IMG/VR virus record: IMGVR_UViG_3300009658_000001
Source of the DNA: a virus
Reading direction: 5' to 3' (one strand)
Length of the DNA: 51,901 nucleotides
In this document: positions 1 to 51,901 of the stretch, piece by piece
Layout of the letters: each line of letters opens with the position of its first letter
How positions within the stretch are numbered: the first letter of the stretch is position 1
Notes under the pieces: generated by a model
What the model was told of the DNA's origin: nothing
Database searches by the model: none
What the model saw: the letters and a program-made list of their open reading frames with translations, nothing else
Made by a program: the position numbers and the translations under genes

Positions 1-123
1 GGACTTTACGTCCCAAGCTGGCTACATCGACGATCTGATCTGCTACACGGAGTAATCGTGCCAGTTTATCGCACTCCCAAGCGCGGCGTCACTTACTCGG
101 AGGCACTCGCTTCCGCGTACGCC
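1..123. repeat. Terminal direct repeat, copy 1, identical to 51779..51901. Circular-assembly overlap or terminal redundancy. Bases 1..55 duplicate the 3' end of CDS 50844..51833.
   Basis: ggactttacgtcccaagctgg...cgcttccgcgtacgcc was read at both ends of the window. Confidence 0.95.
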
Positions 124-624
124 TCTGCACCTGAAGACGAAGTAGTACTGGACACGCTCGAGTTCCGCCACCCATCTTTCGTTGACGCCGGTCAACCGTT
201 CGCGATCCGTGTTGTGAACGATCACTCTGACCTCGTCGCCACTTTGGAGGACGACGCGCCGCTGAACGACGGTGAAACTGTGACGTTCAAGTCCGTGTAC
301 TTCACGTTCACGCGCCCTCCGGAGTCAGATAGTGGTAGTACGCCCGAGGTCGAGATCAGTGTCAACAACGTCGCGCGCCACCTCATGCCGTATTTGGACG
401 TGGCGAAGGAGAGCCGGGTGCCCATCGAGGTCACATGGAGGCCGTACCTCGCCAGCGATCTGTCGGCGCCTCACATGAACCCCCCGCTCACGCTTACACT
501 GCGCAGTATTTCGTGTGACATGATGAACGTGACGGCGCGCGCGGGATTCAGTGACCTGACGAATCGGAGGTTCCCTGCCATCGAGTACACTTCGCTCAAA
601 TTTCCAGGGTTGGCCGCGCGATGA
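58..624 (+). CDS. Minor tail protein, DUF1833-like, in the lambda gpL position
   Basis: 188-aa ORF with a GTG start 2 nt after the upstream stop. It sits directly upstream of the NlpC/P60 and J-like genes, and the N-terminal pattern LDTLEFRHPSF is typical of DUF1833 tail proteins. Confidence 0.6.
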   Translation: MPVYRTPKRGVTYSEALASAYASAPEDEVVLDTLEFRHPSFVDAGQPFAIRVVNDHSDLVATLEDDAPLNDGETVTFKSVYFTFTRPPESDSGSTPEVEISVNNVARHLMPYLDVAKESRVPIEVTWRPYLASDLSAPHMNPPLTLTLRSISCDMMNVTARAGFSDLTNRRFPAIEYTSLKFPGLAAR

Positions 625-1022
625 GTCACTGGGCCGCAGACTACATCGGACTCCCTTGGGAGTACGGCAAAGAGGGCCCGGAGGCCTTCGACTGCTGGGG
701 CTTCGTGCGCGCCGTGCAGCGCGATCGCTTCGGCGTCGACATGCCGGCGGTGCCCGCGCCGGAGTCCTGGGCGCACGCTCATGCACTGATCGAGCAGCAC
801 GATGAGCGGCGCAACTGGGAGAGGGTGCGAGAGCCTCGCGAGGGCGACCTCGTGCTGATGGCGCGCAACCGATTGCCGGTCCACATTGGCGTCCTGATTG
901 AGGCGAACGGCAAGCTGGGCGTCCTCCACTGCGTCCAGCCGAGCGGCGTCGTGTTCAACACGGTGCAGAGCCTAGCCTCGTGCGGTTGGGGCGCGCTGAC
1001 GTACTACCGGAGAGTGGCGTGA
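621..1022 (+). CDS. Tail-associated NlpC/P60 peptidase, lambda gpK-like
   Basis: ATGA overlap with the upstream gene. It has the Cys motif FDCWGFV and a downstream His (PVHIGV) typical of NlpC/P60. Confidence 0.75.
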   Translation: MSHWAADYIGLPWEYGKEGPEAFDCWGFVRAVQRDRFGVDMPAVPAPESWAHAHALIEQHDERRNWERVREPREGDLVLMARNRLPVHIGVLIEANGKLGVLHCVQPSGVVFNTVQSLASCGWGALTYYRRVA

Positions 1023-3496
1023 CTGAGCTGATTGCCCAGACTGTGCGCAAGCGCCGTCCGACCCAACGGTGGCAGCCTGGAGCACCGAGTAAAGAGATAA
1101 TGGGCGTCGGCGCGGTCGTAGTGCACGCCTACAACCCGCTCGACGCGTCGCAGCGCATCACGTTCCGTGCGCGACAAGGGCTGTCTCTGGACCAGCTCAA
1201 GCCCGTCACAACGCTCCCGACCGTCTGTCAACTGAACGGCGAATACGTGCTGGCGGAGGACTGGCCGTTCATCGAACCAGAGGTCGACGATGTTGCGGTG
1301 TTCTTGACATTGCCAAAGGGCGGTGGGAACGGCTCGCTGCAGACGGTCCTCGGCATCGTACTGATCATCGTCGGCGTGGTCGTGCCGGGCGCGCAAGCCC
1401 TGATCTACGTGGGAGCGGCGCTCCTCCTGTCTGGACTGTTGCCTGCGCCGAGCTTCGCGCCGCTTGTCAACAACCAGGGCGAGTCACCGTCCCCCACCTA
1501 CAACGTCCAGCTACAGGGCAATTCGGCTCGTCTCGGTCAGGCGATGCCGGTGCTGTACGGGCGACACTTCCTGACACCGGACTTCGCTGCTCCTCCGTAC
1601 AACATCTTCACCGACGGCGACGATCAGCTCTACCACGCACTGCTGTGCATCGGCGTGATGGACCGGTTCACCCTTGAATCCGTCATGATCGACGACACCG
1701 CGCTGGACCACTTCATCGGGGTGTCTACGCAGCTGATCGGTCCGCAGTACGGGGGCGCGACGCTCTCGCTGGCGGACCCCGCTGTGATCAACGCGCCGGA
1801 GGTCGCCGGTCAGGAGTTGTTGCAGGGTGTGATCGTCGGGCCGTTCGCAGCCAACGGCCCTGGACTGCGCGCGGTGAAAATCGGCATCGACGTCGTGTGG
1901 CCGAAGGGGCTCTACTTCGCCAACGATTCCGGCACGCTCACCGCGAAAAGCTGTCAATGGATGTTCGAGGCGCGGAAGATTGCGAACTCCGGCGCGGCCG
2001 CAGGGTCATGGTTCCTGCTCGGCGTTGAGACGATCTCGCTTGCTCAGAACAGCCCGGTCCGCCGCAGCTACCACTACAACGTGCCGGCTGGCAGGTACGA
2101 GGTGCGCGGACAGCGCCTGGACGCGCGCGACGACAATGCGCGCGCCGGGCATGATATGACGTGGGCCGGTCTACGGACGTACCTCGACACGGCGACGCCG
2201 CTCGAGCCGCACGCGAACTTCCTCGCTATCCGCATGCAGGCGAACGCGCAGCTGAGCGGCCTCTCACAGCGGCGCGTCGGCGTGATCCTTCGTCGGTGGC
2301 TGCCCACGTGGCACCCTGACACCGGGTGGAGCGCGCCGGTGGAGACGCGAAGCATCGCGTGGGCGTTGGCCGACGTGCTGCGCAACCCGGTGTACGGTCC
2401 GACTGTACCGGACAGTCGCATCGACCTGCAAACGCTCTACGAATTGGACCAGGAGTGGTCGGCGAGGGGTGATACCTTCAACGGAGTATTCGACAAGCGC
2501 ATCACCGTGTGGTCGGCCCTGACTACGATTGCCCGCTGCGGACGCGCTCGCCCTGTGATGCGGGGGAGCGTGTTTACATTCGTTCGGGACAGCCAACAGA
2601 CACTGCCTGTTGCGATGTTCAACACTCGAAACATCAAGCGCGGGTCGTTTCAGATCGACTACGACACCGTCACCGAGGACACCCCCGACGGTCTCGAACT
2701 GGAGTTCTTCGACGAGGCCACGTGGTCGTCCAACTACGTGCTCCTGCCGATGCCCGGCGTGGTGGGCGAGCCGGTGTCCCCGGCGCGCGCATCCATCCAG
2801 GGCGTCACTGTGTTGAAGCAGGCTCAGCGCGAGTGCGCGTACATGGTGGCGGACGCGGGCTACCGGCGCAGCAGGGTCAACTTCAGCACCGAGATGGAGG
2901 GCTTCCTTCCCGCGCTCGGTGACCTGATTGCTGTGGCACACGACGTCGCCGGTTGGGGCAGTGGTGGCGAGGTCACTGCGTGGAATGGCACGACCGCGCA
3001 GTGCAGCGAGCGGCTGGACTGGAGCGTCGGCGCGAACTACGCGATCCTCACCGACGAGGAGGGCGACGTGCACGGTCCGTATCTCGTCACGCCCGGTACG
3101 AGACAGAACTCGATGAGGTTCGTGGAGTCGCCCCCGTCGGGGTTGATGTACGTTGGCACGGAGCGCGAGCGCACCCGCTACGCCATGGGGCCTGCCAGCA
3201 GCTACGCCAAGTTCTGCCGAGTGACCTCGCTGACGCCGTCGAGCGACGACACGGTGCAGATCAGGGCCGTCGTCGAGGACGCCCGCGTACACACCGCGGA
3301 CCTCCCGTACGCGGGTGGGGGCGGGCCTGGCGGAGGTTCGGGCGGCTCGAGGATCGCGCGCTACGCCCCGACGGGCATCCCCAAGTACGACGCCGCCAGT
3401 GACGCGCAGCGGAACGCGTACGGCTTTTTCAGCGACCCCGACCGCACTGTCGGCTCGACGGACGATCCCGGCTACGTCTACGCCGACGGTTTGTGA
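1019..3496 (+). CDS. Central tail fibre / host-specificity protein (gpJ-like) fused to an N-terminal gpI-like segment
   Basis: GTGA overlap start at 1019 (the ORF track gives 980). The Gly-rich hydrophobic stretch GGGNGSLQTVLGIVLIIVGVVVPGAQALIYVGAALLLSGLLPAP resembles the lambda gpI C-terminus and is followed by a J-like region (PVLYGRH...). Confidence 0.8.
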   Translation: MTELIAQTVRKRRPTQRWQPGAPSKEIMGVGAVVVHAYNPLDASQRITFRARQGLSLDQLKPVTTLPTVCQLNGEYVLAEDWPFIEPEVDDVAVFLTLPKGGGNGSLQTVLGIVLIIVGVVVPGAQALIYVGAALLLSGLLPAPSFAPLVNNQGESPSPTYNVQLQGNSARLGQAMPVLYGRHFLTPDFAAPPYNIFTDGDDQLYHALLCIGVMDRFTLESVMIDDTALDHFIGVSTQLIGPQYGGATLSLADPAVINAPEVAGQELLQGVIVGPFAANGPGLRAVKIGIDVVWPKGLYFANDSGTLTAKSCQWMFEARKIANSGAAAGSWFLLGVETISLAQNSPVRRSYHYNVPAGRYEVRGQRLDARDDNARAGHDMTWAGLRTYLDTATPLEPHANFLAIRMQANAQLSGLSQRRVGVILRRWLPTWHPDTGWSAPVETRSIAWALADVLRNPVYGPTVPDSRIDLQTLYELDQEWSARGDTFNGVFDKRITVWSALTTIARCGRARPVMRGSVFTFVRDSQQTLPVAMFNTRNIKRGSFQIDYDTVTEDTPDGLELEFFDEATWSSNYVLLPMPGVVGEPVSPARASIQGVTVLKQAQRECAYMVADAGYRRSRVNFSTEMEGFLPALGDLIAVAHDVAGWGSGGEVTAWNGTTAQCSERLDWSVGANYAILTDEEGDVHGPYLVTPGTRQNSMRFVESPPSGLMYVGTERERTRYAMGPASSYAKFCRVTSLTPSSDDTVQIRAVVEDARVHTADLPYAGGGGPGGGSGGSRIARYAPTGIPKYDAASDAQRNAYGFFSDPDRTVGSTDDPGYVYADGL

Positions 3497-3505
3497 GGAA
3501 CGAGT

Positions 3506-4045
3506 ATGACGATTTCATCTGTTGCGGTCGACGACCCTGTCGAGGCACCCACGGTCAACCAGTTGATCGACAACGTCAACGCGTCGCCGGGGCGCGCGAT
3601 TCTCACGTCGAACGGAAATTGGAGTGTCCCGAGCGGCGTGCACAAGTTCAAGGTGACTCTCTGTGGCGGTGGGAGCGGCGCACAACCCGACCAAGTCGGG
3701 GGCGGCGGCGAGGACAGCTACATCATTCCGGGCCTGCCTGGCACCAGTTCGCACATGATCAGTGCGTGCTTCGCCGGAATCGACGTCGGCACGACCTACG
3801 TCGTCACGGTCGGAGCCGCCGGTGCAGCGAGTCAGGGCACGGGCGGCACGACGTCGTTCGGCACCTCGCTGGTGAGTCCGGGCGCGGCCTATGGCAATAA
3901 GGGCAGTGTGTCGAGCGGGGGCGGCGCGGCCCAGCTCCTGTACTACGACCACGTCTACCTCAGCAGCGCAGGGTGGCGGTACGGTGACGGCGGCGCCGGT
4001 TCGGGCGCCGCGGGACGCGCTGGCATCTGTGTAATCGAGTGGTGA
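3506..4045 (+). CDS. Glycine-rich tail-fibre-like protein
   Basis: 179-aa ORF with KFKVTLCGGGSG and multiple Gly-rich blocks, located after the J-like gene. Confidence 0.5.
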   Translation: MTISSVAVDDPVEAPTVNQLIDNVNASPGRAILTSNGNWSVPSGVHKFKVTLCGGGSGAQPDQVGGGGEDSYIIPGLPGTSSHMISACFAGIDVGTTYVVTVGAAGAASQGTGGTTSFGTSLVSPGAAYGNKGSVSSGGGAAQLLYYDHVYLSSAGWRYGDGGAGSGAAGRAGICVIEW

Positions 4046-4061
4046 ACAAAGGAGAACGGCT

Positions 4062-4517
4062 ATGCCGGGCATGACCAATTACCTTCGCAACAAGGTCGTC
4101 GACTGGATGCATCGCGGGCAGAGTTTCAGCCCGCCTGCGAACACGTACGTGCGACTGTGTAGCACGGCGCCGAGCGCGGCCGCGGCCGGCACCGAGCTGA
4201 CCGGTACGGGCTACGCGGCCGTCGCGATCGCGAGCACGACGACGGCGTGGGCGGCGACCAACGCCGACGGCAGCACGACGAACCCGAGCTCTGGTACGAA
4301 CGGCACGACGTCCAACAACGCCGTCGTCGACTTTGGCACGGCCGGCAGTTCGTGGGGCACAGCCTCTCACTGGGAACTGTGGGACGCGGCGACGAGCGGC
4401 AACCGCCTGTTCTACGGCGAGATCGTCGACGGCGGCGGCACGCCCGCTCCGCGGAGCATCGCGAGCGGCGACCCTGTGTCGTTCCCGATCAGCGCACTGC
4501 GCATCATCTGGGCGTGA
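4062..4517 (+). CDS. Conserved phage fibre-region protein
   Basis: 151-aa ORF with an RBS (ggagaa). The pattern N-terminal YLRNKVVDW...YVRLCS...ELTGTGYA...WELWDA..GN is recurrent in phage tail-fibre loci. Confidence 0.4.
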   Translation: MPGMTNYLRNKVVDWMHRGQSFSPPANTYVRLCSTAPSAAAAGTELTGTGYAAVAIASTTTAWAATNADGSTTNPSSGTNGTTSNNAVVDFGTAGSSWGTASHWELWDAATSGNRLFYGEIVDGGGTPAPRSIASGDPVSFPISALRIIWA

Positions 4518-4526
4518 GGGGGCAAC

Positions 4527-5045
4527 ATGAGCGGCGACACCCTCTTCATCAAGCGCAACCGACCTGTTACGGCGCTCATCGAAGCGTCTTACACTCGACC
4601 TGCGGACACCGCAACTTACGCGGCCGGCGACGTCATCGCAAACAGCACCAGCGCCGCGACCATCCTCACCTTTACTGGTGTTGCACGTGAGCCCGGCCTC
4701 GGTGGCATTATTCAGAGCGCCGTGCTGGTGGATAGCGCCGCGCAGACGCTGAAGGGTGACTTCGAGCTGTACCTGTTCGACACGGCGCCCGCCATGCAGA
4801 ACGACAACGCTGCGTGGAACCCGAGCGACAGTGAAGTGACCAAGAGCCTCGGTCGCGTGAGGTTCCCGCCCGGCCTGTTCAACGTCTGCGGCGCGAACGG
4901 TGTCGTGGACGTCGACTCGCTCGGCAAGCCGTTCAAGTGCGCGAGCGGCACGCGCAACATCTTTGGCATCCTGGTCGTGCGCAATGCTTACGTGCCCATC
5001 AGCGGCGAGGTTTTCACGATCCGGCTGTTCGTGATCCAGGACTGA
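4527..5045 (+). CDS. Hypothetical virion/tail-fibre-module protein
   Basis: 172-aa ORF with an RBS (gaggggg). The call rests on position only. Confidence 0.35.
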   Translation: MSGDTLFIKRNRPVTALIEASYTRPADTATYAAGDVIANSTSAATILTFTGVAREPGLGGIIQSAVLVDSAAQTLKGDFELYLFDTAPAMQNDNAAWNPSDSEVTKSLGRVRFPPGLFNVCGANGVVDVDSLGKPFKCASGTRNIFGILVVRNAYVPISGEVFTIRLFVIQD

Positions 5046-5049
5046 CGGC

Positions 5050-5865
5050 ATGAGGCACTCTCGTCGCATGATGGCAGTCAGCCGGCAGCAGCCGCTGACG
5101 CTCAAACATGCGTGGTGGAGCATGGAGGAGCTCGAGAACGGCGTGCACGTGAGAAACCGTGCGGGCGGCGAGCCGATGATCGTCGTCAACCCGAGCAGTG
5201 TTTGGAGCTTCATCTCGAGCGGCATCGTCGGCAATCGAATCAGTAAGTCGGCGCAGACCGTCGGCAACTTCGTGTACACCGAGGACCGCCTCACGAATCT
5301 GGACTTTCTCGAACACGTCTGCGTGTTCGCGTTTATCTGGCCAGAGAGCACCGATCTCAACAGCGACAGCTACACGCAGTCCATAATCGGACAGCCTGCG
5401 TGGCTGGTAGGCGAGGCCGGGTTCAATCTGTCCGTCTACAACGCGAACAGTTCCGCCTCATGCCAGAACGGTCGCGGCGGCAACAGCAGTTTATCGAACT
5501 TCGCCGTCATGGGCGCGATCGGCGCGCTCAAGCTCTACGTGTGGCAGTTCAACGCGGCCGACGGCAAGGTGTCCGCCTCGCTGAACGGGGCCTCGCAGTC
5601 GGTCGCGAGCACGGGCATGCCATTCGGTCCCGTGACGAACCTCGGCGCGCGGTTCAACCTCGGCAACTACGTCCGTCGAACCGTCACGAACCCAGACGTC
5701 ACGAACCCCGCCAACCGCAACCTTCGCGGTAAGTGGGACGAGGTCTGTTATATGAAGGGGAAACTGCTCACGAACGCAGACATCACGTGGTTGTACAACA
5801 GTGCAGCGGGGCGGTCGTACGAGGACGCCGTTGATTACGGCCTCTTTCGCGGTGGTACTGCGTGA
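5050..5865 (+). CDS. LamG/concanavalin-like domain protein (putative receptor-binding accessory protein)
   Basis: 271-aa ORF whose C-terminal KGKLLTNADITWLYNSAAGRSY resembles LamG-type lectin-fold proteins. The start codon is uncertain. Confidence 0.4.
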   Translation: MRHSRRMMAVSRQQPLTLKHAWWSMEELENGVHVRNRAGGEPMIVVNPSSVWSFISSGIVGNRISKSAQTVGNFVYTEDRLTNLDFLEHVCVFAFIWPESTDLNSDSYTQSIIGQPAWLVGEAGFNLSVYNANSSASCQNGRGGNSSLSNFAVMGAIGALKLYVWQFNAADGKVSASLNGASQSVASTGMPFGPVTNLGARFNLGNYVRRTVTNPDVTNPANRNLRGKWDEVCYMKGKLLTNADITWLYNSAAGRSYEDAVDYGLFRGGTA

Positions 5866-6404
5866 GGCCCTTCGTTCGACTGTCCGGCGAGTTCCTCCCG
5901 TCGGAGGCGCGGCGCACTCTCCTGAACCGTGTTCGGAGTCGTCACTTCGTCGACGTGGTCGACCATATATCAACGAGCGGCGCGCCGGACGGCCTGTCGT
6001 TCCTGCCGACGGCCACCGTCGAGCGACTGATCCCTGAAGCACTGAACAAGCTGCGCCGCACGTGCCCGCTGCCGTTCACTCCGCACGTCTTCGTCTTCCG
6101 CCCGGGCGCGTCCATCGCGCCTCACGTCGACGGTCGAAGCGTGCGACAGTGCGCGATCGCGGTTCCGCTCTGGCCACACGACCACGAGTACACGCCCACT
6201 CTGTTCTGGCGAGACGGTTTCGTCACTGATCAACTGCGCTACGGCGATCTGCCTGCGCTGATGAACCTGCAAGCGCTTCACAGTGTCGGCGCCAGTCAGT
6301 GTCACCGCGTGAACTTCCAACTGTCGTTCGCGACGCCGTACGACGAGGCGAGGGTCGCGCTCGAACCGTGGCACCCAACTTTCGGAGAAGACTTGTGCGA
6401 GTGA
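5862..6404 (+). CDS. Asp/Asn beta-hydroxylase-like 2OG-Fe(II) cupin oxygenase
   Basis: GTGA overlap start. It has an HxD...H facial triad (APHVDGR ... LQALHSV) and a downstream Arg (HRVNFQLSF), as in the Asp_Arg_Hydrox family. Confidence 0.55.
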   Translation: MRPFVRLSGEFLPSEARRTLLNRVRSRHFVDVVDHISTSGAPDGLSFLPTATVERLIPEALNKLRRTCPLPFTPHVFVFRPGASIAPHVDGRSVRQCAIAVPLWPHDHEYTPTLFWRDGFVTDQLRYGDLPALMNLQALHSVGASQCHRVNFQLSFATPYDEARVALEPWHPTFGEDLCE

Positions 6405-7084
6405 TGTTCATGTGGAGCGGCGGCGTCGAGAGCACCGCGACGATCAAGCACCGCCTCGAAACGACGGACGACGAGATCTTCGTGCACTACATCCGCCACA
6501 ACAGCCGTGAGGGGCGGCTCATGCACGAGAACCGGGCCGTCGCTGACTTGCTGCCGCGCCTCAACGCAATCCGTCCGGTTCGCTACAGTGAGAGCGCGCT
6601 CGAACTGATCGGAGGTCAAGGGCTCGCTTGGGACTTCCAGGTGATGTACCCGATCGCGCTCGTCGCCATGCGGCACTTCAAGTGCGAGCAGGTCAATCGC
6701 GGTCTCTGCCTTGAGGACAACTGGCACCGGCAGCAAGGCATGCCGCCCCTGCGCAACCCGTTCGGCGGCGGGTTGCACCGTCACCACACGCTCCGCAAAG
6801 CTCTCGCGCACATGCTCCAAGGAAGCGAGACGCTCGACTCGATCGCGCCGATGATTCCGGAGTATGAGTGGCCCAAGGCGCAGCACTGGCAAGTGCTCGG
6901 CGACCTGGCACCGCTCACGTGGAGCTGCAGACGGCCTCTGCCGGGAGGTCAGGAGTGCGGGAGGTGCCACTCCTGCACCGACCGGGCGGCAGCGAAGCGC
7001 GGGACGAGCGACATCGCCGAGGTGCGCGAGCTCTTGGAGCGATGTGGCGCGCGTCCGGACCTCCCGGCAACTTCGTCAATGTAA
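6404..7084 (+). CDS. QueC-like PP-loop ATPase (adenine nucleotide alpha-hydrolase) with a C-terminal Cys4 cluster
   Basis: TGATG overlap start. It has the PP-loop WSGGVES, and the C-terminal WSCRRPLPGGQECGRCHSCTDR resembles the QueC zinc site. Confidence 0.65.
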   Translation: MFMWSGGVESTATIKHRLETTDDEIFVHYIRHNSREGRLMHENRAVADLLPRLNAIRPVRYSESALELIGGQGLAWDFQVMYPIALVAMRHFKCEQVNRGLCLEDNWHRQQGMPPLRNPFGGGLHRHHTLRKALAHMLQGSETLDSIAPMIPEYEWPKAQHWQVLGDLAPLTWSCRRPLPGGQECGRCHSCTDRAAAKRGTSDIAEVRELLERCGARPDLPATSSM

Positions 7085-7108
7085 GTACATAGTAGCGGCT
7101 CCCGGACG
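7053..7108 (+). repeat. GGCTCCCGGACG element, copy A, overlapping the 3' end of the QueC-like CDS
   Basis: GTCCGGACCTCCCGGCAACTTCGTCAATGTAAGTACATAGTAGCGGCTCCCGGACG, near-colinear with copy E. Confidence 0.7.
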
Positions 7109-7140
7109 GTCCGGACCCCCTTCGTCCGGCGTGGACTCTT

Positions 7141-7179
7141 ATCAAAGTGGTGTACGAGATGTGTAGTTCGTAGTACAAT
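7141..7179 (+). promoter_or_regulatory. Sigma70-like promoter, class I
   Basis: atcaaag, then TGTACG (7151-7156), a 17-nt spacer, then TACAAT (7174-7179). Upstream of the primase gene. Confidence 0.6.
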
Positions 7180-7246
7180 AGTATTTCGGTCGCTCGACCG
7201 AGTGCGCGATCAGGGCCTAAGAACCCTCGACGATGGAGTCTGCGAT

Positions 7247-9631
7247 ATGTCGATAGAGATCGTCACCGGTTTGGTGACGGAGTACTTTTCCGGCGGGTGG
7301 CGAATGGCGCCATTTCGCAAGAGCCCGGACGGGTACATTGGGGTGAAGGCGTGGCCGAAGCGCGCCGCGAAGTCCCCTCTCGAGCTGCAGGCCCTGATCG
7401 AGGAGCTGCAGATGAAGTTCAAGACGGACCCGATTCTCGGCGTCGTTCCGCCGATGGGTCGGTACGTCGTGGACATCGACGTCAAGAAGAATCTTTCTGC
7501 GCTCCAGTTGTGGAAGGACCACGTCATAGGGGCGCTTGGTCAGTACATCGAGCCGAACCTGATCGTCAAGACTAAGTCGGGCGGCTACCACCTGTACTAC
7601 TCTGACGGGTCCGACCGGCAGCTCCACAGCCCTACGTCGGTGTTCAACAAGGACTCCGGCATCGACATCCGTGGTTACACCGGCATGGTGATCGCGCCGA
7701 CTTCGGTCGGCACGGAGATGGACTGGCAGCCCGGCGAGTACGTCGTGATAAGGGGTCGCCCGACTGACCCGCTCTCAGTGCTGCCACTGAGCAAGGTCAT
7801 AGGCGAAGGCTTCGACGAGGTCGACGTCTTCCTGAGGGACCTCCTGTCACAGGTCAACGAGGCGCTCCGCAACCCGAACGTCCCCGACAACAAGCGTCAC
7901 CTGCTCCTGGGCGACGCGCTCGTCATACCGAACTCCTCCAGAGACAGCACTCTCTACCGGTGCGCCAAGCTATGTCGGAGCGCGGGGATCAGTCAGGAGT
8001 CGGCGCTGAGGTTCATGCAGGCCCTGGCGACGAGGTGCGAGGCCACTCCAGAGGAACCGCTCGAGCACTGGATCAAGCTTGCGTCCGACAAGGTCGTGAG
8101 GGTGTACGGCAACGACGCCGAGGGGCGCATCGTCTCGATCAGTCAGTTGTTCGAGGAGCTCGACAACTCCGGCTGTGTGATGCTCAACGGCGTCAGCAAG
8201 TCCTACTTCTACTTCCGCCTTGGATCGCATGTGCTGCGCATCCGACCACGGTCCAAGTTTGCCACGGACAACGTGGCGAACGTCCTCCAGGGCCAGTACA
8301 TCAAGACGGACGAGGGCGACGTACCGATCAAGAAGGCCTTTCCGGCCTACAGGCCCAGGGAGGTCGCCTACTCCGACGCGATGTACCCCAGGGACCTCCA
8401 GTTCTTCGAGTTCGAGGGTCACCGCTATGTCAACAGCTACATCGATCCGTTTGCGGGTTTTGAGCCGGACGACGGCATGCTGCGAAGGGCGAACGAGTTC
8501 GTTGAGCGGTTCCAGCAGTTCGCTCGCCACATCACTGGCTACGATGATGGCGACGAGAAGAGGTTGCTTGATAAACTTGCTTGGATTGTACAGCGACCCT
8601 ACCGAAAAATGCCGACTGGCACTATCATTTTCTCGCACACTAGAGGCTCTGGTAAGGACGTGTTCATGTCCATCGTCCGCGAGATTGTCGGTCGTCCGTA
8701 CTACATGCCGATCACGCTACAGAGCATCGAGGACCCTCACACGGTCATGCATGATAAATTGGTTTGTACTGCGTCCGAAGTGCAGCTACAGACTAACGCT
8801 CGAGGCAACGTCGCGGCCGCTTCGTTCATGGGAATTCTCAAGGACAAGATTAGTCAGCAGCGGACGTACGTCAACGAGAAGTTCATCCAGCCGTACAGTG
8901 CGCCGTGGTTCGTCAACTTCTTCGTGCTCTCAAATTTCGAGCTCTCCAGCCTAATCGAGACGGACGACCGGCGGTGGGACGTGTTTCACGCCACTGAGGA
9001 GAAGCTGGACCAGAGTTTGTTCGGCGAACTCGCCGACTTAGGCAACGACGGCGTGTGGGTCGAGCGCGACGCGTCGGCCAACCTGTTCCGCAAACACATC
9101 ATCTGGGCGCTCCGTCGCCACTTGCAAGAGCGGGCTGTCGATCCGTACTTCGATCGCCAGGAGGCTCTGCAGAACCTCGTCAAATCTAAGATGATGGAGA
9201 ACCGGAACCCTCCGGCCATCGAGTGGATGATAGAGAACCTGCCGACGTACTTCACGGAGGAGGTGCTGATGATCGCTTGCCACTTCTGTCCGTACCATAT
9301 CAGGCCGGAGTACGCGCTCCGCGCCGTGAAGGACCACTTAGGCCCAGGCGTCATGACACTCGCCAGGCCTGGCCAGTCGTACGGGTACAAGATGCGGAAC
9401 GCCCCACTGTACGAGGTCGTCAGTGACGGGTCGTCGAAGGTGCCCAGACTGAGGTTCGAGGGTGCCGCGCTGAACCGGATCGTGTACGCGCTGAAGGGCC
9501 GACCGCAAGCCACTGAGTTCACTGAGGGCAAGCTCAAGGGCATGATGCAGCGATGGTATTTGCAGAAGGTGAGCGAGTTCCATGGTCGCCAGGGCAACGC
9601 GGCGGCCTTGCCTGGCGCGAAGGTTGAGTAG
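7247..9631 (+). CDS. Bifunctional primase-polymerase / SF3 (D5-like) helicase
   Basis: Prim-Pol motifs DIDVKK, KTKSGGYHLYY and IDIRGYTGMVIAPTS, plus Walker A HTRGSGKD. The ATG at 7247 follows ggag; the ORF track start is 7202. Confidence 0.85.
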   Translation: MSIEIVTGLVTEYFSGGWRMAPFRKSPDGYIGVKAWPKRAAKSPLELQALIEELQMKFKTDPILGVVPPMGRYVVDIDVKKNLSALQLWKDHVIGALGQYIEPNLIVKTKSGGYHLYYSDGSDRQLHSPTSVFNKDSGIDIRGYTGMVIAPTSVGTEMDWQPGEYVVIRGRPTDPLSVLPLSKVIGEGFDEVDVFLRDLLSQVNEALRNPNVPDNKRHLLLGDALVIPNSSRDSTLYRCAKLCRSAGISQESALRFMQALATRCEATPEEPLEHWIKLASDKVVRVYGNDAEGRIVSISQLFEELDNSGCVMLNGVSKSYFYFRLGSHVLRIRPRSKFATDNVANVLQGQYIKTDEGDVPIKKAFPAYRPREVAYSDAMYPRDLQFFEFEGHRYVNSYIDPFAGFEPDDGMLRRANEFVERFQQFARHITGYDDGDEKRLLDKLAWIVQRPYRKMPTGTIIFSHTRGSGKDVFMSIVREIVGRPYYMPITLQSIEDPHTVMHDKLVCTASEVQLQTNARGNVAAASFMGILKDKISQQRTYVNEKFIQPYSAPWFVNFFVLSNFELSSLIETDDRRWDVFHATEEKLDQSLFGELADLGNDGVWVERDASANLFRKHIIWALRRHLQERAVDPYFDRQEALQNLVKSKMMENRNPPAIEWMIENLPTYFTEEVLMIACHFCPYHIRPEYALRAVKDHLGPGVMTLARPGQSYGYKMRNAPLYEVVSDGSSKVPRLRFEGAALNRIVYALKGRPQATEFTEGKLKGMMQRWYLQKVSEFHGRQGNAAALPGAKVE

Positions 9632-9665
9632 AGCGGTGTACATTTTGACCAACGCAACGTACAAT
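9631..9665 (+). promoter_or_regulatory. Sigma70-like promoter, class I, giving a leaderless or near-leaderless DNA polymerase mRNA
   Basis: TGTACA (9637-9642), a 17-nt spacer, then TACAAT (9660-9665). The ATG is at 9673. Confidence 0.6.
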
Positions 9666-9672
9666 ACATAGT

Positions 9673-11529
9673 ATGCACGCACTTGACCTCGAAACGAGTT
9701 CGATCTCCGGCGACCTGTCCGACTACATGGCCTTGGAGCCATGGCGAGCGCGCCAGGGCAAGGGCTTCATCAGCTCACTGCACGTGCACGGTGACGTGCA
9801 CGACATCCATATCAAACGACCGACGCGCGAACAGTTGATTGAAGTGCTGGAGAAATTGAGGGGCGAGGAGGTGTACGCGCACTTCGCGCTCTTTGACGTG
9901 GCGTGGCTCATCGCGTCGATCGAACCGAACCGACTCGCTCCACTGCACTCCGCGATCAAGGGCGTGCGCTGGCGAGACACGGCGCTCCTTACCAAGTGGT
10001 GCATCAACGGTCGCAAGAGCGAGTACTTCAGCTACTCTCTGCTGAACATCATCTACACGTTCAAGGACAAGCTCGGTCACGACGGCGCCGAGGAGTTCGT
10101 GCGCATGAAGCAAGCGCAGACCCTCGTCGCGGACGATCCGTACTGGGAAGAGCGGGGTCGCCAGGACGTGCTGTGGACCTACCGCCTTGCGAAGTTCATG
10201 GAGACGCAGTTGCCGCCCCCCTGCAAGCGCGGCTACGTGATCGAGGCGCGCGCCATCGCGCAGACCGCTAACAGCTGGATGATAGGGATATACGTCAATG
10301 AAGCGAACCTCAAGATCGCGGAGTCCCAAATCGAGTCCGACATCGTCGCCGGATGCGCAGCTCTTGGACTTACAGAATCGGTTGTTTCAAGTCCAGCGCA
10401 ACTTGGCCGAGTTGTCTTTGGCAGTTGGGGATTTGAGCCAATTGCTCGTACTCCTACTGGACAGCCAAAGGCGGACGCTGATACTTGGATCGTCCTTGCT
10501 CATGCGACTGGAGACCAACGACTCCGAACTCTCCTCAAAACCCGTCAAGCACTGACGCTCAGGAGCAAGTACATCCGCACGGTGTACGACGCACTGGCCC
10601 GCACGGGCGACGGCTTCATGTACGGCAAGCCGCTGCTCTTCGGCACGTCCTCCGGTCGACTGACGTACAGCTCTGAGACTGTGTCCGGCGTCAAGGTGAG
10701 CATGGCTCAGCACCAGATTCCTCGCAAGGACAAGATCATTCGGGCCTTTCTCTGCCCACCGCCTGGCACCAAGCTGTTCGAGACCGACGCCATGGCGCAG
10801 GAGTCCCGCATCATGGGTATCTGGTCCGGCGACGAGGAGATCATCCGCATCTTCAACGAGGGGATCAACTTCCACGCGAGCATGGCCGCTGAGATATACG
10901 GAATGGCCTACGAAACGTTCATGGAGGGCTACAAGCAGGAGTCGACCGAAGGGCTCGAGGGCGTGTTCACCGAGCGCAGGCAGTACGGCAAGCTTACGAA
11001 CCTCTCCTGCAACTTCCGCATCGGTGGCAAGAAGCTCGCGCACAAGGCTCTCGTCGACTACGACACATACACGTCCGAGGCGGACGGTCGGAAACTCGTG
11101 AACACCTTCAAGCAGAAGTACCGGCGCGTGCCTGAGTACTGGGACAACATCGTCGCCTTCGCCAAGCAGTATGGGTACTCGTACACCCTTGCTCAGCGCC
11201 GTTGGAAGGCGCCGAAAGAGATGCTCAACAGCTCCGACGCGTGGAAGGTCGAGGGCACGGTGATCAGTCACCCGATCCAGGGGACAGGCGGCGAGATGGC
11301 TCTGGCGGCGATGTCGTCCGTGCCGGACGAACTGCTGCAGATGAGTCTGCACGACGGCCTCTTCTGGCTCCTGCCCGAAGACGGTCGCGAGAAGGAGCAC
11401 GCCGCGTCGATTCTCGAGCGGATGAATGCCACGAACTACCAAGCACTGTGGGACCTGCCGAATCCGCTGCCGATCCCACTGCTGTACGAAGCTTCAAAGA
11501 TCGGAACCTCTTACGCAGATGTCAAGTGA
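9673..11529 (+). CDS. Family A DNA polymerase with 3'-5' exonuclease domain
   Basis: ExoI motif LDLETS at the N-terminus. Pol motifs are DAMAQESRIMG, RRQYGKLTNLSCNF and LHDGLFWL. Confidence 0.9.
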   Translation: MHALDLETSSISGDLSDYMALEPWRARQGKGFISSLHVHGDVHDIHIKRPTREQLIEVLEKLRGEEVYAHFALFDVAWLIASIEPNRLAPLHSAIKGVRWRDTALLTKWCINGRKSEYFSYSLLNIIYTFKDKLGHDGAEEFVRMKQAQTLVADDPYWEERGRQDVLWTYRLAKFMETQLPPPCKRGYVIEARAIAQTANSWMIGIYVNEANLKIAESQIESDIVAGCAALGLTESVVSSPAQLGRVVFGSWGFEPIARTPTGQPKADADTWIVLAHATGDQRLRTLLKTRQALTLRSKYIRTVYDALARTGDGFMYGKPLLFGTSSGRLTYSSETVSGVKVSMAQHQIPRKDKIIRAFLCPPPGTKLFETDAMAQESRIMGIWSGDEEIIRIFNEGINFHASMAAEIYGMAYETFMEGYKQESTEGLEGVFTERRQYGKLTNLSCNFRIGGKKLAHKALVDYDTYTSEADGRKLVNTFKQKYRRVPEYWDNIVAFAKQYGYSYTLAQRRWKAPKEMLNSSDAWKVEGTVISHPIQGTGGEMALAAMSSVPDELLQMSLHDGLFWLLPEDGREKEHAASILERMNATNYQALWDLPNPLPIPLLYEASKIGTSYADVK

Positions 11530-11545
11530 CGAAAGGAGTGATGTG

Positions 11546-11929
11546 ATGAGATTGCAAGTCAAGTTGATCGCCAACCTCGAGGTGGATTTGGCTGAGTACC
11601 TCGGGGAAGACGAAGTGTTGGACGGCACGCCGCAAGCGGCGGGCTCGGACAACGACTGTGACATCTTCACCGAGACGGACCTCATCGAGCGCGTGCGCGA
11701 TCAGATCGATGACGGAACGTTCAGCATGGACGACGTGATGGAGCAGGCGCAGGACTACACTGTGACCGTCGAGCCGAGCGCCGTCGCCGAACTGGCCAAG
11801 GACTGGACCGCGCACGTCATTCCGTCCGAAGCGGCGTTCGTCAAGAGCATTGTCGGTCAGATCCCGGAGGTCTTCGGCGCTCGCGAGCGGTTCTACGAAG
11901 TTCTGCAGAAGTTGGCGGGGGCGCAATGA
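11546..11929 (+). CDS. Acidic hypothetical protein
   Basis: ATG at 11546 preceded by aaaggag. The ORF is 127 aa and rich in Asp/Glu. Confidence 0.5.
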   Translation: MRLQVKLIANLEVDLAEYLGEDEVLDGTPQAAGSDNDCDIFTETDLIERVRDQIDDGTFSMDDVMEQAQDYTVTVEPSAVAELAKDWTAHVIPSEAAFVKSIVGQIPEVFGARERFYEVLQKLAGAQ

Positions 11930-12645
11930 TCGCCCTCAGCTGGTCACGCCTCTCGACTTACCTGCAGTGCCCTCGGCAGTTTCACCTGAAATTCATTAGC
12001 AAGACGTTCCGCGAGGAGGAGAAGAGCGTCCACCTGATCAAGGGCGAGGAGCTGCACAAGCAGTTGGAGAACTACGTGCTCGCCCGCAACGGCCAAGCCA
12101 CGATGCCCGTCGGGTTCACCCCGTCCGTGCGCGAGACTCTGCCGTACGTGGACAAACTGTTCAGCCTGTACGACGCGCTCTACCCAGAGGCGCAGCTCGC
12201 GGCCGACGTCAGCTGGAAGCCCACCGACTGGTTTGGCAAGGACACTGCGTGGCGCGCCATCTGGGACCTCACTGCGGTGAAGCCTCAGACGTGCTTCATC
12301 GGCGACTACAAGTCGGGGAAGATCTACCCGTACGGCGACACGTTCGGGCAGCTTCACCTGTCAGCGGTGATGGGTCTGAACCGGTTCCAGGACGTGCCGG
12401 AGGTCACCGCCGCGTACGTGTACATCGAGCACAAGAAGGTCGAGCCGATCCGCGTCACCCGCAAGGAGACCGACGAGGTCGACTCCAAGGGTCGGAGGGT
12501 TCCGCACTTGTCCGTAGTGCAGGAGTACTTCGACAAGCAGTTCGAGCGCGTGCAGTTCGAGAAGAACTGGGACCCGGTCGCCAACGACAACTGTCGTTGG
12601 TGCCAAGCCACGCGCGCTCAGTGCCAGTACTCGAGAAAACTGTGA
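11926..12645 (+). CDS. PD-(D/E)XK Cas4-like exonuclease
   Basis: ATGA overlap start. It has an N-terminal Cys (YLQCPRQF), the core GDYKSGK, and a C-terminal CRWCQATRAQC cluster. Confidence 0.75.
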   Translation: MIALSWSRLSTYLQCPRQFHLKFISKTFREEEKSVHLIKGEELHKQLENYVLARNGQATMPVGFTPSVRETLPYVDKLFSLYDALYPEAQLAADVSWKPTDWFGKDTAWRAIWDLTAVKPQTCFIGDYKSGKIYPYGDTFGQLHLSAVMGLNRFQDVPEVTAAYVYIEHKKVEPIRVTRKETDEVDSKGRRVPHLSVVQEYFDKQFERVQFEKNWDPVANDNCRWCQATRAQCQYSRKL

Positions 12646-12962
12646 CGCCGGAGGGGAAGGTCAAGCAGTGGTGCCGCCGGAAGGGCGGCGCCTTCGACTT
12701 CTACTTCCCCGGTCACGTGAGGGTGTCGCCGCGCGGCGGACCGTTCGGTCAGAGCGGGGTCGCGGACGACATCCTCTGTTGGCACGGCGTGTTCGTCGCG
12801 ATCGAGGTGAAGCCCGCCGACGGCAGCCCGACCACGCTGCAGACCGCGTTCCTTAAGGACGTCATCGCCGCCGGAGGCGTGGGCGCCGTTCTTAGGGGTC
12901 GAGACGAAGCCAAGTTATCAGCTATCAGAGATAGGGTGTTGCAGAGATGTCGTTCGACGTAG
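12642..12962 (+). CDS. VRR-NUC domain nuclease
   Basis: GTGA overlap start. The motif DDILCWHGVFVAIEVKP...LQTAFL fits VRR-NUC. Confidence 0.7.
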   Translation: MTPEGKVKQWCRRKGGAFDFYFPGHVRVSPRGGPFGQSGVADDILCWHGVFVAIEVKPADGSPTTLQTAFLKDVIAAGGVGAVLRGRDEAKLSAIRDRVLQRCRST

Positions 12963-14353
12963 AGACTTACGACTGGCCAGCGTTTCAGGGGCGCAAGCCC
13001 TTCGCGCACCAGAAGCACACTGTCAAGTTCGTGCTCGAGCACAAGAACTGCTTCGTGCTCAACGACCTGGGTACAGGCAAGACGCTGAGCGTACTCTGGG
13101 CCCTCGACATCCTGTTCAAGGCCAAGCGAGTGCGGAAGGTGCTCGTAATCGGCCCGCTCTCCACGCTGAAGATCGTGTGGCTGAATGAGATGTTCCTGAA
13201 CATGCCGCACAGACGAGGGGCCGTGGCGCACGGCAACGCGCAGATTCGTCGGCAGGTCCTCACCGACCCACTCGTCGAAATTGCCATCATGAACCACGAC
13301 GGCATCAAGTACGAGGAAGACGCAATCGTGCGGGAGCGGCCTGACCTCATCGTCATCGACGAGGTGACCGCCTTCAAGTCGAACTCCGATCGCACGAAGT
13401 GCATGCGCCGCATCGTGAAGGAGGGGCGCAGAGCAGGCTGGCTCAAGGGCGTGTGGAGCCTCACCGGCGACCTGACGCCCGAATCGCCGGTGGACGCGTT
13501 CTTCCCCTGCCACATCACCGTACCTCAGAACAAGTGGCTGCCGGCGTACCTCGGACAGTTTCGCGACGCATGCCTGTACCAGGTAAGCGAGTTCACTTGG
13601 ATCACGAAACCTGAGGCCCCGCAGATCGTCGCCATGTGCACGCAGCCTGCGATCCGCTACGAGCGCAATCAGTGCCTCGACTTGCCTGAAACGACGTACC
13701 AGATGATGGAGGCCCCGCTCTCCGAGTCACAGAAGAAGTGGTACGAGGAGATGCGGAAGCAGGCCTACATCGAGCTCGAGGCCGGCGAAGTCAAGGCGGT
13801 CAACGCGGCCGTGAAACTGAACAAGCTTCTGCAGATAAGTGCCGGCGCGGTGAAGGACTCGAACGGCGACGTCGTCGAGCTCGACTGCGAGGAGCGCCTG
13901 AAGCTGCTCATGGAAATCTTCGAGTCCACGCCACAGCGTAAGCTCGTCGTCTTCGCCACGTACAGAGCTTCCATCAAGCAGATCGAGGAGTACCTGACCA
14001 AGAAGGGTGTGCGCGTGGCGTGCATCCACGGCGACGTCAACCAAAATCAGCGCGCGGCGAACATCGAGCGGTTCCAATCCGGCGACCTGCAGGTCCTCGT
14101 GTTGCAGCCGCAGTCCGCCGCGCACGGCATCACGCTGACCGCGGCGTCCACCATGGTGTGGTACTCGCTCATCGCATCGAACGAACTGTATCAGCAGGGG
14201 TGCGCTCGCATCATCCGCGCCGGCCAGACGAGGAAGACCCTCATCATCGTGTTCGCCTCGACGAAGGCCGAGAAGCACGTGGCGAGCATCGTGCAGCGGA
14301 AGGGTGACGTGTCGAAGGACATCCTTAAGCTGTTTGTCGACCGCGATTTGTGA
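12947..14353 (+). CDS. SNF2/DEAD-like SF2 helicase
   Basis: Motifs DLGTGKT, VIDEVTAFKS and the helicase-C block LVLQPQSAAHGITLT. Confidence 0.85.
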   Translation: MSFDVETYDWPAFQGRKPFAHQKHTVKFVLEHKNCFVLNDLGTGKTLSVLWALDILFKAKRVRKVLVIGPLSTLKIVWLNEMFLNMPHRRGAVAHGNAQIRRQVLTDPLVEIAIMNHDGIKYEEDAIVRERPDLIVIDEVTAFKSNSDRTKCMRRIVKEGRRAGWLKGVWSLTGDLTPESPVDAFFPCHITVPQNKWLPAYLGQFRDACLYQVSEFTWITKPEAPQIVAMCTQPAIRYERNQCLDLPETTYQMMEAPLSESQKKWYEEMRKQAYIELEAGEVKAVNAAVKLNKLLQISAGAVKDSNGDVVELDCEERLKLLMEIFESTPQRKLVVFATYRASIKQIEEYLTKKGVRVACIHGDVNQNQRAANIERFQSGDLQVLVLQPQSAAHGITLTAASTMVWYSLIASNELYQQGCARIIRAGQTRKTLIIVFASTKAEKHVASIVQRKGDVSKDILKLFVDRDL

Positions 14354-14356
14354 TCG

Positions 14357-14391
14357 GAGCGGTGTACATTTTGATCGAAGCGCGGTAAAAT
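14357..14391 (+). promoter_or_regulatory. Sigma70-like promoter, class I
   Basis: agcggTGTACA (14363-14368), a 17-nt spacer, then TAAAAT (14386-14391). Confidence 0.55.
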
Positions 14392-14436
14392 GTAATTACG
14401 GTTGAGAATTGGTCTTGGCCGATGGAGGTATCAGGA

Positions 14437-14976
14437 ATGAGCTATCAGGACGAAGATTTCGAGGAAGAGGGCTACTTCGCGGAGGTCGACCAGGGCGATC
14501 CCACCGGCAAGGACCCGAAGTTCTACCGACTGGACGGCCTCAATTTGCCGCCGGCCGAGTTGCAGGTGATGAAGGTGGACGACTTGTTCGCGGAGTACAT
14601 CTCGCTTCGCAACCAGTTGACGTCCGACCGTCAGGGTTGGAAGTCGCGCGAGGCGAGGGTCAAACAGCAGATGGCGACGATCGGCGCCGTGCTTCTGAAC
14701 AAATCGCAGGAGCTGGGCGTGACGTCTCTGTCGAGTGACAAGGGCACTGGTTACCAGCAGACCAAGGAGCGCCTCGTCGTCGCGCCGGACGGCTGGAAGG
14801 ACCTCACTGCGTGGGTCAGGGAGACCGGCAACTTTCAAGTTCTGCAGAAGAGGGTGTCGCCCGACGCCGCCAAGGAGGTGCGCGAGGAGACGGGCGATCT
14901 CCCGCCCGGAGTCGAGTCGACCAGGGAGCTCACCTTCGTGGTGCGGTCCCCGATCAAGAGCGGCCGCAAGGCCTGA
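14437..14976 (+). CDS. Hypothetical coiled-coil replication-module protein (possibly Gam/Gp157-like)
   Basis: ATG at 14437, 8 nt after ggagg (ORF track start 14422). The architecture is only loosely Gam-like. Confidence 0.45.
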   Translation: MSYQDEDFEEEGYFAEVDQGDPTGKDPKFYRLDGLNLPPAELQVMKVDDLFAEYISLRNQLTSDRQGWKSREARVKQQMATIGAVLLNKSQELGVTSLSSDKGTGYQQTKERLVVAPDGWKDLTAWVRETGNFQVLQKRVSPDAAKEVREETGDLPPGVESTRELTFVVRSPIKSGRKA

Positions 14977-14997
14977 TTTCCACTATCAGGAGTAAGT

Positions 14998-15936
14998 ATG
15001 ACGATCGAACTTCCGGAGCATTTGCGAACCGGCCCGCTCGCTGAGCAGGCGGCGAAGTCACTGCGCGACGCGCAGTCCATGGCGCAGGCCTCCAACTCCG
15101 TCCCCCGCATCTCGCTGAAGGGGCGCGAGTTCCAGCTGATGGTCGACGGCGAGTCGGAGGCCAAATTCCGCGACTACCTCGACGTGGTCGTGGTCGGCGT
15201 GGAACCCGACGGTGGTCGCATGATCAAGGCCTGGTACGAGAAGGGCTACCAGGCCGGTTCGAAGGAGCCGCCGACCTGTGCGTCGGACGACGGGATCGCT
15301 CCGAGCGGCTACGTGCAGAAGCCGCAGTCGCAGACGTGCCAGGGCTGTCCCAAAAACCAGTTCGGGTCGGCGACGTCGCCGAGCGGCAAGCCCACTAAGG
15401 CGTGTCGTGACAGCAAGCGGGCGTGGGTGAAGATCGCTCCGGGCAATATGATGGTGATGCCGCCCGGTCAGCCGCCGAAGGCTTACCCCGGCGCCGAAAA
15501 GCCCTTCGTGGACCGGACGCTCTTCGGCCTCAACATCACCGTCGCCAGTCTGAAGAACTGGTCCGACCACGGCAAGCGGCTGCTGGCTCTGGGTCAGGGC
15601 CCGGCGGTGTGCGTCACCCGCATCGTGATGCAGGAAGGTGATTTCCCGTGGATGGATTTTCAGATCGCGGCGTGGCTCTCCGCTGACGACGCGCCACAGA
15701 GCCTCAAGCTCGCCGAACAGCGACCGTGGAAGATTCAGTACGCCAACGCAGGTCTGGCGCTGAACGGGCCCGACGCCGGCGGCACGAGGCAGGGCGTGCC
15801 GACTGCACTGCCCGGCGCGATTCCGCCGCACCTCCAGCAACAGACGACCGTCGGTGGTCAGCCCGCCGAGGTGGTCGACGCGGCGAAGCCTCCGCCCAAC
15901 GCCGCCGAGATCAACAAGGCCGTCGAGAATTGGTGA
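14998..15936 (+). CDS. Conserved replication-module protein with a Cys cluster (possible ssDNA-binding or recombination mediator)
   Basis: 312-aa ORF with an RBS (aggag). It contains PPTCASDDG...CQGCPKNQFGS...KACRD. The function was not recognised with confidence. Confidence 0.45.
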   Translation: MTIELPEHLRTGPLAEQAAKSLRDAQSMAQASNSVPRISLKGREFQLMVDGESEAKFRDYLDVVVVGVEPDGGRMIKAWYEKGYQAGSKEPPTCASDDGIAPSGYVQKPQSQTCQGCPKNQFGSATSPSGKPTKACRDSKRAWVKIAPGNMMVMPPGQPPKAYPGAEKPFVDRTLFGLNITVASLKNWSDHGKRLLALGQGPAVCVTRIVMQEGDFPWMDFQIAAWLSADDAPQSLKLAEQRPWKIQYANAGLALNGPDAGGTRQGVPTALPGAIPPHLQQQTTVGGQPAEVVDAAKPPPNAAEINKAVENW

Positions 15937-15955
15937 CGCGAGGAGGCCTTCGGGC

Positions 15956-16159
15956 ATGGGAAATGTCAAAGAGATCGAACTCGCTGTGCGGGTCCGCACC
16001 GTGACCGAGAAGGCGATGCTCGTCAGCAACGACGGTGAGACCTACGTGTGGGTACCGAAGTCGCAGATCACTGACTGGTCCGGCTCTGAGGAGTTGGACA
16101 TGAGGGTCGAGACGATCTTCCTGCCCGAGTGGCTCGCCACCGAGAAGGGGCTCGTGTGA
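15956..16159 (+). CDS. Small hypothetical protein
   Basis: ATG at 15956 after gaggagg. The ORF is 67 aa and is GTGA-coupled to the next gene. Confidence 0.5.
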   Translation: MGNVKEIELAVRVRTVTEKAMLVSNDGETYVWVPKSQITDWSGSEELDMRVETIFLPEWLATEKGLV

Positions 16160-17781
16160 CGCGCGAACTCCTCGTGACCACGGGTCACAACAGCTCAGCG
16201 ATACTGCTCGAGGACGGGATCGTCCAATGGGGCTACGAGACTGAGCGTCTGACCGGCGTGAAGTCCGACAGCAGGTGGCCGCTCGAGCACCTCGAACGAT
16301 GGGGTCAGTCCGTCGGCAAGGTCGACGTGGCCTACGTCACGCACTGGGCGCCGGACGGGCAGTTGTCCAGCATGTCGGCGAAGCACTACGACCCACTCCC
16401 TCACCTCGAGGGCGTGCCCATCGTGTCGCTCAGCGCCGACCCGGCCGATGGTCGCACCCACCACGACACGCACGCTCACGCAGCGCTCGCCTACGCGGGG
16501 CAGAACTTTCCGCGAGAGGGCGCCTACTGCCTCGTCGTGGACGGATTCGGCGTGTGCGGCGAGCACTTCAGCGCGTACTCACTGTCGTCCGGTCAGCCGG
16601 AACTGGTGAAGCGCGTGCACGGCTACGACACCAGTCTCGGTCTGTGGTATCAGTACGCGACGGCGTTCCTCGGGCTCAAGATGCACGAGGACGAGTACAA
16701 GCTATTAGGCTACGAGGCCTACGTGGCGCCTGAGCTGTGGCCGAGGGTGCAGAAACTGGCGCTCCACACCTCGTTCGAATGGCTGGACGCGATGAGCAAG
16801 AGCGTCTTCGGGAGCGCCTACGACCCTCTGTATTCGACGGAGGCCCTGCCCAAGACGAAGGAGCTCGTCTTCAAGCGACTCCTCTGGGCCGCTCGAGAGC
16901 TCGGCGTCGAGGACAGCACGTCGTTCGAGGGCCGCGCGATTCTGGCGTGCTACGTGCAGGCCGTCCTCGAGAAGGTCGTGCTGAGCGTGGTGGGCGATCT
17001 GAAGCCGAAACACCTGCTCGTGAGCGGCGGCGTCTTCTACAACGTCAAGCTGAACCTCAAACTGCTGAAGTCGATCGAAGGCAAGTTCTGCGCCTACCCG
17101 CTCGCGGGCGATCAGGGCAACGCGCTCGGTCTGTACGCCAAACTGCACCCTCAGTGGAGGTTCCCGAACAACCTCTTCTGGGGCAAGCGAGTACTGCGCG
17201 ACGTGCAGGGCGTGCCTAACCTCTTCGTCGGCGACGAGGTGGAGGTCCTCAGCGCCGTCAAGCGACAGCTGCGGTCGGTCGGATTCGTCAACCTCGTGCG
17301 CGGCGACATGGAGTTCGGCCCGAGGGCCCTGTGCAACACCAGTACGCTCGCATTGCCGACCAAAGCCAATGTCGAGCGAATCAACGCGATGAACGACCGC
17401 AACACGGTCATGCCGATGGCGCCTGTCATGACGTCGTCGCGCTACCTCGAGTTGTTCGAGGACACGAAGCGCGTGTGGCGGTCACAGCAGCACATGATCG
17501 TGGCCATGGAGTACGCCGAGCACCCTCTGCCTGAGATGATGGGCGTCGCGCACGGGTACGAGCGGCCGAACCGCCACCACACGGGGCGACCGCAAGTCGT
17601 CGGCGACGACCCGTTCATGACGTCACTGCTGGACGAGTTCGGCGGCGTGCTGATCAACACAAGTTTCAACTATCATGGGAGGCCGATCGCCCTCGGAACC
17701 GACTCTATCGTGAGCAACCACATGGCGATGCTGGACCGTGAGCCCAGCGTCGTCACCACCGTCGTAAGGAGTGACAATTGA
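16156..17781 (+). CDS. NodU/CmcH-family O-carbamoyltransferase
   Basis: N-terminal TTGHNSSAILLEDG...ETERLTGVK, HHDTHAHAA and LVVDGFG, plus C-terminal RGDMEFGPRALCNTS and INTSFNYHGRPI. All are typical of carbamoyltransferase N and C domains. Confidence 0.85.
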   Translation: MTRELLVTTGHNSSAILLEDGIVQWGYETERLTGVKSDSRWPLEHLERWGQSVGKVDVAYVTHWAPDGQLSSMSAKHYDPLPHLEGVPIVSLSADPADGRTHHDTHAHAALAYAGQNFPREGAYCLVVDGFGVCGEHFSAYSLSSGQPELVKRVHGYDTSLGLWYQYATAFLGLKMHEDEYKLLGYEAYVAPELWPRVQKLALHTSFEWLDAMSKSVFGSAYDPLYSTEALPKTKELVFKRLLWAARELGVEDSTSFEGRAILACYVQAVLEKVVLSVVGDLKPKHLLVSGGVFYNVKLNLKLLKSIEGKFCAYPLAGDQGNALGLYAKLHPQWRFPNNLFWGKRVLRDVQGVPNLFVGDEVEVLSAVKRQLRSVGFVNLVRGDMEFGPRALCNTSTLALPTKANVERINAMNDRNTVMPMAPVMTSSRYLELFEDTKRVWRSQQHMIVAMEYAEHPLPEMMGVAHGYERPNRHHTGRPQVVGDDPFMTSLLDEFGGVLINTSFNYHGRPIALGTDSIVSNHMAMLDREPSVVTTVVRSDN

Positions 17782-18176
17782 CTGACATCATCGACCAAAT
17801 TTTTGACTTCAACGAGCAAGTCATCGGCACGGGCGACGTGCCGTTGAACGCCTTGACCGAGAAGCAGCACAATTGGACGCAGGCCTTCTGTGCCGAGGAG
17901 CTGATCGAGCTGCGCGAGGCCTTCGAGGCGCAGGACATCGTCAAGATGGTGGACGCTGTGGGCGACCTCATCTACGGCGCGATGGGCACGTTCAAGAAAA
18001 TGGGCCTCACGCGCGAACAGGTCGGCGCGGCCTTCACCGCGATCCACACGGCCAACATGACCAAAAAGCGCGGTGACAAGGGACGTGGCTCCGACGAGGA
18101 CGCCACTAAGCCGGCGGACTTCGTGCCGCCCGAGGAGGCGATCGGTCACATCCTGTTCGGCGAGGTCGACGCATGA
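17778..18176 (+). CDS. All-alpha NTP pyrophosphohydrolase (MazG/HisE-like), candidate dCTPase
   Basis: TTGA overlap start. The EELIELREA...VDAVGDLIY...AIHTANMTKK pattern is that of MazG-like phage NTP-PPases. Confidence 0.65.
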   Translation: MTDIIDQIFDFNEQVIGTGDVPLNALTEKQHNWTQAFCAEELIELREAFEAQDIVKMVDAVGDLIYGAMGTFKKMGLTREQVGAAFTAIHTANMTKKRGDKGRGSDEDATKPADFVPPEEAIGHILFGEVDA

Positions 18177-18742
18177 GCCGGATCGTGCTGGAGGGGCCAG
18201 ACCACGCCGGCAAGACCACGCTCGCGAAGCGGCTGTGCACGATCACCGGTGCCAAGTACCACCACCCGGGCGGCGCACCCGCCGACGAGACGGCGGAGCG
18301 GGCGTGCCTCATGGAACAGCAGCTCCTGATCGAGCGCGCGGGCCCGCTCGTCCTCGACCGCGTCACGTGCGTATCGCAGCAGGTGTACAACCCGAACGAG
18401 GCCCTCGACCCCGTGCGGACCCGCTGCCTGGACACCATGTGCACGTCGCCGTTCGTCTTTGTGGTGTACTGCCGCCCGCCGAACGAGCACCTCGTGGACG
18501 TGGGCAATTACACCTGGCGCCCCGAAGAGACTGAGGAGCACCGCCAGAAAATCGTGACGAGGGCCTTCGAGTGGGTGGAGCGGTACGACCGCGTCATGGA
18601 GAAGGTGCCGCACCTGTCGTACGACTTCAAGGACGTCGCGGCGGCCGAGACGCTCGAGACCGCGCTCATCGGCGCGCTCACCGAGGACGGCCTCTGGATG
18701 CAGTGGCTGAGCGCAACGGTCCTATCGGGGGGTCGGAGATGA
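18173..18742 (+). CDS. Thymidylate-kinase-like dNMP kinase
   Basis: ATGA overlap start. It has the P-loop LEGPDHAGKTTLAKRL and a DRV..SQQVY motif. Confidence 0.7.
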   Translation: MSRIVLEGPDHAGKTTLAKRLCTITGAKYHHPGGAPADETAERACLMEQQLLIERAGPLVLDRVTCVSQQVYNPNEALDPVRTRCLDTMCTSPFVFVVYCRPPNEHLVDVGNYTWRPEETEEHRQKIVTRAFEWVERYDRVMEKVPHLSYDFKDVAAAETLETALIGALTEDGLWMQWLSATVLSGGRR

Positions 18743-19545
18743 GGCTGGTCAGGACCCCGTTCAACCGCGACACGTTCTACGAGGCCTATCAAGCGGTCAT
18801 GCTCGCGCACGAGTCGAGGCCTCGGGGCCAGCTCGTGCGCGACCTCCGCGGGGTGTGCCTCGTGTTCGACCTCGACCAGCCTCTGCTGACGTCGTTCGAG
18901 GACCGCAAGCTGAACCTGAACTACTGCAAGCGGGAGTGGCTGTGGTACCTCGGCGCTGACCCTTACGACGACAGCATCGTCGAGCACGCCAAGATGTGGG
19001 CCAAGTTGAAGCAGCCGGACGGCCGCTACCTCAGCAACTACGGCCAGTACGTCTTCGGCGGGCGCTCGAGTCAGTTCGCGTACGCGGTGCACCAGCTGCG
19101 GGTCGACCCTGACAGTCGCAGGGCGAGCATCGTGCTGCTGGACCGCGACCACCTGTTCTTCGAGAACGTCGACACGGTCTGCACGTACGCCATCAACTTC
19201 GCGATCGTGCGGGGCCGCTTCAACATGACGGTGCACATGCGCAGCAACGACGTCGTGTTCGGCCTCACCAACGACGCGTTCTGCTTCTCGCAGATCGCGG
19301 AGTTCGCGTACCAGAAGCTGTTGCAGTGGCACCCGAACCTGCTGCGCGGCGAGTACGTCCACATCGCCGACTCGTTGCATGTGTACGAGCGGCACTTCGA
19401 GATGCTCGAGCGAATCCTGGAGAGCCCGAAATGGTCGCCGATCGACGTGCCTCGCCCCACGTTGGCAGAGGTGCGGAAGCTGATCAGTTCGCGCGGTCAA
19501 GAGGGTGAGGGAGTGTACTGTGACTGGCTCAAGACCGTCGATTGA
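18739..19545 (+). CDS. Thymidylate-synthase-fold dCMP hydroxymethylase (T4 gp42-like)
   Basis: ATGA overlap start. SNYGQYVF, DPDSRRASIVL, DTVCTYAINF, HMRSNDVVFGLTNDAF and SLHVYERHF parallel T4 gp42 (MRSNDVVFGFRNDYAW) as recalled from memory. An Asp occupies the base-specificity position. Confidence 0.8.
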   Translation: MRLVRTPFNRDTFYEAYQAVMLAHESRPRGQLVRDLRGVCLVFDLDQPLLTSFEDRKLNLNYCKREWLWYLGADPYDDSIVEHAKMWAKLKQPDGRYLSNYGQYVFGGRSSQFAYAVHQLRVDPDSRRASIVLLDRDHLFFENVDTVCTYAINFAIVRGRFNMTVHMRSNDVVFGLTNDAFCFSQIAEFAYQKLLQWHPNLLRGEYVHIADSLHVYERHFEMLERILESPKWSPIDVPRPTLAEVRKLISSRGQEGEGVYCDWLKTVD

Positions 19546-20038
19546 CGAGTACTTCCTGCAAATGGCGGAGTTGGCCTCGAGCCGGGCCACCTGCCGCCGC
19601 AGGGCCGTCGGCTGCGTGCTCGTCGACGGGGCGAACCACGTGCTCAGCACCGGCCACAACGGCGTTGCCAAGGGGCTCCCTCATTGCAACGAAGTCACGG
19701 AAACGCTCTCGTTCGAGTCCGTCAACGGTCGACGCCCCGAACACTGGGAGGAGCGGTCGATCAAGGTCTACGGCCACTCGTGCCCAGGCGCTGCGTGCAA
19801 GCCGGGCGAGGGCCTCCACCTGTGCGAGGCCATCCACGCGGAGCAGAACGCGCTCGTGCAGTGTCGTGACACCTCCGCCGTTTTCACAGTTTACTGCACC
19901 GCCAGTCCGTGTGTGCAGTGCATGCGCCTGATCCTCGGGACAGGGGCCAAGCGCATCGTCTTCCGCCAGGAGTATCCACATGCCCAATCGAAAGAACTCG
20001 CGGAGCGCGCCGGAATCGAGTGGCTACGTCTTGGCTGA
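19520..20038 (+). CDS. dCMP deaminase
   Basis: Zinc motifs HAEQNA and SPCVQC. The GTG at 19520 follows gagggag; an alternative GTG lies at 19505. Confidence 0.85.
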   Translation: MTGSRPSIDEYFLQMAELASSRATCRRRAVGCVLVDGANHVLSTGHNGVAKGLPHCNEVTETLSFESVNGRRPEHWEERSIKVYGHSCPGAACKPGEGLHLCEAIHAEQNALVQCRDTSAVFTVYCTASPCVQCMRLILGTGAKRIVFRQEYPHAQSKELAERAGIEWLRLG

Positions 20039-20246
20039 CTTCGAGGCGTTCTTCGCCGAAGTCAACCAGGGCGCCCACCACTCAGCCCAGACCAAGCGTT
20101 CGTGGCAATTGATCTACTTCAGCGCGTACCTCGCCTGCTACAACCGACTCATGTCCACACTCCGCGCGGACAATGACCCTCGCGTGGCCGCTGAGGTGAC
20201 CGCCGCCGTGAGACAGGAGTTGATCGATTTTCACCATCTTGAATAG
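19980..20246 (+). CDS. Hypothetical protein (start uncertain, possibly TTG at 20031)
   Basis: 88-aa ORF that overlaps the deaminase 3' end by 59 nt. No clear RBS. Confidence 0.3.
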   Translation: MPNRKNSRSAPESSGYVLADFEAFFAEVNQGAHHSAQTKRSWQLIYFSAYLACYNRLMSTLRADNDPRVAAEVTAAVRQELIDFHHLE

Positions 20247-20264
20247 GGATGCAGTACAATGGTA
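20245..20264 (+). promoter_or_regulatory. Promoter, class II (GTACAATGGTA type)
   Basis: gggatgcaGTACAATGGTAac upstream of the ligase gene. Confidence 0.45.
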
Positions 20265-20284
20265 ACTGAAAGGAGAGTCGGTCA

Positions 20285-21394
20285 ATGCTTTACGAAGTGA
20301 AAATGTGGCGCAGGAACGCGCTGGGCCTTGGCACATGGAGGGTGTACGGCCTGCCGCCCGACAACCGGTCGAGGGGCCGCGTGGTGATCATGCACGCATC
20401 CACCGAGGGCGGCTCCGAGATCTCGCACGTGGACGACGTGTTCGTCAACAAATCAGGTCGCACCATCGAAGAGCAAATGAAGCTCGAGATAGACTCTCGC
20501 TGCTCCCGCATGCGGGACAAGGGCTACAAGCTGTCCCGCGAAGAGGCCTTGCAGGGCGCGACCAATCAGCTCGGACTAATCAACCCGATGCTCGCGCAGA
20601 AGGTGCAGGACGTGAGGCTCACGGCCGCCGACTTCGCCGCGAACGGTGCGTTCGTACAGCCCAAGTACGACGGGCACCGCTGCCTCGTGACCAAGCGGGA
20701 CGGTGACATGCTGGCGTACAGCCGCAAGGGCAAGCCCATCGAGACGATCGGCCACGTGCTCGAGCAGCTGTACCCGATCATGCAGGACGGTGACACGTTC
20801 GACGGAGAGCTGTACGTGCACGGCCAGCCGCTGCAGGCCATCTCGAGCCTTATCAAGCGCGATCAGGCCGGGAGCCGTGCCCTGACCTTCAGGTGGTACG
20901 ACCTGTGCGACCTGAAGCGCGTCTTCCGCGACCGCTACAACCTCATGGTGGATCTGCACGCGAGCGTGGTCGACAAGTCGGCCGTGCAGCTGACGCCCAC
21001 CGGGCGCGTCGACAGCATGTCCAAGGTCTACGACTTCTTCCGCAAGTGTCGCCAGAAGGGGTACGAGGGCGCGATGCTCAGACTCAGCAGAGCCGGTTAC
21101 GAGACCGCCAGACGAGCCAGTCAACTGCTCAAAGTCAAGGAGCGGGAGGACTGCGAGGTCACGACGATCGGCTGTAAGCCATCGGCGCGCGGGTGGGCCG
21201 TGCTCAGGGTGCGCGCCGATTGGGGAGCGGAGTTCGACGTGTCGGCCCCCGGCAGTGTAGACGAGAAGGTCGAGGTGTTGAAGAACTACGAGGAGCGGTA
21301 CCACAACCGGCGGCTCACCGTCGAGTACGCTTGTCTGACGACCGAGCGGGTACCGTTTCACTGTGTAGCGGTGCGCTGGCACGAGGAGGTGTGA
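20285..21394 (+). CDS. ATP-dependent DNA ligase
   Basis: Adenylation motif QPKYDGHRC and an RBS (aaaggagag). Confidence 0.85.
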   Translation: MLYEVKMWRRNALGLGTWRVYGLPPDNRSRGRVVIMHASTEGGSEISHVDDVFVNKSGRTIEEQMKLEIDSRCSRMRDKGYKLSREEALQGATNQLGLINPMLAQKVQDVRLTAADFAANGAFVQPKYDGHRCLVTKRDGDMLAYSRKGKPIETIGHVLEQLYPIMQDGDTFDGELYVHGQPLQAISSLIKRDQAGSRALTFRWYDLCDLKRVFRDRYNLMVDLHASVVDKSAVQLTPTGRVDSMSKVYDFFRKCRQKGYEGAMLRLSRAGYETARRASQLLKVKEREDCEVTTIGCKPSARGWAVLRVRADWGAEFDVSAPGSVDEKVEVLKNYEERYHNRRLTVEYACLTTERVPFHCVAVRWHEEV

Positions 21395-21564
21395 TGAAGA
21401 CGAACGAGTTGTGGTGCGCGAGCTGCCTCAGGGCGGACGTGCCGCTGTTCAGGGCCAATGAGAAGGGCGCGCCCGGGATATGGAAGTGCGGTCGCTGCTG
21501 CGATCGGCCGATCGACCCGGCGGTCAAGGAGATCGTGGACGTCGTTCACAGGAAGGAATCGTGA
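21394..21564 (+). CDS. Small zinc-ribbon protein
   Basis: TGATG overlap start. The ORF is 56 aa and contains CASC...CGRCC. Confidence 0.5.
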   Translation: MKTNELWCASCLRADVPLFRANEKGAPGIWKCGRCCDRPIDPAVKEIVDVVHRKES

Positions 21565-21782
21565 TGGATCAGTTGAGCTTGCCGTTCGATTCCTACACCG
21601 TCAACGAGCGCACGATCTCAGTGCTGTACACCGACGAAGCCGGTTTGAGGCGGTGGCGCGACGTGCTGCCCAAACAGATCGCGTTCGGCCGCGGCGCTTG
21701 GTGGCTCGAAGCGATCGCTGACGATCAGTTCGTGCGCCTGCGCCTCACCTCCATCGAGGGCGTCCGAAAGGTGCCGTCGTGA
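21564..21782 (+). CDS. Hypothetical protein
   Basis: 72-aa ORF coupled to the upstream gene by a TGATG overlap. Confidence 0.5.
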   Translation: MDQLSLPFDSYTVNERTISVLYTDEAGLRRWRDVLPKQIAFGRGAWWLEAIADDQFVRLRLTSIEGVRKVPS

Positions 21783-22012
21783 GGTGCCACCAGCACTCCA
21801 CCAACAACATGCTGCTCGGCGCGAACGGCATACCCAACTGCGAGACCGTGCCGGCCACCATGGTGGTCGAAGAGGACGGGTCCGGGCGGATTCTGACGTT
21901 CTGGCGACCGAGCCCTGAGGAGCTCGCCGGCCTCAACGCAGGTCACTCAGTGTGTCTGCACGTGGTGGGCAAGTTCCACCCGCCCGTCTGCCTCACCGTG
22001 GAGGCGCCGTGA
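21779..22012 (+). CDS. Hypothetical protein
   Basis: 77-aa ORF with a GTGA overlap start. Confidence 0.5.
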   Translation: MRCHQHSTNNMLLGANGIPNCETVPATMVVEEDGSGRILTFWRPSPEELAGLNAGHSVCLHVVGKFHPPVCLTVEAP

Positions 22013-22446
22013 TCGAAGAGGTGTACCGCGACGGGTTCAACCTCCTCTGCGGCAACGAGGTGGCGACCGGCATGACGAGGACGGTCTTCGAGTGCAACGT
22101 GGACAAGAGCCTCGTGGTCAAGGTCGAGAAGGCCGAGGTGCGCACGCACTTTCAGAACCTCGTCGAGTGGATGGCGTGGAAGCGGGTCGCCGGCACCGAG
22201 TTCGAGAAATGGTTCGCGCCGGTGGTCGAGATCAGCCCGGACGGCCGCCTCTTGCTGATGAAGAGGGTCGAGCACGCCCCGTCGCACATGCTGCCGGACA
22301 GGCTGCCGGCGTTCTTCACGGACTTCAAGCCGTCGAATTACGGATTTTACGAGGGTCGGGTCGTCTGCTGCGACTACGGCAGCCATCTGTTGCACGAGGT
22401 GGGCATGACGAAGCGCGTCAGGCGAGTTGATTGGAGGGAGCGATGA
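22009..22446 (+). CDS. Minimal protein-kinase-like protein
   Basis: GTGA overlap start. It has a Gly-rich loop (GNEVATGMTRTVF), VVKVEK, the catalytic-loop-like DFKPSNYG and a DYG. Confidence 0.5.
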   Translation: MIEEVYRDGFNLLCGNEVATGMTRTVFECNVDKSLVVKVEKAEVRTHFQNLVEWMAWKRVAGTEFEKWFAPVVEISPDGRLLLMKRVEHAPSHMLPDRLPAFFTDFKPSNYGFYEGRVVCCDYGSHLLHEVGMTKRVRRVDWRER

Positions 22447-22595
22447 CGATTACGAGGATACCAGAGGACGCCGTGCACCTGTGGCCGGACGGCACATGGT
22501 GCTGGCACTACGAGCTCGGCGAGTACGTCCACATGTCCGACGATTACAAGGTGCTCCTGCCCGACAGCAGTGAGTACGAGGAGTTCTTCGAATGA
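22443..22595 (+). CDS. Small protein of 50 aa, absent from the ORF track
   Basis: Hand translation gives MTITRIPEDAVHLWPDGTWCWHYELGEYVHMSDDYKVLLPDSSEYEEFFE. There are ATGA overlaps at both ends. Confidence 0.5.
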   Translation: MTITRIPEDAVHLWPDGTWCWHYELGEYVHMSDDYKVLLPDSSEYEEFFE

Positions 22596-23011
22596 TCAAG
22601 TACGTGCTCGGTTTCGCCTTCGACGACCTTGGTCGCGTAGCGCTCGTGCAGAAGGAGCGGCCTGCTTGGCAGAGCGGCAAGCTCAACGGCCTCGGTGGCC
22701 ACATCGAGCCGCGAGAGACAGCCCTCGACGCGATGGTGCGGGAGTTCCACGAGGAGGCCGGCGTCGTCGTGCCCGACTGGACCGTCGTCGGCGTCATGCG
22801 CGGACCGGACTGGCATGTCACCGTACTGACGGCGGTCTCGCCAGAGGTCCGCAACGTGACGACCGTCACAGACGAGCTCGTGATGCTGTACGTGCCGGGC
22901 AGCCTATCGCCGAGGGACTGTCTCGCGAACGTCATCCCGCTCGTGCAGCTGTGCAGCCTGCTGCCAGAGCCGCCGTCGAACAAGCGACCGACCTTCGTTC
23001 TTTACTACTGA
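22592..23011 (+). CDS. Nudix hydrolase
   Basis: Nudix box GLGGHIEPRETALDAMVREFHEEAGV. Confidence 0.8.
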   Translation: MIKYVLGFAFDDLGRVALVQKERPAWQSGKLNGLGGHIEPRETALDAMVREFHEEAGVVVPDWTVVGVMRGPDWHVTVLTAVSPEVRNVTTVTDELVMLYVPGSLSPRDCLANVIPLVQLCSLLPEPPSNKRPTFVLYY

Positions 23012-23015
23012 CGCG

Positions 23016-23093
23016 CGTCCGGGAGTCCGTAACGTATGTCCGGGACTCCCGGCACCTTGGTCAGTATGAATACACGTTAGTGGCTCCCGGACG
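23016..23093 (+). repeat. GGCTCCCGGACG element, copy B: a long imperfect inverted repeat
   Basis: The outer arms are CGTCCGGGAG and CTCCCGGACG. The element has a central palindrome CCGGGACTCCCGG and GAATACACGT before the 3' arm. Confidence 0.7.
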
Positions 23094-23114
23094 TACGTCG
23101 CACAAGGAGGTCAG

Positions 23115-23645
23115 ATGAACCCAGTATACGCAGTCGGCGGTCTCGCTGCCGCCGGAGCGCTAGCTTACTGCGGCTACGCGCTCTACGGGGCAGGCCAAGC
23201 GTCGGTGCGCGCCGAGTGGGACCGCTCGAAGTTGGTGTGGGCGGAGCAGAGGTCGGCGCTCGAGGAGCGCGTTCGTGGCTTCGAAAGGGGCCTTCCACTG
23301 ATACAGAAGGAGTTGGACGATGCAAGGTCGCTCGCGGAAACCAAAGCAGCTGAACTGCTGGCTCTTCAGCGCGCTCGCGCTGACACTGCTGTCGCAGGGC
23401 TGCGCGACGCCAACCGCTCCCTCGCCGAGCGGATCGCTCCCAAGTCCGACGATTCCGCCGCTCTCCTCGAGTGCAAGGCAGCTGCCGCTGCCTACAGAGA
23501 CGTATTCGGAGCGTGTGTCGACCGATATCGAGAGTTGGGCGAACGAGCTCAAGCGGACCAGTCGAGGCGCTTCCTCGCCGGTCAACAGTGCGAGCGCTCC
23601 TACGACGCCGTCGAGGCCGGACTGAGAGAGCTGTCCGAGCGTTGA
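23115..23645 (+). CDS. Rz: i-spanin (Rz-like)
   Basis: N-terminal TM segment (VGGLAAAGALAYCGYALYG) followed by a long coiled coil. RBS aaggagg. An embedded lipoprotein ORF lies in the +1 frame. Confidence 0.7.
   Translation: MNPVYAVGGLAAAGALAYCGYALYGAGQASVRAEWDRSKLVWAEQRSALEERVRGFERGLPLIQKELDDARSLAETKAAELLALQRARADTAVAGLRDANRSLAERIAPKSDDSAALLECKAAAAAYRDVFGACVDRYRELGERAQADQSRRFLAGQQCERSYDAVEAGLRELSER
23320..23625 (+). CDS. Rz1: o-spanin (Rz1-like) lipoprotein, fully embedded in Rz
   Basis: Signal peptide with a lipobox-like end (LFSALALTLLSQGC), followed by a Pro/Ser-rich mature region. Confidence 0.6.
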   Translation: MQGRSRKPKQLNCWLFSALALTLLSQGCATPTAPSPSGSLPSPTIPPLSSSARQLPLPTETYSERVSTDIESWANELKRTSRGASSPVNSASAPTTPSRPD

Positions 23646-23659
23646 TCATTCAGTACGAC

Positions 23660-23699
23660 GATCAAAGCGGTGTACACCTCGATCGTGTCGTCGTACAAT
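23660..23699 (+). promoter_or_regulatory. Sigma70-like promoter, class I
   Basis: GATCAAAGcggTGTACA, a 17-nt spacer, then TACAAT (23694-23699). Confidence 0.65.
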
Positions 23700-23857
23700 A
23701 TAACAGTCGGCGGACGTCTCCAAGCGCTCTGGCATAGGCGCTGCAGAAAGTCCGAAGCTGGGTCCGCCGACGTGCGTCTCGCGGTGCACCGACACGACCA
23801 GCTTCGGACAATGCCCTATGCCGGGAGCCGGGGCCCTAACCCGTTAAAGGAGAAACT

Positions 23858-24088
23858 GTGAGCAAGAGAAACTTCGAGAACCGCTACTACACAAAACTCA
23901 ACGACCGCCCTCACCGCCCCTACAAGGTCGGGCGGGCCGTCACGCTCAGCGGCGCGGTCAAGGCCGCGTTCAAGCGCGTGCTGGACCGTGAGTACGACAA
24001 GGCGATGATCTACGACCCGATCGGGTCCGTCCAGTTCGTCATCCGCCGCGCCGGCAGCAAGCTCGTAACCGTGACGAAGGGGCTCTGA
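23858..24088 (+). CDS. Hypothetical early protein
   Basis: GTG start after aaaggagaaact. 76 aa. Confidence 0.5.
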   Translation: MSKRNFENRYYTKLNDRPHRPYKVGRAVTLSGAVKAAFKRVLDREYDKAMIYDPIGSVQFVIRRAGSKLVTVTKGL

Positions 24089-24089
24089 C

Positions 24090-24299
24090 ATGACACACGC
24101 TCAGCTGCGAGAGGCTATGCGCCTTTGGGCGCGCCTCGAGGACGCGCGCAACCTCGTCGCTGAGGCCCGCTCCTCGATCTATCTCCACAGTGGTCGCGTC
24201 GACCACGTCACTCTCATGATCGTGGATTTGCAGAAGGACGTCCTGGACACGATCAAGTCCGGCGAACTGCCCGCGCCGCCGAAGCTGGGGCCACTCTGA
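24090..24299 (+). CDS. Hypothetical early protein
   Basis: 69-aa ORF that starts 1 nt after the upstream stop. Confidence 0.5.
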   Translation: MTHAQLREAMRLWARLEDARNLVAEARSSIYLHSGRVDHVTLMIVDLQKDVLDTIKSGELPAPPKLGPL

Positions 24300-24300
24300 C

Positions 24301-24771
24301 ATGGACTCGTACCTCAGAGCGTTCGTGCAGCTGCACGTCCACATCGACGCCGGCAACCGCGCCTTCGTCAAGGGCGAGGAGGTGCCGGTCCACGTCATCG
24401 GCGGCAAGCGCAAGATCCAGCTCCCTGGCAGCAAGATACTCTACACCTTCGACGACCTGAAGCGCGCGGGCGCCGTCGTCGACGTGGTGACCCTCTTCAG
24501 CTTGGCCAAGGCCGGCGCGGAGGGTCGCTGGCGGGACGAGATCCAGGAGCGCAAGGAATCGGGACTGCCGTCCAACGTCTACGTCGCCAACGCCCGCACG
24601 ATCAACCGCGCCATCGAGCGGGGCGCCTCGCCGCCACCCGCGACGTACATCGGGCGCGCCGGTCGTGAGATGACCGAGGTGCGCGACACCGTGGACGAGG
24701 TGGTGGCCGACCTGCGCGACCGCAACTTCCGCAAGACGTTTCGCCGCGGCTCACGAAAGGAGAGAAAGTGA
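24301..24771 (+). CDS. Hypothetical early protein
   Basis: 156-aa ORF with the same ctctgacATG junction as the preceding gene. Confidence 0.5.
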   Translation: MDSYLRAFVQLHVHIDAGNRAFVKGEEVPVHVIGGKRKIQLPGSKILYTFDDLKRAGAVVDVVTLFSLAKAGAEGRWRDEIQERKESGLPSNVYVANARTINRAIERGASPPPATYIGRAGREMTEVRDTVDEVVADLRDRNFRKTFRRGSRKERK

Positions 24772-24965
24772 TCCTCTACAACCACATCCCTTGGTACAAG
24801 TCCATCTTCGGCGCCAAGCCGGACGCCAAGCGGCTCGCGGAGCTCGAGGCCGAGCAGCTCGCGCTCGAGATCCTCCAGCGCGAGCTCCAGCTCATCGACG
24901 ACCGCTCGAGGATCGACGCCCGTAAGCAGAAGATCGCCTTCATCAACGAGTGGCTGTCCCAGTGA
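24768..24965 (+). CDS. Hypothetical coiled-coil protein
   Basis: GTGA overlap start. 65 aa. Confidence 0.5.
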   Translation: MILYNHIPWYKSIFGAKPDAKRLAELEAEQLALEILQRELQLIDDRSRIDARKQKIAFINEWLSQ

Positions 24966-25414
24966 GAGCCCTCGTCTGTCAAGCGCGGGGAGCGCTGTCA
25001 GCGATACGGGTCTACACGGACCCGGAGGCCCTCGTCGAGGGCGACTTCGAGGCCTGGACCCTTCTCACCGGCAAGCAGATCATCTGCGTCGAGCGGCGCC
25101 TGCACAAGCTCCTCGAGCGCCACCACATGGGAGGCTCGTACGACAAGGGCGCCCTCTACGCCTTCGAGTACGCCGAACTCTGCGCGGTGCTCCGTGACCA
25201 ACTGGGCCCGTCCGACCGGGACCGCTACCTGAAACTGCAGGAGGACGTGAGGCTCCTCGAACACGGCGCACCGCACGAGCGGCTGCGAGTGGCGGGGCAC
25301 ATCGCGTGGAGGTTCGCCGGCGTCGTGGCGTTCATCGCGTACAAGGCCCTCACGACCGTGGTCTTCTTCGGCGTCGTGGGGATGCTCCTCGCACTGTTCA
25401 GGAAGCATCGTTGA
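24962..25414 (+). CDS. Hypothetical membrane-anchored protein
   Basis: GTGA overlap start (ORF track start 24950). The C-terminal hydrophobic stretch is AGVVAFIAYKALTTVVFFGVVGMLLALF. Confidence 0.5.
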   Translation: MRALVCQARGALSAIRVYTDPEALVEGDFEAWTLLTGKQIICVERRLHKLLERHHMGGSYDKGALYAFEYAELCAVLRDQLGPSDRDRYLKLQEDVRLLEHGAPHERLRVAGHIAWRFAGVVAFIAYKALTTVVFFGVVGMLLALFRKHR

Positions 25415-25452
25415 TCAAAGCGGTGTACACCTCGACCGAGCCGTCGTACAAT
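25413..25452 (+). promoter_or_regulatory. Sigma70-like promoter, class I
   Basis: GATCAAAGcggTGTACA, a 17-nt spacer, then TACAAT (25447-25452). The first 22 nt are identical to the promoter at 23660. Confidence 0.65.
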
Positions 25453-25532
25453 AGTAGCACGTTGTTGATGTGGCGTCGCCCCTAAGCCGCTTCAGCAATT
25501 CTTCAACCAAGGGGGCGTGTGAGAGAACTGAT

Positions 25533-26072
25533 ATGACCGAAACCGTGCAAGACGAAGTGACCGGCGACGTCGGCGAAGCCGTCGAAACCCAGCGCAAGCG
25601 CGCCGAAGCGACCAACTTCCTCGCCATCGTGCGGGGCCGCTTCCCCCTGCTGCTCGTCCACGCCGTGCGCTTCGACGAAGTGCTGGGCAAGATGGGCAAC
25701 AAGGACGTGGCCGCCAAGCTGGCGACGTCGGTCGGCAAGGTGTTCGACATCCGCAAGGGTCGCAACTTCGCCTACCTGACGAAGGAGTGGAAGCCGACCG
25801 GCTCGGACGTCACCGACGCGAAGGCCTGGGCCGAGCAGATCGGCGGCACCAACGCCAAGGGCCTGACCGCCACCGGCGACAAGGCGCTGGTGACGAAGAT
25901 CGTCGAGCAGTACGAGGCGGCCGGCCTGGCCACCGCCGCGGAGGCCGAGGCGTTCGCCGCCAGCAAGCCGAAGAGCAACTTCGGCGGCGCGACCAAGGCG
26001 GGCCCGAAGCCGGAGGCGCTGCCGGCGTCCACCGAGTCCAAGGCCGCTGAGGCCGACGACCTGTTGGCGTAA
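25533..26072 (+). CDS. Hypothetical early protein with an Ala/Lys/Glu-rich tail ending DDLLA
   Basis: First gene after the promoter at 25413..25452. The ATG at 25533 follows gagag (ORF track start 25470). Confidence 0.5.
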   Translation: MTETVQDEVTGDVGEAVETQRKRAEATNFLAIVRGRFPLLLVHAVRFDEVLGKMGNKDVAAKLATSVGKVFDIRKGRNFAYLTKEWKPTGSDVTDAKAWAEQIGGTNAKGLTATGDKALVTKIVEQYEAAGLATAAEAEAFAASKPKSNFGGATKAGPKPEALPASTESKAAEADDLLA

Positions 26073-26140
26073 GCCGTTCGGAGCGGCCCTCGCCCTCCCC
26101 GAAGGCTGCTCCTGCGCCTGAGCACGCAAAGAAACTGCTC

Positions 26141-26210
26141 ACCTTGAGGGAGTGGCGCGGTTCGATTCCCGCCTGGTCGGCTGAACGGTGCAGCGCCACT
26201 CCCTCAAGGT
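26141..26210 (+). promoter_or_regulatory. Perfect 18-bp stem with a 34-nt loop immediately upstream of the RBS of 26231
   Basis: ACCTTGAGGGAGTGGCGC (26141-26158) pairs with GCGCCACTCCCTCAAGGT (26193-26210). No U tract. Confidence 0.8.
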
Positions 26211-26230
26211 CTTCCACAGGAGGTATCACG

Positions 26231-26386
26231 ATGTCCGAACCCGCACAACCCACCAAGGCCCAACAGGCCTCTGCACTGATCGAGCAGCTCGAGCAGGCTC
26301 TGCGCACCGCCGCGGGCGGCGTCGACCCCAATGTGCAGGCGATCGCCGACAAGCTGAAGGCGCTCCTGCAACCGACGAAGGCCTGA
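26231..26386 (+). CDS. Small hypothetical protein
   Basis: ATG at 26231 after caggagg. 51 aa. Confidence 0.5.
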   Translation: MSEPAQPTKAQQASALIEQLEQALRTAAGGVDPNVQAIADKLKALLQPTKA

Positions 26387-26387
26387 C

Positions 26388-26495
26388 ATGCTCTGCGAAG
26401 ACGTCTGGGTCAAGTACACCTCGAAGGACGGCGCCTCGTACGTCTCCTACCACCGCGTGTGGGACAAGTCGAGATTCCTCGAGGCGCGCAAGTGA
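26388..26495 (+). CDS. Small protein of 35 aa, absent from the ORF track
   Basis: Hand translation gives MLCEDVWVKYTSKDGASYVSYHRVWDKSRFLEARK. It starts 1 nt after the upstream stop and is GTGA-coupled to the exonuclease gene. Confidence 0.4.
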   Translation: MLCEDVWVKYTSKDGASYVSYHRVWDKSRFLEARK

Positions 26496-27076
26496 AGCAC
26501 ATCATGATCGACCTCGAGACGATGGGTCTGCGCCCCGACGCGGCCATCGTCTCGATCGGCGCCGTCCACTTCGAGGGCTTCACCGACCAGTCCCTCGACC
26601 ACGGCACCGTGCTGGGCCACAACGACCTGCGGGTGGTCGACACCCTGCACGTCGCCGTGTCGCTCAAGTCATGTCTCGACGCCGGCCTCACGACCGATCA
26701 GTCGACCGTTGACTGGTGGGCCAAGCAGTCCGCTCAGGCGCGGTCGTCCTGGCAGCAAGAGGGCGCGCCGACGCTCCTGGAGGCGCTGACCCAGCTCTCC
26801 AGGTGGGCGCTGAGGGACTCGTCCGACCGTCAGGTCTGCCCCTGGGGCAACGGCGCCGACTTCGACCTCGTGCTGCTCAAGAGCGCCTACGGCGCGATCG
26901 GGGCCGATCCACCGTGGCGCTACTACAACCATCGCTGCTACCGCACGGTCAAGGGACTATTCCCTGTGGCCGAGGTGCCTCGGCAGGGGACGCACCACAA
27001 CGCACTGGACGACGCGATGCACCAGGTCTCGACGCTCAGGCAAATCGTCCGCAGCCACAGGCTGCGCATCGTCTAA
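26492..27076 (+). CDS. DEDD-family 3'-5' exonuclease
   Basis: ExoI motif IMIDLETMG and ExoIII motif HHNALDDAMH. GTGA overlap start (ORF track start 26459). Confidence 0.75.
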   Translation: MKHIMIDLETMGLRPDAAIVSIGAVHFEGFTDQSLDHGTVLGHNDLRVVDTLHVAVSLKSCLDAGLTTDQSTVDWWAKQSAQARSSWQQEGAPTLLEALTQLSRWALRDSSDRQVCPWGNGADFDLVLLKSAYGAIGADPPWRYYNHRCYRTVKGLFPVAEVPRQGTHHNALDDAMHQVSTLRQIVRSHRLRIV

Positions 27077-27085
27077 GGAGGCTGC

Positions 27086-27439
27086 ATGGCGACCAAGAAA
27101 CAAGAGCTCGTGCACGGCTGCTTCGCAGACGCGCACGACGGCGAGCCGCTGTTCGTGCTGCGCAGCACGGACCCCCGCGCGCCGGCCGTGGTGCGAGAGT
27201 GGGCCCGGCTGTACCTCGCGAACCGCGTGAGAGCGCTGAGGGACCCCGGCGAAGGCGCCCCCGAGGAGGCCCGCGCCGCCTACGAGGCGGAGCTGGCGCG
27301 GCGCGAGGCGAAGTACGTCGAGGCCAACGAGCTCGCCGACCGCATGGACGCGTACCGCCAAGCGCTCGAGGGCGCCGAGGCGAGCGGAATGGACCCGCAG
27401 GGCTGTCGCGAGGTCGCGGCGCGCGCGGTCGCGCCATGA
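27086..27439 (+). CDS. Hypothetical protein
   Basis: 117-aa ORF with an RBS (aaggagg). Confidence 0.5.
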   Translation: MATKKQELVHGCFADAHDGEPLFVLRSTDPRAPAVVREWARLYLANRVRALRDPGEGAPEEARAAYEAELARREAKYVEANELADRMDAYRQALEGAEASGMDPQGCREVAARAVAP

Positions 27440-28227
27440 TGACCGCCCACCTCGACGACTACACCGTCAAGGTCCACGAGCACGGCTTCGTGCGGCTGCG
27501 CAACTGCGCCGGCCCCACGCGGCGCGACGAAATCGTGACGGTCTTCGAGGACTCACAGGTCCCGTCCATCGTCAGGCACTTCGACGCGGACGACGTCGAC
27601 CCCGCGCAGGCGGCCCGCATGTCGTTCGGCGGCATGGGCAAGGAGCGCTCGCGCGACGCGGACCTCAAGCTCGCCGCCTACCTCATGCGGAACGCACACA
27701 CGAGTCCGTTCGAGATGGTGCAGGTGTGGCTCGAGATGAAGCTCCCCATCTTCGTTGCGAGGCAGCTCGTCAGACACCGCACGGCCCGCCTCAACGAGGT
27801 CAGCGGCCGCTACGTGACGCTCCCCGCGGAGTGGTACGTGCCTGCGCTGGAGGACGTCGTCCTACAGAGCGCCGACCGGAAGCAGGGAGGGCGCGCCGTC
27901 GACTTCGACGACCCAGAACAGGTCGCGTCGGCCATCGAGTACCGCACCCGGTTGCAGGAGTCGTGCGCCCGAGGGTACGAGGCCTACGAGAGGTCCGTCG
28001 GCGACGGCGTGGCCATGGAGCAGGCGAGGCTCAGCCTGAGCCTCAACCACTACACCCACTGGCTGTGGAACCAGGACCTGCACAACCTCTTCCACATGCT
28101 GAGCCTCCGCGACCACTCGCACGCGCAGCCCGAAGCGAGGGCCTACGCACAAGCCATCGACCAGCTCGTGCGGCAGGTGCTCCCCGAGTGCTTCCGCCTG
28201 TACGACGAGTTCCGGAGGCGCGCGTGA
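27436..28227 (+). CDS. thyX: FAD-dependent thymidylate synthase ThyX
   Basis: ThyX signature RHRTARLNEVSGRY. ATGA overlap start. The upstream part of the 503-aa track ORF was rejected. Confidence 0.85.
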   Translation: MMTAHLDDYTVKVHEHGFVRLRNCAGPTRRDEIVTVFEDSQVPSIVRHFDADDVDPAQAARMSFGGMGKERSRDADLKLAAYLMRNAHTSPFEMVQVWLEMKLPIFVARQLVRHRTARLNEVSGRYVTLPAEWYVPALEDVVLQSADRKQGGRAVDFDDPEQVASAIEYRTRLQESCARGYEAYERSVGDGVAMEQARLSLSLNHYTHWLWNQDLHNLFHMLSLRDHSHAQPEARAYAQAIDQLVRQVLPECFRLYDEFRRRA

Positions 28228-28436
28228 AGGCCGAAGACCTCCGACCGGGCCTGGTTGTCAGTCACGCCAAGGGCGGCGTGTACCAGATCATCGGCCCTGT
28301 GCAGGTCAAGATCGACGGAATCTGGCACGATTTCTGGTCATACTGCACGACAGAATCGAGGCTCAAGCGATACGCTCGGCGCCCCGACGACTTCGGCAAA
28401 TTCAGCGTGGAGTCGGTATGGCCTCGCTCGACCTAA
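28224..28436 (+). CDS. DUF1653-like small protein
   Basis: GTGA overlap start. The pattern HAKGGVYQIIG...RRPDDF resembles DUF1653. Confidence 0.5.
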   Translation: MKAEDLRPGLVVSHAKGGVYQIIGPVQVKIDGIWHDFWSYCTTESRLKRYARRPDDFGKFSVESVWPRST

Positions 28437-28549
28437 AGCCCATCCCCTGGCGGCCGTTCTTGCCGGTCCCGGAGGTGCACGAGCTCCACGGCGACGAGGC
28501 CCTGGCGCAGTGGCTGGCGGCCCACGCCTCGATGTACGGGTCGCAGTAG
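28418..28549 (+). CDS. Possible small protein of 43 aa, absent from the ORF track
   Basis: Hand translation gives MASLDLKPIPWRPFLPVPEVHELHGDEALAQWLAAHASMYGSQ. It fills an otherwise empty gap. Confidence 0.3.
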   Translation: MASLDLKPIPWRPFLPVPEVHELHGDEALAQWLAAHASMYGSQ

Positions 28550-28590
28550 GAGAGGGCTTACGCGTTCACCGCGCCGACGCCCCTCGCCGA

Positions 28591-28902
28591 ATGAACGTCG
28601 CCATCGCGCTCGCCGACCGCACCAAGCGGTGGCTCTTCGTCTACGGGCGAACCGAGCGGGCCCGCGCCGGCCTGAGAGCGCTCGCCGACCTCGCTGGACC
28701 GGGAGCCGTGGTGCGTCAGCAAAGCATGCGAATCGACTTCGCAGAGGGCGGCTGCGTCCGGTTCGTCTCGGTGAACGGCCCCGACGACCTGCACCGGTTC
28801 CAGGGCCTCAAGGTCGACGATTTCTGGTGCGAGGAGGCCGTTGCGCAGCGCCTCGCCCCGCACCCATTGCTCGCGCTCCTGGCACTGAGGCGACGACCGT
28901 GA
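28591..28902 (+). CDS. Hypothetical protein
   Basis: ATG at 28591 in the frame of track ORF 28255..28902. 103 aa. Confidence 0.45.
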   Translation: MNVAIALADRTKRWLFVYGRTERARAGLRALADLAGPGAVVRQQSMRIDFAEGGCVRFVSVNGPDDLHRFQGLKVDDFWCEEAVAQRLAPHPLLALLALRRRP

Positions 28903-28930
28903 CGCGATCGAAGTCGCTCACGCCGTCATC

Positions 28931-28950
28931 GGGCGCGGTACAATGGTACT
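28931..28950 (+). promoter_or_regulatory. Promoter, class II
   Basis: GGGCGCGGTACAATGGTAC. Confidence 0.5.
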
Positions 28951-28986
28951 AGCGTCGAACAGTCGGCGCGCAACCGGAGATCCACC

Positions 28987-29199
28987 GTGAAGCACATTTC
29001 CAGAAACTCAGAGTACGGCAAGAACCGCCACGTCCTGCAATTCGAGACGCCCGAGGACGAGGCTCTGACAAACGCCCGGCTCCTGAACGTGGCCGACGGG
29101 ACCGACCCGAACGGTCGCCCGAGCCACTTCGGCGGCACCGTCGCCCGCTACGAGCGGGACGGCAAGAAGTTCGCCGAAGTCGTCGTGTACATCGACTGA
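28987..29199 (+). CDS. Hypothetical protein
   Basis: GTG start downstream of the promoter at 28931..28950. 70 aa. Confidence 0.5.
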   Translation: MKHISRNSEYGKNRHVLQFETPEDEALTNARLLNVADGTDPNGRPSHFGGTVARYERDGKKFAEVVVYID

Positions 29200-29208
29200 G
29201 GGGCGGCC

Positions 29209-29448
29209 GTGATCGACGAGGAGTTCCTCAAGCTCGCGCCCACCTGCAAGGGCTGCGGGCGCATCATCGGCCCCTGGAGGCCCGGCGGTGAGCGGTCCGT
29301 CACGATCGTCCACCGCCTGACCACGTGGTCGGACGGTCTCAAGCGCTACGGGCCGGCCGAGCAGTACCACAGCGCGTGCGCCCCGAAGAGGCCCAACGGC
29401 GAGCCCTACCCACCGAACCTCGTGATCCTCCTCGAGGAAGGCCCATGA
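29209..29448 (+). CDS. Hypothetical Cys-containing protein
   Basis: 79-aa ORF containing CKGCG...HSAC. Confidence 0.5.
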   Translation: MIDEEFLKLAPTCKGCGRIIGPWRPGGERSVTIVHRLTTWSDGLKRYGPAEQYHSACAPKRPNGEPYPPNLVILLEEGP

Positions 29449-29747
29449 CCAAAGACCAACTCAACCAACTGTACCGCGACCAAGGCTGGGGCCGCCTCGC
29501 TGAGGCCGCGCTGGGCATCGAGCCGTACGACGTCGAGTCACAAGCGAGGCGCGTGGCCCAGTACGCCGTGGCGAAACACAGCGCGCCCCTGCTCGACACC
29601 ACGGCACAGCGCCTCTTCGCGGCGCTCCTCTTCACCGTCATCAACCCGGACGTGCGGCTCTGCAGAGAGACCTACGACGAGCTCGCCAAGGTCGCCTTCG
29701 ACGCGGCAGAGGCGTTCGTCGACGAGTCCAGAAGGAGGCTGCGGTGA
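29445..29747 (+). CDS. Hypothetical protein
   Basis: ATGA overlap start. 100 aa. Confidence 0.5.
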   Translation: MTKDQLNQLYRDQGWGRLAEAALGIEPYDVESQARRVAQYAVAKHSAPLLDTTAQRLFAALLFTVINPDVRLCRETYDELAKVAFDAAEAFVDESRRRLR

Positions 29748-29977
29748 TCGTCGTGACCGGAGGGGCGACCGAGCGCCGCGGGCTCCTCGTACAGTTCCAC
29801 GAGGAGGACCTCCGCGAGCTGAAGGAGGCCCTCGACGCGCTCGAACAGGGGATACACCTCGACAACGCCCACGACCTCAACCGTGGCGCCCCGATCTCCA
29901 AGCGCTTCCCCGAGTGGGCGCGCCGACTCGAAGCCGCGATCGTCGCCAAACTCAACGACAACCGGAGGTTCCCGTGA
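29744..29977 (+). CDS. Hypothetical protein
   Basis: GTGA overlap start. 77 aa. Confidence 0.5.
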   Translation: MIVVTGGATERRGLLVQFHEEDLRELKEALDALEQGIHLDNAHDLNRGAPISKRFPEWARRLEAAIVAKLNDNRRFP

Positions 29978-30489
29978 TCGACCTCCCGACGGGTCGCTCG
30001 CCGCACGACCTCCTCCAGGAGCAGCAGGTGGGGCGGCCCAACGGCGTCTGGAGGGTCCTCGTCGTGTGCCAGCTCCTCAACCGCACGCACGGGCGCCAAG
30101 TGAGGCCCCTCGCGGACGAGCGCTACGGGGCGCCGCTCTTCGTCCGATGGCCGACGCCCCACGCGATGTCGCTCGCGCGACTCCCCGAGCTCCAGCTGCT
30201 GCTGAGGCCGCTAGGCTTCGCGGAACAGCGCTCGCGCAGCCTCAAAGCGATGAGCGCCCAGTACAACGCCATGCTCTTCGCCGACCCGGAATTCTGGCGC
30301 GGCTCCGAAGACGGTGAGTGGTGCAAGGGCCTCCAGGGCTGCGGACAGTACGCCAAGGAGTCGCTCGACTTGGTGGTTTACGGGCGACTGAGCGCACCGA
30401 CCACCGACCACTGGCTCACGAAGTACCAGCAGTGGCGGCTGAGCCAGGCCGCGGGCACCGCCGAACTTGACGACATGGAGGCCTCGTGA
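29974..30489 (+). CDS. MBD4-like HhH-GPD DNA glycosylase
   Basis: GTGA overlap start. SPHDLLQE, QLLNRTHG, LLLRPLGF..QRSRSL, LQGCGQYAKESL and DHWLTKYQQW parallel the MBD4 glycosylase domain as recalled from memory (LNRTSG, LLKPLGLYDLRAK, LHGIGKYGNDSY, DHKLNKYHDW). Confidence 0.6.
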   Translation: MIDLPTGRSPHDLLQEQQVGRPNGVWRVLVVCQLLNRTHGRQVRPLADERYGAPLFVRWPTPHAMSLARLPELQLLLRPLGFAEQRSRSLKAMSAQYNAMLFADPEFWRGSEDGEWCKGLQGCGQYAKESLDLVVYGRLSAPTTDHWLTKYQQWRLSQAAGTAELDDMEAS

Positions 30490-30767
30490 CACCAGAATAC
30501 GTCGAAGAACTCGCCGACATGTGCGACCCGGACCAGCTCTGGCGACTGCCGGCGCTCGAGCAACTCGACCTCCCCGAGGGGCGGAGGCGCCAGTTGGACG
30601 CGGGGATCGCGCTGCGCAGGCACGCCTCTCACGTCCGCGAGCTCCGCGCCCTCCTCGGCCGCGAGAAGGCCCTGCTCATAACCCCGACGTCGGTCAGCAG
30701 CACGATCGTCGCGATCGTGACCCCGCCGCGCAGCCACCTCCGCAAACTCAGAGGACAGGACCTATGA
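30486..30767 (+). CDS. Hypothetical protein
   Basis: GTGA overlap start. 93 aa. Confidence 0.5.
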   Translation: MTPEYVEELADMCDPDQLWRLPALEQLDLPEGRRRQLDAGIALRRHASHVRELRALLGREKALLITPTSVSSTIVAIVTPPRSHLRKLRGQDL

Positions 30768-31057
30768 CCACAGCGCACCGCCCCATGACGCCCGCCGAGG
30801 CGTGGCTCGACCGCGCCGTCCGCAGCGAGCCCCGGCCCGGACTGTGGGTCGCCCTCTGCGCGCTCGCCCTCGGCGGACTGGGACTGTTCGCAGGGCCAGT
30901 CACAGCGATACTCGGCCTCCTCTTCGGAGCAGTGATCGGCCTGCTGCTGGGCACCGCCCTCGACGCGCTCGTCAAGGTTCCGCTGTCGCTCGCGTACTGC
31001 ACCCTGAGGGTCGTCGGCTGGGCGCGATCGAGGAACGAAGGACCTCGATCAAAGTAA
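30764..31057 (+). CDS. Small membrane protein with two predicted TM segments
   Basis: ATGA overlap start. Hydrophobic stretches are LWVALCALALGGLGLFAG and ILGLLFGAVIGLLLG. Confidence 0.5.
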   Translation: MTTAHRPMTPAEAWLDRAVRSEPRPGLWVALCALALGGLGLFAGPVTAILGLLFGAVIGLLLGTALDALVKVPLSLAYCTLRVVGWARSRNEGPRSK

Positions 31058-31092
31058 CGTCGGCCCTGATCGAGGGCGCTCGCCCCGAGCTC

Positions 31093-31110
31093 GGGCGCAG
31101 TACAATGGTA
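31093..31110 (+). promoter_or_regulatory. Promoter, class II
   Basis: GGGCGCAGTACAATGGTA. Confidence 0.5.
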
Positions 31111-31177
31111 TCAGAGTCAGAGAGTCGCTCTGCTCAGTGACCGCGGCCGGGAGCCGCACGCAACCTAGGAGAATCGC

Positions 31178-31309
31178 ATGACGAAGACCGACCGCAAGGT
31201 CGCCAACAAGGCGGCCAAGACCTCGCGCAGCCCCAAGCGCGCCAACCAGAACCCGAGCTTCACCAAGAAGGGCCCGGGCCGCTACCACGCGCAGGGAGGC
31301 TCCAAGTGA
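31178..31309 (+). CDS. Very basic small protein of 43 aa, absent from the ORF track
   Basis: Hand translation gives MTKTDRKVANKAAKTSRSPKRANQNPSFTKKGPGRYHAQGGSK. RBS taggagaa. GTGA-coupled to 31306. Confidence 0.45.
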   Translation: MTKTDRKVANKAAKTSRSPKRANQNPSFTKKGPGRYHAQGGSK

Positions 31310-31602
31310 GCGTCGGCGCGGGAATCCGCGTCCTCCGTGAGTGCGACCAGGCCGAGGTCGCCGCCATGCCCACCTTCCTCAGCGGCCGCCTGTCCCAAGG
31401 AGGGCCCGTGACGGGCGGAGGCCTCCCAGGCAAGAGACAGCCCGCCACCGAGATCGTCCGCCGCGCGAAGCTGATGAGCGCGCCGCAGTGGGGCAAGGGG
31501 CCGGACGGAGAGCCGGCGCAGGTCCTCTTCCGCTACCCCGACGGCGAGTGCGCCTACAGACAGGGCGATCGGATCATGGTCGGGAGGGTCGAGGAGCAGT
31601 GA
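31306..31602 (+). CDS. Hypothetical protein
   Basis: 98-aa ORF with a GTGA overlap start. Confidence 0.5.
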   Translation: MSVGAGIRVLRECDQAEVAAMPTFLSGRLSQGGPVTGGGLPGKRQPATEIVRRAKLMSAPQWGKGPDGEPAQVLFRYPDGECAYRQGDRIMVGRVEEQ

Positions 31603-31626
31603 CAGTGCCGTGAAGAGCGGTCGATT

Positions 31627-31680
31627 CGGGCCCCGCAGCACGTCGCACATCGGCGTTCGCGGGGCCCGAGTTACTTTGCG
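31627..31680 (+). terminator. Possible terminator hairpin after 31306..31602
   Basis: A 10-bp stem, CGGGCCCCGC / GCGGGGCCCG, with a 22-nt loop and then agttacttt. The U tract is weak. Confidence 0.4.
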
Positions 31681-31746
31681 GGAGGGGGCGCTAATGTGTT
31701 CCGGAGCGAACTTACGGTACGAACTAAAGTACGTAGTCGGAGGGTA

Positions 31747-31824
31747 CGTCCGGGAGTTTAGTTTGCGCTGCCGGGTGTCCCGGCACCCCTCCTTGTAGTT
31801 ATATACGTTACCGGCTCCCGGACG
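31747..31824 (+). repeat. GGCTCCCGGACG element, copy C
   Basis: Same architecture as B: CGTCCGGGAG ... GCCGGGtgtCCCGGCACC ... tatatacgttaccGGCTCCCGGACG. Confidence 0.7.
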
Positions 31825-31853
31825 TTCCGGAGTCATAAAACTTGGAGAGTGCG

Positions 31854-32252
31854 ATGAAGAGGTGGACCGAAGAGGAGCGCGGTGGCTCCGGAATTGATTC
31901 GCAGGGGAGGGTCCGCTGCCGTGACAGGTACGCGTACCAGAGACTGAGGGCCTTTGGCTTCTCGAAGCAGTTCATGATCGACCACTGGTACGTGCTGGAG
32001 CGCGACCGGGCACCGCCGATGACCATGCTGCAGAGGAAGGCCTGCAAGGTCTGCGGGGTCGTGAAGCGAAACGACTTCAAAGAGTTCCCGAAGGAGCAGT
32101 GGGGAGGCGCCGGGAAGCACACGACCGCCGACACGTGTCGGCTGTGCATGAGCAAGGCGATCTCGGACGGGCGCTTGCGAGAGATGGCGAAGGAGTGGGA
32201 GCAGCAAGTTGCGTACGAACAGTACGGCAGTGAAATGTGGGAGCCTAAGTGA
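31854..32252 (+). CDS. Hypothetical protein with two CxxC pairs
   Basis: ATG at 31854 after ggagag. It contains CKVCG...CRLC. The start codon lies inside a GTGCGATG motif. Confidence 0.5.
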   Translation: MKRWTEEERGGSGIDSQGRVRCRDRYAYQRLRAFGFSKQFMIDHWYVLERDRAPPMTMLQRKACKVCGVVKRNDFKEFPKEQWGGAGKHTTADTCRLCMSKAISDGRLREMAKEWEQQVAYEQYGSEMWEPK

Positions 32253-32439
32253 GCGCGGCCGGGAGACCTTCGCACAATGGGGCATAGAACGTTGTCCGGC
32301 TTGGTGAATTTACTTTGGGGGGACAACGTTGTGCGATGGTGTCCCCCTGGGCCGATCGATCAAATAAAACAGTCCGCGTTTTGGTGGACATCGTACATCG
32401 TGCGGTGCGATGTCGGTTGCACATAAGGTGTTGTCGCCG

Positions 32440-32700
32440 TTCGTTAGGGCCGGCAATCCGGTTGTATGTACCTAATTATAAAGTTAGATAGAATAAAAAA
32501 TAGCAGGGCCTAATAGTCCATGGTATGTATTGCCTGGAGGTGGATTATCGTATGTATTTTTTATTTTATATATATTGGTTCGTTAAATATGGTACACAAA
32601 AGCGGTAACGAAGTTTTTACGTTCCGTGATAATAACTTATGTAAACGGACCTCGACACCTGTCATGGGACATTTATGGGACATGGGGTTTAGGTCCCTGA
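32440..32700. other. Strongly AT-rich non-coding segment in an otherwise GC-rich genome
   Basis: It contains strings such as taattataaagttagatagaataaaaaatag and gtattttttattttatatatattgg, plus short repeats: GTATGTA three times and ATGGGACAT twice. Confidence 0.8.
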
Positions 32701-32848
32701 ATTGTATCCAGGTTGGGCCCTCGAGGATCGGCCACGGTGTCCGATGGACGTCGTCCTACGAACGCCCAGCTCAAAAAGTAAAATGTTTGATCAAAAAACA
32801 GCGCCCCTGGATCACGAAACCCGCTACAGATCAGTTCCTGGCATGGGC

Positions 32849-32860
32849 GGCTCCCGGACG
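32849..32860 (+). repeat. GGCTCCCGGACG element, copy D, core only
   Basis: Exact 12-mer without a recognisable 5' arm. Confidence 0.5.
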
Positions 32861-32916
32861 ATCCTCCGAAAGTACTTTGATCATGAATTATCAAAACCAA
32901 CGCTCTTCCCGACGTC

Positions 32917-32935
32917 GGGCGCGGTACAATTGTAC
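32917..32935 (+). promoter_or_regulatory. Promoter, class II, containing the perfect palindrome GTACAATTGTAC
   Basis: GGGCGCGGTACAATTGTAC. The palindrome spans 32924-32935. Confidence 0.5.
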
Positions 32936-32970
32936 TTGAGCGTTGATGCTCGAGCAACTAGGAGAATTCG

Positions 32971-33531
32971 ATGACGAAGGTTTTTGATCCCGTGAAAGAG
33001 TGTTCCGCGCTGACGGCGCGACTGGAGGCCCTCACTGCTACCGTGGACGAGCTCCGGAGGGCGTTGGACGCGGGCCGCGTGGAGGCGGCCGAGCTGAAGG
33101 GCGTGCTCGAGGAGCTGGCCGCCTCGAACAACGCCCTCGTGGAGGGCCAGGAGCAGCTGGAGGCGTCGTGCGCTGAGCTGACCAACGAGGTCCGGGGGGC
33201 GCTGAACGGGTTCGAGGAGCCGGAGGGCGGTGTTCCGGAGGACGAGTCCGACGAGCAGCGCGCGACGCGCGTGGGGCTGCTCGCGAGGGTGACCGATTTG
33301 GAGGCCCGCGTGCGCGGCCGCAACCGGAGCGCGCCCACGAAGCGCAACATGACGGACGCCGACGCGGTCCGGGTGCTGACCGGGGACGTGACGGCGCTCG
33401 GGCACAAGGAGGCGGGCGAGGCCGTCGGCCTCACGTACGCCCAGGTGTACTCCTGCCGCATGGAGTACACCTTCAAGCACGTCCACAAGAAGCTCCGCGA
33501 CGACGGCTGGAAGAACCCGTTCACGAGGTAG
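32971..33531 (+). CDS. Coiled-coil protein with a C-terminal HTH-like domain, paralogue of 34404..34700
   Basis: The C-terminal MTDADAVRVLTGDVTALGHKEAGEAVGLTYAQVYSCRMEYTFKHVHKKLRDDGWKNPFTR aligns with the C-terminus of the minus-strand 98-aa protein. Confidence 0.6.
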   Translation: MTKVFDPVKECSALTARLEALTATVDELRRALDAGRVEAAELKGVLEELAASNNALVEGQEQLEASCAELTNEVRGALNGFEEPEGGVPEDESDEQRATRVGLLARVTDLEARVRGRNRSAPTKRNMTDADAVRVLTGDVTALGHKEAGEAVGLTYAQVYSCRMEYTFKHVHKKLRDDGWKNPFTR

Positions 33532-33538
33532 GTTTCGG

Positions 33539-33566
33539 GGGCCGCCGTTGCGAGCGGCCCGATTTT
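33539..33566 (+). terminator. Rho-independent terminator after 32971..33531
   Basis: Stem GGGCCGC / GCGGCCC with loop cgttgcga, followed by gatttt. Confidence 0.7.
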
Positions 33567-33577
33567 GGGCTCCGAAG

Positions 33578-33673
33578 CCCGCTGGGGCTGACGGGCGCGG
33601 GCGGACCCGCTGGGGCTGACGGGCGCGGGCGGACCCGCTGGGGCGGGGACCCGAAGACCGAGGCCCGCTGGGG
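33578..33673. repeat. CCCGCTGGGG iterons: four copies, the first two as exact 28-bp tandem units
   Basis: Copies at 33578, 33606, 33634 and 33664. The unit is cccgctggggctgacgggcgcgggcgga. The array lies between two convergent terminators. Confidence 0.85.
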
Positions 33674-33686
33674 ACCGGGCGCGCGG

Positions 33687-33708
33687 AAAAGGCCGCCCGC
33701 GGGCGGCC
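33687..33708 (-). terminator. Rho-independent terminator of the minus-strand operon
   Basis: Palindrome GGCCGCCCGCGGGCGGCC followed on the minus strand by TTTT. Confidence 0.7.
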
Positions 33709-33762
33709 TCGGTCAGCGGTTGCGCTTGTGGAGGACGAGGAGGTAGGCGATCAGGAGGGCGG

Positions 33763-33894
33763 TCACTTGCGGCTCCATACCGCCAGGACCGCGCCGGCGG
33801 CCAAGGTGACGACCCCGGTGTAGAGGCCGCCGAAGTGGGTCACGGCGGGCGACGCCACGACGAGGGCGAGGGCGAGGGCTGCGCGGACGTTCAT
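33763..33894 (-). CDS. Small membrane protein of 43 aa
   Basis: Internal ATG with GGAG about 9 nt upstream. The sequence is hydrophobic: MNVRAALALALVVASPAVTHFGGLYTGVVTLAAGAVLAVWSRK. Confidence 0.4.
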   Translation of the reverse strand: MNVRAALALALVVASPAVTHFGGLYTGVVTLAAGAVLAVWSRK

Positions 33895-33975
33895 CGAATG
33901 GCTCCGGACGGTAGGAGGATTTTCCAGCGGCGTTCGACGTCGCACCAGTAGAAGAAGATCGAGGAGCGCGGGGCG

Positions 33976-34212
33976 TCAGGCATACAGGCCTCCCTGAGGA
34001 ATTCGCACGTCGGTCACGTAGTCCGTGGTGCTGCAGTAGAAGTAGTCCCCGGGCGGCAAACCGTTCTGTGCGACGAGCTCCGGAGCGAGGCGCACGTTGG
34101 GGTCGGGGCTCTTGCCCAGCTGAAACCAGTGAAATGCTACGCGCTTGGTCTTGTAGACGCAGCCTTCGCGCATTTCAGTGATCTTGAACACGTCCATCTT
34201 GACGTACATCAT
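33976..34212 (-). CDS. Hypothetical protein of 78 aa
   Basis: ATGATG start at 34212 within the track ORF 33976..34266. Confidence 0.45.
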   Translation of the reverse strand: MMYVKMDVFKITEMREGCVYKTKRVAFHWFQLGKSPDPNVRLAPELVAQNGLPPGDYFYCSTTDYVTDVRIPQGGLYA

Positions 34213-34403
34213 GATCACAGTCCCAGCAAGCGGCGGAGCCAGTGCTTCGGGCGGGGCCGGACGCACGTCGACGGCACGGTCCAGGTTGGGAGGCTCTTCG
34301 CCAGTTCGAGGTTCGCGGTGTATTCGGACATGGTGTTCTCCAAGGTAACTGGGTCAGGGAGTTGGCCCAGTTTATTGGAGGGAGGCCGAAGCCTCCCGGG
34401 GTA

Positions 34404-34700
34404 TCACTTCGTCCAGGCGTTCTTGAAGCCGTCGTTCTTCAGCTCCTTGTGGACGTCCTTGAAGGTGAACTCCAGCCGGCAGCTGTAGATCTGGCCGTAG
34501 GTCAGCCCGAGCGCCTCGGCCGCGGCCTTGTGCTTGGCGTCCTTCAGGTCGCCGGTCAGGATCCGACGCGCGTCGTCCTTGGTCATCTCCTTCGCTTCGG
34601 CCTTCGTCGGCTTGGCTTCGAGGACTTCGATCCGAGCTTGGAGTTGATTCACGAGTTCGACGAGTTCGTTGATCGTGATTTGCTTGGTTGCGTTCGACAT
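34404..34700 (-). CDS. Coiled-coil protein with a C-terminal HTH-like domain; first gene of the only minus-strand operon
   Basis: GGAG lies 7 nt upstream of the ATG. The C-terminal MTKDDARRILTGDLKDAKHKAAAEALGLTYGQIYSCRLEFTFKDVHKELKNDGFKNAWTK is paralogous to 32971..33531. Confidence 0.6.
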   Translation of the reverse strand: MSNATKQITINELVELVNQLQARIEVLEAKPTKAEAKEMTKDDARRILTGDLKDAKHKAAAEALGLTYGQIYSCRLEFTFKDVHKELKNDGFKNAWTK

Positions 34701-34808
34701 GAGTTTCTCCGGTTATGTGTGTCGGAAGTGACACACAAGATACTTATCGATTCCAATGAGTATCTTGTGTATCAGTTGTAAGATTCTGTAATTTGCCTTT
34801 CAAGTGAT

Positions 34809-34880
34809 ATTTGGTGTGCGATGAATTCATTATACTGATGCCGGAGTCGGGTGCTGACCGAGTGTGTAATGATTTGTATC
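34809..34880. repeat. 72-bp perfect direct repeat, copy 1
   Basis: atttggtgtgcgatgaattcattatactgatgccggagtcgggtgctgaccgagtgtgtaatgatttgtatc. Confidence 0.9.
34829..34857 (-). promoter_or_regulatory. Candidate leftward promoter 1 for the minus-strand operon, inside 72-bp repeat copy 1
   Basis: A perfect TATAAT lies on the minus strand (34834..34829), followed by CATCGCAC, the reverse complement of GTGCGATG. The -35 is weak. Confidence 0.4.
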
Positions 34881-34896
34881 AGCTTTCGTATGCATC

Positions 34897-34968
34897 ATTT
34901 GGTGTGCGATGAATTCATTATACTGATGCCGGAGTCGGGTGCTGACCGAGTGTGTAATGATTTGTATC
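34897..34968. repeat. 72-bp perfect direct repeat, copy 2, with a period of 88 bp
   Basis: Identical to 34809..34880. The 16-bp spacer is agctttcgtatgcatc. Confidence 0.9.
34917..34945 (-). promoter_or_regulatory. Candidate leftward promoter 2, inside 72-bp repeat copy 2
   Basis: Same sequence as copy 1, shifted by 88 bp. Confidence 0.4.
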
Positions 34969-35154
34969 TGAGATTGTAACGGAAAATGTAATAAGATTGT
35001 AACGATCATCGTTGACCGAATTAGTCAACGATCATTACGCACAGTTACATCGGTTACAGATTATTACGCGAGGGGCCCCCTTCGCCCGGCCACGCCCGCG
35101 GGCCAGGCTTCCAGGCATTTTGAAGAATGTGGCCAGAAACAGTGTTCCGGGCGG

Positions 35155-35351
35155 TCGATGTGCGATGTGCGATGAAGCATGATCGGAAGCATGATCGGAA
35201 GATCGATGAGGCATGATCGGAAGATCGATGTGGCACGATTGCAGAGATTTGGTGCGTGCTGCGCGAATAAGGTCGATGTGCGATGAGGCATGATTGGAGG
35301 ATCGATGTGCGATGTTTACAAGGGTTCGCCTGCACAAGTCGATGTGCGATG
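35155..35351. repeat. Array of TCGATGTGCGATG and GCATGATCGGAA short direct repeats
   Basis: TCGATGTGCGATG occurs at 35155, 35273, 35302 and 35339. GCATGATCGGAA occurs at 35177, 35189 and 35211. Degenerate variants lie between them. Confidence 0.85.
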
Positions 35352-35401
35352 TTTCACGAATTTGAGTCAGGGTCCTAAGAACTTTGATCATTCAGTTCCA
35401 C

Positions 35402-35440
35402 GATCAAAGTCCTCCAGGGCGACCTCCACCGCGGTATAAT
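35402..35440 (+). promoter_or_regulatory. Late-operon promoter with a consensus TATAAT but a poor -35
   Basis: GATCAAAG (35402-35409) ... TATAAT (35435-35440). The upstream ttgatcattcagt.c.acgatcaaag block is shared with 23643-23667. Confidence 0.55.
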
Positions 35441-35462
35441 ACCGTCCAAGGAACGTCGCGCG

Positions 35463-35798
35463 ATGCCGAACCAACTCACCGTGATGCAGGCCCGGCACTC
35501 AGGAGTGCTGGCCGTCGTCAACGCCCGCTACCCCAACTACCACCCGGTGTTGGCGATGGTGGACCTTGCGCACCGGGCCGACGTCATGGGTCAGGACCCG
35601 AAGCTGGAGTTCGAGATCCACAAGGCGGTTGCGCCATACTGCGAAGCGCGGCTCAGCTCCGTGGAGGTGAAGCCCCCGCAGGACCCCGCCCGCGTCATCG
35701 TGTCGCTCTTCGAGGACGTGCAGCTCGAGAGCGGTGAAACTGTTTCGGTCGAGGTTCCGCTGGTGCGGGAGCTCGAGGAACTTGTGCCACTGGACTGA
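35463..35798 (+). CDS. First gene of the late operon; possible small terminase subunit
   Basis: 111-aa ORF downstream of the TATAAT promoter at 35402..35440. The DPKLEFEIHKAVAPYCEARL pattern resembles some small terminases. Weak call. Confidence 0.35.
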   Translation: MPNQLTVMQARHSGVLAVVNARYPNYHPVLAMVDLAHRADVMGQDPKLEFEIHKAVAPYCEARLSSVEVKPPQDPARVIVSLFEDVQLESGETVSVEVPLVRELEELVPLD

Positions 35799-35811
35799 AA
35801 GGAGCCCTAAA

Positions 35812-36276
35812 ATGGCAGTCGAAGTCGTCTCCACCATCAACAAATCACAGACGGTCAACTCCGTCGCGATTGGCGCCTACGCGCGGCAGAAGCGTGACAC
35901 TGTCACGCCCGAGCTGACCGCTGCCTCGGTCGCCCGGACCCTCTACTTGCTGGACCTGAAGGGCGACGTCGGCGCGCGTCGCACCGAGTACGCGTACACG
36001 CCCGCCACCACGAACGTGATCACGCTGCCGGCCGACGCCGAGCTGGTGCTGCTGAAGCATGAGTCGACGATCGCCGCGCTGGAGCTCGTGCTGCCGAGCG
36101 CGACCGCCCGTGACGGCCAGGTGATCACGGTGAGCAGTCTGTCGATCGTGACCGCGCTGACCTTCACGGTGGGCAGCGGGTTCACGGCCGTCGGGGCGCT
36201 CACGGCGCTGACTGCCGGCGGCTTCGCGAGTTACATCTTCGACAAGCCCGGCAAGGTGTGGCGCCGAATCGCGTAG
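35812..36276 (+). CDS. Hypothetical late protein
   Basis: ATG at 35812 after ggagcc. 154 aa. Confidence 0.5.
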   Translation: MAVEVVSTINKSQTVNSVAIGAYARQKRDTVTPELTAASVARTLYLLDLKGDVGARRTEYAYTPATTNVITLPADAELVLLKHESTIAALELVLPSATARDGQVITVSSLSIVTALTFTVGSGFTAVGALTALTAGGFASYIFDKPGKVWRRIA

Positions 36277-36665
36277 TGCAGCAGTCGCCGGCCCAGTGGC
36301 CGACGGACCTCGTGACGTTGGTCATCGCCCTGCTGAGCGGGTGGTTGGCCGAGGACGTCGCCAGGACGGTCGGCCCGTACCTCGTCATCGTGGCCGCGGC
36401 TCTGCTGAGCGCGGCCGTCGCCACGAGCGGAGAATCGCACGGGTCGGTCTGGGCAGTCGCGCGGACGATGGTTTCCAGGGTGGGGCTCGCTGTGATCGGC
36501 ACGGTGCCGCTCGCGATCGGGCTCACGAAGCTGGTGGGGTTGGAGGTGCAGTGGCTGCTGGCGCCGGTCGCGGTGCTGATAGCGGCGAACCCTAGGCTCG
36601 TGTGGGCGGAGCTTAGGGCGAGGTTCGGCGCCCGCAAGGAGCGCGGAGATGATTCGCAGGGTTGA
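36276..36665 (+). CDS. Multi-TM membrane protein, holin candidate
   Basis: GTG overlapping the upstream TAG. Three to four hydrophobic segments. Lies upstream of the endolysin. Confidence 0.5.
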   Translation: MQQSPAQWPTDLVTLVIALLSGWLAEDVARTVGPYLVIVAAALLSAAVATSGESHGSVWAVARTMVSRVGLAVIGTVPLAIGLTKLVGLEVQWLLAPVAVLIAANPRLVWAELRARFGARKERGDDSQG

Positions 36666-37035
36666 GATGTGGCACTGGGTCGGCGGCGGGGCGACGGTGC
36701 TGGCCTGGGCGATGTGGCGCGACCGACAGGTCGAGCTGCTGTGGCTGCTGAACACAGTGGTGTGCCTCACGGTCATGTGGTCGTGCTTGTGCAGGTTCGC
36801 CGTGATGGACCGAGAGAGCACGGCCTGGGACTGGCGCGAGCGGTACGTGCTGATATTCGTGACCGCTGCGTGCGGGGTGATGGCGCCCTGGCTGCTGGGC
36901 GAGCGGCCGGGGTTCATGCAGGTCATGACGTGGCTGGCGCTGCTGAGGCTCATCGAGGTGAACGGCGGTGGGTGGCGCGAGGCGGTCCCGGAGTACGCCA
37001 GGACCGACCATGGCGAGTTGGAGGACGTGAGATGA
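36649..37035 (+). CDS. Multi-TM membrane protein, holin or antiholin candidate
   Basis: 128-aa ORF rich in Trp, with several hydrophobic segments. Confidence 0.5.
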   Translation: MIRRVEMWHWVGGGATVLAWAMWRDRQVELLWLLNTVVCLTVMWSCLCRFAVMDRESTAWDWRERYVLIFVTAACGVMAPWLLGERPGFMQVMTWLALLRLIEVNGGGWREAVPEYARTDHGELEDVR

Positions 37036-37184
37036 TCGAGGGACTTGCGTTCGTCGCGGGCGCGGCGGTCGGGGCCTGGGGCTACCGCTACTGGCTGAAG
37101 CGTGACCCGGAGCGCCTCGAGGCGTGGGCCAAGCGACTCAAGGCGTTGGCTGAGCAGGTTCAGCTCGACAGGATGGACAAGTGA
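37032..37184 (+). CDS. Small single-TM protein in the lysis cassette
   Basis: ATGA overlap start. 50 aa, beginning MIEGLAFVAGAAVGAWGYRYW. Confidence 0.5.
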   Translation: MIEGLAFVAGAAVGAWGYRYWLKRDPERLEAWAKRLKALAEQVQLDRMDK

Positions 37185-37696
37185 GCGTCGAGGCGAACGT
37201 CAAGGCCTTTCTGCGGGCGATTGTGTTCGCGGAGGGTACGGCGCGCCACCCGCGCACGGGGGCGGCGCTCGACCCCTACCGCGTCTGCTACGGCTACTCG
37301 CACACGGTGCAGGACCTGCGCGACCACCCGGCGCTGACCGGCGAGTGGAAGGGGGAGCGCTTGCCGGCGGAGATGTGCCGGCGGGCGGGGTTTCCGAGCG
37401 GCGTGTGCTACAGCTCGGCGGCCGGGGCGTACCAAATCATCAAACCGACGTGGGTCCGCGTCAAGGGGCGACTCGGGCTGCCTGACTTCGGGCCGGAGTC
37501 GCAGGACTTGGCGGCGGTCGAGCTGATCAGGGCCCGAGGGGCGTTGGCCGACGTGCGGGCGGGGAGGTTTGACGTCGCGGTGCGCAGGTGCGCGGCCGAG
37601 TGGGCCTCTCTGCCGGGCAACGCGGCCGGTCAGCCTCAGCGCCGGCGGGACGACTTGGTGGCGGCCTACATGGCCGCCGGTGGAGAAGTGGCGTGA
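37181..37696 (+). CDS. Endolysin, lambda R-like lytic transglycosylase (GH104-like)
   Basis: GTGA overlap start. Motifs FLRAIVFAEGT, SAAGAYQI and AAEWASLPG. Confidence 0.75.
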   Translation: MSVEANVKAFLRAIVFAEGTARHPRTGAALDPYRVCYGYSHTVQDLRDHPALTGEWKGERLPAEMCRRAGFPSGVCYSSAAGAYQIIKPTWVRVKGRLGLPDFGPESQDLAAVELIRARGALADVRAGRFDVAVRRCAAEWASLPGNAAGQPQRRRDDLVAAYMAAGGEVA

Positions 37697-38010
37697 TCGG
37701 GTGGCTCAAGCGGCTGCTCGGTTGCGATAAGCTGGCGCAGCTTCGCGCCGATATTCGTGAACTGAAGGAGTTTCTCATGGCAACGCAATCCGAGGTCGCT
37801 CAGACCCTGACCGACCTGACCGCCCAGGTGGCGAAGATCGGCGAAGAGACCCGCGCCCTGCTGGACCGCATCGCGGACCTGCAGGAGGCGGTCGACAACG
37901 CCGGCTCGGTCGACCCTGCCGTACTGGACGCGCTCGCCGCGCTGCAGGCCCAGGTGACGGTCGTCGACGACTTGGTCCCGGACCCCGCGCCGGAAGAGCC
38001 GCAGGAGTAA
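37693..38010 (+). CDS. Coiled-coil hypothetical protein (alternative start ATG 37777 after aaggag)
   Basis: GTGA overlap start with the endolysin. The C-terminus is acidic. Confidence 0.45.
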   Translation: MIGWLKRLLGCDKLAQLRADIRELKEFLMATQSEVAQTLTDLTAQVAKIGEETRALLDRIADLQEAVDNAGSVDPAVLDALAALQAQVTVVDDLVPDPAPEEPQE

Positions 38011-38014
38011 CGGC

Positions 38015-38368
38015 GTGGCGAACGCGGCGCCGGTCGGGTCCGGCTGGGACGTCACCAACCCGAAGAAGCCGGTCGTCGAGCAGGACCCGGACGCCAGCCT
38101 CATCTGGCAATGGGACTGGTCGACGTGGTGCACCGAGCGAGGCACCACGATCGCGAGTGTCGCCGCCACGGCGGAGCTCCCGCTGCTGGCGGCCGACGAG
38201 GCCGTCACCGACGACGACAAGGGCGCGCTGATCACGGTCTCGATCGACCCCGACGAGTACGACGCGACCGCTCACCTGCGGAAGAAGTTCGGCGTCACGT
38301 GCCGCGTGACGTCGGCGGACGGACAGGTGGACGACATGACCTTCTGGTTCCGCCTCGTGGAGAAGTGA
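38015..38368 (+). CDS. Conserved hypothetical phage protein
   Basis: GTG start after aggag. 117 aa. The pattern DPDASLIWQWDWSTW...TIASV is seen in many phage loci. Confidence 0.45.
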   Translation: MANAAPVGSGWDVTNPKKPVVEQDPDASLIWQWDWSTWCTERGTTIASVAATAELPLLAADEAVTDDDKGALITVSIDPDEYDATAHLRKKFGVTCRVTSADGQVDDMTFWFRLVEK

Positions 38369-39790
38369 TTGGCCGTCGAGTTCAAGCTCTACCCCAAGCA
38401 GAGACGGGCCCTCATGTCGAGGGCCCAAGAAATCCTGTACGGGGGCGCCGCTGGTAGTGGCAAGAGCTACATGATGCGCGTTCTCGCCATCGTACTGTGC
38501 ATGGAGATACCGAACATCAAGGTGTTCCTCTTCAGGCGCATGTACAAGGAGCTGTACATCAACCACGTGTACAGCCCTGACGGCTTTCTGGTGATGCTGA
38601 AGGAGTTCGTCGACCGGGGCGAGGTCGTCTTCAACAAGTCCGACGGCGTCATCAACTTTCCCTTCAACGGGGCTCAGATCTACCTCTGTCACGCGCAGCA
38701 CGAGTCGGACATCAACACGTACCTCGGCGCGGAGATCCACGTGCTCCTGATCGACGAGGCGACGCAGTTCACTGAGAAGATGATTCGATTCATCCGTACC
38801 CGCGTGCGGCTCGGCGGGTTGACCGTCCCGGATCAATGGAAGAGCCTTCTGCCGAAGATCATCTACGGGTCGAACCCGGGCGGCCCGGCTCACTCGTACT
38901 TCAAGCGCGGATTCGTGAGTCACGGCGAGGGTCACGTGTTCAACGCGCCGGTGCAGGACGGTGGCATGTCGCGGGAGTATGTGCCGGCGAAGTCCAAAGA
39001 GAACGTCATCATGACCCGCAACGACCCGAACTACGGTCAGCGGATCATGGGCCTGGGCGACGACCGACTCGCCCTGGCGTACCTCGAGGGAAACTGGGAC
39101 CTCGAGGAGGGCGCGGCGTTCTCCGACCTGTGGGACGCCAACGTCCACGTTGTGCAGAACATCGAGATCCCGCGGACTTGGTCGATCGACCGGTCGCACG
39201 ACTACGGCTACTCCGCGCCGGCGGCCACTCTGTGGTGGGCCGAGTCGGACGGGACCGCGTGTGTGATGAACGACCGGCGCGTGGTGCTGCCGAGGCGGAG
39301 CATCGTGCTGATCGGTGAGAAGTACTTCGCCGACAAGGAGGACAAGGGGCTGCGCCTCATGCCGGCGGAGCTCGGCCAGCAGATGCATGACTACGAGTCG
39401 ATGAACGGGTTCCGGGCGCGCACGCAGGCCGGCCCGGCGGACTCGAGCATCTTCGACAAGGACCGTGGGTCGACGAGCGTGCACGACGAGTACGTGCGGC
39501 GCGGGATGAGGTTCACGAGGGCGGACAAGCGCCCGGGGACGCGCGAGAGAGGCTTCGTGCTGGTCCGGCAGGGACTCAAGGCCGCGACGACGCGAAACTT
39601 CGAGGCCCCGTGGCTCCTGGTGCACAGGAACTGCGTTCACACTGTTTCGCAGATCGCTGAACTGCCGATGAGTTCGAGCAACCCGCAGGACGTGGACACT
39701 GCAGCGAACGACCACATCTACGACGCGGTGAGGTACAGGGTGCTCAAGGGCATGATGCTCGGGGCTCAGGCGCAAGTCTACGGGACCTGA
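38369..39790 (+). CDS. terL: Terminase large subunit
   Basis: Walker A motif LYGGAAGSGKS and Walker B motif LLIDEATQF. TTG start immediately after the upstream stop. Confidence 0.9.
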   Translation: MAVEFKLYPKQRRALMSRAQEILYGGAAGSGKSYMMRVLAIVLCMEIPNIKVFLFRRMYKELYINHVYSPDGFLVMLKEFVDRGEVVFNKSDGVINFPFNGAQIYLCHAQHESDINTYLGAEIHVLLIDEATQFTEKMIRFIRTRVRLGGLTVPDQWKSLLPKIIYGSNPGGPAHSYFKRGFVSHGEGHVFNAPVQDGGMSREYVPAKSKENVIMTRNDPNYGQRIMGLGDDRLALAYLEGNWDLEEGAAFSDLWDANVHVVQNIEIPRTWSIDRSHDYGYSAPAATLWWAESDGTACVMNDRRVVLPRRSIVLIGEKYFADKEDKGLRLMPAELGQQMHDYESMNGFRARTQAGPADSSIFDKDRGSTSVHDEYVRRGMRFTRADKRPGTRERGFVLVRQGLKAATTRNFEAPWLLVHRNCVHTVSQIAELPMSSSNPQDVDTAANDHIYDAVRYRVLKGMMLGAQAQVYGT

Positions 39791-39791
39791 T

Positions 39792-41141
39792 ATGGCAAAG
39801 AAGATACAGGACTTCTCGCACCCGGAGTACTCCGCATCGCTCCCGGACTGGACGAAGATCCGCGACTGTTTCAAGGGCGAGCGCGCGATCAAGGCCGCCG
39901 GCAACGCCTACCTGCCACGCTTGAAGGCGCAGAGCCAGGAGGACTACGACAACTATCTGTACCGCGCGCTCTTCTTTCCCATCACCGGGAAGACCGTCGC
40001 CAGTCTGGTTGGACTGGCGACGTCCAAGAAGCCGAGGATCGAGTACCCGGAGACGATGTCCAAGTACTTCAGCGACACGGCGAGTGCGCTGTACCAGTTC
40101 ACGGAGTTCTTCGTCGGCGTTTTCAACGAGGTCGTGCTGCAGGGTCGGCTCGGCGTGCTGATCGACGCCCCTGCGGGCGGCGGCGACCCGTACCCAGTGC
40201 CGTACGTCGCCGAAAATGTGATAAACTGGCAAGAGGACAAGCAAGGCAAGCTCCTGATGGTGCTGCTGCGAGAGTACGTGAGCGTGCCCGGCGACGAGCG
40301 GTTCAGCACTCAAATCGTGTGCCGGTACCGTCACTGTTACCTGTCAGGCGGCGTGTACTGGCAGGAGTTGTTGGACGATGAGCTGAAGCCGACGAGCGCG
40401 GTGTTCGCGCCGACGTTCTCCGGGTCGACGATCGACTACGTGCCGTTCACTTGCATCGGCGCGAGCGGCTGTCACCTGTGGGTCGACAAGCCGCCGATGC
40501 TCGACATCTCGACGATCAACATTAGCCACTACCTGACGTCGGCGGACCTCGAGTGGGGTCGGCACATTGTCGGACTCCCGACCCCGGTCGTGTCCGGCGT
40601 CGACGCTGGGACGAAGCTCAGCATCGGCGGCACCGCGGCGTGGATTCTGCCGACGACCGACGCCAAAGCGTACTACATGGAGTTCCTCGGTCAAGGGCTC
40701 CTATCACTTGAGAAGGCGATGACCGAGAAGGTCGGCCTGATGTCGACGCTGTCCGCGAGGCTCGTGGACAGCTCGGCGAAGGGCTCTGAGGCGGCCGAAG
40801 CGGTGCGCCTGCGCTACGTCAACGAAGCCGCCAGCCTCATCCACATCATCGGATCGATCGAGAACGGCCTGATAATCGTGTTCAACCAACTGGCGAAGTT
40901 GCAGCGCGACGTCGGCGATGTGAAGATTGCTCTGCAGCGCGACGTCATGGGCAACGCCATCACCTTCAGTGACATGAAGGTGCTGTTCGAAGCGTACCTG
41001 AACGGCTCCATCAGCGGGGAGACGCTCATCTACAACCTCCGGAGGCTCGACGCGCTCGATCCGAACCGTGAGGACTCGTTGGAGCTGGCCGACATCAAGA
41101 AGCCAGCGCCTGTCAATCAACCTGGCGGCGGTGCCGCGTAA
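39792..41141 (+). CDS. Portal protein (DUF4055-like)
   Basis: 449-aa ORF directly after terL. The N-terminal pattern WTKIRDCFKGERAIKAAGNAYLPRL is typical. Confidence 0.8.
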   Translation: MAKKIQDFSHPEYSASLPDWTKIRDCFKGERAIKAAGNAYLPRLKAQSQEDYDNYLYRALFFPITGKTVASLVGLATSKKPRIEYPETMSKYFSDTASALYQFTEFFVGVFNEVVLQGRLGVLIDAPAGGGDPYPVPYVAENVINWQEDKQGKLLMVLLREYVSVPGDERFSTQIVCRYRHCYLSGGVYWQELLDDELKPTSAVFAPTFSGSTIDYVPFTCIGASGCHLWVDKPPMLDISTINISHYLTSADLEWGRHIVGLPTPVVSGVDAGTKLSIGGTAAWILPTTDAKAYYMEFLGQGLLSLEKAMTEKVGLMSTLSARLVDSSAKGSEAAEAVRLRYVNEAASLIHIIGSIENGLIIVFNQLAKLQRDVGDVKIALQRDVMGNAITFSDMKVLFEAYLNGSISGETLIYNLRRLDALDPNREDSLELADIKKPAPVNQPGGGAA

Positions 41142-41153
41142 GGAGAAGAGCAA

Positions 41154-41885
41154 GTGGCTCTGAAGTATCGAATCAAGAAGTTGGAGGACGCGCCGGAGGC
41201 CGTCCGTAATCTGTACAAGCCGGACGGCGAGGAGTTCGTGCTGGACACGGAGGGCGCGGTCGCGAAGGAGCGCCTGGACGAGTTTCGCGAGAACAACGTC
41301 GCGCTCCAGAGGCAGTTGGACAAGCTGAAGGACATCGACCCGGTCAAGTACAAGGAACTCACCGATCTGCAGCGCGAGGTCGAAGAGGGCAAGCTTCTGA
41401 AGGCGGGCAAGATCGACGAGGTGGTCAATTCGCGTGTTACCGCGATGAAGACCGCCCTCGAAACCGAGCGCGACGGGTTTAAGGCCCGTGCGGAGACCTC
41501 CGAGGGACAGTTGGCGGTGCTGCTGATCGATTCCGCAGTGCGCGCCGAAGCGCTGAAGCTCGGCGTCGTCAACACCGCTCTGGACGACGTGGTTTTGCGC
41601 GCCAGAACGGTGTACAGGATGAAGGACGGCGCGGCGGTGCCTCACAACGACAAGGGCGAGGTCGTCTTCGGCAAGGATGGCAAGACGCCGATGCCGATGG
41701 GCGACTGGCTGACCGCGCTGAAGAAGACCGCACCACACTTGTTCGCGACGAGTCAGGGCGGCGGCGCTGGCGGCGGGTCACGCACTGGTTCGGGCGATCT
41801 CTCGAAGGCCTCCGCCGTCGACAAGATCGCGGCGGGGTTGGAGGCCGGCGGTCTGATGGGCCGCTTGCCAGCGGAGACGTCCTAA
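41154..41885 (+). CDS. Scaffolding protein
   Basis: Coiled-coil, charged 243-aa ORF between the portal and capsid genes. Confidence 0.65.
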   Translation: MALKYRIKKLEDAPEAVRNLYKPDGEEFVLDTEGAVAKERLDEFRENNVALQRQLDKLKDIDPVKYKELTDLQREVEEGKLLKAGKIDEVVNSRVTAMKTALETERDGFKARAETSEGQLAVLLIDSAVRAEALKLGVVNTALDDVVLRARTVYRMKDGAAVPHNDKGEVVFGKDGKTPMPMGDWLTALKKTAPHLFATSQGGGAGGGSRTGSGDLSKASAVDKIAAGLEAGGLMGRLPAETS

Positions 41886-41892
41886 AAATCTC

Positions 41893-41933
41893 GATCAAAG
41901 GGCGTGTACAAAGGACTTCGGTTGCATTACAAT
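41893..41933 (+). promoter_or_regulatory. Sigma70-like promoter, class I, for the capsid gene
   Basis: GATCAAAGggcgTGTACA, a 17-nt spacer, then TACAAT (41928-41933). Confidence 0.6.
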
Positions 41934-41978
41934 AATACATGATCGAGGTCTTTAGGGTCTAAGGACATTGCTAGAGAT

Positions 41979-42009
41979 ATTCGACGGAATTTGGCAAATT
42001 CCGTCGAAT
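41979..42009 (+). promoter_or_regulatory. 14-bp perfect hairpin in the major capsid mRNA leader
   Basis: Stem ATTCGACGGAATTT / AAATTCCGTCGAAT with loop ggc. A second small hairpin, CACTCCggtGGAGTG, follows. Confidence 0.8.
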
Positions 42010-42068
42010 GTGCGAGGCCACTCCGGTGGAGTGCTGACACAGAGTCATCAACATCATCGGAGCACCAA

Positions 42069-43010
42069 ATGGCTTCTCTCACCCTCACCGAGGCCGCGAA
42101 GATTCAGCAGAACCCCCTCATCCAAGGGGTGATCGAGTCGATCGTCACGGTCAATCAGTTCTACAACTTCCTGCCGTTCGACCAGATCGTCGGCAACGCG
42201 CTCCTGTACACGCGGGAGAATTCGATCGGTGGCGTCGCCCCGATCGGCATCGGCGGCGGGGCCAACGTGATTCCGGCCGGCGCCAAGTCGCCCGCGACCT
42301 TCACGCCGGTCACGACTCCGTTGAAGGCCCTGATCGGCGACGCGCTCGTCGATCACTTCGTCGAAACGACCATGGGCACGCAGAACAGTCAGCGCGCCGT
42401 GCAGGTGTCGTCCAAGGCGAAGGGCCTGGGTCGCGAATACCAGCGACAGTTCATCGCCGGCAACAGCGGTACCGATCCGCTGGAGTTCGACGGTCTGGCG
42501 ACGCTCGTGCCCGGTGCACAGACCGTGGCTGCGGCCAACGCGGTGCTGAGCTTCGAACTGCTGGACGATCTGATCAGCAAGATCAAGGCGAAGGACGGTC
42601 AGGTCGACTTCATCATGGGCCCGGACTCGGCGCTGCGCCGGTACCGCGCTCTGTTGCGGGCCTTGGGCGGTGCGGGCATCGGCGAGGTGAAGACCATGCC
42701 GGACGGCAGTCAGGTGGACAGCTACCGCGGCATCCCGTTCTTCCGCAACGACTGGATTCCGGAAGCGGCGGGCTCCGGCACGTCGACGATCACGGATCTG
42801 TACGCCGGCACCTTCGACGACGGCAGTCGCAAAGTCGGCGTGGCGGGTTTGACGAGCGCGGTGCAGTCCGGCATCTTCGTCAGCTTCGTCGGCGAAGCGG
42901 AGCAGTCGAACGACACCATCACCCGCCTGCGGTTCTACAGCTCGCTCGCCGTGTTCAGCGAACTCGGCATCGGCAAGCTGGGTTCGGTGGCGATCGCCGG
43001 CACGCCGTAA
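42069..43010 (+). CDS. Major capsid protein (HK97-fold type)
   Basis: ATG at 42069 after ggagc. It begins LTLTEAAKIQQNPLIQGVIE...LPFDQIVGNALLYTRE. It has its own promoter and a structured leader. Confidence 0.8.
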   Translation: MASLTLTEAAKIQQNPLIQGVIESIVTVNQFYNFLPFDQIVGNALLYTRENSIGGVAPIGIGGGANVIPAGAKSPATFTPVTTPLKALIGDALVDHFVETTMGTQNSQRAVQVSSKAKGLGREYQRQFIAGNSGTDPLEFDGLATLVPGAQTVAAANAVLSFELLDDLISKIKAKDGQVDFIMGPDSALRRYRALLRALGGAGIGEVKTMPDGSQVDSYRGIPFFRNDWIPEAAGSGTSTITDLYAGTFDDGSRKVGVAGLTSAVQSGIFVSFVGEAEQSNDTITRLRFYSSLAVFSELGIGKLGSVAIAGTP

Positions 43011-43016
43011 TCGGCC

Positions 43017-43565
43017 ATGACCCTCGTCGTCAACAGTACTCCGATGAGTCCCGCCAACAACTCGTACGCGAGTTTGGCGGACTCGGACGAGTATGTGTCG
43101 ACGAGGGTCGCTGACGTAACGGTCAGAACTGCCTGGGACGGCCTCGATCCGGAGCTGAAGGGCGCGTACCTCGTCAACGCGAGTCGCACTCTCGACAGCC
43201 TCTGCAACTGGATCGGTGACAAGTACTCCAGGGATCAGGGACTGAAGTGGCCGAGGGTCAATGCGTACGTCGACGGTTACATCGTCGATCAGATCACATT
43301 TCCGCGCCCGGTCGTGGAAGCGACGATCGAGATGGCGGCGTGGTCGATGACCAACTCCGGCGACGTCGCCGTGAGCAGCAACGCGCAGTTCGATTCGATC
43401 AAGGTCGGGCCGATCGCAATCGATTTCAACGAAGGCTCTGGCATCGCAGCCAATGCCTATTTCCCCGACATCGTGGCGATCCTGCTGCGTGATTACGGAG
43501 GTATCCAAGCTCCTGAGCTCCCGTCCAACACGATGCTGAAGCAGGCCCGCCTTGTGCGCGCTTAG
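43017..43565 (+). CDS. Head-tail connector/adaptor (gp6-like)
   Basis: N-terminal NNSYASLADSDEYV pattern, and the position immediately after the capsid gene. Confidence 0.6.
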   Translation: MTLVVNSTPMSPANNSYASLADSDEYVSTRVADVTVRTAWDGLDPELKGAYLVNASRTLDSLCNWIGDKYSRDQGLKWPRVNAYVDGYIVDQITFPRPVVEATIEMAAWSMTNSGDVAVSSNAQFDSIKVGPIAIDFNEGSGIAANAYFPDIVAILLRDYGGIQAPELPSNTMLKQARLVRA

Positions 43566-43944
43566 GGCCACCGTACTGTCGGCCGTCCGGACGGCCGAAA
43601 CTGCGGTCGAGGACCTGAAGATCCCTGCGAAGCACGTCAAGCGAGGTGCGCCAATCCATGTTCCCGGTTCGTCCCCGAACTACCCTGAAACATTGACTGA
43701 CGTATTCGTTGTGATGACGCGGTTCGAGTCCAAAGAGGTGGACGAAGACCGCGTGATGGCGTCCGATTGGAAGGGGCTCGTCTTCTACAAACCGGAACTG
43801 CCAACGTTTCAGGTGAACGACTTCATCAGGTTCGTGGACGATTTCGGCGACGTGAGGGCTGGCGACTACCGAATCACTTACGACGATCAAGTTACCGCTG
43901 GAGGCCGAACGGCACTGCATCAACTGTATCTGAGAAAGACGTGA
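43552..43944 (+). CDS. Head-closure / head-tail joining protein
   Basis: TTG start overlapping the upstream gene. Call based on position. Confidence 0.45.
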   Translation: MCALRATVLSAVRTAETAVEDLKIPAKHVKRGAPIHVPGSSPNYPETLTDVFVVMTRFESKEVDEDRVMASDWKGLVFYKPELPTFQVNDFIRFVDDFGDVRAGDYRITYDDQVTAGGRTALHQLYLRKT

Positions 43945-44321
43945 TTTACACAACTTCGATTGCGAAAGGCTGGCCCACCAAGAAGCAGCTTTTCGCAATC
44001 GGTGAAGAGGGCTGCAAGAAGTTTGCGGGGGACGTTTTTCGTGCCGCCGTGAAACTCTCTCCTGTCTACACCGGAGCGTTTCGAGCTAGTTGGCGAATTT
44101 CATTCAACGAACCGAGGTACGATGTGACGCAGGGTCGCACTCCTGAATCGCCCATTCGCGGCGCCAGCTTTCGCTGGCCTGCGGGCTTTCAGTTGGGCGA
44201 CATGATCGTCATCTCGAACAATCAGCCGTACGCGGAGTTGATCGAGTACGCAGGCTGGTCAAATCAGGCGCCGTACGGTGTTCTGCGACTGGCGATCGCC
44301 CAGGCGAGGATGATGCCGTGA
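43941..44321 (+). CDS. HK97 gp10-like tail-completion protein
   Basis: GTGA overlap start. SPVYTGAFRASW motif. Confidence 0.6.
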   Translation: MIYTTSIAKGWPTKKQLFAIGEEGCKKFAGDVFRAAVKLSPVYTGAFRASWRISFNEPRYDVTQGRTPESPIRGASFRWPAGFQLGDMIVISNNQPYAELIEYAGWSNQAPYGVLRLAIAQARMMP

Positions 44322-44743
44322 AGTACGACGTCGTCAAGCAAAGTCTCGAAGAGTTCGTGATCGCGAACTGGACATTGACTCCGACGAGTTCGATCCAGTT
44401 CGACAACGTCGCGTTCAACTCTGATCTGTTCAGCGAATACGTACAGTTCACGGTCCGCTTCGGCGACGCGCTCAAGCGCTCACTGTCCGCGAAGTGCTAC
44501 CGCCAACTGGGACTAGCAATCCTCACTGTCAAGACGCGGCCCAATCAGGGCTCCGATCGAAAGCTCAAACTCGCTCGGGCGGCGTCCGAGATGCTCTTGA
44601 ACGCGAAGGTGCTGGCGGCGCCGCCCCTGATCGCGCCGGTCGTGAACATGCGCGAACCGGACCTCTTCGACGACACCCGCGACCGTGACGGATTCGTTAT
44701 GGCGCAGGTGAGCTGCCCCTTCTACTACGATTTGGAGTACTGA
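44318..44743 (+). CDS. Tail terminator (DUF4128-like)
   Basis: GTGA overlap start. Located upstream of the tail tube gene. Confidence 0.55.
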   Translation: MKYDVVKQSLEEFVIANWTLTPTSSIQFDNVAFNSDLFSEYVQFTVRFGDALKRSLSAKCYRQLGLAILTVKTRPNQGSDRKLKLARAASEMLLNAKVLAAPPLIAPVVNMREPDLFDDTRDRDGFVMAQVSCPFYYDLEY

Positions 44744-44744
44744 A

Positions 44745-46067
44745 ATGGCCTCCGCCGACCTCACCGCAATTTCCTACATCGCCGAAGCCACCCCCGGCGT
44801 CACGCCAAACGACGGTGTGGCCGCGAGTGCGACGCTGACCTTTGCCGGTCAGCCTTCGAACAACGACACCGTCACCATCAACGGTGTCGTCTACACGTTT
44901 CAGACGACGCTGACCAACGTTGCGGGCAACGTCAAGATCAGCACCGTCAACGTCGCTGACACGATCGTGAATCTGCGCAACGCGGTCAATCGCGGTGCCG
45001 GTGCCGGCTCGCGGTACGCTGCAGCGACAGTACATCATCCGAACGTCACTGCGACGAGCACGTCCACTACCCTCGTTGCGACGGCGATCTTTCCCGGCAC
45101 GTCCGGAAACGCGTTCACGAAGGCGGAGTCCGGCTCGAACACCGCGTGGGACGCTGGCGGTGGTGGTACGACCTTCTCGGCCGGCACGAATTCGTCCACG
45201 ACCGTTTGGAAACAACTGCGCTACACGGGCGAATCGCTGAACTTCAGCATCGAGAACACGTCTTCCGCAGAAATCCGTCCTGATCGCGTGCAGGCTGACC
45301 TCGTACAGACTTCGGCCTCCGGCGCGGGCGACACCAACGTCGAGCTCTCGTTCGGTTCGTACGACGACTGGCTGGAGGCTGCGCTGTGCGGTACGTGGGC
45401 GGCCGATGAATTGAAGAACGGCGCGGCGCGGCGCTTCTTCACCGTTCGGAAGCACTTCCAGGACATGACGCCGCAGCAGTATCATCTGTACCGCGGTACC
45501 GCGATCGAGGGGTTCAACTTCACGATGGAGCTCGGCGCGATCGTCAGCGGCGCGTTCAGCCTCGTGTCGTTCGGCATCGACCCCCTCACCGGCATCATGG
45601 TCGCGGGCTACGACGGTGAGTCCACCACCGCCGCGCCGGCGACCGTGCCGCTGAACGCGGTGACGAACTTTCAAGATTTCATGATCGACGGCGTGCCGTA
45701 CTCCGGCTGCATCAGTCGACTCACCCTGGCGCTCAAGAACAACATTCGCACGATCCAGTGTCTGGGCTCGCTCACTGCGAAGGACATGCGACTGGGTCGC
45801 ATCGAGATCACTGGCGAAGCGGAGTTCTACTTCAACGACGCGTCGGTGTACGACAAGTTCGTCAAGGGCACGGAACTCGATTTGAACTTCGCGCTCGAGG
45901 ACGCGATCGGCAACCGACTCACGTTCGATCTGCCGCGGGTGAAATTCGAGACCGGCGAGGTCGTCGCTGGTGGACAGAACACCGACGTCATGGTGTCGAC
46001 GAGCTACCGAGCGCTCTACAGTCCGTCCGACACGTATGTGGCGAAGCTCACCCGCTCTGCGGCGTAA
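44745..46067 (+). CDS. Major tail tube protein with an N-terminal insertion of about 130 aa
   Basis: LRYTGESLNFSIENTSSAEIRPDRVQADLV...ELSFGSYDDWLEAALCGTW resembles tail tube family proteins. The gene is followed by a stem-loop element and the chaperone genes. Confidence 0.7.
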   Translation: MASADLTAISYIAEATPGVTPNDGVAASATLTFAGQPSNNDTVTINGVVYTFQTTLTNVAGNVKISTVNVADTIVNLRNAVNRGAGAGSRYAAATVHHPNVTATSTSTTLVATAIFPGTSGNAFTKAESGSNTAWDAGGGGTTFSAGTNSSTTVWKQLRYTGESLNFSIENTSSAEIRPDRVQADLVQTSASGAGDTNVELSFGSYDDWLEAALCGTWAADELKNGAARRFFTVRKHFQDMTPQQYHLYRGTAIEGFNFTMELGAIVSGAFSLVSFGIDPLTGIMVAGYDGESTTAAPATVPLNAVTNFQDFMIDGVPYSGCISRLTLALKNNIRTIQCLGSLTAKDMRLGRIEITGEAEFYFNDASVYDKFVKGTELDLNFALEDAIGNRLTFDLPRVKFETGEVVAGGQNTDVMVSTSYRALYSPSDTYVAKLTRSAA

Positions 46068-46068
46068 C

Positions 46069-46123
46069 GTCCGGGCGCTCCGGCAAATTCGTCAATACGA
46101 ATACACGTCGACGGCTCCCGGAC
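46069..46123 (+). repeat. GGCTCCCGGACG element, copy E, directly after the tail tube gene stop
   Basis: GTCCGGGCGCTCCGGCAAATTCGTCAATACGAATACACGTCGACGGCTCCCGGAC. Confidence 0.7.
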
Positions 46124-46148
46124 AAAGTTCAATCAACGAAGGATTCAG

Positions 46149-46532
46149 ATGATTTTCGACGCAGATCTCAGTTCGGTGGACGACGGCGTGTGGAAGCAGT
46201 ACGAGGGCGCGGAGTTCCTCGTCGCGCACATTTCCAACATGAAGTTTCAGCGCGCCCTCTCGCGTCTGCAACAGCCGCACCGTCGCAAGCTGCAGGAGGG
46301 CACGCTCGATCCCAAGACGAACCAGGGTATCGTGTGCGAAGCGATGTCCGAAGGGGTTCTGCTCGGTTGGAAGGGCGTGAAGACGCGCAAGGGCGACGAG
46401 GTTGCGTACTCCAAGGAGAGCGCGCTCCAGCTGCTCAAGCGTGACCCAGGCTTTCGTGACTGGGTGACCGAGGTGTCGACCCAGATTGCCAACTACCGTG
46501 ACGAGGAGGTGGAAGCGCTGGGGGAAGACTAA
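46149..46532 (+). CDS. Tail assembly chaperone (gpG-like)
   Basis: 127-aa ORF between the tail tube and tape measure genes, with an acidic C-terminus. Confidence 0.7.
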   Translation: MIFDADLSSVDDGVWKQYEGAEFLVAHISNMKFQRALSRLQQPHRRKLQEGTLDPKTNQGIVCEAMSEGVLLGWKGVKTRKGDEVAYSKESALQLLKRDPGFRDWVTEVSTQIANYRDEEVEALGED

Positions 46533-46876
46533 AGGCCTGGGTTCGATGGACGTCGGAGTGGGGTCCGAAGATTCGCAAGCTCATCGAGATTGAGCAGGCG
46601 AGCGGAAAGACCCCTCAGGCGCTCTTCGACGCTCCGGTCGCGTACGGATTCGAGAAAGAGCTGGTGCTGGCGTACAATTTTCTGGCTTCAAGGCGATCGA
46701 TCGGATTTGCAGCTAACCCGATACCGTTGTCCGAGATTCAGACGTACGTACAGATTTTTGGCCCTCCGCAGATGCCGATGAACATGTTCGTCGACCTGTT
46801 GGGGATGATGGATATAGAGTACCTGTCAAAGGTTCACGCGAAAAACCATGGCCACAAGCCTTCAGGTAAACGCTAG
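46149..46876 (+). CDS. Tail assembly chaperone G-T fusion by a putative -1 frameshift
   Basis: The -1 frame is open from 46502 to 46876. A G-run, ctgggggaag, at about 46518-46527 lies just before the G stop at 46530-46532. Confidence 0.5.
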
Positions 46877-49736
46877 TACCCAGCAGGCGGTGGGCGCGTT
46901 CAACGCGCTCGCTCAATCCATCGCGTCCGCGACTGCCCAGTTCAACAATCTGAACCGTGCGATGGCCAGTGGCAATACCATGGCCAGGAATTATTCTGGT
47001 CAGGTCACGGCGATCAACACCGCGTTCAACTCGCTCACGAGCATTCTGAGCGGAGTGTTCGGCGCGATTCAGAAGATCGGCGCTGGTATCCAATTCGTGT
47101 TCAGCTCGATCGTGAAAGAGTTGGACAAGCTGCAGGGCTTCAACGCCATTATGTCGGTCACGACGAAGTCGGCCGACGGCGTTTCCCAGAGTTACGACTT
47201 CTTGCGCAAGACCGCCGACAAGCTCGGCGTGCAGTTCGACGCGCTCACAGGTAACTACGCGAAACTTTTGGCGTCGATGCCCGCGACCAACGAGGGGCTG
47301 CGAGCGACGCAGAACGTCTTCACTGGCATCGCGCTCGCGGCGCGCACGTTGCACGCCAGCAACCAGGACACTCAACTCATGTTCTACGCCATCACGCAGA
47401 TGGCGAGCAAGGGCGCGGTGTCCATGGAGGAGCTGCGCAGACAGTTGGGCGAGAAGCTCCCTGGTGTCATGCAAATCGCGGCGAGGGCACTGAGTACGAC
47501 GCCCGAACTGCTCGAGAAGGCGATTCGTACTGGCACCGTCAATTCCGCGAAGTTTCTCGAATACTTCGGCGACGAGATGATTCGCACGTTTCAGGAGCCA
47601 GCAGAAAAGGCTTCGACGAGCGTGTCGGCGAGCATCAATCGTCTTACGAACGTGTGGGTGGACTTCGTCAAGGAGATCCTCGATTCCGGCGCCGGCACGT
47701 CGATCGCGAATATCTTCGACGCGATCCGTGAAAAGCTGAGCGATCCGTACGTCATTGAGCAGTTCGCCGAATTGGTCAAGCGACTCGCGGACCGATTCAC
47801 GGAGTTCGTCAAAAATCTGACGCAGGAGGACGTGCGCAACGGGTTCGACACGCTCGCCAACGGCGTCACGATGGTCGTCAACGTCATCGAAAAGCTCGTT
47901 TCATTGCTTCAGTGGGTCGTCAACAACGGCAAAACCGCCGGCGCGATCATCGGGGCACTTGCAGGCGGCGCTGCTGGCGCAGTGGCAGGTCCATGGGGCA
48001 TCGCTGTTGGGGCTGTTGCCGGAGCTGCGGGCGGCGCGTACGCGGGTTCCCAGCTGCAGTCGTCGCCGGAGCAGTTGGCTGCGCAGGGTCAAGCTCACGT
48101 CAACGCCGTCGAAGCGGCGCGCCAAAAGCGCCTCGATCAGCAGAATTTGCTGATGACGCAGATGATTCCACTCCTCGGCGAGTTCAAGGGACTGAAAACC
48201 TTGAGCGGTCTCGAAAATCTGTGGAAAGCGGAGAACCTCAACACGAGAACGCTCGAGCAGTTGAACGCGATTTTGAAGAATCCCGCGTTCAAGACCGACG
48301 CGCAGAAGGCTGACGCGGTCAAAAGTCTTGCGCAGTACGGAACGGTGTTGACCGCGCCCGGCAAGCTCTCTGACGTGATGGGTCCAGGTAAAGCAAAGGG
48401 TTCGAACAAGCGCGATCCGGTCGCGGACGATATGATGCGTGCCGTGGGCCTTGATCCGAAGTTCTACGAACACTTGGGCAATTACAAGAAATTGCTGGAC
48501 GCTGGCAAACTTGACGCTCAGCAGTACGAGGACGCGGTCACGAAGCTCATTCAAAAACAGCCATTCGCCATTGAATTGGCGAAGGAGGAGCGCAAGGAGC
48601 GGGAGCGTATCTCCAAGGAGACTACTGACTACATCACCTTCGTGCTGCGCGGCGTTCAGGCCAAGGAGCGCCTCAACGCGGCGTTGGACGAGGAGTTGCA
48701 GAAGACGCAGCTCCTAGGCCCGTACGCCGAGACAGAGGCTAAATTGATTCAGCAGGTGAACGACCTCAAAGAGGCCGGGGCGAGGGTCACTGGCGAAGAG
48801 GTTGATCTTCTGCGCGAGAAGCTCCGTTACCTTGACGAGGCACGACGGATTCAGTCTGCTGCACAAAACGTTCTTGACTCGACGGTGTACCGCAACCGTG
48901 GCACTGAAACTATGCTGCAGGGCATGGACCGTGCCGGCGAGTTCGGTGCTTCGAAACAGGACCTTTCGAATTACGCGGTTCAGCAGAGTCCGCAGCTGTT
49001 CTCTGGCACGGAAGAGTACTACGCGCTTCAGAGGCAGCAGGCCGACGATTTGATTGCGTACTTCGACGCGCTCCGTCAGCGTAACCTAATTTCCGAACAG
49101 ACTTACAGCTCTCTCGTGATGCAGCAGGAGGTGGCGCTTCACGCCGAGCGGCTCAAGAGCACCTCTGACTTTTTCGGCGGACTGGCCTCGCTCTCGAAGT
49201 CCGGTAACAGCAAAATCGCGGCGATCGGTAAGGCCGCGGCGGTGGCTCAGGCGACAATCGACGGCGTGTTAGCTGTACAGAAGGCGTTGGCGGCGCCGCC
49301 CGGGTGGCCGTACAACGCTGCGAACGTGATCGCGGTGGGCATCAGTGCTGCGGCGAACGTTGCACAGATCGCCGGCATCGGCGGGTTCCGCTCCGGCGGC
49401 TACACGGGCGACGTCGGGCGCGACCAGGTCGCGGGCGTAGTACACGGTCAGGAGTACGTGGTGAACGCATCCGCCACGGCCCGCAACCGTGCTGCGCTCG
49501 AAGCGATGAACGCGGGCTCCACGGTCGGCAGCGGATCACAGTACGTGGAAGTGGTCGTCAACAACAATGCTGCTGGCACTCAAGCGACGGCGGCGCAGCA
49601 GGACACGCCGGACGGCAAGCGCATCGAGATCACGATCGAGGAGGTCGTGGTGAAGAGCGTGCGGCGCGGCGGTCGCATCGCCGACGCGATGGAGGGTCAG
49701 TACGGGCTGAACCGTGCGGCCGGAGCGGTGCGCTGA
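46848..49736 (+). CDS. Tape measure protein
   Basis: 962-aa helical, Gly/Ala-rich protein in the canonical position. Confidence 0.9.
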   Translation: MATSLQVNASTQQAVGAFNALAQSIASATAQFNNLNRAMASGNTMARNYSGQVTAINTAFNSLTSILSGVFGAIQKIGAGIQFVFSSIVKELDKLQGFNAIMSVTTKSADGVSQSYDFLRKTADKLGVQFDALTGNYAKLLASMPATNEGLRATQNVFTGIALAARTLHASNQDTQLMFYAITQMASKGAVSMEELRRQLGEKLPGVMQIAARALSTTPELLEKAIRTGTVNSAKFLEYFGDEMIRTFQEPAEKASTSVSASINRLTNVWVDFVKEILDSGAGTSIANIFDAIREKLSDPYVIEQFAELVKRLADRFTEFVKNLTQEDVRNGFDTLANGVTMVVNVIEKLVSLLQWVVNNGKTAGAIIGALAGGAAGAVAGPWGIAVGAVAGAAGGAYAGSQLQSSPEQLAAQGQAHVNAVEAARQKRLDQQNLLMTQMIPLLGEFKGLKTLSGLENLWKAENLNTRTLEQLNAILKNPAFKTDAQKADAVKSLAQYGTVLTAPGKLSDVMGPGKAKGSNKRDPVADDMMRAVGLDPKFYEHLGNYKKLLDAGKLDAQQYEDAVTKLIQKQPFAIELAKEERKERERISKETTDYITFVLRGVQAKERLNAALDEELQKTQLLGPYAETEAKLIQQVNDLKEAGARVTGEEVDLLREKLRYLDEARRIQSAAQNVLDSTVYRNRGTETMLQGMDRAGEFGASKQDLSNYAVQQSPQLFSGTEEYYALQRQQADDLIAYFDALRQRNLISEQTYSSLVMQQEVALHAERLKSTSDFFGGLASLSKSGNSKIAAIGKAAAVAQATIDGVLAVQKALAAPPGWPYNAANVIAVGISAAANVAQIAGIGGFRSGGYTGDVGRDQVAGVVHGQEYVVNASATARNRAALEAMNAGSTVGSGSQYVEVVVNNNAAGTQATAAQQDTPDGKRIEITIEEVVVKSVRRGGRIADAMEGQYGLNRAAGAVR

Positions 49737-50509
49737 TGACGACGGGCATCCGTTTTCCGCCAGGGCTCAGGCCTCCGGACCGTGACGGATACGCCGACGC
49801 GCTCGAAGAGGGCCGCACTGAGTTTCAGCCCGACGTGGGCGCGGCGCGTCGGCGGAACAAGTTTCGGACGACTCCTCGGCTGTTCGACGTCACCTGGACC
49901 TTTACCCAGGGCGAATACTACGCGTTCGACTGGTGGGTACAGAACACCGTCGACGGCGGAGCACGCGAGTTCGACGTCCAACTGTTGGACGACGATGCGA
50001 CCCTCGTGTGGTACACTGTTCAGGGCGTCGGGCCGTTCAGCTACGACATCGCCGACCCTGAGGGGGAGTTGCGGTATGTTGTGAAGTGGAAGTTCCGCGC
50101 CAAGGACGAGTCCTTCGGCGAGTTCAGGCCGGCCGGCACCAACGAGCTGTACGGGAGGTGCGCGCCTGGCGTCACGGCGCGCGGTCGCCTGCTCGTGTAC
50201 ACGCCGTTCAGGGGCCGCACGTCCGTCGGCGTCGTGAGCGCGCGGACGAGGTTCAGTCTGCCGGCGATGCGTGGAATCGCCAACGTCGGCATGTACTGGC
50301 TGCCGCGGGCTCAGTTCGCGCCGTTCCCGCTCTACGGCCTCACTGCCGTCGGCGTGGTGTCTGCGACCGGCGCGATTCACATCGACACGATTCACTACTA
50401 TCCGGAACTGTCCAGGCAGTGGCAGGACTATGACTGGTTCGGCATAGGCGCTTCGCAGGACATCAACGACGAGCCTGACGTGGTTCAGCGCGAATGGATT
50501 GGAGTCTGA
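49736..50509 (+). CDS. Distal/minor tail protein
   Basis: ATG overlapping the tape measure TGA. The N-terminal domain appears related to that of 50844..51833. Confidence 0.55.
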   Translation: MTTGIRFPPGLRPPDRDGYADALEEGRTEFQPDVGAARRRNKFRTTPRLFDVTWTFTQGEYYAFDWWVQNTVDGGAREFDVQLLDDDATLVWYTVQGVGPFSYDIADPEGELRYVVKWKFRAKDESFGEFRPAGTNELYGRCAPGVTARGRLLVYTPFRGRTSVGVVSARTRFSLPAMRGIANVGMYWLPRAQFAPFPLYGLTAVGVVSATGAIHIDTIHYYPELSRQWQDYDWFGIGASQDINDEPDVVQREWIGV

Positions 50510-50510
50510 T

Positions 50511-50840
50511 ATGGCATTCTTGGAAAAGGGCAACGAGGGCGCGCTGAACGGTACGACGGGGGTCAGTGTGGTCCCGACGCCTGGCAGCGGAGTTCGGCGA
50601 CTCGTGCGCAACGTCGGCGTCACCAATCGCGACACGGTCGCGCACGTGGTGACACTGTTCAAGGACAAGAACGGTACCGCCTACGAGTTGGCGCGCGAGT
50701 CTTTGCAGCCAGCGGATTACTGGACGTTCGACAAGTTGATGGTGCTCGACGCGGACGACGAGTCGATCGTGGCGAAGTCCGACGCCACGGCGACGACGAC
50801 CGAGCCGTCCTTCGACGCGGCCTTCGCGGACGCATCCTGA
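50511..50840 (+). CDS. Hypothetical tail-module protein
   Basis: ATG at 50511, 1 nt after the upstream stop. 109 aa. Confidence 0.5.
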   Translation: MAFLEKGNEGALNGTTGVSVVPTPGSGVRRLVRNVGVTNRDTVAHVVTLFKDKNGTAYELARESLQPADYWTFDKLMVLDADDESIVAKSDATATTTEPSFDAAFADAS

Positions 50841-50843
50841 GCG

Positions 50844-51833
50844 ATGGCCACTCCCGCGTACCCCAGCGCGCTCCCGCTGCCATACAGTTTCCGACTGACA
50901 GCGGCGGACCAGGTGTTGGCCGGTGACAGCGACGGTCCGAAGGACCTTCGTCGATTTACGCTCGTGCCGGGCGCGACGGTCGACGTCAGCTTTCGTTTTC
51001 TGCGGGACCAGTATTCGGCGTTCGTCAAGTGGCTCAAGGTCGACCTCAAGCGCGGTCTGAGGTGGTTCATGCTCCCGCTGCCGTCGGCCGCCGGCATCAC
51101 TCCGCACGTAGTGAGGTTCAAGGGTCGCCCGCAAGGATCGATGGGCGGCCACCGCTACTGGGAGGTGACGGCGGAGATCGAGATTCGTGAGCGGAGGTAC
51201 GCGCCACTGACCAACGTCGTCTTTTCTGAGGACTTCGAGAACGGTATCAGTGACTGGCAGACGAACGTTGGCGGCGCGAACTCCACCGCGTTCTTCAGCA
51301 TACAGCCGTCGCCCTACGGCTCGCAGGCACTGTTCGGCGCGAAAGTCACCGCGTTCAGCGCCGCGTCAGACAGGCGACGCAAGTTCTACTTCGCCGACGA
51401 AGAGCCGTTCAACCGATTCCAATGCAAAGGCATGATGCCCACTGGCGGCAACGCGAATGACGACAGTCCGTCCATCGCCGTGATCAACGCGGCCGGTACT
51501 GGTGTTTTCGCGATGCAGATTTCGCGCGAAGTCAGCTACGACGCGCAACAGCGGCCGGTCTTCAATCTTGGCGGCGAGTCGCTCTTTCCTGGCACCGTGC
51601 GCATTCCGTACGATGTATGGATGGAGTTCAATATCGCAGTTAACCCTGGAGCTGGTCAAAGCACGTACTTCATTCGACGACTGGATACGGGCGATCTGTG
51701 GGCGTCCGGGACTTTTGCCAACGATCATGGTTCGTACAAACTGTGCGCCGGCTTGCAGATTTACAGTGAAGCGAGCGCGGACTTTACGTCCCAAGCTGGC
51801 TACATCGACGATCTGATCTGCTACACGGAGTAA
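50844..51833 (+). CDS. Minor tail protein with a C-terminal lectin-like domain
   Basis: 329-aa ORF that ends inside the terminal repeat and is followed by the DUF1833 gene across the circular junction. Confidence 0.55.
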   Translation: MATPAYPSALPLPYSFRLTAADQVLAGDSDGPKDLRRFTLVPGATVDVSFRFLRDQYSAFVKWLKVDLKRGLRWFMLPLPSAAGITPHVVRFKGRPQGSMGGHRYWEVTAEIEIRERRYAPLTNVVFSEDFENGISDWQTNVGGANSTAFFSIQPSPYGSQALFGAKVTAFSAASDRRRKFYFADEEPFNRFQCKGMMPTGGNANDDSPSIAVINAAGTGVFAMQISREVSYDAQQRPVFNLGGESLFPGTVRIPYDVWMEFNIAVNPGAGQSTYFIRRLDTGDLWASGTFANDHGSYKLCAGLQIYSEASADFTSQAGYIDDLICYTE

Positions 51834-51901
51834 TCGTGCCAGTTTATCGCACTCCCAAGCGCGGCGTCACTTACTCGGAGGCACTCGCTTCCGCGTACGC
51901 C
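51779..51901. repeat. Terminal direct repeat, copy 2, identical to 1..123.
   Basis: Same 123-bp string as the window start. It contains the stop of 50844..51833 and the GTG start of the gene at 58 again. Confidence 0.95.

Follow-up and report, generated by a model that had tools for sequence, protein, structure and literature searches.

A phage gene cassette predicted to replace cytosine with a carbamoylated 5-hydroxymethylcytosine

A five-gene cassette in a viral DNA stretch of 51,901 nucleotides (IMG/VR record IMGVR_UViG_3300009658_000001, here the window) probably replaces cytosine with 5-hydroxymethylcytosine (5hmC) and then carbamoylates it, a reading that we draw from sequence and predicted structure. 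It belongs to a pathway type described from viral metagenomes by Yang et al. (eLife 2021, PMC8670742). The functional reading put forward in a preliminary description of this DNA is supported in silico, given that each computational test named there, including the family searches, the alignment of the thymidylate-synthase-fold enzyme and the inspection of the carbamoyltransferase metal site, gave a favorable result. If the reading is true, the expected gain for the phage would be protection from restriction and from other defences that target DNA.

Organization of the cassette

All five open reading frames (ORFs) of the preliminary description are present on the plus strand (Table 1), and HMM searches recovered the carbamoyltransferase, thymidylate-synthase and MazG-type families. 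Neighbouring genes share overlapping start and stop codons, the junctions in gene order being 4-nt overlaps of GTGA, TTGA, ATGA and ATGA and then an overlap of 26 nt, and Shine-Dalgarno-like sequences precede the genes. The tight translational coupling extends one gene upstream, to a 67-aa ORF that ends within the first of these junctions (GTGA), where the carbamoyltransferase gene starts with GTG; it is also called as a gene on metagenome contigs. No terminator-like sites were found on the plus strand between positions 12000 and 24000. For the deaminase, the GTG start at 19520 is better than the ATG at 19562 chosen by the metagenome callers: a ribosome-binding site, GAGGGAG, precedes it, and the longer protein regains a conserved N-terminal motif.

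Table 1 Features of the cassette and of the surrounding window
Feature	Position	Strand	Family evidence
QueC-like PP-loop ATPase, orphan	6299-7084		
Family A DNA polymerase	9673-11529	+	PF00476, from metagenome gene calling at the identical locus
67-aa ORF, function unassigned	15956-16159	+	PHROG 8389 (unknown function), 4.5e-12
Five-gene cassette	16156-20038	+	
O-carbamoyltransferase, NodU/CmcH/TobZ type	16156-17781	+	PF02543 and PF16861
MazG/HisE-like all-alpha NTP pyrophosphohydrolase	17778-18176	+	Pfam PRA-PH, 2.2e-8
P-loop nucleoside-monophosphate kinase, Tmk-like	18173-18742	+	PHROG thymidylate kinase, 6.9e-9
Predicted ThyA-fold cytosine-nucleotide C5 hydroxymethylase, T4 gp42/MilA type	18739-19545	+	PF00303
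dCMP-deaminase-family zinc deaminase	19520-20038	+	PF00383 dCMP_cyt_deam_1, 1.4e-19
ATP-dependent DNA ligase, downstream of cassette	20285-21394	+	Pfam PF01068, 1.4e-20
Nudix hydrolase	22592-23011	+	PF00293 on metagenome gene calls; PHROG MutT/NUDIX, 3.1e-7
Flavin-dependent thymidylate synthase ThyX	27436-28227	+	Pfam Thy1, 1.8e-43; PDB ThyX, 4.5e-40

The carbamoyltransferase and its published precedent

The carbamoyltransferase has a Kae1-like N-terminal and a YrdC-like C-terminal domain, with matches to Pfam Carbam_trans_N (1.1e-15) and Carbam_trans_C (5.3e-22) and to PHROG 1601 (7.6e-59), and its solved relatives in the PDB are NovN, GdmN and TobZ. H102, H106, D129 and D319 are invariant among 27 homologues, as is EFGPR, and the HHDxH, DGFG and GDQG motifs are likewise invariant; the catalytic His/His/Asp/Asp metal site (HxxxH/D/D) is retained. 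The YrdC-like domain would form carbamoyl-AMP from carbamoyl phosphate and ATP, and the Kae1-like metal site would pass the carbamoyl group to the 5-CH2OH to yield 5-carbamoyloxymethylcytosine (5cmdC), with either 5hm-dCTP or single-stranded or replicating DNA as possible acceptor. This chemistry is known only from a metagenomic homologue in vitro, which required carbamoyl phosphate and ATP, converted 5hmdC in ssDNA as well as 5hmdCTP to the carbamoyl ester, was inactive on 5hmdUTP and 5mdCTP, and gave stable 5cmdC as its product (PMC8670742). A literature search agrees with the statement of the preliminary description that this base has been reported only from viral metagenomics (Yang et al. 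2021). The Pfam make-up of the phage cassette is exactly the neighbourhood published there as specific to cytosine-modified viral contigs: Carbam_trans_C/N, Thymidylat_synt, PRA-PH, dCMP_cyt_deam_1 and MafB19-deam (PMC8670742).

The viral enzyme differs from the canonical antibiotic O-carbamoyltransferases at L380, C393 and T395. These three residues fall at the pocket positions that Yang et al. 2021 flagged as 408, 421 and 423 (PMC8670742), where W/F/Y, G and R are found in NovN, GdmN and 7xb6 and an aliphatic residue, Cys and Thr in 70 of 80 viral homologues. NovN K443 and R449 are N413 and M419 in the phage enzyme. The phage enzyme is a predicted 5hmC carbamoyltransferase. The same departure of the viral clade also speaks for an alternative, already raised in the preliminary description, in which 5hmC is made and the virion carries a different, undescribed cytosine derivative, either because the ester is an activated intermediate, later displaced or processed further, or because the enzyme uses a different acceptor on the base. 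Although the coupled 67-aa ORF without known function, the many unannotated ORFs of the genome and the orphan QueC-like ATPase leave room for such a step, we consider it unlikely: the in vitro product of the metagenomic homologue is stable, across 80 loci the cassette has no additional transferase, lyase or amidotransferase as a conserved neighbour, and no homologue of the QueC-like ORF was found in cultured cassette-bearing phages.

Base specificity and nucleotide supply

Carbamoylation of 5hmC presupposes a hydroxymethylase, and the ThyA-like enzyme is the candidate. It matches Pfam Thymidylat_synt (2.8e-16) and misses the NCBIfam ThyA cut-offs by far (53 versus 327 bits), and its best PDB sequence matches are MilA (1.5e-19) and T4 gp42 (5e-16). 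With its AF2 model (pLDDT 90), the top seven Foldseek matches are all MilA (E 1e-18, TM 0.73-0.76; gp42 TM 0.77, target-normalised). The motifs quoted earlier, DTVCTY, HMRSNDVVFGLTND and SLHVYERHF, are present and align with T4 gp42, and at the specificity position the alignment does put Asp179, not Asn, opposite E. coli ThyA Asn177. E66, Y101, C148, T149 and D179 are invariant among 36 homologues. Cys148-Thr149 is Cys-Thr also in T4 gp42 and MilA, but Cys-Pro in the Xp12 dCMP methylase and Cys-His in E. coli ThyA; SNYG and MRSNDVVFG are common to the phage enzyme and gp42, whereas Xp12 has SAYG and LRSSDLFVG. In sequence and in model, the enzyme is nearer to two cytidylate hydroxymethylases, MilA and T4 gp42, than it is to the Xp12 methylase or any ThyA (BLASTP, 70.5 bits for gp42 versus 55.5 for Xp12), in line with the proposed gp42-like role. 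Cys148 would serve as the nucleophile and Asp179 would read the N3/N4 face of cytosine, the methylene of CH2-THF being added to C5 of dCMP and hydrated to give 5-hydroxymethyl-dCMP.

At the level of sequence, no feature strictly tells dCMP hydroxymethylases and dCMP methylases apart. Asp at position 177 occurs in both, so the enzyme is taken as a hydroxymethylase on the strength of its overall similarity and because the partner enzyme needs a hydroxyl. An Xp12-type dCMP methyltransferase would instead produce 5-methylcytosine DNA, the deaminase would convert 5m-dCTP to dTTP, and the substrate of the carbamoyltransferase would be unrelated. We hold this to be very unlikely, even though the ThyA gene lies next to a deaminase gene in Xp12 as well and Yang et al. 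2024 obtained 5mdCMP with five of the seven ThyA(Asp) enzymes linked to deaminases that they assayed. The closeness to gp42 and MilA in sequence, motifs and fold argues against it, a 5mdCTP-to-dTTP bypass is unnecessary with ThyX present, and no DHFR gene was seen beside the ThyA-like gene, whereas Xp12 has one. Moreover, carbamoyltransferase and ThyA homologues co-occur in viral metagenomes on modified contigs only, and 5mdCTP was no substrate for the carbamoyltransferase tested (PMC8670742).

The remaining genes can be placed around a 5hmC pathway. The MazG-like protein matches a PHROG nucleotide pyrophosphohydrolase (9.6e-18), keeps EE..E...D...D in 23 homologues and has PDB matches to 3nl9 and the dUTPase-type MazG DR2231, its nearest solved relative being of that dUTPase type. 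The family assignment of the preliminary description stands; to T4 gp56, named there as an analogue in role, the protein shows no significant similarity (E 0.1). The protein is predicted to be a dCTPase, possibly also a dUTPase, and by hydrolysing dCTP to dCMP would keep plain C from phage DNA and supply the hydroxymethylase. The Nudix hydrolase, whose box is intact when read in translation (G-x5-E-x7-REFHEEAGV), is a second candidate dNTP pyrophosphohydrolase of uncertain pathway role, and could equally be the dCTPase.

The kinase had no match in Pfam and PDB sequence searches; its AlphaFold (AF2) model (pLDDT 93.8) matches SPbeta YorR/BSU20280 and thymidylate kinases in Foldseek (TM 0.5-0.65), and GxxGK and DRxxxSxxxY are conserved, which together with the PHROG match bears out the Tmk-like assignment. 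As a predicted 5hm-dCMP kinase it would give the diphosphate, a host NDP kinase would complete 5hm-dCTP, and the phage family A polymerase would incorporate it.

The separate ThyX described earlier was confirmed 7.4 kb downstream of the cassette. In its motif, RHRTARLNEVSGRY, Arg takes the place of T. maritima Ser88, a variant found in 13 of 125 motif-bearing near relatives, and the enzyme is predicted to supply dTMP without need of the ThyA-like enzyme. The deaminase has S. mutans dCMP deaminase (2e-14), cyanophage S-TIM5 and T4 Cd as PDB relatives and keeps HAE and PCxxC in 36 homologues. By analogy with T4 cd/td, it may turn some of the dCMP into dUMP for ThyX and so make the dTTP supply independent of host ThyA. 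Phage deaminases adjoining ThyA(Asp) genes can prefer 5m-dCTP/5hm-dCTP over dCMP, so the phage may depart from the T4 scheme at this point, with dCMP and modified dCTP both candidate substrates.

Hypermodification based on 5hmU is common in phages. We give almost no credence to a deaminase, encoded directly downstream, that feeds dUMP to the ThyA-like enzyme for 5hm-dUMP and carbamoylated 5hmU in DNA, since, the dUTPase kinship of the MazG-like protein aside, the base-specifying Asp179 is invariant, the nearest characterised relatives of the ThyA-like enzyme use CMP/dCMP, and the characterised carbamoyltransferase refuses 5hmdUTP (PMC8670742).

Phage context and related loci

The window is an assembled metagenomic contig of an uncultured ~52-kb tailed phage, not an isolate, and NCBI lists it under a Thermoanaerobaculia MAG. 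The genome had been called closed, which applies only insofar as the assembled contig bears a direct terminal repeat of 123 bp. As the contig of an uncultured phage, it is not itself the laboratory model it had been suggested to be. Related cassettes do occur in cultured phages, with the five genes in the same order in Xp15 and a carbamoyltransferase next to a ThyA-like partner in Effie and BF503P1; HHU4 is a further cassette-bearing isolate.

The cassette is neither rare nor new. The carbamoyltransferase has at least 1315 homologues; a ThyA-like gene lies within 6 kb of the carbamoyltransferase gene in 71 of 80 IMG/VR loci, with the Cys-Thr...Asp pattern in 66 of these 71 partners, and 22-23 of these loci have the identical five-gene order. 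Given this spread and a pathway type known since 2021, the phage adds a clean new example, not a new system. The DNA ligase gene also lies downstream of the cassette in 23 of the 80 related loci and in Xp15, and Yang et al. 2021 count DNA ligase among their modification-associated domain cores (PMC8670742).

The proposed modification cassette and its precedent

All five open reading frames of the cytosine-modification cassette put forward in the preliminary description are present, and the families it had named for them (carbamoyltransferase, thymidylate synthase and MazG type) were all recovered in Pfam, with both carbamoyltransferase domains scoring above their gathering cut-offs in the profile search. 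The matches to PRA-PH, dCMP_cyt_deam_1 and MafB19-deam all lie within 3 kb of the carbamoyltransferase, and the ThyA-like gene lies 958 nt downstream of it in one coupled gene string. The first four junctions, GTGA, TTGA, ATGA and ATGA, overlap by 4 nt each, and the last by 26 nt. A purine-rich ribosome-binding sequence is found 5' of every cassette junction start, and no terminator-like sites were found on the + strand between 12 and 24 kb of the window. The coupling proposed earlier for five genes is thereby borne out but its extent is not, as the string comprises six genes and begins at a 67-aa ORF, which has no counterpart in the annotation of Xanthomonas phage Xp15.

Coordinates of the cassette genes and of further genes considered in the pathway
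Feature	Coordinates	Strand	Match or remark
Family A polymerase	9673-11529		
67-aa ORF, function-unknown PHROG 8389	15956-16159	+	Stop overlaps carbamoyltransferase start (GTGA)
O-carbamoyltransferase (541 aa)	16156-17781	+	Carbam_trans_N PF02543 1.1e-15; Carbam_trans_C PF16861 5.3e-22
MazG/HisE-type all-alpha NTP pyrophosphohydrolase	17778-18176	+	PRA-PH 2.2e-8
Predicted Tmk-like kinase	18173-18742	+	PHROG 'thymidylate kinase' 6.9e-9
ThyA-like enzyme	18739-19545	+	Thymidylat_synt PF00303 2.8e-16
dCMP deaminase family	19520-20038	+	dCMP_cyt_deam_1 1.4e-19; MafB19-deam weaker, 3.3e-9
Nudix hydrolase, Nudix box intact	22592-23011	+	2.5 kb downstream of cassette
ThyX	27436-28227	+	Thy1 Pfam 1.8e-43, 149 bits

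Cassettes of this kind were described in 2021 and are abundant in viromes. Among cytosine-modified viral contigs, the domains that co-occur most with Carbam_trans_C are Carbam_trans_N, Thymidylat_synt, PRA-PH, dCMP_cyt_deam_1 and MafB19-deam, and carbamoyltransferase and ThyA homologues co-occur only on modified contigs (Yang et al. 2021, PMC8670742). The neighbouring Pfam set of those contigs, which come from the MetaGPA study, is identical to that of the window, and they too combine a ThyA-like Asp177 with a tailed-phage context. The 541-aa carbamoyltransferase resembles the expressed protein of Yang et al. (about 63 kDa) in domains and size. Beyond those contigs, the window offers the complete genome of a 63% G+C phage with a 123-bp repeat, and thus a full genomic context for the pathway that includes the nucleotide-pool enzymes, ThyX, the Nudix hydrolase, the family A polymerase and a ligase.

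Between an SNF2-type helicase and the cassette, two conserved ORFs of 184 and 312 aa (the second Cys-rich) occupy 14422-15936 (+). Genes of like size stand at this position in Xp15 (gp41 'minor head protein', gp40) and in Acinetobacter phage Effie, and the PHROG labels of the two ORFs are either dubious or function-unknown.

A predicted route to 5-carbamoyloxymethylcytosine

Protein families, folds, active-site residues, coupling and gene-set conservation were observed directly, and we consider it probable that together they amount to a pathway from cytosine through 5hmC to 5-carbamoyloxymethylcytosine. The MazG-like enzyme (or the Nudix hydrolase) would convert dCTP to dCMP, from which a ThyA-fold hydroxymethylase would form 5hm-dCMP; the Tmk-like kinase and then host NDK would raise this through 5hm-dCDP to 5hm-dCTP, which the family A polymerase would incorporate into DNA. 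The carbamoyltransferase would O-carbamoylate the 5-CH2OH group via carbamoyl-AMP, with the dNTP or single-stranded replicating DNA as the acceptor, and dTTP would be supplied through the deaminase and ThyX. For this phage, we infer which substrate each enzyme uses, how complete the replacement is and when carbamoylation takes place. The functional interpretation as first proposed was upheld by every computational test available.

The solved relatives of the carbamoyltransferase are NovN, GdmN, 7xb6 and TobZ. With the antibiotic enzymes TobZ, NovN and GdmN it shares the two-domain layout (YrdC-like and Kae1-like), the HxxxH/D/D site and the EFGPR motif, although their chains are longer (576-702 aa) and their acceptors are a sugar or a polyketide, in contrast to the nucleobase hydroxymethyl group predicted here. 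The metal site expected of such an enzyme is present, with Kae1-like ligands H102 and H106 (HHDTH), D129 (VDGFG) and D319 (GDQG). In the alignment these correspond to HHEAH, DGRG and HDAG in GdmN and NovN, and none of them varies across 27 homologues (41-79% identity). The state of the His motif was taken from the multiple alignment of these 27 homologues, given that pairwise tblastn is unreliable for distant homologues, in which the region is gapped.

The YrdC-like domain keeps EFGPR, and the canonical 'ALGNRS' is replaced by 'ALCNTS'. In the pocket, L380, C393 and T395 of the window enzyme stand where the antibiotic enzymes have W/F/Y, G and R (W408, G421 and R423, mapped by the chain numbering of NovN rather than of TobZ), and N413 and M419 stand at K443 and R449 of NovN. 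Positions 408, 421 and 423 show the strongest difference in conservation when modified and unmodified contigs are compared, the variant residues being unnamed (Yang et al. 2021, PMC8670742), and an aliphatic-Cys-Thr combination is found at these positions in 70 of 80 viral homologues. Judged by sequence, the departure of L380/C393/T395 from TobZ-type residues is consistent with the pattern of Yang et al. but does not prove it.

The chemistry of carbamoyl transfer has been shown for a homologue and would apply to the window enzyme by analogy. Supplied with carbamoyl phosphate and ATP, the enzyme of Yang et al. converts 5hmdC in ssDNA (dsDNA less) and 5hmdCTP to 5-carbamoyloxymethyl-dC, and it is inactive on 5mdCTP and 5hmdUTP (PMC8670742). 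This activity speaks for the carbamoyl ester as the product here as well, and a final base that is processed further or is different from the ester is unlikely. So far, 5-carbamoyloxymethylcytosine has been shown only in vitro, as made by a single enzyme whose gene was cloned from viral DNA of sewage (PMC8670742), and no phage shown to carry it was found in the literature searched.

The timing of carbamoylation bears on a further alternative, which turns on the deaminase. Carbamoylation may take place on the nucleotide because the carbamoyltransferase heads a string of nucleotide-pool genes and phage members of the deaminase family often favour modified dCTPs. Genes of the dCMP deaminase family adjoining ThyA(Asp) genes typify cytosine-modified phages, and many of the encoded deaminases favour 5m-dCTP or 5hm-dCTP over dCMP (Yang et al. 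2024 preprint), so several roles are possible for the window deaminase. If carbamoylation preceded replication, the deaminase might act on 5hm- or 5cm-dCTP and place a second, uracil-based base (5hmU or its carbamoyl ester) in the virion besides modified cytosine. Alternatively, the ester might serve as a leaving group toward an undescribed base. We regard this reading, in either form, as improbable. The window deaminase carries the HAE and PCxxC zinc motifs, aligns over its full length with T4 Cd and has a 34-residue insert relative to the deaminase of phage Xp12, which prefers 5m-dCTP. Its location was confirmed, and between the GTG start at 19520 proposed earlier and the ATG at 19562 chosen by metagenome gene callers, the GTG is favoured by a GAGGGAG upstream; it restores the N-terminal DEYFLQMAELASSRATC, which aligns with solved dCMP deaminases.

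Specificity of the ThyA-like enzyme and nucleotide supply

Cytosine specificity of the ThyA-like enzyme is well supported. A canonical ThyA was rejected, given that the best NCBIfam ThyA model scores 53 bits against an equivalog cut-off of 327 and that Asp and Thr replace Asn177 and His147. In an alignment with T4 gp42, E. coli ThyA, the Xp15 ThyA-like protein and the Xp12 dCMP methylase, both Cys148, which is the nucleophile, and E66, from the Glu58 network of E. coli, are kept. The specificity position, where an Asp had been proposed, is Asp179, which falls at E. coli Asn177 and corresponds to gp42 D179 and to the Asp of MilA, a CMP 5-hydroxymethylase. The change from Asn177 to Asp moves the preference from dUMP to dCMP according to the published literature. 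The residue after the nucleophile is Thr in the window enzyme, gp42 and MilA, Pro in Xp12 and His147 in E. coli, a site described as the second discriminating position (Yang et al. 2021, PMC8670742). Across 36 homologues, C148, T149, D179, Y101 and E66 are invariant.

Whether the enzyme adds a hydroxymethyl or a methyl group separates the preferred pathway from one in which it is a dCMP methylase and the carbamoyltransferase is unrelated. Among PDB sequences, MilA (1.5e-19) and T4 gp42, a dCMP hydroxymethylase (5e-16), rank above the thymidylate synthases (5e-13 and worse), and BLASTP gives 70.5 bits to gp42 versus 55.5 bits to the Xp12 methylase. The AlphaFold model built with the 36 homologues has a pLDDT of 90, and its seven best PDB fold matches are all MilA (E about 1e-18, TM 0.73-0.76); the TM score is 0.77 to gp42 (target-normalised) and 0.62-0.69 to thymidylate synthases (query-normalised). 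From these nearest relatives and from a partner enzyme that needs a hydroxyl, we infer that the product is hydroxymethyl, not methyl. The methylase alternative can draw on the Xp12 5-methylcytosine pathway, in which a ThyA homologue with Asp177 adjoins a gene of the dCMP deaminase family, as in the window. In the Xp12 enzyme the nucleophile is followed by Pro and the C-terminal tail is ThyA-like; gp42 is closer to the window enzyme than the Xp12 enzyme is. Xp12 also has DHFR and a HAD hydrolase but no carbamoyltransferase. The methylase alternative is very unlikely. An argument from the C-terminal tail, by which hydroxymethylases lack the closing tail of ThyA, was dropped, since the window enzyme carries a comparably long C-terminal extension, which simply fails to align.

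For the first step of the hydroxymethylcytosine pathway, the preliminary description had likened the role of the MazG-like protein to that of the dCTPase gp56 of T4. Its place in the MazG/HisE group stands, and the acidic motif EExxE...DxxxD is kept in 23 homologues; significant sequence similarity to gp56 was not found (BLASTP E = 0.1 over 40 residues). The nearest structures are 3nl9 and the dUTPase-type MazG DR2231; a dCTPase role is suggested by analogy, with dUTPase activity equally plausible. The Nudix hydrolase is a second candidate for the removal of dCTP or other unwanted dNTPs. A uracil-based pathway, with which a dUTPase-type relative might be reconciled, is extremely unlikely beside Asp179 in the ThyA-like enzyme and the inactivity of the homologous carbamoyltransferase on 5hmdUTP.

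The kinase ORF has no Pfam or NCBIfam match and a PDB sequence search gave P-loop noise only. Its AlphaFold model (pLDDT 93.8) matches SPbeta YorR and many thymidylate kinases, and within an NMP-kinase fold the family retains the P-loop and, for NMP binding, a DRxxxSxxxY motif of Tmk type, which points to a predicted thymidylate/dNMP kinase. ThyX scores 141 bits to a solved ThyX in the PDB. In its motif (RHRxxSxxxxSxRY), which here is RHRTARLNEVSGRY, Arg replaces the first Ser, at the position of T. maritima Ser88. Among the 150 nearest representatives, drawn from 1.8 billion proteins, this position is S in 62, N in 35, R in 13, T in 6, K in 5, A in 3 and G in 1. Because it varies so among the nearest representatives, the Arg was rejected as a sign of repurposing or lost function.

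The overall logic matches, enzyme for enzyme, the T4 hydroxymethylcytosine pathway (gp56, gp42, gp1, Cd, Td and the alpha/beta-glucosyltransferases), and T4 gp42 has Cys148, Asp179 and several motifs in common with the window ThyA-like protein. The systems differ in that the T4 decoration is glucose whereas a carbamoyl group is predicted here, the window kinase resembles Tmk and YorR, with no likeness to gp1 detected, and T4 makes dTMP with the ThyA-type Td whereas the window would use ThyX. The T4 genes are scattered, in contrast to the contiguous genes of the window.

Genome context and related cassettes

The 51,901-base window has 63% G+C, carries nearly all genes on the + strand and has an exact 123-bp direct terminal repeat (1-123 and 51779-51901), which fits a phage genome of about 51.8 kb that is complete and either circularly permuted or terminally redundant. 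Its genes include terminase, portal, tail tube, tape measure and a GpJ-like tip protein; no tail sheath was seen among the proteins scanned. The repeat and the sheath-free tail set fit the closed siphovirus genome proposed earlier; its suggested use as a laboratory model does not hold for an uncultured phage without an established host. A nucleotide search of the cassette and of both window halves against 50,697 phage records gave no match, and the phage has no close sequenced isolate among them. The genome has nonetheless been assembled repeatedly from metagenomes, appearing in 29 index blocks as contigs of 47-52 kb from JGI and ENA samples.

Outside the cassette, an orphan QueC-like PP-loop ATPase is encoded at 6299-7084 (+), in the stretch that separates the tail genes from the primase. 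Its sequence shows an SGGVES motif and, C-terminally, CxxCxxC (Pfam QueC 1.9e-5, PHROG 1550 4.8e-11). No TGT/DpdA or other deazaguanine genes were present in the ORFs scanned and tblastn of this ORF against 50,697 cultured phage records found no match, and it was not retained as a marker of a deazaguanine or cytosine pathway. At 29914-30489 (+) there is a sub-threshold match to HhH-GPD, a base-excision glycosylase superfamily (2.4e-4, 21.8 bits versus a cut-off of 26.2), to which PHROG and NCBIfam add no support. The ORFs of 32000-38400 have no Pfam match; this region shows strand switches, a G+C that rises from 0.567 at 34-36 kb to 0.696 at 36-38 kb, and a GC skew of up to 0.15.

Homologues of the carbamoyltransferase number at least 1315 at E <= 1e-20 in the protein database; more than 100 clusters exceed 50% identity, and many of these lie on contigs of 50-58 kb. 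In 80 IMG/VR loci fetched by the carbamoyltransferase family profile, a ThyA-like gene lies within 6 kb in 71, of which 66 have Cys-Thr...Asp, and the same order (carbamoyltransferase, MazG, kinase, ThyA-like, deaminase, then ligase) is found in 22-23 of the 80.

Related cassettes also occur in cultured phages. Xp15 (Alachuavirus) has the window order in gp39-gp35 (carbamoyltransferase, hydrolase, a small kinase-sized ORF, ThyA-like and deaminase, then ligase), syntenic upstream replication genes and a ThyA-like protein with Cys-Thr...Asp. Acinetobacter phage Effie has a similar layout, and Acinetobacter phages HHU4 and MD-2021a have carbamoyltransferase and ThyA-like genes that match those of the window. 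Identity between the window and the Xp15 and Acinetobacter proteins is 38-40% for the carbamoyltransferase and 33-41% for the ThyA-like enzyme. In Bacteroides fragilis phage BF503P1 (OP172670.1 38510-44539), the carbamoyltransferase is 33% identical to that of the window, and two ThyA-like genes (annotated dCMP hydroxymethylase / deoxycytidylate 5-hydroxymethyltransferase) and Dut replace the MazG/kinase/deaminase set. By coincidence, the BF503P1 record is also 51,901 long.

Unlike the window phage, the Xanthomonas, Acinetobacter and Bacteroides phages are isolates with known hosts. The literature searched held no report on the DNA chemistry of Xp15, Effie, HHU4, MD-2021a or BF503P1-type phages. 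The comparison exposes unrecognised related cassettes in isolates of Xanthomonas (Xp15), Acinetobacter (Effie, HHU4) and Bacteroides fragilis, and as these phages can be grown, the existence, completeness and protective value of the base in virions are directly testable. The window is of practical use chiefly as a guide to cultured phages whose DNA can be examined for the base.

Annotations of the cassettes in cultured phages read 'Nol-like carbamoyltransferase', 'thymidylate synthase' or 'hypothetical'. Such genes are routinely misfiled as 'thymidylate synthase' or 'NodU-family/Nol-like carbamoyltransferase', here within a bacterial MAG: the ThyA-like protein is identical to NCBI HRU10621.1, 'MAG TPA: thymidylate synthase [Thermoanaerobaculia bacterium]', on a 51,901-bp contig. 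The phage genome appears to have been sorted into a Thermoanaerobaculia MAG, which could be either a mis-binning or a weak clue to the host.

Follow-up and report, generated by a model that had tools for sequence, protein, structure and literature searches.

The stretch of DNA analysed here (the window, 51,901 nucleotides) is a tailed-phage genome with a G+C content of ~63% and nearly all of its genes on the plus strand. The virion genes found in it comprise those for terminase, portal, scaffold, capsid, tail tube, tape measure and tip protein, and the replication genes comprise a primase-polymerase, a family A polymerase, a PD-(D/E)XK nuclease, an SNF2 helicase and a ligase. It probably represents a near-complete phage genome, since the protein cluster that is 99% identical to the glycosylase under study includes a contig of 51,891 bases, near the window's own size. 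No cultured phage was matched when 8 kb of the window was compared by megablast, and a homologue of the glycosylase is absent from the nearest record (G001).

The gene under study lies at 29974-30489 (+) and specifies a stand-alone protein of 171 amino acids, hereafter P0001, which from its reading frame, alignments and structural model we assign to the MBD4-type HhH DNA glycosylases. A Shine-Dalgarno sequence, GGAGG, is found at 29963-29967 (+), 6 nt 5' of the GTG start codon, which itself overlaps the stop codon of the preceding ORF as GTGA. The N-termini of the homologues (M-I-D-L...) favour GTG 29974 over the alternative GTG 29914, and as homologues from 83% down to 35% identity share the same start point, the reading of 171 residues is considered correct. 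ORF 29974-30489 is a real gene, translationally coupled to its neighbours; it belongs to a run of coupled small genes that includes an Rv2179c-like exonuclease and the flavin-dependent thymidylate synthase ThyX (27436-28227, +). A promoter-like site is located upstream, at 25424, and a scan of the plus strand from there to ~31737 detected no terminator-like sites. The overlapping upstream ORF was considered as a conserved partner and rejected, as the relatedness of the 77-residue protein of the window to the 76-residue protein of phage Xp12 is undetectable (E 0.27).

A second group of genes bears on the base composition of this phage. A carbamoyltransferase with the Pfam domains Carbam_trans_N and Carbam_trans_C, predicted to act as a 5-hydroxymethylcytosine (5hmC) O-carbamoyltransferase, is encoded at 16129-17781 (+), followed by a ThyA-family enzyme (listed ORF 18571-19545, +) and by a dCMP deaminase identified by Pfam (19505-20038, +). 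The best PDB matches of the ThyA-like protein are CMP and dCMP hydroxymethylases, namely MilA and T4 dCMP hydroxymethylase, and the Asp of its GLTND motif corresponds to Asn177 of thymidylate synthase and to Asp179 of the T4 enzyme; these features point to a cytosine-specific, dCMP hydroxymethylase-like activity. Its true start is probably near 18730, since the listed ORF is overlapped by the one upstream and homology begins only from about residue 54. Yang et al. 2021 linked a module of this kind to 5-carbamoyloxymethylcytosine and validated the carbamoyltransferase step biochemically (PMC8670742), and the set of carbamoyltransferase, Asp-variant ThyA-like enzyme and dCMP deaminase seen here is that published 5-carbamoyloxymethylcytosine (5cmdC) cassette. 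The original prediction of a carbamoylated cytosine derived from 5hmC is thus well matched by the gene content: the cytosine of this phage is very probably replaced by 5-hydroxymethylcytosine, which would then be carbamoylated to 5cmdC. Ordinary thymine would be made by the phage as well, as it encodes ThyX, and ordinary dTMP (by ThyX) and modified dCMP (by the ThyA-family protein) appear to be made by separate enzymes.

Between the carbamoyltransferase and the ThyA-like gene, and overlapping the listed start of the latter, there is an ORF of 189 amino acids (18173-18742, +) with weak N-terminal matches to P-loop kinases (dTMP kinase, E 0.012) and 44% identity to a counterpart in another viral contig, G002; it may be a nucleotide kinase of the cassette.

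Family membership and active-site residues

The glycosylase domain comprises residues 2-163 of P0001 and was compared with that of MBD4 (mouse 411-554, human ~426-580; PDB 4EW4, 4EVV, 6VJW, 4DK9, 3IHO and 1NGN). As a single sequence searched against the PDB with phmmer, P0001 retrieves MBD4 chains only (E ~4e-5, residues 7-155 aligned), and with a family profile built from 81 relatives MBD4 reaches E 7e-37 (130 bits), far ahead of MIG (1e-13), endonuclease III (2e-11) and MutY (1e-10). The AlphaFold model, built with an alignment of relatives, has a mean pLDDT of 96.2, and in agreement with the sequence searches the top 16 Foldseek matches in the PDB are all MBD4 (TM 0.82-0.86). Superposition of the model on mouse MBD4 with VIA-align covers 141 of 142 residues with an rmsd of 1.7 A (Z 19.5), in contrast to Z scores of 13 or lower and TM values of 0.4-0.5 for MIG, EndoIII and MutY. 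The latter enzymes belong to the same HhH-GPD superfamily, and MIG (Mig.Mth) also removes T or U opposite G; they are, however, larger (~210-370 residues) and carry a C-terminal loop with four Cys and an Fe-S cluster. No such four-Cys [4Fe-4S] loop is present in P0001, which has three Cys in all (C32, C117 and C123) and ends ~25 residues past the catalytic Asp.

The four motif blocks on which an MBD4-type identity had been proposed, LLNRTHG (34-40), LLRPLGFAEQR (76-86), LQGCGQY (120-126) and DHWLTKYQQW (145-154), all align with MBD4, and the sequence, profile and fold comparisons agree with the assignment, the best match being MBD4 in each. As judged from sequence and modelled fold, P0001 is a stand-alone MBD4-type HhH glycosylase. 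With the single sequence, Pfam HhH-GPD (PF00730) scores 22.1 bits against a gathering cut-off of 26.2, a precomputed match to this family being present in many close relatives; searches of PHROGs and PADLOC with the glycosylase gave no match, and that of NCBIfam merely one nth match of 12.7 bits.

P0001 and the glycosylase domain of mammalian MBD4/MED1 have in common the fold, the HhH hairpin, the absence of an Fe-S cluster, the catalytic Asp, a Tyr where bifunctional enzymes have Lys, the base-reading Gln, the Arg finger and a hydrophobic wedge. They differ in several respects. Identity is ~25%, and a Pfam scan of P0001 found no methyl-CpG-binding domain (MBD), the linker being absent too, so that the phage protein is the MBD4 catalytic domain alone and its architecture is not that of an MBD4 orthologue. 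There is an extra insert of 5 residues (~49-53), and the loop preceding the HhH motif is longer, at 31 residues versus 17 in the shortest members of the family. Finally, P0001 comes from a phage, and the main substrate expected for it would be deaminated hypermodified cytosine.

The equivalence of individual residues was established by counting along the HMMER alignments, with mouse MBD4 as characterised by Hashimoto et al. 2012 as the reference (PMC3458566). In the mouse enzyme the catalytic residue is Asp534, within D534-H-K536-L537, and the D534N variant is inactive; its counterpart in P0001 is D145, placed in the model directly before helix 146-170. Mouse Tyr514 contacts O2 of the base and Y514F is nearly dead; it corresponds to Y126, which follows the HhH hairpin (G122-C-G124, in GCGQY), replaces the Lys of the bifunctional enzymes and thereby marks a monofunctional one. 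Likewise, Gln423, which recognises thymine or uracil by O2 and N3-H and thereby excludes cytosines, is retained as Q15 (in LLQE). Around the flipped base, L35 corresponds to Leu440, which stacks on it, N36 to Asn441, the minor-groove neighbour of the Arg finger, R37 (in LLNRT) to Arg442, the gap-filling finger itself, and G40 to Gly445, which adjoins the C5 substituent. On the side of the orphaned guanine, L80 matches Leu480, which makes a main-chain contact to that base, and the wedge Leu482 is conservatively replaced by F82 (in PLGF). At the lid, W147 takes the place of Lys536.

An alignment of 173 relatives separates invariant from variable positions. D145 is conserved in 171, Y126 in 166 and Q15 in 158 of them, and the wedge position holds F or L. 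The Arg finger position is R in 88 of the 173, and the lid is variable (W in 46, E in 41, V in 25 and K in 16); because the lid of P0001 is this variable residue, here a Trp, and the finger is kept in 88 of the 173 relatives, details of substrate recognition may differ from those of MBD4. The cleft of the MBD4 active site is open to solvent around C5 (PMC3458566), and by analogy an active site of this type would have room in principle for larger 5-substituents.

These data also correct a reading of the active site. It had been proposed that the catalytic Asp, taken to be that of the GNDSY motif of MBD4, is a Glu in P0001 (AKESL), and on that basis P0001 could be a catalytically dead or impaired protein that binds lesions. 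Position 129 does hold a Glu where MBD4 has the Asp of GNDSY, and close relatives have E, A or L there. This Asp, however, is mouse D517, 17 residues N-terminal of the catalytic one, and the position is non-catalytic and variable (D in 123, E in 28 and A in 9 of the 173 relatives), whereas the true catalytic Asp is the conserved D145. Clearly, the active site is intact, as D145, Y126 and Q15 are all kept and position 129 has no catalytic role, and a dead enzyme is hardly credible. In practical terms, P0001 should be treated as active and not as an Asp-to-Glu variant.

Distribution and association with cytosine-modification genes

MBD4-type enzymes had been thought unusual in phage genomes, which holds for cultured phages but not for metagenomes. 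Among 50,697 records of cultured phages, P0001 matched 11, all of them Xp12-type phages of Xanthomonas or Stenotrophomonas, and the MBD4-type family as a whole occurs in 18, the broader family adding Janthinobacterium phage Donnerlittchen, cyanophage S-TIM54 and Aeropyrum pernix spindle-shaped virus 1. A word-seeded search gave 33 relatives of P0001, and an exhaustive one 620 clusters (50% identity) with E values up to 0.001, most of them stand-alone proteins of 130-170 amino acids. The nearest ESM Atlas clusters are mostly from Uroviricota and some are green-algal, which we take as a lead only. BFVD contained one clear viral match, from a granulovirus, and a metagenome scan for relatives returned four short contigs only. 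Narrow peptide patterns run against cellular genomes (185,579 species) found no relative, which is weak evidence and does not show that the family is absent from cells.

In several of the relatives whose gene context was read, the neighbourhood is that of cytosine modification. The viral contig G002 carries a 50%-identical glycosylase plus the same cassette, with identities to the window of 57% for the carbamoyltransferase, 51% for the ThyA-like enzyme and 49% for the deaminase. In Xp12, AXL1, DoCa6 and Donnerlittchen the homologue stands directly upstream of genes for a nucleotide hydrolase, a ThyA-like enzyme, a dCMP deaminase and DHFR; the Asp variant of the ThyA-like enzyme (GLPYD) was verified for Xp12, AXL1 and DoCa6. 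In Xp12, 5-methylcytosine replaces all cytosine (PMC9206674). A further case is found in IMGVR_UViG_3300015214_000060 (G005), in which an ORF of 58 amino acids (L005:10025-10201) covers only the first third of an MBD4-type glycosylase (WRVLVCCALLNRT...) and has, just downstream of it, a MazG-like gene and genes for a ThyA with Asp in GLPFD and for a dCMP deaminase; from its sequence, the ORF looks like a decayed copy of the glycosylase beside a cytosine-modification module. The comparison of gene contexts covers a handful of loci and is uncorrected for phylogeny, and the link of MBD4-type genes to cytosine-modification genes is accordingly anecdotal.

The Xp12-type protein (Xp12 QNN97216.1, AXL1 gp65 UIS24763.1 and the 'endonuclease III' of Donnerlittchen) is 34-36% identical to P0001. 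Both are phage-borne, stand-alone proteins with the invariant Gln, Tyr and Asp, and both are linked to genes for a cytosine-specific ThyA-like enzyme and a dCMP deaminase. The Xp12-type protein nevertheless has a Leu instead of the Arg finger, keeps the Lys of the lid (DGKL), extends further at the N-terminus and is short in the pre-HhH loop. Its gene lies directly beside the 5-methylcytosine module, and the base carried by Xp12 is 5-methylcytosine and not a carbamoylated one. In the AXL1 paper the Xp12/AXL1 homologue is recorded as an ENDO3c-domain protein without a resolved function (PMC9206674).

Not every occurrence follows this pattern, and it may be asked if the enzyme is a general fidelity glycosylase for G:U and G:T mismatches, whose association with modification genes only reflects a block of nucleotide-metabolism and replication genes. 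Such a reading would account for the homologue of the T4-like cyanophage S-TIM54 (OP053362.1; L017:4277-4663), which has no cytosine-modification genes within its 5-kb flanks, and for that of a hyperthermophilic archaeal virus, Aeropyrum pernix spindle-shaped virus 1 (HE580238.1); it is also consistent with the position of the gene in the window, ~10 kb from the cassette and adjoining ThyX and the exonuclease. On the other hand, a phage would have little need for a general G:U enzyme, since G:U in unmodified DNA is already handled by the uracil-DNA glycosylase of the host, and 13 of the 18 cultured-phage records belong to the Xp12-type group (Donnerlittchen counted, as it has the same gene order), in which the gene abuts that of the cytosine-specific ThyA-like enzyme. 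We therefore regard general mismatch repair as an unlikely function.

In the depositors' annotation of DoCa6 (locus L015) the glycosylase gene is marked 'No hit', whereas the genes around it match those of phage Bosa; within Bosavirus the glycosylase gene may for this reason have a patchy distribution.

Probable repair of deaminated modified cytosine

Thymine and uracils with a 5-substituent are not accepted by family-1 uracil-DNA glycosylases. When a C5-modified cytosine opposite G deaminates hydrolytically, the product would be thymine or a uracil with a 5-substituent, and the host would be unable to remove it, given the exclusion of both kinds of base by its uracil-DNA glycosylase. A phage-borne glycosylase specific for G mismatches would restore the repair route that is closed to the host enzyme. 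We thus consider it probable that P0001 is an active, monofunctional MBD4-type glycosylase that acts on the phage's own DNA and repairs deaminated modified cytosine opposite G. The activity itself, its substrate range (G:5-carbamoyloxymethyl-U, G:5hmU, G:T and G:U) and the repair role are what we infer from sequence and model. This function in fidelity, which the original prediction had put forward, is the best-supported reading, given the intact active site and the linkage to cytosine-modification genes, and each of the alternatives is less well supported.

In the mechanism that we propose, P0001 would flip the mispaired pyrimidine out of the helix, with Gln15 and Tyr126 reading its O2/N3-H face and in this way excluding cytosines. 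Arg37 would fill the resulting gap and Phe82 would be wedged into the opposite strand, upon which Asp145 would cleave the glycosidic bond. The abasic site would then pass to an AP endonuclease, presumably that of the host as none was identified in the window, followed by the phage family A DNA polymerase (9673-11529, +) as a possible gap-filling step and by the phage ATP-dependent DNA ligase (20285-21394, +) as the possible last step of a phage-borne base excision repair.

In a variant of this function, the enzyme would serve as quality control of the modification pathway and remove T or 5hmU that is misplaced opposite G during replication with an altered dNTP pool, instead of the products of spontaneous deamination. 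The dCMP deaminase and hydroxymethylase together could yield 5hm-dUMP, and the gene sits among replication and nucleotide genes. Misincorporated 5hmU would nevertheless be paired mostly with A, and MBD4 is specific for G mismatches and does not process 5hmU paired with A (PMC3458566). Quality control is indistinguishable from repair of deamination on sequence alone, and we judge it very unlikely to be the main role.

A different proposal is that the glycosylase is directed against foreign DNA, as a weapon or exclusion factor that excises modified bases, such as 5hmU-derived hypermodifications of thymidine, from the DNA of competing phages or of the host. It draws on the analogy with anti-phage defences against modified bases, namely the Dag proteins, which are HhH-superfamily glycosylases, and the UDG-family proteins Brig1 and Brig2 (bioRxiv 10.1101/2025.10.29.685425 and PMC11078745). 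The phage would moreover be immune to an enzyme that acts on thymidine hypermodifications, as ThyX makes its thymine the ordinary base. PADLOC, however, gave no match, the recurrent linkage is with cytosine-modifying genes and not with defence genes, and the gene is translationally coupled within an operon for replication and nucleotide metabolism. P0001 also has the full set of uracil-reading residues, and the characterised MBD4 family is mismatch-specific (PMC3458566). Action against host DNA, which had been suggested as an alternative at the outset, is likewise unsupported, since MBD4-type enzymes act on G mismatches and the face that the conserved Gln reads is that of uracil/thymine. Taken with these observations, use as a weapon appears highly improbable.

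The proposed repair of deaminated modified cytosine may extend beyond this phage. We advance, as a tentative and rather doubtful generalisation, that MBD4-type glycosylases are a dedicated companion module of phages with C5-substituted cytosine (5mC, 5hmC derivatives and 5cmdC), because C5 substitution makes the deamination products invisible to the uracil-DNA glycosylase of the host. Under the same proposal, the clade of P0001 would have adapted its variable lid (Trp147) and enlarged pre-HhH loop to 5-carbamoyloxymethyluracil opposite G, a base undescribed as the substrate of any glycosylase. No paper that recognises MBD4-type glycosylases in phages, or connects them with modified cytosine, came up in our literature searches, and neither HhH-GPD nor glycosylases are mentioned in the supplements of the MetaGPA paper.

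If repair is indeed the function, hypermodification of a genome has a repair cost, which these phages would pay with an enzyme of eukaryotic type, and DNA modification and base excision repair would be newly linked in viruses. The unexplained 'ENDO3c' gene of Xp12, the classic 5-methylcytosine phage, would also gain a function. Enzymes of this size (~140-170 amino acids, without an Fe-S cluster) might tolerate bulky C5 groups, and could possibly serve as reagents for the detection of deaminated modified cytosines.

Follow-up and report, generated by a model that had tools for sequence, protein, structure and literature searches.

In T7-type phages the terminal repeat is duplicated by DNA synthesis. 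The long terminal repeat of phage T5 carries pre-early genes and, at its inner end, 1.66 kb of non-coding DNA rich in repeats (bioRxiv 10.1101/866236). Here, we describe a repeat-rich island at positions 31603–35462 of the viral record IMGVR_UViG_3300009658_000001 (IMG/VR), a stretch of 51,901 nucleotides that was analysed at its full length and is called the window below. The island is on balance probably the terminal region of a linear, non-lysogenic phage genome, whose direct terminal repeat (DTR) the assembly folded into one copy. The predicted DTR of about 2.6 kb (2,631 bp, 32472–35102) would be present once in the circularly closed assembly and would contain two HTH paralogs and a leftward operon, a small and self-contained gene set that is presumably early in timing. 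Signals for cutting, the late promoter and a small number of early regulator genes most likely also lie in the island, which is most likely not a replication origin.

Results

The first 123 nt of the window equal its last 123 nt in a self-overlap comparison, and the assembly therefore closed into a circle. Only one related genome was found among 185,579 species genomes (a 49-kb contig in a MAG), and there was no integrase among the window proteins scanned; both fit a non-lysogenic phage. An earlier, sequence-only reading had likewise seen no integrase, nor a CI-like repressor. The features of the island are given below with coordinates and, where one applies, strand; a slash within a sequence marks a cut.

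31603–31853: non-coding spacer directly behind the final gene of the long rightward block, without codon periodicity
31638–31652, minus: motif-like site, an inverted match (I17) to the motif array
31769–31785: hairpin GCCGGGTGTCCCGGC, −12.6 kcal/mol
31854–32252, plus: gene of a 132-aa CxxC...CxxC protein, the last before the predicted left end, with strong GC3 periodicity
32318–32412: left outer flank of the predicted repeat, with GTGCGATG copies and a reverse tandem pair
32462–32492, plus: predicted left genome end GTATGTAC/CTAATTATAAAGTTAGATAGAAT, cut 32471/32472 give or take a few nt, by homology to phage Effie
32472–32970, plus: AT-rich leader of the predicted repeat, without codon periodicity, lowest GC of the genome
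32971–33531, plus: gene of the long HTH paralog (186 aa), an extended coiled coil and a conserved C-terminal HTH domain
33539–33712: terminator interval, with the 28-bp tandem CCCGCTGGGGCTGACGGGCGCGGGCGGA (33578–33644) and a further CTGGGG copy between the terminators
33763–34343, minus: two or three small leftward genes with GC3 periodicity and gene calls in L002, L073 and L074
34404–34700, minus: gene of the short HTH paralog (98 aa), a long N-terminal helix and a four-helix C-terminal domain
34726–34777: palindrome with 22-bp arms (I2) just upstream of the short HTH gene, −29.7 kcal/mol as RNA
34809–34968, plus: 88-bp direct repeat with a 72-nt perfect core (34809–34880, 34897–34968)
34974–35068: inner flank of the predicted right cut, with TTGTAAC twice, a palindrome and GTTACA twice
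35072–35126, plus: conserved 50-nt element at the predicted cut site, GGGGCCCCC...GCGGG/CCAGG...GGCATTTTGAAG, predicted right end 35102/35103
35138–35146: near-palindrome AACAGTGTT, with the shared ACA[GC]TGT
35155–35351, plus: right outer flank, with TCGATGTGCGATG at 35156/35163, 35274, 35303 and 35340, and the GCATGATCGGAA / GATCGATGAG tandem
35383–35462, plus: candidate late promoter core, with the inverted repeat TTTGATC (35383–35389) and GATCAAA (35402–35408), TATAAT and the Shine-Dalgarno AAGGA

Genes and non-coding stretches

The four gaps earlier described as non-coding (31603–31853, 32253–32970, 33532–33762 and 34701–35462, about 1.96 kb) indeed lack codon periodicity in a GC3 frame plot, and the genes flanking them have it strongly. 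ORFs within the gaps are conserved only in near-identical strains. The 132-aa protein, the start codon of which lies inside a GTGCGATG copy (31849–31856), gave weak matches only, to a His-Me finger domain (E 0.0066) and to a PHROG endonuclease VII (E 5.6e-4), with homologs in three clusters by word-indexed search and at seven loci by tblastn. The HTH genes on opposite strands are paralogs, as had been proposed, with a C-terminal domain nearly invariant between them; long (150–225 aa) and short (95–135 aa) forms are recurrent in the family, and homologs make up 249 clusters at 50% identity. The AF2 model of the short paralog (pLDDT 90) is weakly like sigma-70 region 4, the HTHs of KorA and GerE and the HTH tails of homing endonucleases, and no Pfam or NCBIfam family matched the protein. 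The products of the small leftward genes (43–60 aa and hydrophobic; 78–96 aa; 38–42 aa) had no family matches, and the genes are conserved only in close relatives. The leftward operon, which had been counted as four genes, is real and its ORFs are periodic; the source gene calls give three to four genes. All other gene-like minus-strand ORFs sit inside plus-strand genes, with Pfam backing these plus-strand genes in four of five cases.

The convergent terminators of the earlier reading were found as a hairpin plus T-run at 33539–33566 (plus) and 33690–33712 (minus), both missed by a consensus scan. Strains L073 and L074 differ by one 28-nt unit in the CCCGCTGGGGCTGACGGGCGCGGGCGGA tandem, and contigs L079 and L082 break in the terminator interval. 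A role as operator or as 5'-UTR hairpin is conceivable for the palindrome that precedes the short HTH gene; in the diverged relative L001 the palindrome keeps its core CACAAGATA and has changed arms. Both copies of the 88-bp repeat carry GTGCGATG (34816, 34904), and the repeat is not conserved in L001 and is a breakpoint of contig L081. Together with the 28-bp tandem, the 12/22-bp tandem of GCATGATCGGAA / GATCGATGAG (35174–35239) and the paired TTGTAAC and GTTACA (34974–35058), it confirms that several families of iterated motifs are present.

Comparison with Acinetobacter phage Effie

A DTR is predicted for the window because the 3,598-bp DTR of Effie, the one relative on which the prediction rests, shares gene content and boundary sequences with the island. 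In the linear record of this isolate, positions 1–3598 are identical to 50001–53598 (3,099 nt compared, no mismatches), and genes 10–60 are duplicated as genes 750–800. The record has no repeat annotation and a literature search found no paper on Effie; its ends are taken from the linear record, and their experimental determination is an assumption about how that record was made. The unique length of Effie is exactly 50,000 bp, an odd coincidence. The Effie repeat is laid out as the island is, from an AT-rich left end through forward genes and a leftward operon with an HTH homolog to a late operon with TerL, and the identity of the window proteins to those of Effie is 46% for TerL and 40% for the HTH protein.

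The right end of Effie lies inside the 50-nt element (...CCCGAGG/CCAGTTT, that is, GGGGCCCGTAACCAGCCACATAGCCCGAGG/CCAGTTTCAGGGAAATTTTCA), which had been picked as the conserved core before this end was located in it. Effie begins at base 1 with CTACTTTTATATATATAAAGTTAGAAT, before which the concatemer has TATGTAAGTAG, and this left end (...GTAAGTAG/CTACTTTTATATATATAAAGTTAGAAT) aligns with GTATGTAC/CTAATTATAAAGTTAGATAGAAT of the window, in which ATAAAGTTAGA occurs once; the left-end block is alignable among Effie, the window, HHU4, L011, L004 and L005. By this homology, the exact cuts would fall at 32471/32472 and 35102/35103. The AT-rich block noted earlier is present, the lowest-GC 150-nt segment of the genome being 32471–32620 (30.7% GC against about 63% overall), and the genome-wide GC minimum thus begins exactly at the position aligned with the left end of Effie. 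The AT-rich leader (32472–32970), in which a sigma-70 consensus scan gave no match, probably carries the promoter or promoters of the first gene. Neither predicted cut coincides with an end of any of about 70 related contigs; these end in tandem repeats, as expected for assemblies, and give the prediction no backing. Searches of the phage's proteins did not identify a small terminase subunit.

Conserved element and repeat arrays

No other non-coding sequence of the phage family is as conserved as the 50-nt element. It aligns nearly without gaps in 24 loci and is matched once in each of about 48 related phage loci (38–65% GC), including Effie and HHU4. A profile that left out the window, L001 and Effie matched each of these three once (E 1.6e-4 in the window), on the strand facing the late operon in the loci checked. 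Neither a consensus RNA fold nor an Rfam match was found for the element. Between −130 and +75, counted from the predicted cut, the window and L001 are near-identical, and both sides diverge. The inner flank, also near-identical in L001 between diverging flanks, has in order TTGTAAC at 34974 and 34997, the palindrome TCGTTGAC-N9-GTCAACGA, and GTTACA at 35044 and 35053; TTACA-type repeats with 10–11-bp phasing occupy the corresponding position in seven relatives (L004, L005, L009, L012, L013, L016, L018). The predicted cut is followed at +36 to +40 by ACA[GC]TGT in the window and in L001, L004, L011, L013, L016 and L018.

The motif GTGCGATG, reported at least ten times in the island, occurs there exactly ten times, where reported and always on the plus strand. 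A genome-wide count gave 11 copies in the window, where shuffled sequences had 3.5 on average and at most 9; only one copy (46957) lies outside the island. The claim of a single orientation holds for the exact 8-mer but fails for the degenerate form [GT][TC][GA]CGATG, which has a reverse tandem pair (CATCGTACATCGTGC) at 32389–32403. All five copies of the extended form CGATGTGCGATG fall within 35156–35351, and L001 has a 7-bp tandem of six to seven copies of the TCGATGTGCGATG unit in its right outer flank.

These repeats are mirrored about 60 nt outside each predicted boundary, in reverse orientation left of the repeat and in forward orientation right of it. On the right, the first forward copy is at +58 in the window and within +44 to +59 from the cut there and in L001, L005, L012, L016 and L038, at +85 in L011 and at +91 in L004, forward in all eight phages. 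On the left, one GTGCGATG copy (32331) lies within the loop of an 8-bp hairpin and a second at 32405; the predicted left cut is 59 nt from the end of the nearest copy and 68 nt from that of the reverse pair. The reverse tandem pair CATCGYACATCGYRC left of the AT-rich block is shared with L001, L005 and L016 (four phages in all), and a related site with one full copy is found in a fifth, L013. Effie has at the corresponding site outside the cut a different motif, GYRCYTGG, four times with 21-bp phasing (+68 to +131); 8 of its 13 genome copies are near the repeat ends.

At the right edge of the island, where a late promoter had been suggested, an 80-nt core (TTTGATC-N12-GATCAAA and TATAAT) is kept in L001 while the preceding 220 nt diverge. 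The −10 hexamer is now placed at 35435–35440, and the first late gene, which is conserved and encodes 111 aa, has its ATG at 35463. At the corresponding position L004 has GATCAAAGG and TAGAAT. The core (35383–35462), which has no good −35 hexamer, may act as the late promoter.

Discussion

In the mechanism that we propose, each unit of the replicating concatemer would have a single copy of the repeat, and a sequence-specific protein would bind the outer arrays and position the terminase nuclease to cut at 32471/32472 for the left end and at 35102/35103 for the right; the terminal repeat would then be duplicated by DNA synthesis of the T7 type, and the late operon would start just beyond it from its own conserved promoter core. 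Any assignment of a binding protein to each repeat is provisional. The sequence-only reading had been of a genetic switch and/or an iteron-type origin. Its control half is reasonable, backed by the two HTH paralogs, the palindrome at the leftward HTH gene and the late core kept in L001. What it most likely missed is the main role of the island, that of genome termini with a terminal repeat and signals for packaging. The most conserved non-coding core of the island holds the physical genome end of Effie.

Transcriptional control is compatible with a terminal repeat and is a rival only as the sole function, which we regard as unlikely. The HTH paralogs would then bind the GTGCGATG-type and/or TTACA-type repeats and the palindromes, time their own expression and activate the late operon, the 50-nt element would be a promoter or regulator site, and there would be no DTR here. 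The confidently predicted HTH fold, the palindrome at the HTH promoter with its arms changed in L001, and the conserved divergent pair of HTH gene and late operon (the short HTH gene adjoins the 111-aa gene in 48 loci) agree with this, and a late core with TATAAT but no −35 hexamer suggests activator dependence. The fairly constant 240–340 nt from the element to the first late gene would equally suit a transcription signal, but the element matched no sigma-70 consensus in a scan and showed no sigma-54 pattern by eye. The arrays, moreover, are tied more tightly to the cut (+44 to +59) than to the late start codon (112–190 nt), and no late promoter adjoins their mirrored copies at the other end of the repeat. 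Pure control also leaves unexplained why one genome end of Effie lies inside the element and the other matches the AT-rich block of the window.

It is improbable that the element is a pac site for headful packaging, with one series-initiating cut, circularly permuted virion DNA and no exact 2.6-kb repeat. A conserved element flanked by repeat arrays is found at other pac sites and the assembly does close into a circle, but the Effie record has two exact ends and an exact repeat without permutation. The window TerL weakly matches Terminase_3 and Terminase_6N in Pfam, families that include headful enzymes; the second boundary motif, however, is also conserved in the window, and the mirrored outer arrays suggest two defined cuts.

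Least probable is an iteron-type origin, with an initiator on the GTGCGATG repeats and unwinding at the AT-rich block: the short direct repeats are strongly clustered, but their unit of 8–13 bp and irregular spacing (7, 111, 29 and 37 nt) differ from iterons, typically of 17–22 bp; the block is the easiest-melting DNA of the genome, with two or three motif copies within 140 nt, but the main motif cluster is 2.6 kb away and both coincide with Effie genome ends; near 31 kb the cumulative GC skew passes through a local minimum, but skew also follows transcription and nearly all genes are on one strand; and the phage encodes a PrimPol-helicase and a DNA polymerase and hence needs an origin somewhere, but no initiator gene adjoins the repeats, the replication genes stop about 18 kb before them, the nearest (PrimPol-helicase, 7202–9631) is 22 kb away, and the island has no DnaA box and no enrichment of GATC, which leaves this half of the earlier claim without support.

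As a terminal region with a DTR, the island would belong to a kind already known from T7- and T5-type phages. The putative cut-site element and the HTH family of the phages related to the window are undescribed so far, and the combination of genes with repeat-rich non-coding DNA inside the predicted DTR has its precedent in the terminal repeat of T5.

Results

The linear isolate record of Acinetobacter phage Effie (L064), whose large terminase subunit (TerL) is 46% identical to that of the window phage, carries a 3.6-kb direct terminal repeat: positions 1-3598 equal 50001-53598, with no mismatch over the 3,099 nt compared, and genes 10-60 are duplicated as genes 750-800. This repeat comprises an AT-rich left end, forward genes including one for a distant HTH-like protein, and a leftward operon with a homolog of the window's HTH proteins; the late operon with TerL follows outside it. 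The right end of the record falls inside a conserved element, between GGGGCCCGTAACCAGCCACATAGCCCGAGG and CCAGTTTCAGGGAAATTTTCA, and aligns to window 35102/35103 (GCGGG before, CCAGG after). Base 1 starts CTACTTTTATATATATAAAGTTAGAAT and is preceded in the concatemer by TATGTAAGTAG; the matching window sequence at 32464-32492 reads GTATGTAC before the boundary and CTAATTATAAAGTTAGATAGAAT after it, and the GC minimum of the genome begins exactly there. ATAAAGTTAGA occurs once in the window, and the left boundary block is common to Effie, phage HHU4, the window and three related loci (L011, L004 and L005). Since the ends of Effie match the two boundary sequences of the window, a terminal repeat of 2,631 bp is predicted at 32472-35102, and sequence comparison makes it on balance likely that the island (31603-35462) is the terminal-repeat region of the window phage. 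The repeat itself, its cut positions, the proteins that would bind the repeats and the timing of expression are what we infer for this phage. The window contig, from JGI sample 3300009714, is a complete, circularly closed metagenome assembly whose first 123 nt (1-123) equal its last 123 nt (51779-51901), giving a unique length of 51,778 bp; because this overlap closes the assembly, any repeat would have been collapsed into one copy.

Features of the island and its edges (window coordinates)
31603-35462, repeat-rich, gene-poor island
31854-32252, gene for a 132-aa CxxC...CxxC protein
32380-32415, left outer GTGCGATG array
32389-32403, reverse strand, tandem pair of the degenerate motif
32472-35102, predicted direct terminal repeat
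32971-33531, plus strand, long HTH paralog (186 aa)
33539-33566, plus strand, terminator supported by folding
33578-33644, 28-bp tandem repeat
33690-33712, minus strand, terminator supported by folding
34404-34700, minus strand, short HTH paralog (98 aa)
34726-34777, palindrome
35072-35126, conserved 50-nt element
35150-35355, right outer GTGCGATG arrays
35435-35440, hexamer TATAAT of the putative late promoter (a correction of the earlier position)
From 35463, first late gene (111 aa)

All the elements that the sequence-only reading listed were borne out. The 8-mer GTGCGATG is clustered, with 10 of the 11 copies in the window located in the island (31849, 32331, 32405, 34816, 34904, 35160, 35167, 35278, 35307 and 35344), all on the plus strand, and a mean of 3.5 in shuffled sequences. 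The single orientation claimed for it holds for the exact 8-mer and fails for the degenerate form, given the reverse-strand pair. The four stretches described as non-coding lack the codon periodicity of the neighbouring genes, and the ORFs inside them are kept only in near-identical strains; the GC3-based gene caller over-calls antisense ORFs and was used for local checks only. Nowhere in the genome is GC content lower than in the AT-rich block (30.7% from 32471); the HTH genes proved to be paralogs, the terminators are convergent, and the leftward block, reported as a four-gene operon, holds three or four genes. The iterated motifs are an 88-bp direct repeat whose perfect core spans 72 nt, tandems of 28 bp and of 12/22 bp, and TTGTAAC/GTTACA.

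The 28-bp tandem, CCCGCTGGGGCTGACGGGCGCGGGCGGA, differs by one unit between strains L073 and L074, and CTGGGG/GCTGACGGG repeats also occur in L004, downstream of its paralogs, and in L010 and L018, where they lie at contig ends. In the closest distinct relative (L001 5366-5408 and L003 3-24) a 7-bp unit, GTGCGAT, forms a tandem of six to seven copies where the window has two overlapping copies, and this array grows and shrinks by slippage. The 21-mer CTTAAGTTATTAATTTATAAC is found without any mismatch in six diverged relatives (L004 8590-8610; L005 7967, 8145 and 8430; L011 7138 and 7361; L016 6587 and 6748; L020 10044; L007 2810) and forms inverted pairs around the AT-rich left-end block in L005, L011 and L016; it was not found in the window with up to three mismatches. 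In the 132-aa gene (31849-31856, GTGCGATG) and the 111-aa gene (35456-35465, GCGCGATG) the start codon falls within the motif or a variant with one mismatch, and the long paralog begins with CGATG. These overlaps may point to an action on mRNA or may be coincidence.

In relatives of 38-65% GC the stretch that separates the HTH gene from the late operon keeps the order array, element, array. Its first array consists of variable short repeats, TTACA-type with 10-11 bp phasing in the clade of the window; the element measures 48-50 nt and has the form GGGGCCC-N36-GGnATTTT; and the second array is GTGCGATG-like in the window, L001, L004, L005, L010, L012, L016 and L038. The element aligns nearly without gaps across 24 loci and points toward the late operon in every locus inspected. 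A profile from which the window, its near-twin L001 and Effie had been left out gave a single match in the window, at 35073-35126, and one each in about 48 loci. Between the window and L001 the sequence from -130 to +75 around the predicted cut is near-identical and diverges on both sides, and a second conserved core (35383-35462) holds the late gene's ribosome-binding site as well as TTTGATC/GATCAAA and TATAAT.

Other identities for the element were considered and rejected. As a structured RNA or terminator it had no consensus pairs by RNAalifold in 24 sequences, inconsistent single-sequence folds, and nothing in Rfam at the gathering threshold, the matches there being at chance level by E-value. 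Inspected by eye, it did not convincingly match a promoter of the sigma-70 or sigma-54 type or an IHF site, and a consensus scan of the region was empty. Many contigs of relatives stop within the arrays close to the HTH gene, at differing positions inside tandem repeats, and these ends were classed as assembly breaks and not as physical termini. The annotated gene 60 of Effie (3086-3589) crosses AT-rich repeat DNA, has its start codon within the cut-site element, shows no similarity to window proteins and is unlikely to be a genuine gene.

Repeat-rich non-coding arrays flank the right boundary on both sides and the left boundary on its outer side, in the window as in its relatives, and the motif brackets the predicted repeat from outside in mirrored orientation. 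On the right flank the first forward copy lies at +58 from the predicted cut in the window, at +44 to +59 in L001, L005, L012, L016 and L038, at +85 in L011 and at +91 in L004. On the left flank a reverse tandem pair, CATCGYACATCGYRC, precedes the AT-rich end by about 70-140 nt in the window, L001, L005 and L016, that of the window ending 68 nt before the predicted left cut, and in L013 a related site contains one full copy. The two motif copies in the 88-bp repeat fall inside the predicted repeat and are not kept in L001. Effie has its own motif, GYRCYTGG, with four copies at 21-bp phasing from +68 to +131 after the right end and 8 of 13 genome copies near the repeat ends; the flanking repeat motif of Xanthomonas phage Xp15 is ATATGATA.

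Pfam, PHROG functions and NCBIfam gave no assignment for the family of the 98-aa protein, which forms more than 120 clusters when grouped at 90% identity and 249 when grouped at 50%. It falls into short (95-135 aa) and long (150-225 aa) classes, like the two paralogs of the window, and its C-terminal 55 residues are almost invariant. An AlphaFold model of the 98-aa protein (pLDDT 90) has a long N-terminal helix and a four-helix C-terminal domain, the best PDB folds being the HTHs of sigma-70 region 4, KorA and GerE at weak scores (E > 0.6, TM about 0.4). In BFVD the sole match below E 0.001 was Xp15 gp02, and annotated HTH proteins and homing-endonuclease HTH tails appeared at E 0.07-0.8. With fold matches at such weak scores, the paralogs are regarded here as putative DNA-binding proteins. 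Only six isolated phage records contain the family, and 185,579 species genomes yielded a single match, on a MAG contig of 49 kb, which speaks against life as a prophage.

No small terminase subunit was recognised in the window phage, whether T7 gp18-like, Nu1-like or other. The gene just upstream of TerL was rejected as a candidate, matching a podophage fiber-tail adaptor (Gp77), and so was the 111-aa protein, with a mediocre model (pLDDT 67) and no fold or sequence match. The 111-aa gene is divergent from the HTH gene and is kept in 48 of 61 loci. The 132-aa protein, encoded directly before the predicted left end, has three homolog clusters and a weak similarity to His-Me finger/endonuclease VII proteins, on which a role as HNH partner of terminase would rest. 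In HK97-like phages HNH genes are placed beside cos and terminase genes, and the position of the 132-aa gene recalls these.

The window phage is tailed, with a genome of about 51.8 kb at 63% GC, and the proteins scanned include the terminase large subunit, portal and capsid, together with a PrimPol-helicase, a family A DNA polymerase, a SNF2 helicase and a ligase for replication. TerL shares 46-50% identity with its counterparts in Xp15, Effie and HHU4 (also an Acinetobacter phage); it had no match among solved structures and only weak Pfam matches. Among isolated phages, neither a near-identical counterpart of the island nor a close match to the window phage was found. The tail proteins resemble those of Ralstonia podophage GP4, beside which the 962-aa protein, if it is the tape measure that its size and position suggest, would be odd. 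Taken together, the QueC-like, carbamoyltransferase, ThyA-like and ThyX genes hint at base modification of the phage DNA (7-deazaguanine and/or a hypermodified pyrimidine). Six independent contigs of near-identical strains (L075-L078, L081 and L082) end in a small-gene stretch within window positions ~29300-30320, which suggests a strain-variable hotspot that breaks assemblies.

Other genes of the window phage
4062-4517, match to fiber protein Gp80 of Ralstonia podophage GP4
6299-7084, QueC-like protein
16129-17781, carbamoyltransferase
18571-19545, ThyA-like protein
26716-28227, ThyX fusion
38015-38368, match to fiber-tail adaptor Gp77 of Ralstonia podophage GP4
38369-39790, TerL
46848-49736, 962-aa protein

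Discussion

The predicted repeat would carry a small, presumably early, regulator cassette, the island would hold the signals for cutting both genome ends, and the late promoter would stand just beyond the repeat. A bolder proposal is that the 98-aa and 186-aa HTH proteins are a new genome-end recognition factor that binds the mirrored GTGCGATG arrays ~60 nt outside the boundaries and directs terminase to the two cuts defining a kilobase-long repeat, a substitute for the small terminase encoded beside its own sites; we regard this as speculative and rather improbable.

The sequence-only reading proposed a genetic switch and/or an iteron-type replication origin. A control region is plausible, the origin was not supported, and a terminal-repeat function was missed. 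A purely regulatory region cannot account for the ends of Effie. Packaging by the headful mechanism from a pac site conflicts with the exact repeat of Effie and with conservation of the second boundary. GATC sites, which are clustered in P1 pac and oriC, are not enriched in the island, which makes up 7.4% of the genome and holds 29 of the 331 sites.

The case for an origin draws on clustered direct repeats, an AT-rich block and a motif-bearing longer duplicate, features shared with lambda ori, plasmid oriV and P4 ori/crr, the likeness to P4 crr being superficial. The geometry differs: the unit is 8-13 bp, against regularly spaced iterons of 17-22 bp, and start-to-start distances on the right flank are 7, 111, 29 and 37 nt, other copies lying hundreds of nt apart. 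The AT-rich block has two to three motif copies within 140 nt, and the main cluster is 2.6 kb away. Instead of an initiator the adjacent genes encode the HTH paralogs, tiny ORFs and late proteins, the PrimPol-helicase being at 7202-9631 and PolA at 9673-11529; no DnaA box was found in the island with one mismatch allowed, and the island coincides with the termini of a relative. Short-repeat clusters with an AT-rich block resemble an origin, yet here would mark genome ends, and the misreading is tempting.

A lambda-type cos site has in common with the island a conserved cleavage core and phage-specific binding repeats just upstream of the first late or packaging gene (cosQ-cosN-cosB). However, cos is one site that yields short cohesive single strands, whereas the record of Effie, a relative and not the window itself, ends in a 3.6-kb duplex repeat with two distinct boundaries, and here two cut sites would lie 2.6-3.6 kb apart. 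A CI/Cro-type lysogeny switch can be set aside, as the HTH gene diverges not from a cro-like gene but from the late operon, 762 nt away, and roughly 50 proteins scanned included no integrase or repressor family.

A terminal-repeat region is the preferred reading. If this prediction holds, it gives the physical ends, a virion DNA of ~54.4 kb and the packaging signals for a widespread, little-studied phage family, to which Xp15- and Effie-like phages belong along with over 100 metagenomic lineages of 32-65% GC. The 50-nt element would serve as a sequence test for collapsed terminal repeats in metagenome-assembled genomes of this family. Together with the uncharacterised HTH family, the conserved core at the predicted cut and the mirrored repeats outside it would make a compact system for studying kilobase-repeat cutting, for which the Effie isolate could be an experimental model. 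Terminal repeats of this kind are known from T5 and T3/T7; no description was found in the literature of the HTH family, of the family-specific element at the predicted cut or of the mirrored arrays outside the boundaries, nor was a published account of the ends or the island-equivalent region in Xp15, Effie, HHU4 or Alachuavirus.

Phages T7 and T3 have exact direct terminal repeats, like the one predicted here, and lysis genes interleaved with packaging genes, as in the window. Short-repeat arrays reportedly adjoin the T7 repeat, a further likeness to the window. The T7/T3 repeat, however, is 160-230 bp without genes, whereas that of the window would be about 2.6 kb with genes and has its motif outside both boundaries in mirrored orientation; the window phage also lacks a phage RNA polymerase, and its TerL and boundary sequences are unrelated to those of T7. 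Packaging specificity in T3/T7 lies close to the termini and maturation begins at the concatemer junction (PMC3276506). In T5 the long repeat contains the pre-early genes and, at the inner end, a conserved non-coding stretch rich in repeats (bioRxiv 10.1101/866236). A kilobase-scale terminal repeat with a small first-expressed gene set is common to T5-like phages and to the prediction for the window. The T5 repeat is larger, about 10 kb, and has paired DnaA boxes, which the island lacks; no homologs of A1, A2 or dmp were found among the window proteins scanned, and there is no evidence in the window phage of the two-step DNA entry of T5 first-step transfer. A further likeness is to Effie and Xp15 (Alachuavirus) and to the Acinetobacter phages HHU4 and MD-2021a: HTH identity is only 40-46%, the replication module has the opposite orientation to that of the window and the first late gene of Effie differs from that of the 111-aa protein, yet the HTH family, the 50-nt element and the order of modules are common to them all, as is a related TerL (46-50%).
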